The notes beneath the pieces are model-generated. The model worked only from the letters and a program-made list of their open reading frames with translations, ran no database searches and was not told the origin of the DNA. From Candidatus Bipolaricaulia bacterium (GTDB taxonomy: Bacteria > Bipolaricaulota > Bipolaricaulia > JBHIAT01): a stretch of DNA of 33,587 bases. The position numbers and the translations under genes are program-made. Positions 1-33,587 of this stretch are shown here, piece after piece; positions within the stretch are counted from its first letter, which is position 1, and every line of letters begins with the position of its first letter. The stretch covers positions 1-33,587 of the forward strand of contig JBHIAT010000019.1 of NCBI GenBank assembly GCA_046758705.1, in the 5' to 3' direction.

Positions 1-3000
1 GTCTATAACTTATCCTTTGCCGCGCGCCTCAACGCTCCCCTCGACGTCGCCGCACTTGAGCAAAGCCTCAACGAAATCGTCAACCGCCACGAAGTCCTTC
101 GCACCACCTTCGCCACCGTGGACGGACAACCCGTTCAGGTTATTGCTCTAGACCTGATCCTGTCCCTGCCGGTGGTGGACCTGCGTGAGTTGCCCGAGAC
201 GGAGCAGGAGACCGAGCTCCGCCAGCTGGCCATCGAGGAAGCCCAGCGCCCTTTCGACCTCGCCCGAGGTCCGCTGTTACGGCTCATCCTGCTGCAGCTG
301 GGTGAGGAGGAGTACGTGGTGCTCTTCACCATGCACCACATCGTCTCCGACGCTTGGTCGATGGGGATATTCATCCGCGAGATCGCCGTACTCTACCAGG
401 CCTTCTCCACCGGACGTCCCTCGCCACTGCCTGAGCTACCCATTCAGTATGCCGACTTTGCCGTCTGGCAGCGCGAGCGGTTCCAGGACGAGATGCTTGA
501 GACCCAGCTGGCCTACTGGAAGCAGCAGTTGGGCGACCGTCTTCCTGTGCTGGAACTGCCCATCGATCGTCCCCGGCCCGCGATCCAAAGCCATCGAGGT
601 GCACACCACCCCCTGGCACTGCCTAAGTCTCTGACCGATTCACTCAACGCCCTGAGCCGTCAGGAGGAGGTCACCGTGTTCATGACCCTGCTCGCCGCGT
701 TCAAGGCGTTGCTCCATCGCTATACCGGCCAAGATGACATTGTTGTGGGCTCCCCGATCGCCGGTCACAATCGGGCCGAGATCGAGGAACTGATCGGATT
801 CTTCATCAATACGCTGGTGCTGCGCACCGACCTATCAGGGGATCCCACGTTCCGGGAACTATTGGGCCGGGTGCGCGAGGTGGCCTTGGGTGCCTATACC
901 CATCAGGATCTGCCGTTCGAGAGGCTGGTCGATGAACTGCAACCGGAACGGGATCTGAGCCTTAACCCCCTGTTTCAGGTGATGTTCCAGCTCCTCAATG
1001 CCCCGATGTCGACTCTGGAGCTTCCAGATCTGTCTCTGAACCCGCTAGAGATCGACAACGAAATAGCGAGGTTTGACCTGGCACTATTCATGATAGACGC
1101 GAACGGACTAAAGGGATGGATGGAGTACAACACCGATCTGTTCGATGCAGATACTATCGCTCAGATGGCCAGACACTTCCAGACGCTGCTGGAAGGCATC
1201 GTCGCCGATCCCGACCAGCGCCTGTCGGAGTTGCCGCTGTTGAGCGCAGCCGAATGCCATCAGTTGCTGGTGGAATGGAATGATACCCAAGCCGACTATC
1301 CCAAAGATGTGTGTATCCATCAACTGTTTGAAGCTCAGGTTGAGAGAACACCGGACGCTGTCGCCGTGGTGTATGAAGACCAACAACTGACCTACCGCGA
1401 GCTGAATCGGCGAGCGAACCAACTGGCGCACCACGTGAGGACACTGGGCGTGAGACCGGAAGTCAGCGTGGGCATGTTTATGGAACGTTCGCTGGAGCTG
1501 GTGGTGGGACTGCTGGGCATCCTCAAAGCCGGCGGAGTGTATGTGCCATTCGACCCCACCTATCCGAAGGCGCGGCTGACGCTTATGCTCGAGGACACCC
1601 AAGCATCAGTGCTGCTGACACAAGAGCGGCTCGTAAAACGCCTCCCTGAATGCAGTGCCAAGATTGTGTGCCTCGACACCGACTGGGGAGTCATCGCCCA
1701 GGAGAGTGTGGAAAACCCCATCAACGAGGTGACGACCGACCACCTCGCCTACGTGATCTACACCTCCGGATCGACGGGGACCCCTAAGGGTGTCATGGTG
1801 GAACACCGGGGGCTGCGTAACCTGGCTGAGGTCCAGGCACAGACCCTCGACGTGGCAGAGGGCAGCCGCGTCCTCCAGTTGGTCACCTTCAGTTTCGATG
1901 CCTCGCTGTGGGACGTTTTCATGGCGTTGTTGACGGGAGGAACGCTCTACGTGGCAACACCGGAGTCTCGGTTGCCGGGGCCGGCTTTGATCCAGCTGTT
2001 GCGCGATCAGGCCATCACGACCGTGACGCTTCCCCCATCGGTGCTGGCAGCCCTGCCCGCTGAGGAGCTTCCTGCGTTACGGACGATCACCGTCACAGGA
2101 GAGGCCTGCCCTGCTGACATCGTGGCGCGCTGGGCTCCGGGGCGTCGGTTCTTCAACGGCTATGGACCGACGGAAGCGACCATCGGTGCCACCATCGGTG
2201 CGTGCACCGCCGACGGTCGGAAGCCGACCATCGGCCGCCCGTTTGCCAACGTAAACATCTATCTTCTAGACGCTCACCTGCAACCGGTGCCCATCGGCGT
2301 GCCGGGCGAACTGTACATCGCTGGTGTAAGTCTAGCCCGGGGCTACCTCAACGACCCGGGGCTGACCGCCGAGAAGTTCATTCCGAACCCATTCAGCGAC
2401 GAGCCGGGCACACGGCTGTACAAGACCGGCGATCTGGCTCGTTACCGGCCGGACGGCCAGATCGAGTTTCTCGGTCGTACCGACCACCAGGTGAAGATTC
2501 GCGGGTTTCGCATCGAGCTGGAGGAGATCGAGGCGGTGCTGGATCAGCACCCGGCCGTGCGAGAAGCCGTTGTCCTCACCCGAGAGGATGCGCCCGGTGG
2601 CAAACGCCTGGTCGCCTATGTCGTTTCGAACCAAGAGCAGGCACCCATGCCCGGTGAACTACGCAGCTTCCTGAAAGAGAAGCTGCCCGATTATATGGTG
2701 CCGTCCGCGTTCGTGATGCTGGACGCCCTGCCACTGACGCCCAACGGCAAGGTCGATCGCCGGGCGCTTCCGAAGCCGGTTCGGATCAGTCCTGAGGTGG
2801 AGAAATCTTTCGTGGCTCCCCGCACACCTACAGAAGAGAAGCTGGCTGAGATCTGGGCTCAGGTCCTTGGCGTCGAGCAGGTGAGCATCCATGACAACTT
2901 CTTTGAACTCGGGGGGCATTCCTTGCTGATCCCACAGCTTATTCTTCGGGTGCGAGAAGCGTTTCAAATGGAGCTGCCGTTGCGCTATCTATTTGAGGCG

Positions 3001-4323
3001 CCCACCGTGGCCGAACTCGCCCAAGCCCTCGACGTTATCCAGCAGGAGGGTCCCCCCACAACCATTGACGCGATGACGACCACCGAACTGAGCGCTGAGG
3101 TCGCCCTCGATCCTATCATCCATCCTGAGGTGGTGCCTGATGAGGTTGAGCATGTCACCGAACCGGCTCATATCTTTTTGACCGGAGCCACAGGCTTTCT
3201 CGGAGCCTTTCTACTCCATGAACTCCTTCAGCAGACTCAAGCGGACATCTATTGCCTGATACGTTCCGCTAATGAGGAGCAAGGTAAGAAGAGACTCCAA
3301 GCAAACCTTGAATCCTACTCACTCTGGGATGAAAATCTAAGCTCCAGAATTATCCCGGTCGTAGGAGATCTGTCTCAGCCACTTCTAGGTCTTTCAGCTC
3401 ACCAGTTTCAAACGCTGGCCCGTAAGATCGATGTTATTTACCACAACGGTGCGTGGGTTAATTTGATCTATTCATACGATGTACTTAAGGCACCCAATGT
3501 TCTTGGAACCCAAGAAGTCCTTAGATTGGCAAGCCAAACCAAGGTGAAACCTGTACACTACGTCTCTACTATCGGCGTTTTCCCCTTAGGTCACTACCCC
3601 GATGACAAGGTCGTCCGAGAGCAAGACGACCTCGACCATGGCGGAGTTCTCTATGATGGCTACTCCCAGAGCAAATGGGTGGCTGAAAAGTTAGTCAGGC
3701 TTGCACGTTCGAGAGGGCTTCCTGTCTGTATCTATAGGCCAGGGCGGATAACCGGGCACAGCCAAACAGGTGCCTGGAATACCAATGACTTTCCCTGCAG
3801 AATGGTCAAAGGTTGTATCCAACTCGGCAGTATACCAGACCTCGACATAGGGGAAGCAGAGGTGGACTTGACTCCTGTGAACTACGTGAGCAGAGCCATC
3901 GTCCATCTATCGAAGCAAACAGAGTTGATAGGAAAGACCTTTCACTTGGTTAACCCTCATCCGCTTCACCCGGACAAGGTTGTTGCCTGGATCCGCTCTT
4001 TGGGTCTCCCGATTCGCCAAATTTCGTACGATGATTGGAGAGAGGAGCTGATCAATCTCCCTGAGAGTTCCATGGAAAATGCTTTGCTTCCCCTTTTGCC
4101 TCTTTTGATTGAACAGATATCCGAAGAACGGATCAAGAGACCGCAGTTCGACTGCCAAAACACGTTCGATGAGCTTGAAGGCACTTCCATCACCTGTCCA
4201 CCCGTAGATGCTGAATTGCTCAACACCTATTTTTCCTACTTCATTCGGAGCGGGTTCCTAGAGGTGCCGCAGCCGGACGGTGAGCTTCGACACTCCTCGA
4301 AAGAGACACCGGAAGCAAAATGA
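1..4323 (+). CDS. NRPS terminal module, C-A-T-R (thioester reductase); 5' end lies outside the window
   Basis: Frame is open from base 1 (VYNLSFAARLNAPLDVAALEQSLNEIVNRHEVLRTTF, typical C-domain start), so the start at 118 is an artefact. C motif HHIVSDAWS; A motifs YTSGSTGTPKG, NGYGPTE, YKTGDL, PNGKVDR; T motif LGGHSLL; R motifs TGATGFLG and YSQSKW. Confidence 0.97.
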   Translation, partial: VYNLSFAARLNAPLDVAALEQSLNEIVNRHEVLRTTFATVDGQPVQVIALDLILSLPVVDLRELPETEQETELRQLAIEEAQRPFDLARGPLLRLILLQLGEEEYVVLFTMHHIVSDAWSMGIFIREIAVLYQAFSTGRPSPLPELPIQYADFAVWQRERFQDEMLETQLAYWKQQLGDRLPVLELPIDRPRPAIQSHRGAHHPLALPKSLTDSLNALSRQEEVTVFMTLLAAFKALLHRYTGQDDIVVGSPIAGHNRAEIEELIGFFINTLVLRTDLSGDPTFRELLGRVREVALGAYTHQDLPFERLVDELQPERDLSLNPLFQVMFQLLNAPMSTLELPDLSLNPLEIDNEIARFDLALFMIDANGLKGWMEYNTDLFDADTIAQMARHFQTLLEGIVADPDQRLSELPLLSAAECHQLLVEWNDTQADYPKDVCIHQLFEAQVERTPDAVAVVYEDQQLTYRELNRRANQLAHHVRTLGVRPEVSVGMFMERSLELVVGLLGILKAGGVYVPFDPTYPKARLTLMLEDTQASVLLTQERLVKRLPECSAKIVCLDTDWGVIAQESVENPINEVTTDHLAYVIYTSGSTGTPKGVMVEHRGLRNLAEVQAQTLDVAEGSRVLQLVTFSFDASLWDVFMALLTGGTLYVATPESRLPGPALIQLLRDQAITTVTLPPSVLAALPAEELPALRTITVTGEACPADIVARWAPGRRFFNGYGPTEATIGATIGACTADGRKPTIGRPFANVNIYLLDAHLQPVPIGVPGELYIAGVSLARGYLNDPGLTAEKFIPNPFSDEPGTRLYKTGDLARYRPDGQIEFLGRTDHQVKIRGFRIELEEIEAVLDQHPAVREAVVLTREDAPGGKRLVAYVVSNQEQAPMPGELRSFLKEKLPDYMVPSAFVMLDALPLTPNGKVDRRALPKPVRISPEVEKSFVAPRTPTEEKLAEIWAQVLGVEQVSIHDNFFELGGHSLLIPQLILRVREAFQMELPLRYLFEAPTVAELAQALDVIQQEGPPTTIDAMTTTELSAEVALDPIIHPEVVPDEVEHVTEPAHIFLTGATGFLGAFLLHELLQQTQADIYCLIRSANEEQGKKRLQANLESYSLWDENLSSRIIPVVGDLSQPLLGLSAHQFQTLARKIDVIYHNGAWVNLIYSYDVLKAPNVLGTQEVLRLASQTKVKPVHYVSTIGVFPLGHYPDDKVVREQDDLDHGGVLYDGYSQSKWVAEKLVRLARSRGLPVCIYRPGRITGHSQTGAWNTNDFPCRMVKGCIQLGSIPDLDIGEAEVDLTPVNYVSRAIVHLSKQTELIGKTFHLVNPHPLHPDKVVAWIRSLGLPIRQISYDDWREELINLPESSMENALLPLLPLLIEQISEERIKRPQFDCQNTFDELEGTSITCPPVDAELLNTYFSYFIRSGFLEVPQPDGELRHSSKETPEAK

Positions 4324-4410
4324 ATAGGGACAGCAAGGAAGACCATATGATCTATAAGGTCGTCGTCAATCACGAAGAGCAGTACTCGATCTGGTCCGCT
4401 GACCGGGGAG
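4320..4410 (+). pseudogene. mbtH: MbtH-like protein, N-terminal half only
   Basis: MNRDSKEDHMIYKVVVNHEEQYSIWSADR matches the MbtH N-terminal motif (NxEEQYSxW); ATGA overlap with the NRPS stop. The PxGW and WTDMRP motifs are absent from the forward frames that follow. Confidence 0.88.
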
Positions 4411-4575
4411 CGGCAGTCGACCTCAAGTGGCTACTTCACGTCCGTCGCCTTCGACGAGCAGGGACGTCCCACACCAGTCCCGCCGGTCATCCCGGAGACC
4501 GACGACGAGAAACGCCAGTACGAGGAGGCGCGGGCGCGGCGCGAGGAGAAGTTGCGACAGCGGGAGATGCAATAA
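4399..4575 (+). pseudogene. C-terminal fragment of a hotdog-fold acyl-CoA thioesterase (YciA-like)
   Basis: Unlisted frame reads LTGERQSTSSGYFTSVAFDEQGRPTPVPPVIPETDDEKRQYEEARARREEKLRQREMQ*, resembling the family tail (TGE..YxTFVAxDExGRPxxVP.xxPET..E..R). No start codon upstream in this frame. Confidence 0.75.
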
Positions 4576-4596
4576 GATAAGCCTTGCAATGAAATC

Positions 4597-4683
4597 GCCC
4601 TGGGGGTCAGTTCAGGTGGGTTGCTCAGCTTATCTTAATATCTATCCATGAAAACCCCCAGGGCCAACCTGAAGTCCTGAACT
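4597..4683. repeat. Interleaved inverted repeats between convergent genes (possible terminator or structured element)
   Basis: GCCCTGGGGGT (4597-4607) pairs with ACCCCCAGGGC (4654-4664); AGTTCAGG (4609-4616) pairs with CCTGAACT (4676-4683). Confidence 0.45.
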
Positions 4684-4687
4684 TCTC

Positions 4688-5167
4688 CTAAAACAGTGCC
4701 CCTACGGTCCCGACTATGTTGAAGACCCCAAAAGCTCCTATGCCCGCCCTGAGCTCGCCGAACAGGTCGAAGTTTCCTAAGGGGTATCTGGCACCGCCGA
4801 TCCCTTGGAGGATGAACCCCAAACCGCCGAAGCCGGGGCAACAAGGGAACGATAGGAAAGACACTCCGCCCCCACCTCCGACGTAAGGCAGAAGGTTCAC
4901 GGACCCCAGCGAGAAGGGCGAGAGGGGGTATAACACGCCCCCATCGAGTATAAAAAGCGAAAAGCCGGTACCGAATCCTGCACCAAAGGTGGCTCGCAGC
5001 GTCAGGGGTGACCTCAGGGCGAACTCGCCGACTGCGTTGAAAACCGGGAGCGTTCCATACAATGTGACTCCCCCCCCGAACTCCTGCGCTAAGGAATCCA
5101 TCCCAACGCTCATGACCAACCCTACTAGTAAGAACAAACCTACTAATAGCCTGAACCTGGGCTTCAA
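4688..5167 (-). CDS. Small secreted protein, likely outer-membrane beta-barrel
   Basis: Basic plus hydrophobic signal peptide ending SLA|QE, Gly/aromatic alternating strands, PYVGGGGG motif, C-terminal Phe. GGAGG at 5177-5181 favours TTG at 5167 over 5176. Confidence 0.7.
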   Translation of the reverse strand: MKPRFRLLVGLFLLVGLVMSVGMDSLAQEFGGGVTLYGTLPVFNAVGEFALRSPLTLRATFGAGFGTGFSLFILDGGVLYPLSPFSLGSVNLLPYVGGGGGVSFLSFPCCPGFGGLGFILQGIGGARYPLGNFDLFGELRAGIGAFGVFNIVGTVGALF

Positions 5168-5338
5168 TCTGATCAACCTCCTTTGAGGTAATCTGTAAGT
5201 TTCTGGCTATCAGAACTTTATTATATGTTACAAAACATAGTATCTTCAAATCTTGGATGTACAATTGCCATCTCAGCGGAGGCACCTGGTGTCGGAGCGA
5301 ATGTGTTTCCCTAAGGAGATGGAGGGCTTGAGAGTGTT

Positions 5339-5368
5339 TTGACAAATTAAAATTTTTTATGTTATGTT
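5339..5368 (+). promoter_or_regulatory. Sigma70-type promoter of the FAAL-PKS-NRPS operon
   Basis: TTGACA (5339-5344), 18-bp spacer, TATGTT (5363-5368) with extended TG, in AT-rich intergenic DNA; AAGGGG RBS before ATG 5434. Confidence 0.6.
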
Positions 5369-5433
5369 CATGCTAATGTATTAACCAAACTGAAATCCCG
5401 AACCCTTCCGAACGGCTTAAGAAATAAGGGGAT

Positions 5434-8400
5434 ATGATGACCATCTTTTCTAATCGTTCTGAATCTACCTTCGAGCTTTCCACATTGGTCGATCTCCTCC
5501 GCTGGAGAGCACTCCACCAGCCTGACCAACAGGCCTATACCTTCTTGGTGGATGGAGAAACAGAAGAGGTTAGTTTGACCTATGGAGAGTTAGACCGCCA
5601 GGCCCGGGCCATCGGCGCTTGGCTTCAGAGCTTGGAGATAACCGGGGAGCGTGTACTGCTGCTCTGTCCTCCAGGTCTTGAATACATCGCCGCGTTTTTC
5701 GGTTGCCTGTACGCCGGGGTTGTTGCCGTCCCGACTTACCCGTCCGGGCTCAACCGGCTCATGCCTCGCCTCCAGGCGATTGTGGCAGATGCGCAGGCGA
5801 GGGTGGTACTCACCACCACAGCCATCCTGTCCAGCGTGAAGCGTCGGTTCGCTCATGCTCCAGATCTGGAGACCCTACGATGGCTCGCCATCGACAATGT
5901 CCCCGCCGGTGTGGAGGCGGATTGGCAAGAACCTGCGGTAACCCGCGATACTCTGGTCTTCCTCCAGTACACCTCTGGTTCTACGAGCATGCCCAAGGGG
6001 GGCATGGTAAGCTATGGCAACATGATGCACAACCTGGCTCTCATTCGCCATGGGTTTAAGATTAACCCCGATAATCCTGAAGACGTAGGGGTTTTTTGGC
6101 TGCCCATCTACCATGACATGGGGCTCATCGGAGGTATACTGGAGCCCATGTATATCGGAAGGCCGGCCATCTTGATGTCACCGCTCTCCTTTGTGCAGCG
6201 CCCCGTGCGCTGGCTACAGGCGATTGCCCGTTACAAAGGCACCATTAGCGGTGCACCTAACTTCGCATACGAACTGTGCGTTGACAATATCACGCCTGAA
6301 CAGCGAGCGACCCTCGACCTGAGCAGTTGGGACGTGGCCTTCTGCGGTGCTGAGCCCATTCGCTTGGAAACCTTGGACCGGTTCGCGGCGACTTTCGAGC
6401 CCTGTGGTTTCCGCCGGGAGGCCTTCTACCCTTGCTACGGACTCGCTGAGGCAACCGTGATGGCTTCCGGTGGCCTGGGGCCCGCCCTGCCGGTCGTCCG
6501 CACTGTCCAGAGAGCAGCGCTTGAAATCAACCGGGTGGTCGAAGCTTCTGAGAGGGATGAGGGTACCCAGACGCTTGTGGGCTGCGGTCAGGCCCTGCTG
6601 GACCAAAAGATCCTCATCGTTCACCCCGAAAAGTTGACCCCGTGCTTGCCCGATCAAGTGGGCGAGATCTGGGTATCGAGCCCCAGCGTTGCCCAGGGTT
6701 ACTGGAACCGCCCTGAGGAGATGGAACGGACTTTCAACGCGTACCTATCCGATACGGGTGAGGGCCCGTTTCTACGCACCGGAGATCTGGGGTTTGTTTA
6801 CGATGGGGAGCTATTCGTTACCGGTCGACTCAAGGACTTGATCATCATCCGGGGCCACAACCATTACCCTCAGGACATCGAACTGACGGTGGAACGGAGT
6901 CATCCAGCACTGCGGCCAGGCTGCGGTGCAGCGTTTTCAGTGGGTGCAGCCGGTGAAGAGCGGCTGGTGATCGTTCAGGAGGTCGAGCGTCATGACCGGA
7001 ATCCAGACATAGATAAGGTGGTTGGGGTCATCCGTCAGGCGGTGGCGGAAGATCACGAACTGCAAGTTTACGCCGTGGTCCTGATCAAGTACGGGAGCAT
7101 CCCTAAGACCTCCAGCGGCAAGATCCAGCGGCACGCCTGTCGGGCCGGGTTCCTGGAGGGGAGCCTGAATGTGGTGGGAGCGTGGCGGGCAGCCGTAGCC
7201 CCACGCTCGGTGAGTGATGCACAGGACGCCACTGTAGCTGAGGCAAGTTCCAGAGAGCCGGCGGACGTGCCGAGAAGGAGCGCGGCGGACATCGAAGCCT
7301 GGTTGGTGTCACAGATCTCGGGGCGGTTGGGCATGGATCCTGACGATATAGACATCCACCAGCCCTTCACTCACTACGGCCTGGACTCAAAGCACGCGGT
7401 GCGCTTGGCTGGAGAGCTGGGAGCCTGGCTTGGACGTCAGCTTTCTCCCACTCTGGCGTACGAGTACCCCACTATCGAGGCACTCGCCCAGTATCTGGCT
7501 GAGGACCCCGACCCCACCGTCTCAGCGTCAACCCCTGAGGACCGCGTAGACGGGGGAACGGAAAAAGAGCCGATCGCCATCATCGGGATTGGCTGTCGTT
7601 TCCCCGGCGCCAACGGTCCGGATGCTTTCTGGCAGCTTCTACAAGATGGGATGGATGCCATCACCGAGGTTCCGGCGGATCGGTGGGATATCGATGCCTT
7701 CTATGATCCCACTCCGGATGCACTTGGCAAAATGAATACCCGCTGGGGCAGCTTTTTGGAGCAGGTGGATCAGTTCGACCCCCACTTCTTCGGGATCTCT
7801 CCTCGGGAAGCCGCTCGCATCGATCCTCAGCAACGGATCTTGCTGGAGGTGGCTTGGGAGGCGTTAGAGGATGGTGGGCAGGTGCCGGATCGCCTGGCCG
7901 GCACACGGACTGGTGTGTTCATCGGCATCTCGACAAACGATTATGGCCGGATTCAGTTGAGCGACCCCGACCTCATCGACGCTTATGCAGGCACGGGCAA
8001 TGCTTTGAGCATTGCGGCCAATCGCCTCTCCTACCTGTTTGATCTCCAGGGGCCGAGTGCGGCGGTGGACACGGCCTGCTCCTCATCGCTCGTCGCGGTC
8101 CACCTGGCCTGCTGTAGCCTATGGAACGGGGAATCCACCCTGGCTCTGGCTGGGGGCGTAAACTTGATCCTATCGCCAGCCATTACCATTAATTTCACGA
8201 AAGCCGGGGTCATGGCTCCGGATGGTCGCTGTAAAGCCTTCGATGCTCGAGCCAACGGCTACGTTCGGGGTGAGGGGGCCGGTCTCATCGTCCTCAAACC
8301 CCTATCGAGGGCTCTGGCCGACGACGATCCGATTTATGCGGTGATCCGAGGCAGCGCGGTCAACCAGGACGGGCGCACCAATGGGCTCATGGCTCCCAGC

Positions 8401-11400
8401 CGGCAGGCCCAGGAGGCCGTGCTGCGGGAAGCCTACCGCCGGGCTGGGGTCTCACCGGGCCAGGTCCAGTATATCGAGGCCCACGGTACGGGCACATTCC
8501 TGGGCGATCCGATCGAGGCAAAGGCCCTAGGAACGGTGCTCGCCATTGACCGCCCCCCAGGATGCGACTGCACCATAGGTTCGGTCAAAACCAACATCGG
8601 ACACCTGGAGGCAGCCGCTGGCATTGCTGGTCTGATCAAGGTCGCGCTGTCACTCAAACACCGAGCGATCCCGCCGAGCCTCCACTTCCAGAAGCCAAAT
8701 CCTCACATTCCTTTTAACGAGCTCCCCCTGCGCGTTCAGCAGATCTTGGCCCCGTGGCCCGAAGCGTCCAGCCCGGCCCTGGCCGGGGTGAGCTCTTTCG
8801 GTTTTGGTGGAACCAACACGCACATGGTTCTGGAGGAGGTCCCCCGAACCCCTGAGGTTCATCAACACGAACAAAAGCCTGCATCCGGGCGGACGCACCT
8901 GCTACCGCTGTCCGCGCGCAGCCCAGAGGCCCTCCAGTCCCTTGCTCGGGCTTACCAGGACCTTCTGACGGCCGAGGGATCCGGATTCGTTGCATCGTTG
9001 CAGGACGTCTGTTACACTGCCAGCTTGCGGCGAAGTCATCACGACCATCGCTTGGCCCTCGTGGCTCACTCTCAGGAGGAATTCATCGAGCACCTGGAGG
9101 CCTTTCTAAACGGAGAGTCTCGCCCTGGCATGTCTTCCGGTCGCAAAGTTCCCGGCCACCGGCGAAAGCTCGTCTTCGTGTTTTCTGGGCAAGGGTCTCA
9201 ATGGTATGGCATGGGGCGAGAGCTTTTAGAGCAGGAATCCGTCTTTCGGACGACTCTGGAGCACTGTGACCAGGTGATGCGTCAGTATGTGGATTGGTCT
9301 TTGCTGGAGGAACTCACCGCCGATGAAGCGCACTCTCGCTTGGACGAAATCGACGTCATCCAGCCCGCTCTGTTTGCGATCCAGGTGGCCCTGGTGGCCC
9401 TGTGGCGCTCCCGGGGCATCGAGCCCGATGCGGTGGTGGGTCACAGCATGGGAGAAGTGGCAGCGGCTCACGTAGCTGGGGCGTTGAGCCTGGAAGATGC
9501 GGTCAAGATCATTTGCCGTCGGAGCCAGCTGTTAAAGCGGACGAGCGGGCAAGGAAGTATGGCTGCCGTCGAGCTTTCCTTAGAGCAGGCTCAACGCGCT
9601 CTGGCCGGCTACGAGGATCGTGTGTCTATTGCTGTCAGCAACAGTCCTACGTCAACTGTGCTGTCAGGAGATCCAGCAACGCTGGAAGAGGTTCTGGATA
9701 CGTTACAGCGGCAAGAGATCTTCTGCCGTCTGGTGCAGGTGGACGTTGCCGCTCACAGCCCCCAAATCGATCCTCTAGGCGCTGATTTGTTACAAGCCTT
9801 GGAAGAATTACAGTCCCAGCCTGCATCCCTGCCAATCTACTCGACTGTGACAGGCGAAGCCAGCGACGGTCTGGAGTTCGATGCCACCTACTGGGTGCGG
9901 AATCTAAAAGAGCCAGTGCTCTTTTCAGCAGCGGTTCAACAATTGCTGGAAAGTGATCATGACATTTTTCTGGAAATCAGTCCTCATCCCATCCTGTTGA
10001 AAGCGATCCAGCAAGGGCTGCAGCATCTTGACCAGGAAGACATCGTGCTCCCTTCCCTGCGACGTGACGAAGAGGAGCGTGCCGTGATGCTGGGGTCGCT
10101 CGGTGCGCTCTACACCCTGGGACACCCGGTGGACTGGAGCCGGCTCTATCCATCCGGAGGCCGGTGTGTTCGACTCCCGCCCTATCCTTGGCAACGAGAG
10201 CGTTGCTGGATAGAGGGCCAAGGCCGAGTCCGGAGGCGATTCTTTGCCAAAGGTAGCGGAAGTCGCACATCGGGTCATCCGCTCTTGGGTCGGTGCTTGA
10301 GATCGGCCGTTCACTCGGGAACGTACTTCTGGGAGATGGATCTTGGTATTGATTCGTTCCCCTTCCTGGACGACCATCGCGTCCAGGGAGCGGTTGTGCT
10401 GCCAGTAACAGCCTATGTGGAGATGGTCCTGGCTGCTTCTGAGGAGATCTTCGGACCAGGGCCTCATGTTTTGGAGAAGGTGGCCTTCAAAAAGGCGCTC
10501 TTTCTCCCAGAGGATGACACTCAGACAGTCCAGTTGGTTATCTCTGCTGAAATGCCTGGAACGGCCTCGTTTCAGTTCTTCAGCTTCCAAGCAGGCAATG
10601 CAGAACAGCAGACATCATGGACGCTGCATGCGATCGGAACAATCCGTCTCGGTCAGGCAGATGCAGATCTGGAAGCATCACCGGTGGAGCATGCCTTACC
10701 CGAGGAGATCCAAGCTCGGTGCTTGGAGGTCATCTCAGGCGCAGAGCACTATCAGGCCATGCAGGAGCGCGGGTTTGGTCTCAGCTTCCAGGGTGTGGAG
10801 CAGATTTGGCGTCAGGATGGAGAAGCCATCGGCCGGCTGCGTCTTTCGGAAACGGTAAAGTCGGAAGCAGGTGCCTATCAGATTCATCCCGCTCTCCTGG
10901 ACGCCTGTTTGCACGTCTTGGCGGCCACCTTGCCCCGGGAAGACTCCCAAATCGCTGAAGGGGACACCTACCTGCCCGTGGATCTAGATAGCCTGCGGGT
11001 TTACGATCGTCCTCGCTCCGACATGGGGCTGTGGAGCCACGCGCTTCTCCGGCCGGGTGTAGAGGCAAACGCGAACACACTTGAGGGAGACGTGTTCCTG
11101 CTGGATGACAATGGGCAGTTGGTGCTAAAGATACTGGGTCTGAGCTTCCAGCGCCTCGACCGTGATACGCAACGAGCCATGCGGAAGGATATGAGCGACT
11201 GGCTCTATGAGATCCAGTGGGAACCCAAGACACGCCCGAAGCGGAACCACGCCTTGGACTCCCCTCCATCAGACCAACGAGGCCGTTGGCTCATTTTCAC
11301 CGACAGCCATGGCGTTGGACGGACGCTGAGGTCGCTGCTGGAAGCGCGCGGCGAGAGCTGTATCTTGGTCTCTCCGGGCGAAGCCTGTGAACACGTAGAT

Positions 11401-13191
11401 AGAGGGTGCTTCCGGATCCGCCCGGAGCAACCGGAAGACATGCGGCAGCTCCTCGAGGTTGTCTTGGGGTCGGATCAGCCTGCCTGCCGCGGAGTTGTAC
11501 ACCTCTGGAGCCTCGATGCTCCTCCTCCGGAACAGACCTCAGTGGCTTCTCTAGAGACAGCACAGACCCTAGGTTGCGGCAGCGTCCTGCACTTGATCCA
11601 GGAGCTGGCTCGAACGGAATGGCGCAAGTCGTCTCGCTTGTGGCTGGTCACGCGAGGGACCCAGCCGGTGGAGGAGGAACCTGTTTCCCTAGGGGTGGCT
11701 CAGACACCCCTTTGGGGATTCGGTCGCACCATTGCCCAAGAACATCCCGCCCTCTGGGGAGGATTGGTGGATTTGGACCCTGAAGCCCCTGTACGTGATG
11801 CGGCTGCCCTGTTATTGGAGGAAATTTGGAGTCCGGACGGAGAGGATCAGCTCGCTTTCCGTCAAGGGCAACGGTATGTTGCCCGCTTGGTGCGCAAGCG
11901 CCAATCCGCCGGGCAGACGCTTCCTCCCCGGTGGCGGCCTGATAGCAGCTATCTGATCACCGGAGGATTAGGAGATCTCGGCCGCCAAGTTGCCCGCTGG
12001 ATGGTGGAACAAGGGGCTCGGCGGCTGATTCTCTTGGGACGCACAAAACTTCCGCCGCGTTCCAGTTGGAACCAGGTAGAAAAAGGAAGTCGCCTGGCCC
12101 ATCAAATCGCTACCATTCGTGAACTGGAGACCCTGGGCGCCAGTGTACATCTCGCCTCAGTCGATGTAGCGGATGAGGTACAGCTGATCTCTTTCCTGGA
12201 AGCGTTTCACCGTGAGGGTTGGCCACCGATCCGTGGCGTGATGCACTTAGCGGGAGTGGCACAGGGCAAAACGCTGCTGAAGCTTGATATCACCTCACTG
12301 AACGCGGTTTTGCGGCCCAAGGTGGTGGGAGGCTGGCTTCTATACCGCTTCCTTGGAGATGATTCCCTGGATTTCTTCGTTCTTTTCTCTTCAGCTGCTT
12401 CCCTGTTAGGCGTGCTTGGCCAGGGAGCGGCAAACTATGCCGCTGCAAACGCGTTCCTGGACGGTCTGGTCCATCACCGACAGGCTCAGGGACGACCGGC
12501 CCTGAGTATCAATTGGGGTCCCTGGGCTGAGGTAGGTATGGTGGCCCGACATGAACAGGCTGGGCGTCTTGCACTCCGAGGAATAGAAAGTATCATGCCC
12601 GACCAAGGACTGAAAGCACTAGGACGAATGCTCGGAGAAGGATCGACCCAGATTGCAATTATGCCTGTCAACTGGCCGCAGTTGTGCCATTCTTTCCCAG
12701 TGGCCAGTAAATCACCTCTGCTTTCCCATCTGGTCAGTGAAGAAGTTGATTCCTTCAATTCGAGAGAAAGACCAAGCCTGACCCGAGACGTCCTTCTGGA
12801 TGCGGAACCAGGAGAACGTCAGCAACTGCTGCAGCCCTATCTTCGTGACCAAGTGGCCAGGGTGCTGGGACTGTCTGCGTCCAAGCTGGACGTACAGCAG
12901 CCCCTCAACAACCTGGGTCTCGACTCCTTGATGGCCGTCGAGCTGAAGAACCGGATCGAGATCGACTTAGGGGTGGTCGTGCCCGTGGTGAACTTCCTCC
13001 AGGGATTTAGCATCGTTCAGTTCACAAAGCAGATGCTCGATCAACTGACTGCAGTGGCCTCCACTCCATCGGCGCCTCTCGTAGGCCGAGGAGATGCAGA
13101 ACAGCTGTTGGCACAACTTGATCAACTTTCGGATGAGGAAGTGGATTCATTGCTGAGCGATGTGTTAGCTGAAGAGGAGGTTGATGAATGA
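5434..13191 (+). CDS. Fatty acyl-AMP ligase / type I PKS: FAAL-ACP-KS-AT-DH-KR-ACP
   Basis: FAAL FLQYTSGST, WLPIYHDMGLIG, PKTSSGKIQR; ACP GLDS; KS DTACSSS, HGTGT, NIGHLE; AT GHSMG, VAAHS; DH HRVQGAVVLP, HPALLD; KR TGGLGDLG, YAAAN; ACP LGLDSLMA; acidic docking tail LSDEEVDSLL. Confidence 0.97.
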   Translation: MMTIFSNRSESTFELSTLVDLLRWRALHQPDQQAYTFLVDGETEEVSLTYGELDRQARAIGAWLQSLEITGERVLLLCPPGLEYIAAFFGCLYAGVVAVPTYPSGLNRLMPRLQAIVADAQARVVLTTTAILSSVKRRFAHAPDLETLRWLAIDNVPAGVEADWQEPAVTRDTLVFLQYTSGSTSMPKGGMVSYGNMMHNLALIRHGFKINPDNPEDVGVFWLPIYHDMGLIGGILEPMYIGRPAILMSPLSFVQRPVRWLQAIARYKGTISGAPNFAYELCVDNITPEQRATLDLSSWDVAFCGAEPIRLETLDRFAATFEPCGFRREAFYPCYGLAEATVMASGGLGPALPVVRTVQRAALEINRVVEASERDEGTQTLVGCGQALLDQKILIVHPEKLTPCLPDQVGEIWVSSPSVAQGYWNRPEEMERTFNAYLSDTGEGPFLRTGDLGFVYDGELFVTGRLKDLIIIRGHNHYPQDIELTVERSHPALRPGCGAAFSVGAAGEERLVIVQEVERHDRNPDIDKVVGVIRQAVAEDHELQVYAVVLIKYGSIPKTSSGKIQRHACRAGFLEGSLNVVGAWRAAVAPRSVSDAQDATVAEASSREPADVPRRSAADIEAWLVSQISGRLGMDPDDIDIHQPFTHYGLDSKHAVRLAGELGAWLGRQLSPTLAYEYPTIEALAQYLAEDPDPTVSASTPEDRVDGGTEKEPIAIIGIGCRFPGANGPDAFWQLLQDGMDAITEVPADRWDIDAFYDPTPDALGKMNTRWGSFLEQVDQFDPHFFGISPREAARIDPQQRILLEVAWEALEDGGQVPDRLAGTRTGVFIGISTNDYGRIQLSDPDLIDAYAGTGNALSIAANRLSYLFDLQGPSAAVDTACSSSLVAVHLACCSLWNGESTLALAGGVNLILSPAITINFTKAGVMAPDGRCKAFDARANGYVRGEGAGLIVLKPLSRALADDDPIYAVIRGSAVNQDGRTNGLMAPSRQAQEAVLREAYRRAGVSPGQVQYIEAHGTGTFLGDPIEAKALGTVLAIDRPPGCDCTIGSVKTNIGHLEAAAGIAGLIKVALSLKHRAIPPSLHFQKPNPHIPFNELPLRVQQILAPWPEASSPALAGVSSFGFGGTNTHMVLEEVPRTPEVHQHEQKPASGRTHLLPLSARSPEALQSLARAYQDLLTAEGSGFVASLQDVCYTASLRRSHHDHRLALVAHSQEEFIEHLEAFLNGESRPGMSSGRKVPGHRRKLVFVFSGQGSQWYGMGRELLEQESVFRTTLEHCDQVMRQYVDWSLLEELTADEAHSRLDEIDVIQPALFAIQVALVALWRSRGIEPDAVVGHSMGEVAAAHVAGALSLEDAVKIICRRSQLLKRTSGQGSMAAVELSLEQAQRALAGYEDRVSIAVSNSPTSTVLSGDPATLEEVLDTLQRQEIFCRLVQVDVAAHSPQIDPLGADLLQALEELQSQPASLPIYSTVTGEASDGLEFDATYWVRNLKEPVLFSAAVQQLLESDHDIFLEISPHPILLKAIQQGLQHLDQEDIVLPSLRRDEEERAVMLGSLGALYTLGHPVDWSRLYPSGGRCVRLPPYPWQRERCWIEGQGRVRRRFFAKGSGSRTSGHPLLGRCLRSAVHSGTYFWEMDLGIDSFPFLDDHRVQGAVVLPVTAYVEMVLAASEEIFGPGPHVLEKVAFKKALFLPEDDTQTVQLVISAEMPGTASFQFFSFQAGNAEQQTSWTLHAIGTIRLGQADADLEASPVEHALPEEIQARCLEVISGAEHYQAMQERGFGLSFQGVEQIWRQDGEAIGRLRLSETVKSEAGAYQIHPALLDACLHVLAATLPREDSQIAEGDTYLPVDLDSLRVYDRPRSDMGLWSHALLRPGVEANANTLEGDVFLLDDNGQLVLKILGLSFQRLDRDTQRAMRKDMSDWLYEIQWEPKTRPKRNHALDSPPSDQRGRWLIFTDSHGVGRTLRSLLEARGESCILVSPGEACEHVDRGCFRIRPEQPEDMRQLLEVVLGSDQPACRGVVHLWSLDAPPPEQTSVASLETAQTLGCGSVLHLIQELARTEWRKSSRLWLVTRGTQPVEEEPVSLGVAQTPLWGFGRTIAQEHPALWGGLVDLDPEAPVRDAAALLLEEIWSPDGEDQLAFRQGQRYVARLVRKRQSAGQTLPPRWRPDSSYLITGGLGDLGRQVARWMVEQGARRLILLGRTKLPPRSSWNQVEKGSRLAHQIATIRELETLGASVHLASVDVADEVQLISFLEAFHREGWPPIRGVMHLAGVAQGKTLLKLDITSLNAVLRPKVVGGWLLYRFLGDDSLDFFVLFSSAASLLGVLGQGAANYAAANAFLDGLVHHRQAQGRPALSINWGPWAEVGMVARHEQAGRLALRGIESIMPDQGLKALGRMLGEGSTQIAIMPVNWPQLCHSFPVASKSPLLSHLVSEEVDSFNSRERPSLTRDVLLDAEPGERQQLLQPYLRDQVARVLGLSASKLDVQQPLNNLGLDSLMAVELKNRIEIDLGVVVPVVNFLQGFSIVQFTKQMLDQLTAVASTPSAPLVGRGDAEQLLAQLDQLSDEEVDSLLSDVLAEEEVDE

Positions 13192-16100
13192 GTCATACTT
13201 CTAACCGTATCGATGATCTTTCGCCGGAGGAAAAGCGTGCGCTTCTTGCACAGCTACTTCGGGAAAAGGCGAGCGAGTCCAAATCTTTGTACCCTCTCTC
13301 CCACGGGCAGCGGGCCTTGTGGTTCCTACACCAGCTCACACCAGAGAGCGCGGCTTACAACGTCAGTTTTGCGGCACGCATCCGCTCTGATCTAGACATT
13401 CCGGCCTTGCGACGTGCGTTTCAGACCTTGGTCGATCGACATGCCTCTCTACGGACGACCTTCACCGCCCCCCACGGGGAACCTGTTCAGCGAGTCCACA
13501 AGCACGTCGAGGTCTGCTTTCACCAGGAAGATGCTTCGACCTGGAGCGAGACGTTCCTGAACGACCGTCTGGTCGAGGAGGCGCATCATCCCTTTGATCT
13601 GGAACGAGGTCCCCTGCTGCGGGTGAAACTGTTCACTCGATCGGCAAACGACCACATCCTTTTGCTGATGGTACACCACATCGCGATCGATTTCTGGTCT
13701 CTTATGGTGCTCACGAACGAGCTCGTTATGCTGTACCTCGCGGAGAAGGCCGGCACACAGGCGTCTCTACCGCCTGTTGAACTACAATACACGGATTACG
13801 TTCGTTGGCAGGCCGAAATACTCGCGGGCCCGGAAGGTGAGTGGCTCTGGACCTACTGGCAGAGACAGCTGGCCGGTGAGTTGCCCGTGCTGCACCTTCC
13901 GACCGATCGGCCGCGGCCGCCGTTCCAGACTGATCGCGGCACCTCACACGTATTCAATCTGGATGCGAAACTGGTCCGACAGCTCAAGAGACTGGCAAAG
14001 GCTAACGGGGCTACCCTTTACATGCTCCTTCTGGCAGTCTTCCAGGTGTTGCTTCATCGATATAGCGGTCAAGAAGACCTTCTGGTGGGTTCCCTCACGA
14101 TCGGTAGGAGCCAGGCCCGTTTCGCTAACCTGGTGGGCTACTTTGCCGAGCCCATTGTCCTGAGAGCCAACCTCGCCGGAAACCCTACCTTCATCGAGTT
14201 TCTGGCACAAGTGCACCAAACGGTGCTGGATGCTCTGGCCCACCAGGATTATCCGTTCGCCTTATTGGTCGAACGACTCCAGCCGCCCCGGAATCCCAGC
14301 CACTCACCGCTGTTTCAGGTCATGTTTAACATGCCGAATGCACACCGCCTTGAGGAACAGGTGGCATCACAGTCCATGTTGGGGCTGAGTGAAACGGGGG
14401 TTCGGATAGATCTGGGAGAGCTCGAGCTGGAACTCCTCAACGTGGAGCAGCGGGTGGCGTTGCTCGATTTGCTGCTGGCGATGGTCGAGTTGGGTGAATC
14501 ACTCTACGCCTCGTTGCAATACAACACAGACCTGTTTGATGCAGCCACCATCGTCCGGATGGTGGGACATTTCCAGGCCTTGCTGGAGGGTATCGTTGCC
14601 AATCCCGAGCAGCAACTCACGGACTTGCCGCTGTTGACCGAAGCCGAACGGCATCAGCTGCTCGTCGAGTGGAATAACACCCCGACAGACTATCCCCAAG
14701 ATTCGTGTATTCATCAGCTCTTTGAGGCCCAGGTGGAGCAGACGCCAGACGCTGCTGTTGCGGCGGTCTTCGAAGACAAGCAGCTGAGCTACCAGCAGCT
14801 GAACCGGCGGGCCAACCGTTTGGCCAGGCTCCTCGTGGAGCAAGGCGTCGGTCCGGATGTCGTCGTGGCGTTGCTCGCCGAGCGCGGTATCGACTTGCTA
14901 ACCGCGATGATGGCGGTTTTCAAGGCCGGTGGAGCTTACCTCCCTCTCGATCCACGCGATCCAGCCAAACGACTCTCCCAGGTGCTGGACCAGAGTGGGA
15001 CTCCTCTGGTTCTCGCCGCGAGCGAGTTCGTGCCTGCTCTCTCGCAAGCGCTAGCGAGCATGCCTTTAGGAAAACGACCACGGGTCTTAAACATCAAGGA
15101 ACTCCTACAGCAAGAGCAGGCTGCAGAAAACCTGCCTCTTCGCTGTACGCCGAGTCATCTTGCTTACGTGATCTACACCTCTGGCTCGACAGGAGTACCG
15201 AAGGGAGCGATGGTCGAGCATAGGGGGATGCTCAATCATTTGTATGCAAAGATCTTAGATCTGAAGCTGACGGATGCAGATATTGTTGCCCAAACCGCTT
15301 CCCAGTGTTTTGACATCTCGATGTGGCAGTTTTTAGCGGCTCTGCTTGTCGGTGGACGTGTTCACATCTTCAACGATGAGGTCGCCCATGATCCCTCACA
15401 ACTGCTTGAGCAGGTCGAGCGCGAAGGGATTTCGATTCTTGAAACCGTGCCGTCACTGCTGCGGGCGATGTTTGATGAGGTAGTGCTTCACGAACCTGCC
15501 CGCCTCGATCTGTCGGGGCTGCGCTGGTTGATCCTTACCGGCGAAGCGTTACCACCGGAGCTGTGTCGCCAGTGGCTAAGCTGCTACCCGAATGTACCCC
15601 TGTTGAATGCGTATGGCCCTACCGAGTGCTCCGATGATGTAACCCACTACCCCATCTACCGGCCTCCGGCAGCAGATGTTATTCATATGCCGATTGGCCA
15701 TCCCATAGCCAATATGCGGCTATACGTGCTGGACCGCCAGTTACAGCCTGTGCCAATTGGGGTTGCCGGAGAACTGTGCGTTAGTGGTATCGGCGTTGGT
15801 CGCGGCTATCTGAACGATGCGAAACGAACAGCCGAGGTCTTTGTCCTGGATCCATTTGCTCAGGAACCAGGGGGACGCCTCTACAAAACCGGCGACCTGG
15901 CCCGCTACCTGCCGGATGGCAACATCGAATTCCTGGGCCGCATCGACCACCAGGTGAAGATTCGGGGTTTTCGCGTCGAGCTGGGGGAGATTGAGTCGAT
16001 CCTGAGCCAATACCCAGCTGTACAGGAGACCGTGGTCGTGGCCCGGGAGGACGTACCCAGCGACACGCGGCTGGTGGCCTATGTAGTCCCTAACCAGGAG

Positions 16101-16550
16101 CAGGCCCCCACGATTAGTGAACTGCGTAGTTTCGTTCATGAGAAGCTGCCTGACTACATGCTGCCCTCTGCCTTCGTGCTTCTGGACGCCCTGCCACTGA
16201 CCCCCCATGGCAAGGTAGACCGCCGTGCGCTTCCCGCGCCCGATCGGGCCAGGCCCGAGTTGGAAAGAACCTTTGTCGCTCCTCGTACCCCCGTCGAGGA
16301 GGTACTAGCAGGAATCTGGGCCGAACTGCTTGGTTTTGAGCGGGTCGGCGTTTGCGATAATTTCTTCGACCTCGGTGGCCATTCCCTTGCAGCAATCAAG
16401 CTCATCTCCCGTGTGTGCGAAGCGTTCCAGGTGAAGCTGCCCCTGCGCGGCTTCTTTGAGACACCCACCGTGACCGGGCTCGCCCAGGTCATCGACGTTG
16501 TCCGTCGGACGGGCCCCTCCGATCCCCGAAATCACGGATCTCAACACTGA
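13188..16550 (+). CDS. Single-module NRPS, C-A-T
   Basis: N-terminal docking DDLSPEEKRALLAQLL; C motif HHIAIDFWS; A motifs YTSGSTGVPKG, NAYGPTE, YKTGDL; T motif LGGHSLA; ATGA overlap with the PKS. Confidence 0.97.
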   Translation: MSHTSNRIDDLSPEEKRALLAQLLREKASESKSLYPLSHGQRALWFLHQLTPESAAYNVSFAARIRSDLDIPALRRAFQTLVDRHASLRTTFTAPHGEPVQRVHKHVEVCFHQEDASTWSETFLNDRLVEEAHHPFDLERGPLLRVKLFTRSANDHILLLMVHHIAIDFWSLMVLTNELVMLYLAEKAGTQASLPPVELQYTDYVRWQAEILAGPEGEWLWTYWQRQLAGELPVLHLPTDRPRPPFQTDRGTSHVFNLDAKLVRQLKRLAKANGATLYMLLLAVFQVLLHRYSGQEDLLVGSLTIGRSQARFANLVGYFAEPIVLRANLAGNPTFIEFLAQVHQTVLDALAHQDYPFALLVERLQPPRNPSHSPLFQVMFNMPNAHRLEEQVASQSMLGLSETGVRIDLGELELELLNVEQRVALLDLLLAMVELGESLYASLQYNTDLFDAATIVRMVGHFQALLEGIVANPEQQLTDLPLLTEAERHQLLVEWNNTPTDYPQDSCIHQLFEAQVEQTPDAAVAAVFEDKQLSYQQLNRRANRLARLLVEQGVGPDVVVALLAERGIDLLTAMMAVFKAGGAYLPLDPRDPAKRLSQVLDQSGTPLVLAASEFVPALSQALASMPLGKRPRVLNIKELLQQEQAAENLPLRCTPSHLAYVIYTSGSTGVPKGAMVEHRGMLNHLYAKILDLKLTDADIVAQTASQCFDISMWQFLAALLVGGRVHIFNDEVAHDPSQLLEQVEREGISILETVPSLLRAMFDEVVLHEPARLDLSGLRWLILTGEALPPELCRQWLSCYPNVPLLNAYGPTECSDDVTHYPIYRPPAADVIHMPIGHPIANMRLYVLDRQLQPVPIGVAGELCVSGIGVGRGYLNDAKRTAEVFVLDPFAQEPGGRLYKTGDLARYLPDGNIEFLGRIDHQVKIRGFRVELGEIESILSQYPAVQETVVVAREDVPSDTRLVAYVVPNQEQAPTISELRSFVHEKLPDYMLPSAFVLLDALPLTPHGKVDRRALPAPDRARPELERTFVAPRTPVEEVLAGIWAELLGFERVGVCDNFFDLGGHSLAAIKLISRVCEAFQVKLPLRGFFETPTVTGLAQVIDVVRRTGPSDPRNHGSQH

Positions 16551-17332
16551 TGATGACCACGCCGACCCTCCACTCGTGGATTACATATCCGAAGCTGAAT
16601 ACACAGGCGAGCCTGCGTCTGTTCTGCTTCCCGTACGCCGGGGGCGGTGCCTCAATCTTTCACACATGGTCGGACGACTTGCCATCGGATATAGAGGTCT
16701 GCCCCGTCCAACTCCCCGGTCGGGAAAACCGGCTGATGGAACCGCCGGTTACCCGACTCTCGTCCCTGGTTCAGACGCTAGCCCAAGCCCTCCATCCGTA
16801 TCTGAACATCCCGTTCGCTTTTTTCGGCCACAGTATGGGTGCGCTGATAAGCTTCGAACTCGCCCGTCAACTCCGCAGACGGAATGATCTCAGCCCGGTT
16901 CACCTGTTCGTTTCCGGTCATCATGCCCCCCAGATACCGAATCCAAATTCGCCCATCCATCGACTGCCCGAATCCACGTTCGTAAAGGCATTGCGTCGTC
17001 TCGATGGCACACCGGAGTCGGTTCTTCAAAACACTGAGCTGATGGAGCTTTTATTGCCTGTCCTGCGAGCAGATTTTGCGATTTGCGAGACGTATGTCTA
17101 TTCAACCGAGGATCCACTCGATTGTCCTATCTCCGCTTTCGGAGGCCTGCAGGACCGTGAGGTAAGCTATGACGATCTCGCAGCTTGGTGTGACCAAACT
17201 CATCGCTCGTTCGCGATTCGAACCTTTCCCGGCAACCATTTCTTCCTGCAGAGCGCCCGAGTGCCTGTTTTGCGGGCTATATCCCAAGATCTGACGCGGT
17301 TTCTGAGAATAACCGGAGGTCAACACTCATGA
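16550..17332 (+). CDS. Type II thioesterase (GrsT-like)
   Basis: LFCFPYAGGGAS, QLPGRENR, GHSMG nucleophile, LRADF, PGNHFF. Confidence 0.95.
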   Translation: MMTTPTLHSWITYPKLNTQASLRLFCFPYAGGGASIFHTWSDDLPSDIEVCPVQLPGRENRLMEPPVTRLSSLVQTLAQALHPYLNIPFAFFGHSMGALISFELARQLRRRNDLSPVHLFVSGHHAPQIPNPNSPIHRLPESTFVKALRRLDGTPESVLQNTELMELLLPVLRADFAICETYVYSTEDPLDCPISAFGGLQDREVSYDDLAAWCDQTHRSFAIRTFPGNHFFLQSARVPVLRAISQDLTRFLRITGGQHS

Positions 17333-18117
17333 CAGCTGTTGATCGTCTGTGGGGTCCTCCGCCGGCAAACTTGGCGTTGTCGAACGATGATATTCATGTC
17401 TGGCGTGCTTCTCTGGATCTGACAGCATCGCGCGTACAAAGTCTGCAGCACACCCTCACCCCAGACGAATTGGACCGGGCCGAGCGTTTTTACTTCCAGA
17501 AAGACCGGGAACACTTCATTGTGGCTCGCGGGCTGCTCAGGGCCATCCTCGGCCGCTATCTGAACGTGGAACCCAGTCAACCGCGCTTTTGCTACAGCCC
17601 CTATGGAAAACCGACCCTGGTCACCACGTCTGGCAAGAATACACTAAGCTTTAACGTGTCCCACTCCTACGGGCTTGCCCTCTATGCCGTAACTCACGGC
17701 CGGAAGATTGGCATCGACCTCGAACGCATTCGCGCGGATTTCGCATGTGAACAGATAGCAGAGCGATTCTTCTCGCCCCAAGAGAACGTCGTGCTTCGTG
17801 CACTCCCTGCAAGTATGAAGCACGAGGCATTTTTCACCTGTTGGACTCGCAAGGAGGCCTACGTAAAGGCTAAGAGCGAAGGGCTTTCGCTTCCCTTAGA
17901 CCAATTTGACGTTTCACTGGCTCCAGGAGAGCCGGCAGCGCTGTTGAGCACGAACTGGGATCCCCAAGAAGCTTCCCGTTGGTCGTTACAAGCACTGACT
18001 CCCGGCCCCGGTTACGTGGCCGCTCTTGCCGTAGAGGGATATCACTGGCAGCTGAAGTGCTGGCAATGGCCAGGGTCAGTGAGTGACGAGTTGACAGGCC
18101 GCGCCCCGGGCCCTTGA
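17329..18117 (+). CDS. Sfp-type 4'-phosphopantetheinyl transferase
   Basis: YGKP, FNVSHS, IGIDLE, WTRKEAYVKA motifs. Confidence 0.96.
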   Translation: MTAVDRLWGPPPANLALSNDDIHVWRASLDLTASRVQSLQHTLTPDELDRAERFYFQKDREHFIVARGLLRAILGRYLNVEPSQPRFCYSPYGKPTLVTTSGKNTLSFNVSHSYGLALYAVTHGRKIGIDLERIRADFACEQIAERFFSPQENVVLRALPASMKHEAFFTCWTRKEAYVKAKSEGLSLPLDQFDVSLAPGEPAALLSTNWDPQEASRWSLQALTPGPGYVAALAVEGYHWQLKCWQWPGSVSDELTGRAPGP

Positions 18118-18142
18118 CATCGCCCCGTCGATCTGATACAAT
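18114..18142 (+). promoter_or_regulatory. Sigma70-type promoter of the trp operon
   Basis: TTGACA (18114-18119), 17-bp spacer, TACAAT (18137-18142) with extended TG; -35 overlaps the PPTase stop codon. Confidence 0.75.
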
Positions 18143-18176
18143 CCAACTTACCTTCTCTCAGGTGAGGTGGACGCGG

Positions 18177-18215
18177 ATGATGGCAGGTGATCGGGTTTGG
18201 GTTCCAGCGACCTAG
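18177..18215 (+). CDS. Putative trp leader peptide MMAGDRVWVPAT
   Basis: GAGGTG RBS 7 nt upstream of the ATG, one Trp codon, located in the ~200-nt trp leader ahead of a pyrimidine-rich tract. Confidence 0.4.
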   Translation: MMAGDRVWVPAT

Positions 18216-18349
18216 GCCCTGCAAAGCAGCTTGTTTAACGCCCCACCCGTTTCTGATCTGTCCATCTCCCTTTTCTGTTCTTCTCCGTTATCCATCTGGT
18301 CAGGACCTATTCCAAACCGAAAATCAAAACCACCAAAGGAGGGACCATC

Positions 18350-19708
18350 ATGGCCGAACAGACCAAATTCATTCTAGATGAGGAAGAGATCCCCAAGCGT
18401 TGGTACAACGTGCTGGCCGATCTCAGGAACCCATTGGATCCGCCGATCCATCCAGCGACCCACGAGCCGGTGGAGCCGGAGGCGCTGCTGGCGCTCTTTC
18501 CCAAGACGTGTGTCGAGCAGGAGGTGAGCCAGGACCGGTGGATCGACATTCCGGAGCCGGTGCGTGACGTCTACCGGTTGTACCGGCCGACCCCGCTGAT
18601 TCGGGCGCGGCGGCTTGAGGCAGCGTTGGAGACACCGGCGCACATTTACTACAAGTACGAAGGCTACAGCCCGCCGGGAAGCCACAAACCGAACACCGCG
18701 ATCGCCCAGGCTTACTACAACCAACAGGAAGGGATCAAACGCCTCGCCACCGAGACCGGCGCCGGACAGTGGGGCAGCGCTCTGTCGTTCGGTTGTCAGC
18801 TCTTCGGGCTTGACTGCACCGTCTACATGGTGAAGGTCAGCTATCACCAGAAGCCGTACCGCCGCTCGATGATGGAGGTCTGGGGGGCCGAGGTCATCCC
18901 CAGCCCCAGCGATCGGACCGACGCCGGCAAGCACGTATTGGCCGAAGATCCCGATTCGCCTGGAAGCCTGGGAATTGCGATCAGCGAGGCGATTGAGGAC
19001 GCGGTGAAGCACGACGGCGTCAAGTACTCGCTGGGAAGCGTGCTCAACCACGTGCTGCTTCATCAGACGGTCGTCGGGCTCGAAGCGAAACAGCAGTTCG
19101 AGATGGCCAGCGATTACCCGGATGTGCTGATCGGCTGTATCGGGGGCGGAAGCAACTTCTCGGGGTTCTTCCTGCCATTCCTCAAGGATGTCTATCACGA
19201 AGGTCGGACGATCGACATCGTCGCCGTCGAGCCGACCGCCTGTCCATCGGTCACCAAGGGTGAGTTTCGCTACGACTTCGGCGATACCGCCGAGACGACG
19301 CCGCTCATCAAGATGCACACCCTGGGACACGACTTCGTGCCACCCGGCATTCACGCCGGCGGGCTCCGCTACCACGGGATGGCTCCGATCATCTGTCGTC
19401 TGGCTGAAGACGGCGATATCCGGGCGGTCGCGCTCCCTCAGAACGCCGTCTTCGAGGGAGCGGTCCTGTTCGCTCAGGCCGAAGGGATCATCCCGGCACC
19501 GGAGTCGAACCACGCGGTGCGGTTCGCCATCGACGAGGCACGTCGCTGCCGGGAGACGGGTGAGGCAAAGGTGATCGCGTTCAATCTGAGCGGCCACGGC
19601 CACTTCGACATGGGCGCTTACGATGAGTACCTCGCCGGGAAGCTCGAGGACTACGACTACCCGGAGGAGAAGGTCCGGGAGTCGTTGGCCAAGGTTCCGA
19701 AGATCTGA
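18350..19708 (+). CDS. trpB2: Tryptophan synthase beta chain, TrpB2 type
   Basis: [21 protein letters not shown] (PLP lysine), [35 protein letters not shown]. Confidence 0.95.
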
Positions 19709-19719
19709 TCGGATGGGCA

Positions 19720-21090
19720 ATGAAGCTGATTGAGCTGGAATATCAGGATCCGTTCCCACTTTACGAGGCGATCTATCGCAACTACGAACACAGCTTTATC
19801 TTGGAGAGCGCGCCGGGTCCCGAACGGCTCGCTGAGTACACATTTATCGGATTCGACCCGACCCAGGTCATCGAGCTCGCGGACGGCCAGATCCGCGTCG
19901 ATGGGGTGCTGGCGGAGGGGATGGAGGAGACCGGCGATCCGCTCGGCTACCTGCGCAGTCTTCTCTCCCAGTATGCGATTGAGGATCGACGTTTTAAGTA
20001 CGTTGGAGGGCTGGTCGGGTATATAAGCTACGATTTTGTGGGATATCTGGAAGATATTCCGAACAGCCATGCGAATCACTTCTCATTTCCCGACTTCCAG
20101 TTCGGACTATACCTGGATGGGCTCATCTACGATCACAAGCAGGGTCGGATGTACTACTTTTCCCACGGCGAAGATCGGCTGGAGCGGATCCGTCTCGGTT
20201 TCGCTCCGCAAACCGACTTTGCTTGTGAGGCGTTGACGTGCGATACTGGTCGTGAACGATTCATCGACAGCGTGGACCGCGCGAAGCGGTACATCAAGGC
20301 GGGTGACATCTATCAGGCCGTGCTGTCTAAGGAGCTGAGCAGCCGGTTCTCTGGCGATCTCTTCAACGTCTACCGGGCGATGCGGAAGATCAATCCCTCT
20401 CCCTATATGTACTATGTTTGCCTCGGACCCCGAAAGATCGTTGGCTCGAGCCCTGAGATGTTGGTCGCCGTCCATGACGGCATGATCTCGACCTATCCGA
20501 TCGCCGGGACCCGACCGATCGGCGCTACCGAGGCGGAGCGTCGGGCTTACGAACAAGAGGTGTTGAACGACGAGAAGGAGCGGGCGGAGCACAATATGCT
20601 CGTCGATCTGGCGCGCAACGATGTCGGTCGGGTCAGTCGCTATGGGAGCGTGTGGGTTCCCGAGTACATGGTCGTGGAGCGGTTCAGTCACGTCCAGCAC
20701 ATCGTCTCCCGGGTGGAGGGACAGTTGACTGACGGCCGGGATGCGCTGGACGCATTCGCCGCCCTGTTCCCAGCGGGAACCGTCTCCGGTGCTCCGAAGA
20801 TCCGAGCGATGGAGATCATCGATGAATTAGAGATTCACAAGCGCGGCCCTTATGCCGGGGTGGTCGGCTACTTCTCGTTCAACGGGAATATGGATTCGGC
20901 GATCACGATCCGGACGCTGTGCGCCGAAGGGAACCGGTTGTTCATCCGGGCCGGGGCCGGGATCGTCGCCGATTCGGTCGGTGCGCGGGAGTGGGACGAA
21001 ACCGACTACAAGCTGGCCGCCCTCAGGAAGGCGATCAGGTTAGGAGAGAAAGGGGAAGGGGATCAGGATGAGAATCTTGGTGATCGATAA
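19720..21090 (+). CDS. trpE: Anthranilate synthase component I
   Basis: ILES, NPSPYM, GSSPE, PIAGTRP, EHNMLVDLARND, FPAGTVSGAPK, AGAGIVADS. Confidence 0.96.
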   Translation: MKLIELEYQDPFPLYEAIYRNYEHSFILESAPGPERLAEYTFIGFDPTQVIELADGQIRVDGVLAEGMEETGDPLGYLRSLLSQYAIEDRRFKYVGGLVGYISYDFVGYLEDIPNSHANHFSFPDFQFGLYLDGLIYDHKQGRMYYFSHGEDRLERIRLGFAPQTDFACEALTCDTGRERFIDSVDRAKRYIKAGDIYQAVLSKELSSRFSGDLFNVYRAMRKINPSPYMYYVCLGPRKIVGSSPEMLVAVHDGMISTYPIAGTRPIGATEAERRAYEQEVLNDEKERAEHNMLVDLARNDVGRVSRYGSVWVPEYMVVERFSHVQHIVSRVEGQLTDGRDALDAFAALFPAGTVSGAPKIRAMEIIDELEIHKRGPYAGVVGYFSFNGNMDSAITIRTLCAEGNRLFIRAGAGIVADSVGAREWDETDYKLAALRKAIRLGEKGEGDQDENLGDR

Positions 21091-21664
21091 CTATGACTCG
21101 TTCGTTTACAACCTGGTTCAATACCTGGGTGAACTCGGGGCCACCCCGGTCGTCTATCGCAACGATGCGATCGATATCGCCGGGGTGAAAACGATTCATG
21201 CGAACGGGATCGTGATCTCACCCGGTCCCGGGAATCCGACCGACCGACGTTACTTCGGGATCAACGTTGAGATTCTCAAGGAGATCTCACCCCGGGTGCC
21301 GACACTGGGAATCTGCCTCGGCCATCAGGGGATCGGAGCGGCTTTCGGCGGGCGAGTGGTGGGCGCCCGACAGATCCTCCACGGGAAGACCTCCCGGATC
21401 TACCACGACGGGACCGGCCTGTTCGAGGAGGTTCCTAACGGGTTCCTCGGCGCCCGCTATCACTCCCTGGTTCTGGATCGCGATACCCTGTCCGACGATC
21501 TGGTGATCACCGCCGAGAGCGATGACGGGGAGATCATGGGAGTGCAGCATTGCACCTATCCGATCGCCGGCCTTCAGTTCCACCCGGAATCGATTCTGAC
21601 CGAGCACGGGAAGCGCATTCTGGCCAATTTTTTAAGAGATGTCGACGGAGGTGAGAAACGATGA
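21068..21664 (+). CDS. trpG: Anthranilate synthase component II (glutamine amidotransferase)
   Basis: IDNYDSFVYNL, SPGPG, GICLGHQ, RYHSL, QFHPES. Confidence 0.96.
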   Translation: MRILVIDNYDSFVYNLVQYLGELGATPVVYRNDAIDIAGVKTIHANGIVISPGPGNPTDRRYFGINVEILKEISPRVPTLGICLGHQGIGAAFGGRVVGARQILHGKTSRIYHDGTGLFEEVPNGFLGARYHSLVLDRDTLSDDLVITAESDDGEIMGVQHCTYPIAGLQFHPESILTEHGKRILANFLRDVDGGEKR

Positions 21665-22683
21665 TGAAACAGGCAATCGCGACGTTGGCCGACGGGGACG
21701 ATCTGAGTTATGAGGTCGCCAAGGCAGTGATGGACGAACTGATGAGCGGCGGTTGCTCCGAAGCTCAGATCGGTGCGTTCCTGATGGGACTGCGGGCCAA
21801 GGGGGAGACGGTTAACGAGATCACGGCGTTCGCCGAGGTGATGCGAGCGCAGAGCGTCAGGCTCCGGCCCAATCTGGAGGACACCTCTCTGGTCGACGTC
21901 TGTGGGACCGGCGGCGCCCAGCACAAGACGTTCAACGTCTCGACGATCAGCGCGTTGGTGATTGCCGGGGCCGGATGTCCGGTCGCCAAACACGGGAACC
22001 GCGGTGTGACCAGCCCATGCGGCAGCGCCGATCTGCTCGAGGTGCTCGGCGTGAACCTCGATGTCGATCCGGCTGTGGTCGAGACGATGATCGAGGAGAT
22101 CGGCATCGGGTTCCTGTTCGCGCGGAATCTGCACCCGGCGATGAAGTACGCCGCCGGACCAAGGCAGGCGCTCGGCATCCGCACTGTCTTCAACATGCTC
22201 GGACCGCTCACCAACCCGGCCGGAGCCACCGCCCACCTGATGGGCGTCTTCAGCCCGGCGCTCGTCGAGATCTACCCTGAGGTGCTCAACCGGTTGGGAG
22301 TGGCGCGGGCGCTGGTGGTGCACGGCGTGGATGGGATCGATGAGATCTCGACCGTCGGTCCGACCCAGGTGGGAGAACTGCGCGACGGGCGGATCGATTA
22401 TTACCAGATCAAACCGGAGGATTACAGCTTCCAGCGGACCTCGATCGATCGGGTGGCGGGCCTCGACCCCGAGGCGAGCGCAGCATTGGCTCGGAGATTG
22501 CTGCACGGCGAGCTGAAGGACGAGCGCTACGAGATGGTCCTGCTTAACGCCGGAGCCGGAATCTATGTCGCCAACGGTGCCGATTCGATCGCAGCCGGAA
22601 TCGAACAGGCCGAAGAGAGTATCCAAAGCGGCGCCGCCTACGACAAGCTTGAGGCGTTGATCGCCAAGACCCAAGGAACCTGA
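21661..22683 (+). CDS. trpD: Anthranilate phosphoribosyltransferase
   Basis: DVCGTGG, FNVST, KHGNR, GSADLLE, RTVFNMLGPLTNP. Confidence 0.97.
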   Translation: MMKQAIATLADGDDLSYEVAKAVMDELMSGGCSEAQIGAFLMGLRAKGETVNEITAFAEVMRAQSVRLRPNLEDTSLVDVCGTGGAQHKTFNVSTISALVIAGAGCPVAKHGNRGVTSPCGSADLLEVLGVNLDVDPAVVETMIEEIGIGFLFARNLHPAMKYAAGPRQALGIRTVFNMLGPLTNPAGATAHLMGVFSPALVEIYPEVLNRLGVARALVVHGVDGIDEISTVGPTQVGELRDGRIDYYQIKPEDYSFQRTSIDRVAGLDPEASAALARRLLHGELKDERYEMVLLNAGAGIYVANGADSIAAGIEQAEESIQSGAAYDKLEALIAKTQGT

Positions 22684-22687
22684 GCCG

Positions 22688-23467
22688 ATGGACTATCTTG
22701 ACAAACTGGCCCAGACGACGATCGAGACGGTGAAAAACGGCTACTACACCCGGCGACCGACCCGCGCCCGCCGGACGGGTCGAAGGTCGTTTGTGGCATG
22801 CATCTCAAATCATCCGGGCAACCCGATCGTCGCCGAGATCAAGCCGGCATCCCCGTCACAGGGGCGGATGATCGAGGGAGGCGAGGAGATGATCGCCGAG
22901 ATCGCTTCCTGCTACTGGCAGGCCGGTGCCGCTGGGATCTCAGTTCTGACCGAACCGGTCCGGTTCGGCGGCGCGCTGGCATATCTGAACAGCGCCTCAG
23001 CGGCCGGCTTGCCCGTCCTGATGAAGGATTTTCTGTTGGATCCAGTCCAGATCGAGGCAGGGACAGCCTGGGGCGCGGATGCGATCCTGCTCATTCTGAC
23101 CCTGTTTCGACGGCGCTATGCGACTGTGTCACTCGCTCAGATGATCGACCGGATTCACGAGCACGGTCTGGAGGTGCTGCTCGAGGTCAGCTCGGCCGAG
23201 GAGTTCCGAGACGCCCGGGAGACGGCGGCCGATATGATCGGGATCAACAATCGCAACCTGGCTACTTTGGAGCTTCGCCTGGAGACGACCGAGGAGATTT
23301 TGGCCCGGGAGGCGGCCGACCGACCGGTGTGGGGATTGAGCGGTGTTTTTTCTGCCGCTGACATCCGCCGTCTCAAGGTGGCCGGCGTTGACGCATTTCT
23401 CATTGGCACGTCGCTGATGTTGGCCGATGATCGATCGAGACTGCTCGAGGAGTTCATCTGCGCATGA
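22688..23467 (+). CDS. trpC: Indole-3-glycerol phosphate synthase
   Basis: AEIKPASPSQG, ISVLTEP, LMKDF, GADAILLI, GINNRNL. Confidence 0.95.
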   Translation: MDYLDKLAQTTIETVKNGYYTRRPTRARRTGRRSFVACISNHPGNPIVAEIKPASPSQGRMIEGGEEMIAEIASCYWQAGAAGISVLTEPVRFGGALAYLNSASAAGLPVLMKDFLLDPVQIEAGTAWGADAILLILTLFRRRYATVSLAQMIDRIHEHGLEVLLEVSSAEEFRDARETAADMIGINNRNLATLELRLETTEEILAREAADRPVWGLSGVFSAADIRRLKVAGVDAFLIGTSLMLADDRSRLLEEFICA

Positions 23468-24102
23468 AAGACATACAGGTCAAGATTTGCGGTATTCACG
23501 ACGAGCAAGCCGCGCGGTTCGCCGCCGAGGCCGGGGCCGACTATATCGGGTTCACGTTCGTCCCCAACCACCGCCACACTATCGAGCCAGCCCGGGCGGC
23601 CCAGATCGTCGCGCGGTTGAAAGGAAGCGTGACAGCCGTCGGAATCTTCGTCGACGAACGGGTCGAAACCGTGAACGAGATCGTCCGGCGTGTGGGGCTG
23701 GACTGTGTACAGCTCCACGGCCGAGAACCGCCTGAGAATTGTCGCCGCATCGAGGGAGCCCAAGTGATCAAGGCGTTGTCGGTCGGGGATCGGTTTACGG
23801 CCGATCGGGTGAAACAGCTGATGGAAACCTATCCGGTCGATCTTTACGTGCTCGACCGCTACCGGCAAGGGACCGGTACGCCGGTTCCCTATGAGCTAGC
23901 CCATGAGATCGTTTCGCGCTACTCGGTGTTCCTCGCCGGCAGGCTCAATCCGGAGAACGTCGCCGAGGCGGTGCGGGCGGTAAGACCATACGGTGTCGAC
24001 GTGAGCAGCGGAGTTGAGACCGACGGGAGGACCGATCTGGCCAAGATCGAGGCGTTTATCTCAGTGGCGAAGGGGGTGCGGCACGATGAAGCTGTTCTTT
24101 AA
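23464..24102 (+). CDS. trpF: Phosphoribosylanthranilate isomerase
   Basis: [30 protein letters not shown]. Confidence 0.96.
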
Positions 24103-25345
24103 AACCCGCTACGATGCTGACGAACGTGGCCACTTTGGTCGATACGGCGGCCGCTACGTTCCGGAGATGCTCATCCCGGCGCTACAGGAGCTGGAGGTCG
24201 CTTACGAACAGGCGAGGCGTGATCCTTCGTTTGCAGATAAGCTGAACGATCTGTTTCGAAACTATGCGGGACGGCCCACCCCGCTTTACTATGCCAAGAA
24301 CCTGACGGATCAGTTGGGTGGCGCGCGCATCTACCTCAAGAACGAGGGGTTGAACCACACCGGCGCCCACAAGATGAACCACTGCCTGGGTCAAGCGTTG
24401 CTGGCCAGGCGGATGGGGAAGCAGCGGTTGATCGCCGAGACCGGCGCCGGTCAGCACGGCGTCGCCACCGCCACCGTGGCCGCCAAGTTCGGGTTCCGGT
24501 GCACGATCTACCTGGGGGAGGTCGACATCGTCCGTCAGCGGCCCAACGTCTTTTGGATCGAGCGACTCGGCGCTGAGGTCGTGCCGGTGACCTTTGGGAG
24601 CCGGATGCTCAAGGATGCGGTCAACGCGGCGCTCAAGGACTGGATCGCGAACGTCCAAGACACCTACTTCCTGTTGGGGTCGGCCGTCGGCCCCCATCCA
24701 TATCCGTCGCTCGTCCGGGATTTTCAGTCGGTGGTTGGATTGGAGGTCCGAGACCAGATTCTTGAGCAAGAGAGAAAAATTCCCGATATCCTGATCGCCT
24801 GCGTCGGAGGCGGGAGCAATGCAATCGGTCTGTTCAACCCGTTCCTGGACAAAGACGAGGTGAGGTTGATCGGGGTGGAGGCCGGCGGTCGCGGGCTCGA
24901 TCCCGGAGAGCATGCTGCCCGGTTCCAGGGGGGTCGACCCGGGGTGGTCGAGGGCTATAAGTCGGTCTTCCTTCAGAACGAGGACGGCCAGGTGCTCACC
25001 ACCCACAGCATCTCGGCCGGGCTCGATTACGCCGGGGTCGGACCTCAGCTCAGCTATCTGAAGGAGATGGGACGAGTCGAGTTCAGTTACGCCACCGATG
25101 AGCAGGCACTCCAAGCCTTCGAGATGCTCGCCGAGACCGAGGGGATCGTGCCGGCCCTGGAGTCGGCCCATGCGGTTGCCGAGGCGATCCGGTTGGCACC
25201 AACGCGTCCCGAGAATGAAGTGATCGTCGTCAACCTATCCGGCCGCGGTGACAAGGACCTGTTCATCGTAGCCCGGGCCCTCGGGGATGAGAGCTGGCTG
25301 GATTTTCTCAAAGTGGAGATCGAACGACAAGATGACACCGATTGA
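24086..25345 (+). CDS. trpB: Tryptophan synthase beta chain, TrpB1 type
   Basis: [54 protein letters not shown]. Start moved to ATG 24086 (AGGGGG RBS). Confidence 0.96.
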
Positions 25346-26129
25346 AGCAAGACTAAGATGGTTGACCGATCAGGGTTGGATCGGGCTGATGACCCACAGT
25401 GTAATCGGCTACCCGAGCCTCAAGGCCACACCAGGGTTGGTCGAGGCGATGGCCCGGGGCGGGGCAGACTTCGTCGAGCTCCAGATCCCGTTCTCCGACC
25501 CGGTCGCCGACGGCCCAACGATCATGCGCGCCAACCAAGCCGCGCTCGACGGTGGCGTTCGGGTGAGGGATTGCCTGACCGTAATGACCCGGCTTTCCGA
25601 GCGACTCGAGATCCCCCTGCTGTTCATGGGGTATTACAACACGATCTTCAACTACGGCGTCGAGGCGTTCTGTCGCGATGCCCGGGTCGCCGGAGCCGCC
25701 GGGCTTATCGTCCCCGACATCCCGCTCGATGAAGAGCCTGACGAGGGATTCATCGCCGCCTGCAACAAACACGACCTGCACCACATTCGGGTGATCTCCC
25801 CGGCCAGCACCGAGGCGCGGCTCAACGCGAATGCCAACGTGGCAAACGGGTTCGTCTACTGCGTTTCCCGGTATGGGATCACCGGCGCCCGCACCCAGCT
25901 CAATCCCCGGCTCCAGGCGTACCTGACGCAGGTGCGGAGTTACTTCGATCTCCCGTTGGCGGTGGGATTTGGGATTTCCAACCGAGCGCATATCGAGGCG
26001 CTACGTGGCCACGCCGAGATCGCCGTCGTAGGCAGCGCGATTATCGATCTTATCGAAGCTCAAGCTCAGGCCGAAGCAACCGGGGAGTGGGAGAACGTAG
26101 AGAGCTGGATTCAGAAGCTCAGACCGTGA
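25332..26129 (+). CDS. trpA: Tryptophan synthase alpha chain
   Basis: [40 protein letters not shown]. Start moved to ATG 25332. Confidence 0.96.
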
Positions 26130-26242
26130 CGTCCTCGTTGCGTTCAACCCCCTGCCGGCTTGCCATGAAAAATTTCCCGGCGGAGCAAAGTGGCATCCGA
26201 TTCGGTCAGGTGGTAGAATGAACTCGGGGATGAGGATTCAGG

Positions 26243-26878
26243 GTGAACTTCGAAAAGGCTCGGATGCGAATGGTCAAGTACCAGCTCCGTTGGCGGGGGA
26301 TCGACGATGAACGTATTCTGAAAGCGTTTCTCAACGTTCCTCGCCATTGGTTCGTCAGCGAGAATCTCCAAGACAAAGCCTACGGCGATCATCCTCTCCC
26401 AATCGGGGAGGGGCAGACGATCTCCCAGCCTTACATTGTCGCGCTGATGACCCAGGCGCTCGAGTTGCACCGTGAAGATCGCGTCCTGGAGATCGGCACT
26501 GGCTCTGGCTACCAGACGGCTATCCTGGCGAAGTTGGCCGGCGAGGTGTTTACCGTAGAGCGGATCGAGCCGTTGCTCATCGAAGCGCAACAGCGGTTGG
26601 CGTCTTTAGGTTATACCAACATTCGGTTCCACCTCGGTGACGGGACACTCGGCTGGGAGGAGGAGGCACCCTACGATAAGATCATTGGCACCGGTGGAGC
26701 ACCGCGCATCCCGGTAACGCTGATCTCCCAACTGGGTGATCCGGGCCGATTGATCATCCCTGTCGGGGGACGCGTTACCCAATACCTGATTCTGGTCAGA
26801 AAGAAGGAGGGCAAGGTAGAGCGGAGTCGGCTCGCCCCCTGCAGCTTCATCCCGCTGATCGGGGAAGAGGGCTGGTGA
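26243..26878 (+). CDS. pcm: Protein-L-isoaspartate O-methyltransferase
   Basis: VPRH, GQTISQPY, VLEIGTGSGY, GDGTLG, APYDKI, FIPLIG; extended -10 TGgTAGAAT at 26211-26219. Confidence 0.96.
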   Translation: MNFEKARMRMVKYQLRWRGIDDERILKAFLNVPRHWFVSENLQDKAYGDHPLPIGEGQTISQPYIVALMTQALELHREDRVLEIGTGSGYQTAILAKLAGEVFTVERIEPLLIEAQQRLASLGYTNIRFHLGDGTLGWEEEAPYDKIIGTGGAPRIPVTLISQLGDPGRLIIPVGGRVTQYLILVRKKEGKVERSRLAPCSFIPLIGEEGW

Positions 26879-26906
26879 TTGGGAGAGGCGGTTCGCGAAA
26901 TGCCCC

Positions 26907-26935
26907 TTGCAAGCCTGCCATTGCTGTGATATAAT
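26907..26935 (+). promoter_or_regulatory. Sigma70-type promoter of the lysW-lysX operon
   Basis: TTGCAA (26907-26912), 17-bp spacer, TATAAT (26930-26935) with extended TG. Confidence 0.7.
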
Positions 26936-27009
26936 AGCCTAAAAGTTAAGGTTACCCAGACATGTTTACACAAATTTCGATGCTTTATCTTCGTTTAAAG
27001 CATTCTTCC

Positions 27010-27052
27010 CGATTCAGGAGGGGGAGGCCCTAACCTCCTCCCTAAATCGTTT
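27010..27052 (+). terminator. GC-rich hairpin in the lysW leader (possible attenuator)
   Basis: CGATT..AGGAGGGGGAGG-loop-CCTCCTCCCT..AATCG followed by only a short T run. Confidence 0.4.
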
Positions 27053-27126
27053 CAAAACCATCCTCAAACCAGACCGAACTGAAGCACCGAAGTAAAATTT
27101 CTTATCGAATCGCAGAGGTGATAGAG

Positions 27127-27297
27127 ATGACCATCACAGCGTGTCCAGAGTGTGGTACGGATATCGAGCTGCCCGAGGACGTGATGGAGAACGAGATTCT
27201 GGACTGTCCGACCTGTGGGGTGGAGCTCGAGATCATCAGCCTGGATCCCCCTGAGCTCGACCTCGCCCCCGAGGAGGAGGAGGACTGGGGAGAATGA
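27127..27297 (+). CDS. lysW: Amino-group carrier protein LysW (56 aa, not in ORF track)
   Basis: [56 protein letters not shown]: two CxxC, acidic, C-terminal EDWGE; GAGGTGA RBS; ATGA overlap with the next gene. Confidence 0.96.
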
Positions 27298-28154
27298 TCC
27301 GTTTGGGGATGCTCTTTTCCCGGATCCGATTGGAGGAAAAGCTCGTGCTGCGGGAGGCGGCGCGTTGCCCCGACGTCGAGTTGGTACCGATCGACGGCCG
27401 CAAGCTGACCTTCGATCTCGGGCTCGGGATGCACCCCGGGATCGATATCTTGCTCGATCGGGAGATCTCTCAGTCACGGGCCCTTTACACCCTCAAGCTG
27501 CTTCACAACACCGGTGTTAGAACCATCAACAAGCTGAAAACCGTCCGAATCTGCGGAGACAAGGTGTTCACCTCTAAGACCCTCCACAACGCCGGGGTGC
27601 CGACCCCTCAAGTGAAGGTGGCGTTCTCACCAGAGAGTGCGCTGGAGGCGATCGAGCAGATGGGCTATCCGGTGGTGCTGAAACCGGTGGACGGTTCCTG
27701 GGGTCGGTTCCTGGCCAAGATCGAGACCCGAACGGCTGCCGAGGCCATTCTGGAACACAAAGCGAATCTCGGTTCCTATTACCACTCTATCTTCTACATC
27801 CAGGAGTACATCGACAAACCGGACCGGGACATCCGCGCGTTCGTGATCGGTGATGAGGTCGTCGGAGCCGTGTACCGGAAGTCGGATCACTGGATCACCA
27901 ACGCGGCCCGGGGGGGAGCCGCCGCCCGATACCGGATGACCGATGATCTGTACCGACTCTGCTTGAAGGCGGCTGTCGCAGTCGGCGGGGAAGCGCTGGC
28001 GATCGACCTGATGGAGACCCAAGATGGCCTCACCGTCCACGAGATCAACTGTGCGATGGAGTTCAAAGAGAGCCTCAAAGCGCTCGACGTGAATCTTCCC
28101 GCGTGCCTGATCGATTATGTGGTCCGGTCGGCCCGAGCCGAAGCTAAAGTGTGA
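27294..28154 (+). CDS. LysX/ArgX-family ATP-grasp ligase, divergent paralogue
   Basis: [43 protein letters not shown]; coupled to lysW. Confidence 0.9.
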
Positions 28155-28350
28155 GTGAGGTGAGCAACCGGTCATGAACCCCATGAATCAATTCAGGGGC
28201 TTGCGACTGCACTCGGCCGCAGTTGCTCCAAAGAACATGAGCCTTTGGCGTCATCATGCGTCGCTTCAGGGCACCATGACGTGTGCCCAGCCTCACGCCC
28301 ATGCCAGCGCAAGGCAATGTTGTACGAACCGTTATAGTCGGCGTGGTTGC
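28151..28350 (-). ncRNA. Predicted TnpB omegaRNA (reRNA): scaffold over the tnpB 3' end and right end, guide from the flank
   Basis: Inferred from known TnpB biology. The scaffold 3' boundary at 28171 comes from the end analysis; the 5' boundary is a guess. Confidence 0.45.
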
Positions 28351-29374
28351 GATAGCCACACGCACAGGAGAAGGTGAGACCTTGACGCACACCGATAGCA
28401 CCGCAACGAGAACAGGACTTGGACGTGTTGTGCGGGTCAACGTAGACGACCCCAATGCCACGCTCCAACGCCTTGTACTCGATGAAACGTTGCAGTTGGC
28501 GGAACGGCCACGATTCGTGGAGGTAGCGTTGCTCCTTGCGGACTTGGGTCCGCCTGCGGATGTGGGTCAGGTCTTCCAGCACGATGGTGTCCCCAGGCTG
28601 CAAGCTGTCCACAATGCGACGACTGATGCGATGATTCTCGGCTTTCATCCAGCGATGTTCTTTGCCCGACAAGCGTCTCGCGGTGCGCTTGGCTCCCCGA
28701 GTGCCTTGCGTAGCCAGAGACTGGCGAAGACGAGAGTACCTGCGCCGCACGTTTATTGCTTGACCTCCTGGGAATCGCAGACCGTTAGAACAGGTGGCCA
28801 GATTCTTGAGACCCAGATCGACGCCGATGACGTTGCCACCGCCCCTTGGTTCAGCCACGTTCCACTCCAAGACGATGTTCAGAAAGAACCGCTTATGTTT
28901 GCGGTCATAGATCAGTGTAGCCGCCTTGGGATCGGAGCCGGTCAGCAAGGAGCGCTGATAGCTGCCGATAGCGAGTGGAATTCCTTTAACACGCTCACGA
29001 ATGGTCGACAAGCTGGCTTCGAACTCTGGCACAGTCCTGCGCTGGAACTCCTTAAGCGAAAAGATACGTTGATCATAGTTGACCGACGTTGGCTTAAACT
29101 TTCTAGGCTTACGGTTCTGTGCACGGGCGGCTTTGTAAGCAGCGGCGACACGACGAATCGCCTGGATTGTCAGGTTAGCACTCAAGCCAAATTCAGAACG
29201 GATATAGTAATAACACAGCTTTTGCAGGCGAATCTTGTTAGCAGTGTTGTGTTCAATGGCTATGGACAACGCATAGTCGCAAGCGTTGGCAAATACTTGA
29301 AGCGTGTCAAGCAATGCTTCACGTTGTACAGAAGTAGGTTCAAGTTTGCAACGTACGGATTTAACGTGTTTCAC
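28193..29374 (-). CDS. tnpB: RNA-guided endonuclease TnpB
   Basis: RuvC-I GVDLG, RuvC-II VLEDL, Zn ribbon CSRC..CAC, RuvC-III HADYNGSYNI. The track start (29458) lies inside the left-end structure; GTG 29374 sits 7 nt after a -10 box. Confidence 0.93.
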   Translation of the reverse strand: MKHVKSVRCKLEPTSVQREALLDTLQVFANACDYALSIAIEHNTANKIRLQKLCYYYIRSEFGLSANLTIQAIRRVAAAYKAARAQNRKPRKFKPTSVNYDQRIFSLKEFQRRTVPEFEASLSTIRERVKGIPLAIGSYQRSLLTGSDPKAATLIYDRKHKRFFLNIVLEWNVAEPRGGGNVIGVDLGLKNLATCSNGLRFPGGQAINVRRRYSRLRQSLATQGTRGAKRTARRLSGKEHRWMKAENHRISRRIVDSLQPGDTIVLEDLTHIRRRTQVRKEQRYLHESWPFRQLQRFIEYKALERGIGVVYVDPHNTSKSCSRCGAIGVRQGLTFSCACGYRNHADYNGSYNIALRWHGREAGHTSWCPEATHDDAKGSCSLEQLRPSAVASP

Positions 29375-29381
29375 AGTTTCA

Positions 29382-29410
29382 ATGATATCAATGAAGTGTG
29401 GAGGTGTCAA
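29382..29410 (-). promoter_or_regulatory. tnpB promoter (probably leaderless transcript)
   Basis: Minus strand TTGACA (29410-29405), 17-bp spacer, TATCAT (29387-29382), extended TG; no RBS before GTG 29374. Confidence 0.7.
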
Positions 29411-29460
29411 GGCCGATCCCTCCCCATGGATGAATCGAGGGGACTCCTCGGCCTTCAACC

Positions 29461-30321
29461 ATGTTGAACTTTAAGATGGGGATGCTCTTCTCCCGGATCC
29501 GGGTAGAAGAGAAGTTGCTGCTGAAGGAGGCGGAGCGACGCGGGATCGAGGTGGAATTGGTCGACGGACGCAAGGTCATCTTCGATCTCGACAATCGATT
29601 CGATTTCGACCTGCTGCTCGAGCGTGACATCTCCCATTCCCGGGCACTCTACGCCTTGAACCTGTTCCAAAACTCCGGAGTCATTACTATTAACAGCTAC
29701 GAAGTCGCCCGGGTCTGCGGAGACAAGGTGACCACCTCCAAGGCGTTGCGAGACGCTGGGGTGCCGACACCCCACGTGAAGGTGGCGTTCACGCCGGAGA
29801 GTGCCCTGAAGGCAATCGAGCAGATGGGCTATCCGGTGGTGCTAAAACCGGTGACCGGCTCCTGGGGACGACTGTTGGCCAAGATCAACGATCGGGATGC
29901 TGCCGAGGCGGTCCTGGAACACAAAGCGAACCTCGGCTCCTATTACCACTCCATCTTCTACATCCAGGAATATATCGACAAGCCGAAGCGGGACATCCGA
30001 ACGTTCGTGGTCGGTGATGAGACGATCGCTGCGATCTACCGTCGCTCAGACCACTGGATCACCAACACATCGCGTAGCGGGTCCGCCCAGAACTGTCCGG
30101 TAACTCCGGAGCTCCACGAGCTGGCGCTGGCGGCCGCTACAGCGGTCGGCGGCGGTGCCCTGGCGATCGATATCATGGAGACGGGAGACGGTTTCACCGT
30201 CCACGAGGTCAACTACACGATGGAGTTCAGGAACAGCCTGGAGCCAACCGGTGTCAATATTCCGGCGAAACTCATCGATTACGTGGAGCAACTGGCCGCC
30301 AGCGCCATCGAAGCGCGGTGA
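29461..30321 (+). CDS. lysX: LysX, [LysW]-aminoadipate ligase-type ATP-grasp enzyme
   Basis: [40 protein letters not shown], close to the Thermus LysX pattern as recalled. Confidence 0.92.
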
Positions 30322-30336
30322 GGGGAGAGGTTTCAG

Positions 30337-31134
30337 TTATAACGTAATACCCTCCGCTTTTCGAGCCATGTGACGGATCGCGTCATAGTCTCGATCCTCA
30401 ACACGGACAAATCGGTCTATCTGTCCCGCCAATAGAATGACACAGCCTTGCGGATCCCTGTGCATGTGCAGTAGTAACTCACACAGGGCGGTTCGAAGTT
30501 TCTGAGGCACACTTTTCAAAATGACCCACGGCGGAATAGGGCTGGGACCTAACGTCTCGATCACCCGAATTTGGGAGCGAATCTCTGGATAACGTCGCAA
30601 TTCTAGCTCTAAAACGGTGCTGTCAATCGCAGAAGCATCGACCTGGCGATCGAGGATCATTTGCAGCGATGTTTGATGGGCACCGGACTCAACCACTTTG
30701 CCGAAGTACCCTGACGTCTCCCCCAAGGTCGCCAAGTGATAGCGGACCAAATTATATCCCGAATGGGAACGCGGTTCGTTGTAAGCCCAAGAAGCTCCCT
30801 GCAGATCCGCAAACGTGTGAAACCGGCTATCTCGATACACGACCACGTCTGAAAAGTAAATCGGGCGATTTTGATAACGCGCGCCGCGCATCACCGGCGC
30901 AGCAAGCAGTTCGATATGGGAATCGGGCTGATCGACTTTCCACACACAGGGCAGTCCACATATCCAACCGACTTGAATTTGATCGACATCCAGAAGCCGT
31001 TCTCGTTCCTGCCAAGGGATGTCGTTAATGAACTCGGTGGGAATATGCAACCGTTCGCTAATATAGCGGGCAATCGTGTAGCAGATGAAATCCGCGTTCT
31101 CTGCCATACAGGAGGTTAATTTGAGGGACTTCAC
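30337..31134 (-). CDS. PhnD/SsuA-family substrate-binding-fold protein without signal peptide
   Basis: ICGLP, PIYFSDVVV, YNEPRSHSGY, SGAHQTS, ASAIDS, GPSPIPP; AAGGAGG RBS before GTG. Confidence 0.8.
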   Translation of the reverse strand: MKSLKLTSCMAENADFICYTIARYISERLHIPTEFINDIPWQERERLLDVDQIQVGWICGLPCVWKVDQPDSHIELLAAPVMRGARYQNRPIYFSDVVVYRDSRFHTFADLQGASWAYNEPRSHSGYNLVRYHLATLGETSGYFGKVVESGAHQTSLQMILDRQVDASAIDSTVLELELRRYPEIRSQIRVIETLGPSPIPPWVILKSVPQKLRTALCELLLHMHRDPQGCVILLAGQIDRFVRVEDRDYDAIRHMARKAEGITL

Positions 31135-31245
31135 GGGGCCTCCTTGGCTTATTCTGCCAGATTGTCCCTTGGAATTGCAACTCCCGATCGATCATACACC
31201 GAACTGCAACAGCATCCCCAACCTGTGTTCTAACCCGAGCAGAAC

Positions 31246-32871
31246 TTATCGCATCACCACGGCGTTGATTGTCTCGGTCTGCAAGTTCCCATTGCCGTCT
31301 TCCAGCTGAACCAGGATGAGGTAAACCTCGTTGGCCACCCACCGGCCACGATCATCTCGGGTGTTCCATGCGATATCAGGATCCCCGGGTGAATGGAGGC
31401 GGTTTTCTGCCAATCTTCTGACCAGATTCCCTCCCACAGAGTAGACATGGATCGTGACGTTTCCAGGTTCATCGAGATCTAAATGCACAAAGCCGCGATC
31501 CGCTGTCACCGGGTTCGGATAGAAGTAGACCTCGGCCGGTTCCGGGGCAGGTTCGGGTTCAGGCGGCGAGATCTCCTCGTCAGACAATTGGATGATGTAT
31601 GCCTCCCCTCGCCCCAGGTCATTCCCGCCGCCACAACTGTCCGTACCCATCTCCTGCCCCCAATCGGAGGCAAAGATCACGTAATGGCCGTCCCGCGAAA
31701 TGCTGGCGCGGGGTTGGACCCAGTAGCCGCATTCACTCGAACGGTGGTGGACCAACCGGAGAACCGAACCGTTTACGTACTGCAGGTACACCTCTGCATC
31801 GAACGTTCCCCCGGTGGGCGAGGAGGTCACCACGCAGACCCCAGCTGGGCCACGACACGAAATATGACTGGCATCTCCCCACAGTATGGTCCGTACCAAC
31901 TGGAGAGGGCTCACCGTGTTTGTACCCGGCAATCTATGCAGGACGATTGCCGGCAGATTATTATCTTCCGGCGACGCCAGCGCCGTCGTCATGAAGTACT
32001 CGGCCACCCCGTCAGGGAGAACCCCCAAGTCGCCGTGCTGATGTCCGTCGTATACGCGTCCGACAAAGGCGCCGGTCTGAATGTCGAAGGTTTCCAGGCC
32101 ACTACATCGAGTGGTGCCGTCGCGCTGCCATTGCACCACCAAGTACCTGCCCAGCGGCGAGACCCCCACCCAGTCAGGCTCAATCTCGCCCCACACCGGA
32201 TCGGGCTGGCAGGGACCCGCGTACAGATCCGACACGGGCAACACGGCCCCCAGGGTTTCATCGGAGATGTCCAGGGCAAAGAGGATCATTGCTCCGTCGT
32301 TGCGTTGCACAGCACCGGCCATCCAGCGTCCATCAAGTGAGATTTCGTCAAAGGACTGGTTGTTAAACACCCGCTCGTATTGAGCCGGAAATGTAAATAC
32401 CGTGGTTGTGGTCAGGGTATCCACGTCGGTGAACTGCACCCGCACGACCGTATCGTCGTTGCTATCAAAATGGATAATGGTGTGGGACCGGCCTGGGTGC
32501 CAGCGGGGGGCGTTCCACCCGGACGTATCCAGGCCCTGCACCAGACTGAGATTGCTCATGCGCCGCACGACGTAACCACTACCCTCGATGAGCAACACAT
32601 AGACATTGTCGAAAGAAAACGCCTGGAGTTGTGAATAGATGTGCGTGCCCAATCCGCCTCGATCGCTATCATCGGTCAGGTGTATCAGGGTTGTTTCAAA
32701 CACGGGATCCGTAAATGGAACACCTCGCGGTTGCAACGGAAGCGGTGCCGGTGTAAGCACCACGTCGGGATCGGTTACTCCAGCTGCAAAGACGACGGTA
32801 GAAATGACCAGTAAAGACACGCCCAGCCCAAGGCCAAGCCACACACACCCCGTGGGTTTTTTCGCTGTCAT
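31246..32871 (-). CDS. Secreted protein, probable beta-propeller plus C-terminal FlgD-Ig/T9SS-like domain
   Basis: Signal peptide (VFA|A), propeller-like repeats (SLDGRW, SPLGRY, SRDGHYVIFASDW), PEPEPAPEP linker, YPNPV...WNTRDDRGRWVANEVY tail. Confidence 0.7.
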   Translation of the reverse strand: MTAKKPTGCVWLGLGLGVSLLVISTVVFAAGVTDPDVVLTPAPLPLQPRGVPFTDPVFETTLIHLTDDSDRGGLGTHIYSQLQAFSFDNVYVLLIEGSGYVVRRMSNLSLVQGLDTSGWNAPRWHPGRSHTIIHFDSNDDTVVRVQFTDVDTLTTTTVFTFPAQYERVFNNQSFDEISLDGRWMAGAVQRNDGAMILFALDISDETLGAVLPVSDLYAGPCQPDPVWGEIEPDWVGVSPLGRYLVVQWQRDGTTRCSGLETFDIQTGAFVGRVYDGHQHGDLGVLPDGVAEYFMTTALASPEDNNLPAIVLHRLPGTNTVSPLQLVRTILWGDASHISCRGPAGVCVVTSSPTGGTFDAEVYLQYVNGSVLRLVHHRSSECGYWVQPRASISRDGHYVIFASDWGQEMGTDSCGGGNDLGRGEAYIIQLSDEEISPPEPEPAPEPAEVYFYPNPVTADRGFVHLDLDEPGNVTIHVYSVGGNLVRRLAENRLHSPGDPDIAWNTRDDRGRWVANEVYLILVQLEDGNGNLQTETINAVVMR

Positions 32872-32878
32872 CTCTCTC

Positions 32879-33448
32879 CTAGCTTTCCTGGATGTAGAAC
32901 CTCATAATCGGCCTGGTCTCTGACCGCCTCTCGCACTCGACAAAGCCCACTTGCTTGAATACAGAGGCGAGCCCTGTCCAAGCAAAGGCGGCCGGCATGC
33001 GGTCCTTCTTAGGTTCCACAGGATACCCTTCCAGAATCTGACCGCCTTGGTCCCTGGCATACTCTATAGCCGCCTTCAACAACTGAACGCTTAAACCTTT
33101 CTCCCGATGGTTCTTTTCTACAAAAAAGCAAACGATCGACCACACAGGCATCTCATCGATCCTTTTGAGGATCCGTGATCGGTCCAGCACCGGATAGCTC
33201 CCACGAGGCGCTACCGAGCACCACCCTACAGGCTGCCCCTCGGAATAGGCCAGGATTCCAGGAATCTCCCCAGAATCCACGATCGCTTTCATGGACCGCT
33301 TGTTGCCTTCACCCTTTTGAAGTTCATACTCCGAGCGTTTGAGCCTCCACCACATGCACCAACAACCGCCGCTCGCACCCCGCTCACCAAACAGTGTCTC
33401 GAAATCAGCCCACCGTTCCTTCGTCAGCGGATGAAACTCCAGCTCCAT
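32879..33448 (-). CDS. GNAT-family N-acetyltransferase
   Basis: GGCWCMWWR, PVGWCSVAPR, WSIVCFFV, HREKG, LEGYP; AAGGAG RBS favours ATG 33448. Confidence 0.88.
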   Translation of the reverse strand: MELEFHPLTKERWADFETLFGERGASGGCWCMWWRLKRSEYELQKGEGNKRSMKAIVDSGEIPGILAYSEGQPVGWCSVAPRGSYPVLDRSRILKRIDEMPVWSIVCFFVEKNHREKGLSVQLLKAAIEYARDQGGQILEGYPVEPKKDRMPAAFAWTGLASVFKQVGFVECERRSETRPIMRFYIQES

Positions 33449-33587
33449 AGTCACTCCTTACCCGAACCACCAAGCACTTGCTGCCGGCCCACTCGAATTA
33501 GATGCTCTATAGTACATAAAATCATACGCTGCTTAGGCCATATCATCCAGTTTGATATAAGTCAAGCCGCCGCAAACTACGGGGTTT

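Follow-up and report, generated by a model that had tools for sequence, protein, structure and literature searches.

Which residue does the last adenylation domain of this assembly line load, and in what form does the finished chain leave? The window (the whole stretch of DNA analysed, 33,587 nt) opens with a nonribosomal peptide synthetase (NRPS) gene, and an initial annotation had proposed for it a kynurenine-type adenylation (A) domain coupled to reductive release. Here we ask how far the pocket of the A domain, its relatives and the genome around it support kynurenine (Kyn), as opposed to tryptophan (Trp) or another aromatic residue.

A terminal module and its cluster

Positions 1-4323 of the forward strand read as one open frame starting at contig base 1. 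The frame encodes a terminal NRPS module, with a partial condensation (C) domain followed by A, thiolation (T) and reductase (R) domains in that order, and with Pfam and NCBIfam scores all far over the cut-offs (Table 1). The layout proposed earlier, an A domain followed by T and an intact R domain, was borne out by Pfam, NCBIfam and motif alignment, and the T domain is intact as well. The phosphopantetheine site of the T domain is GGHSL (aa 971-975), with the GGxS carrier-serine motif. The R domain scores 402.9 bits against the NCBIfam thioester reductase model TIGR01746 (cut-off 213), and it has both the TGxxGxxG motif and the catalytic Thr/Tyr/Lys of thioester reductases (TGATGFLG at aa 1061-1068, YVST at 1187 and YSQSK at 1221-1225, for NADPH and Tyr/Lys). 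All of these align to the motifs of MxaA-R, the closest solved structure (PDB 4u7w; E 6.4e-119, aa 24-391 of the query piece).

Table 1. Features of the window, with window positions.
Feature	Positions	Strand	Basis
Condensation domain	1..1314	+	Pfam, aa 2-423, model positions 27-456; cut by contig start
Adenylation domain	1315..2760	+	Pfam AMP-binding aa 443-783 and AMP-binding_C aa 842-917
Thiolation (PCP) domain	2836..3030	+	Pfam PP-binding aa 946-1010; GGHSL site
Terminal thioester reductase (R) domain	3169..4323	+	Pfam NAD_binding_4 aa 1060-1300; motifs
MbtH-like ORF	4320..4580	+	Overlaps NRPS stop codon; first 29/53 model positions match
FAAL-ACP-KS-AT-DH-KR-ACP, second lipid-initiated line	5434..13191	+	Domain search
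C-A-T module, code DIWEITADDK	13188..16550	+	Domain search and code columns
Free-standing thioesterase	16550..17332	+	Domain search
4'-Phosphopantetheinyl transferase (PPTase)	17329..18117	+	Domain search
trpB2 (TrpB-like)-trpE-G-D-C-F-B-A operon	18350..26129	+	Domain search

There is good support for the start of the window (contig C19) following directly on the end of contig C20. The frame on C20 stops on a full codon at ...LWFLDQLMPDSP and C19 opens with VYNLSF..., and when the junction is compared with the sister C domain, ...LDQLDPSHPVYNESG, the two match without a missing residue. There is no exact end overlap between C20 and C19. In run X2, a 10,050-base contig spans window base 1; its positions 2402-2672 hold a piece 79% like window 2228-2498, which coincides with C20 32142-32412 if the contigs abut. 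Within the upstream C domain, part of the X2 contig sequence departs from that of the MAG.

Read across the junction, the synthetase is C-A(Ser, DVWHISLIDK)-T-C-A(DAWTTTGIGK)-T-R, about 2,603 aa, and the cluster spans ~66 kb with its flanks. Before its C-A-T, and equally well supported, C20 carries FAAL-ACP, KS-AT-DH-ER-KR-ACP, a lone C domain and a second KS-AT-DH-ER-KR-ACP. To these two PKS modules the window adds C-A-T-R, the second FAAL-PKS line, another C-A-T, the thioesterase and the PPTase, so that the locus has the FAAL-ACP, PKS modules, NRPS and PPTase of a FAAL-initiated hybrid PKS/NRPS lipopeptide cluster. The MbtH-like ORF is truncated or frameshifted, judging by how little of the model it matches. 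The trp operon is probably housekeeping, since it holds the assembly's only copies of trpG/D/C/F; it may supply the A domain as well. A domain search of the window returned no halogenase, hydroxylase or methyltransferase for the aromatic residue.

The substrate pocket and its kinship

The pocket residues are D633, A634, W637, T676, T697, T699, G720, I728, G729 and K917, that is, DAWTTTGIGK (codons starting at window positions 1897, 1900, 1909, 2026, 2089, 2095, 2158, 2182, 2185 and 2749). We read the code by motif register (A4 FD-x-x-x-W; the T before LPP; T-x-T-GE; N-G-YGPTE-x-x-I-G; A10 GK), and again from MAFFT columns beside 195 + 242 + 23 other A domains, and both agree with the code given in the initial annotation. 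The motifs on which it had been aligned by eye (FDASLW, ITTVTLPP, TITVTGE, NGYGPTEATIG and K) are all present, the last one as PNGK. The GrsA numbering of the positions rests on the motif register, with GrsA (1AMU) ranking 14th and 18th among the matches. From other domains the same columns return many codes that we take as standard for Ser, Thr, Gly, Pro and Phe. Because they do so, and because in another domain they return DAFWLGGTFK, listed for Val by Baltz 2021, we consider the register sound.

What does such a code say about the substrate? The Kyn code of DptD, DAWTTTGVGK, was given correctly in the initial annotation: it is in print, together with the identical code of the S. viridis DptD homolog (predicted Tar10) and the DAWTTTGVAK of Tar10 from Saccharomonospora sp. 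CNQ490, and the published Kyn codes as given there all have Thr at position 299 (PMC9113097). Our code agrees with that of DptD at 9/10 positions, with the single conservative change V330I, and with that of the CNQ490 Tar10 at 8/10. By code identity alone, then, the nearest published match is Kyn, including Thr299 where the Trp code has Val. But the L-Trp-loading domain Qui18-A1 of quinomycin has the code DAWTVTGVGK (PARAS preprint, 10.1101/2025.01.08.631717), one position apart from the Kyn code, and 8/10 to ours (T for V at 299, I for V at 330). With a Trp code in the same pocket family, the code alone cannot split Kyn from Trp, and what we read in DAWTTTGIGK is a rare Trp/Kyn-type pocket.

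How rare this pocket is can be seen by searching for the pattern [T/V/I/A]299-T301-G322-[I/V/M]330-G331 in DNA. It occurs in 1 of 184 genomes of the same phylum, the window being the sole match, in none of 401 cyanobacterial genomes, in none of 5 further genomes, and in 14 stretches of a metagenome collection; none of the other pocket matches found has an R domain after the A domain. Four metagenomic domains carry exactly DAWTTTGVGK, all of them inside the clade of the window domain, and two more metagenomic relatives (L085 and L097) have DAWTVTGIGK.

The pairwise-nearest A domains are cyanobacterial and of Tyr/Phe type (62-67% identity, codes DASTIAAVCK and DAWTIAAVCK). None of the 195 + 242 neighbouring domains has the window code, and the best Phe/Tyr code among them fits it at no more than 7/10 positions. 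In a tree built without the ten code columns, the window domain and eight metagenomic DAWT[T/V/I]TG[I/V]GK domains fall together on one side of a branch with moderate support (UFBoot 77, SH-aLRT 95, recovered in 74% of bootstrap trees) for a group pre-defined by its pocket; the metagenomic domains with the same code are unlabelled, and the published DptD, Tar10 and Qui18 domains stand outside the sequences of this tree. A quick free tree search places the window domain outside the pocket clade, among cyanobacterial Tyr/Phe-type domains. The constrained tree is 25.4 lnL above that quick search, and the AU test does not reject the pocket-clade grouping (p 0.765).

Precursor supply and the loaded residue

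For the fungal pathway, deformylation of N-formylkynurenine is described as spontaneous (PMC7448278), which leaves the dioxygenase as the only enzyme that a Kyn supply would need. A six-frame genome scan for tryptophan 2,3-dioxygenase (TDO, PF03301) gave 0 candidates, where the control was found in 2/14 genomes, and tblastn queries with the TDOs of a Polyangiaceae, an Acidobacteria and a Scytonema genome, one from each of three phyla, gave best E-values of 2.5-3.3. A scan for IDO (PF01231) also gave 0 candidates, yet its control was silent everywhere, which makes it uninformative. There is no TDO/IDO-type dioxygenase in the 21 window ORFs or the 15 ORFs of contigs C20, C275 and C292, and no TDO/IDO gene across the ~66 kb of cluster and flanks (window plus C20). 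The formamidase for which the initial annotation suggested a genome search, along with a TDO, has as its nearest counterparts two cyclase-family (formamidase-like) genes, both in contexts unrelated to the kynurenine pathway. The genome is a MAG of 319 contigs, 93.9% complete with 4.7% contamination, and a TDO may have been lost from it at assembly or binning; as far as such a genome allows, the absence of a TDO means that it has no route to kynurenine, on which the earlier proposal had been made to depend.

The host is an uncultured hydrothermal-vent bacterium of a small-genome lineage. Could the cluster belong instead to another organism of the same sample, such as a cyanobacterium-like or Chloroflexota donor, so that the absence of a TDO would be uninformative? 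The contamination of the MAG leaves room for this, the best NRPS relatives are cyanobacterial, and of 41 genomes sampled from the phylum only the window's own has Condensation domains, with no NRPS found in the other 40. But the contig that carries the module also holds the genome's only trpG/D/C/F, the TrpD of this operon has 57-61% orthologues in 6/20 relatives of the phylum, the G+C along the window is even (0.54-0.63), and the cluster itself is without a TDO on either contig. We regard mis-binning as most improbable.

In our judgement the loaded residue is somewhat more probably than otherwise L-Trp or a close Trp analogue. Trp is preferred over Kyn because no Kyn-making route was found in the cluster or the genome, and there is a Trp supply next door. 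Loading of L-Kyn, after which the R domain would free an acyl-Ser-kynureninal that remains linear, goes on to the alcohol or cyclises through its aniline nitrogen to a seven-membered 1-benzazepine hemiaminal or imine, seems to us rather unlikely. It draws on the match to DptD and the S. viridis homolog with its Thr299, on the exact DAWTTTGVGK domains of the same clade, on the fungal precedents for benzazepine closure, and on the fact that a dioxygenase would suffice. Against it count the two TDO searches, the empty IDO scan (for what its silent control is worth), the cluster and flanks devoid of either gene, the context of the cyclase-family genes, and the Trp domain one position from the Kyn code. 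What survives of the earlier kynurenine proposal is the 9/10 code match; the step from code to substrate is weakened by the Trp code at 8/10 in the same pocket family and by the missing TDO. The dpt cluster reportedly carries its own TDO, dptJ, which the present cluster does not appear to have. Terreazepine, too, comes from a cluster with its own dedicated IDO (PMC7448278). That Kyn is loaded all the same, through an unrecognised indole-opening enzyme, a gene that the MAG lacks or uptake from the vent community, and ends as a lipidated 1-benzazepine hemiaminal or imine, we hold to be very unlikely.

There is some chance, though not a large one, that the residue loaded is some other aromatic one, bulky or polar (Tyr/Phe, for instance, or a substituted Trp or a homo-aromatic residue), the likeness of the domain to Trp/Kyn pockets being convergent. 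The Tyr/Phe-type codes of the nearest domains, the lack of the window code among them and the quick free tree all point this way, and the TrpB-like (TrpB2) gene heading the trp operon could in principle make Trp analogues. The more careful tree, like the AU test, speaks for kinship with the Trp/Kyn-type pocket clade, however, no aromatic-acting tailoring enzyme of the three kinds searched for lies in the window, and the ten code positions fit two published indole-derived substrates above any Phe/Tyr code.

Release, known systems and meaning

With Trp or a Trp-like residue as the preferred reading, the FAAL would activate a fatty acid, two fully reducing PKS modules would add two fully reduced C2 units, and the acyl chain would be condensed to Ser and then to the aromatic residue loaded by the DAWTTTGIGK domain. 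NAD(P)H-dependent reduction of the acyl-dipeptidyl thioester would then free a chain ending in a C-terminal amino aldehyde or, if a second reduction follows, in the amino alcohol. The most likely product predicted in this way is an N-acyl-Ser-Trp(-like) aldehyde or alcohol.

The near-identical pockets of DptD module 2 (Kyn13 of daptomycin) and Tar10 (taromycin) likewise belong to modules that close a lipid-initiated line (PMC9113097), but those modules end in a macrocyclising thioesterase and ours in a reductase. Nor is the present host an actinomycete, as theirs are. Qui18-type domains are said to need MbtH-like partners, and an MbtH-like ORF follows the gene here; Qui18 is reportedly a free-standing loading didomain feeding beta-hydroxylation, not a chain-terminating one. 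Bimodular LtxA (lyngbyatoxin), with its Trp-T-R end, releases a Trp-ended dipeptide by an NADPH-dependent reductase (PMC3252866). It differs in having no lipid/PKS front end and N-methyl-Val as its first residue. Its product is said to be released as the alcohol. From the A-T-R end of NcpB (nostocyclopeptide) an aromatic or hydrophobic last residue leaves as an aldehyde and then becomes an imine (PMC3252866). That imine uses a free N-terminal amine, whereas here we expect an acylated N-terminus, and the pockets differ. Two Nostoc loci (L060 and L066) are 58% identical to the window A-T-R, with upstream codes DAFFLGVTFK, DVWHISLIDK, DVQFIAHVVK and DAWTIGAVCK, an order that fits what we take to be the Ile-Ser-MePro-Phe/Leu of NcpB. 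MxaA (myxalamid) shares the cofactor and catalytic motifs of the R domain, reduces a polyketide-alanyl thioester, unlike the substrate predicted here, and reportedly yields the alcohol via two reductions. We know of no sequence rule separating two-electron (aldehyde) from four-electron (alcohol) R domains; release may take either form, and the closeness to MxaA-R leans slightly to the alcohol.

In the fungal TzpA and NanA (terreazepine, nanangelenin) a chain-end Kyn closes via its aniline nitrogen to a 1-benzazepine, by lactamisation on the thioester and without the reductase that our module has, and their pocket code is reported to differ strongly from those of other Kyn-binding A domains (PMC7448278). 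Benzazepine closure here would be chemically reasonable, and it depends on Kyn loading and aldehyde release, both hypothetical. Among titles and abstract starts of literature pairing 'kynurenine' with 'reductive release', we found nothing that looks like a description of a Kyn-R module. If Kyn is loaded, release by the reductase would give access to a benzazepine scaffold that bacteria are not known to make, and a lipidated 1-benzazepine, if true, would be the first bacterial parallel, made by a reductive path, to the terreazepine/nanangelenin ring.

Nearest-neighbour code tools would call Kyn from the 9/10 match, despite a Trp domain one residue off and no precursor route. And since the Trp and Kyn codes are one residue apart and the genome shows no such route, Thr/Val at 299 is a candidate Trp/Kyn switch. 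If Trp is loaded, the cluster is one more lipopeptide system with reductive release. It would still be distinctive for its rare pocket, for its place in a small-genome vent lineage otherwise seemingly without NRPSs, and for its predicted acyl-Ser-Trp aldehyde or alcohol as a candidate protease or proteasome inhibitor: by analogy, an N-acyl peptide aldehyde with an aromatic end would be expected to inhibit chymotrypsin-like proteases or proteasomes covalently.

The C-A-T-R module and its specificity code

Contig C19 (JBHIAT010000019.1), which the window covers from end to end, belongs to a metagenome-assembled genome (MAG; G000) of 3.70 Mb in 319 contigs, with completeness 93.9% and contamination 4.7%. 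The first frame of the window is open from the first base of the contig, and Pfam finds in it a condensation (C) domain that begins at model position 27, followed by an adenylation (A) domain, a carrier (T) domain and a thioester reductase (R) domain. The initial annotation had placed an A domain, a T domain and an intact R domain at 1315-4323, and the A-T-R part of the frame has exactly that span. The carrier domain has GGHSL. The R domain scores 402.9 bits against NCBIfam TIGR01746 (cut-off 213), and its TGATGFLG nucleotide motif, YVST and YSQSK are all kept in the alignment to the R domain of MxaA from myxalamid biosynthesis (MxaA-R, 4u7w; E 6.4e-119), its closest solved relative.

The MbtH-like ORF that follows matches positions 1-29 of 53 of the Pfam MbtH model (34.1 bits, NHEEQYSIW included), and the continuation of the family past position 29, looked for downstream, is absent from every frame. 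The short match points either to a frameshift or an error of assembly, or to a partner protein that is truncated.

Features of the window and of related stretches
Feature	Coordinates	Strand	Remarks
C-A-T-R frame	1-4323	+	C, A, T (GGHSL), R by Pfam
A domain	1315-2760	+	code DAWTTTGIGK
MbtH-like ORF	4320-4580	+	overlaps NRPS stop codon (ATGA)
ORF, 236 aa	4635-5345	-	
ORF, 162 aa	4688-5176	-	between the two PKS/NRPS operons; overlaps ORF 4635-5345
FAAL-ACP-KS-AT-DH-KR-ACP, then C-A-T, free thioesterase, PPTase			second such line, downstream in window; Pfam
C-A-T module with the second A domain	13188-16550		code DIWEITADDK
trpB2-trpEGDCFBA	18350-26129		directly after the cluster's PPTase
TrpB-like (TrpB2) gene	18350-19708	+	heads operon; NF009057, 737.6 bits
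Canonical trpB	24014-25345		beside separate TrpB2 gene
Two RimK/LysX-type ATP-grasp genes	27294-30321	+	66% identical; flank 394-aa ORF
Free-standing C domain, 488 aa	C20 20986-22449 (L081 986-2449)		between two fully reducing PKS modules
C-A-T module of L097	L097 4326-9403	-	code DAWTVTGIGK

The ten code positions, in GrsA (1AMU) numbering as set by the motif register, were read twice, by the standard motif register and then by the columns of a MAFFT alignment, and the columns were compared with 195 A domains from 77 genome loci, 242 from 120 database proteins and 23 from metagenome loci. Each reading gives DAWTTTGIGK, the code that had been proposed by eye. The same columns return DAFWLGGTFK among the compared domains, which is a Val code in Baltz 2021 (PMC9113097), and because they return codes of this sort we consider the register sound; in these alignments we see no room for a different one.

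What does this code say about the residue that is loaded? In Baltz 2021 (PMC9113097), the kynurenine (Kyn) code DAWTTTGVGK is printed for DptD, just as the initial annotation had it, and for an S. viridis homolog (a predicted Tar10); Tar10 of Saccharomonospora sp. CNQ490 has the Kyn code DAWTTTGVAK. The window code is identical to that of DptD at 9 of 10 positions. It is identical at 8 of 10 to DAWTVTGVGK, given for the Trp-loading Qui18-A1 of quinomycin in the PARAS preprint (10.1101/2025.01.08.631717). Thus, the DAWT-x-TG-x-GK pocket family serves both Trp and the ring-opened product of Trp. These published Kyn and Trp codes (PMC9113097, 10.1101/2025.01.08.631717) are separated by position 299 only, Thr for Kyn and Val for Trp, and the window has Thr there (T697). 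By code alone, Kyn would be the better call, though not a safe one.

Rarity and kinship of the pocket

We searched DNA for the pattern [T/V/I/A]299-T301-G322-[I/V/M]330-G331. It occurs in 1 of the 184 genomes of the phylum (the window only), in none of 401 cyanobacterial genomes, in none of five genomes from other phyla, and in 14 stretches of a metagenome collection. Eight of these 14 have full codes of the pocket family: DAWTTTGVGK in four (L086, L088, L089, L092), DAWTVTGIGK in two (L085, L097), DAWTVTGVGK in one (L087) and DAWTITGVGK in one (L091). The window code itself is shared by none of the 195 and 242 A domains from genome loci and listed proteins.

These eight pocket relatives are 54-60% identical to the window A domain, which by pairwise identity lies nearest to domains of Tyr/Phe type from cyanobacteria (no more than 67%, among the matches listed). 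The closest A-T-R relatives reach 62% identity across 185,579 species genomes, and the closest A domains 67% among the matches listed in a search of 5.8 billion proteins, in which the 8,000 candidates with the most shared words were scored and 120 listed.

The A-domain trees do not contain the published DptD and Qui18 sequences. FastTree, on 177 domains, joins the window domain and the eight pocket relatives with SH-like support 95. A quick IQ-TREE search with the ten code columns removed placed the window domain apart from the pocket clade; we set this placement aside as a failed search because a tree holding the nine together is better by 25.4 log-likelihood units (p-AU 0.765). In a careful search of 39 rows, a single branch sets the nine apart from the rest (UFBoot 77, SH-aLRT 95; present in 74% of bootstrap trees). 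Because the pocket itself served to define the group, we take these trees as no more than moderate evidence that the window domain is kin to the eight. Within the group the window domain branches first and nests in neither the Thr299 nor the Val299 subgroup, and so the tree leaves the substrate undecided.

In the stored DNA of the eight relatives no R domain follows, though L085 ends with the A domain and L089 ends shortly past the carrier domains, and the stored flanks of the eight hold no gene for tryptophan 2,3-dioxygenase (TDO); these flanks are short, so their negatives say little. The closest pocket relative, at 60% identity, is in the C-A-T module of L097. Next to this module lie genes for a PhyH-type dioxygenase and an 'iron-containing redox enzyme' (PF14518), and beyond these an ABC exporter and a type II thioesterase. 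The upstream modules of this locus include DIWEITADDK, the code of the window's second A domain.

Tryptophan or kynurenine

For the initial annotation, a genome lacking any route to kynurenine would refute the Kyn reading, and no such route was found, as far as a MAG of 93.9% completeness can show. A six-frame scan of the MAG with PF03301 gives no TDO candidate (its control matched 2 of 14 known genomes), and tblastn against the MAG, with TDO queries from Polyangiaceae, Acidobacteria and Scytonema genomes, has a best E of 2.5-3.3. The scan for indoleamine 2,3-dioxygenase (IDO) with PF01231 has no match in the MAG and is uninformative, because its control matched nowhere. There are two genes in the MAG of the cyclase family to which kynurenine formamidase belongs, one adjoining a methyltransferase and an aminotransferase and the other a molybdenum hydroxylase and an SDR, with no oxygenase beside either. 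Nor is there a dioxygenase candidate among the 21 ORFs of the window and the 15 ORFs of C20, C275 and C292, three other contigs of the MAG.

Our starting weights, taken from the code, gave most to Kyn, about a quarter to Trp and the smaller remainder to other residues; all such weights are judgements, not computed. The daptomycin cluster has a dioxygenase of its own. The terreazepine cluster also brings its own, as described in PMC7448278. Since these two Kyn clusters supply their dioxygenase in this way, and no TDO was found here in either cluster or genome, we favor Trp over Kyn: the window A domain probably loads Trp or a close analogue, by a modest balance of judgement. Loading of another aromatic residue we hold to be unlikely. 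Kyn itself, for which the 9 of 10 match to DptD still speaks, has against it the 8 of 10 match to a Trp code and the missing TDO, and we now regard it as rather improbable. The benzazepine ring closure proposed to follow from Kyn loading has a low probability here; its fungal lactam counterpart is established (PMC7448278).

A tryptophan operon lies directly beside the cluster. No other copy of trpG, trpD, trpC or trpF occurs in the MAG. Contig C115 has another trpB/trpA pair, and contig C12 has a TrpE-like gene of 39% identity. The operon's TrpD has orthologues at 57-61% in 6 of 20 relatives. We read the operon as housekeeping, and it ties the window contig to this lineage. Its position may help to supply Trp, with no dedicated second copy.

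The assembly line and its host

Contig C20 carries, in order, FAAL-ACP, KS-AT-DH-ER-KR-ACP, a lone C domain, a second KS-AT-DH-ER-KR-ACP and C-A(DVWHISLIDK)-T, and runs off its end within the first residues of another C domain. The lone C domain stands in an unusual place. The final codon of C20 completes ...LWFLDQLMPDSP and the window starts VYNLSFAARL...; a sister C domain reads straight through as ...LDQLDPSHPVYNESG, so that the join loses no residue and stays in frame. No exact end overlap exists among C19, C20, C275 and C292, and the last two hold further module pieces, unplaced. A contig of 10,050 bases from sequencing run X2 crosses window base 1, and at its positions 2402-2672 has a stretch 79% like window 2228-2498; C20 32142-32412 would take up exactly these positions if C20 ends one base before the window, which supports the join. 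That C20 abuts the window start is thus well supported. For the C domain of the upstream module, contigs from runs X2 and X3 have a sequence reported as identical to window 47-303, and C20 of the MAG is only about 75% identical there. This difference could come from variation among strains, from gene conversion involving both C domains, or from a chimeric assembly.

The two contigs therefore carry a cluster of about 40 kb of PKS/NRPS genes, with a bimodular synthetase whose modules take Ser and the aromatic residue, in that order, ahead of R. On this line, the FAAL would activate a fatty acid, two fully reducing PKS extensions would follow, Ser would be N-acylated and condensed with Trp (or Kyn), and the product would be released reductively, as an aldehyde or an alcohol. 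Two Nostoc loci with an NcpB-like code order, judged by the residue order of nostocyclopeptide, match the window A-T-R at 58%. Terminal reductases are described in cyanobacteria, where LtxA frees a Trp-ending dipeptide and NcpB an imine-forming aldehyde (PMC3252866).

DIWELTADDK and DIWEMTADDK, close to the code of the second A domain, recur at numerous loci in cyanobacteria, in as many as three consecutive modules; loci with DIWE-x-TADDK-type codes include L036, L037, L062, L097 and Microcoleus loci. DIWEITADDK and its near variants are unmatched in the literature searched, and its two Asp residues lead us to guess at a cationic substrate. Of the smaller ORFs, the 236-aa one was considered as a hidden tailoring gene and rejected, having no family match. 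By eye, the 162-aa ORF resembles a small protein that has a signal peptide and is rich in glycine, with a composition like that of a beta-barrel; it has no Pfam match, and the 394-aa ORF between the RimK/LysX-type genes has no family match.

The 184 species genomes of the phylum are mostly 1-3 Mb and of one class throughout; G000, at 3.7 Mb, is among the largest and the sole member of its family, and it has no phycobilisome genes. It is also the one genome among 41 sampled from the phylum with condensation domains, and for this reason the cluster is an outlier in a 1-3-Mb lineage, probably acquired from outside. The stretch is present in three runs, all from a single study; because two may themselves be where it came from, the runs add no independent evidence of habitat beyond their label, hydrothermal vent metagenome. 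Among four papers that mention both kynurenine and reductive release, no description of a Kyn-R module is apparent from titles and the openings of abstracts. All parts of the cluster are of known kinds; it is their combination, and the host, that are new.
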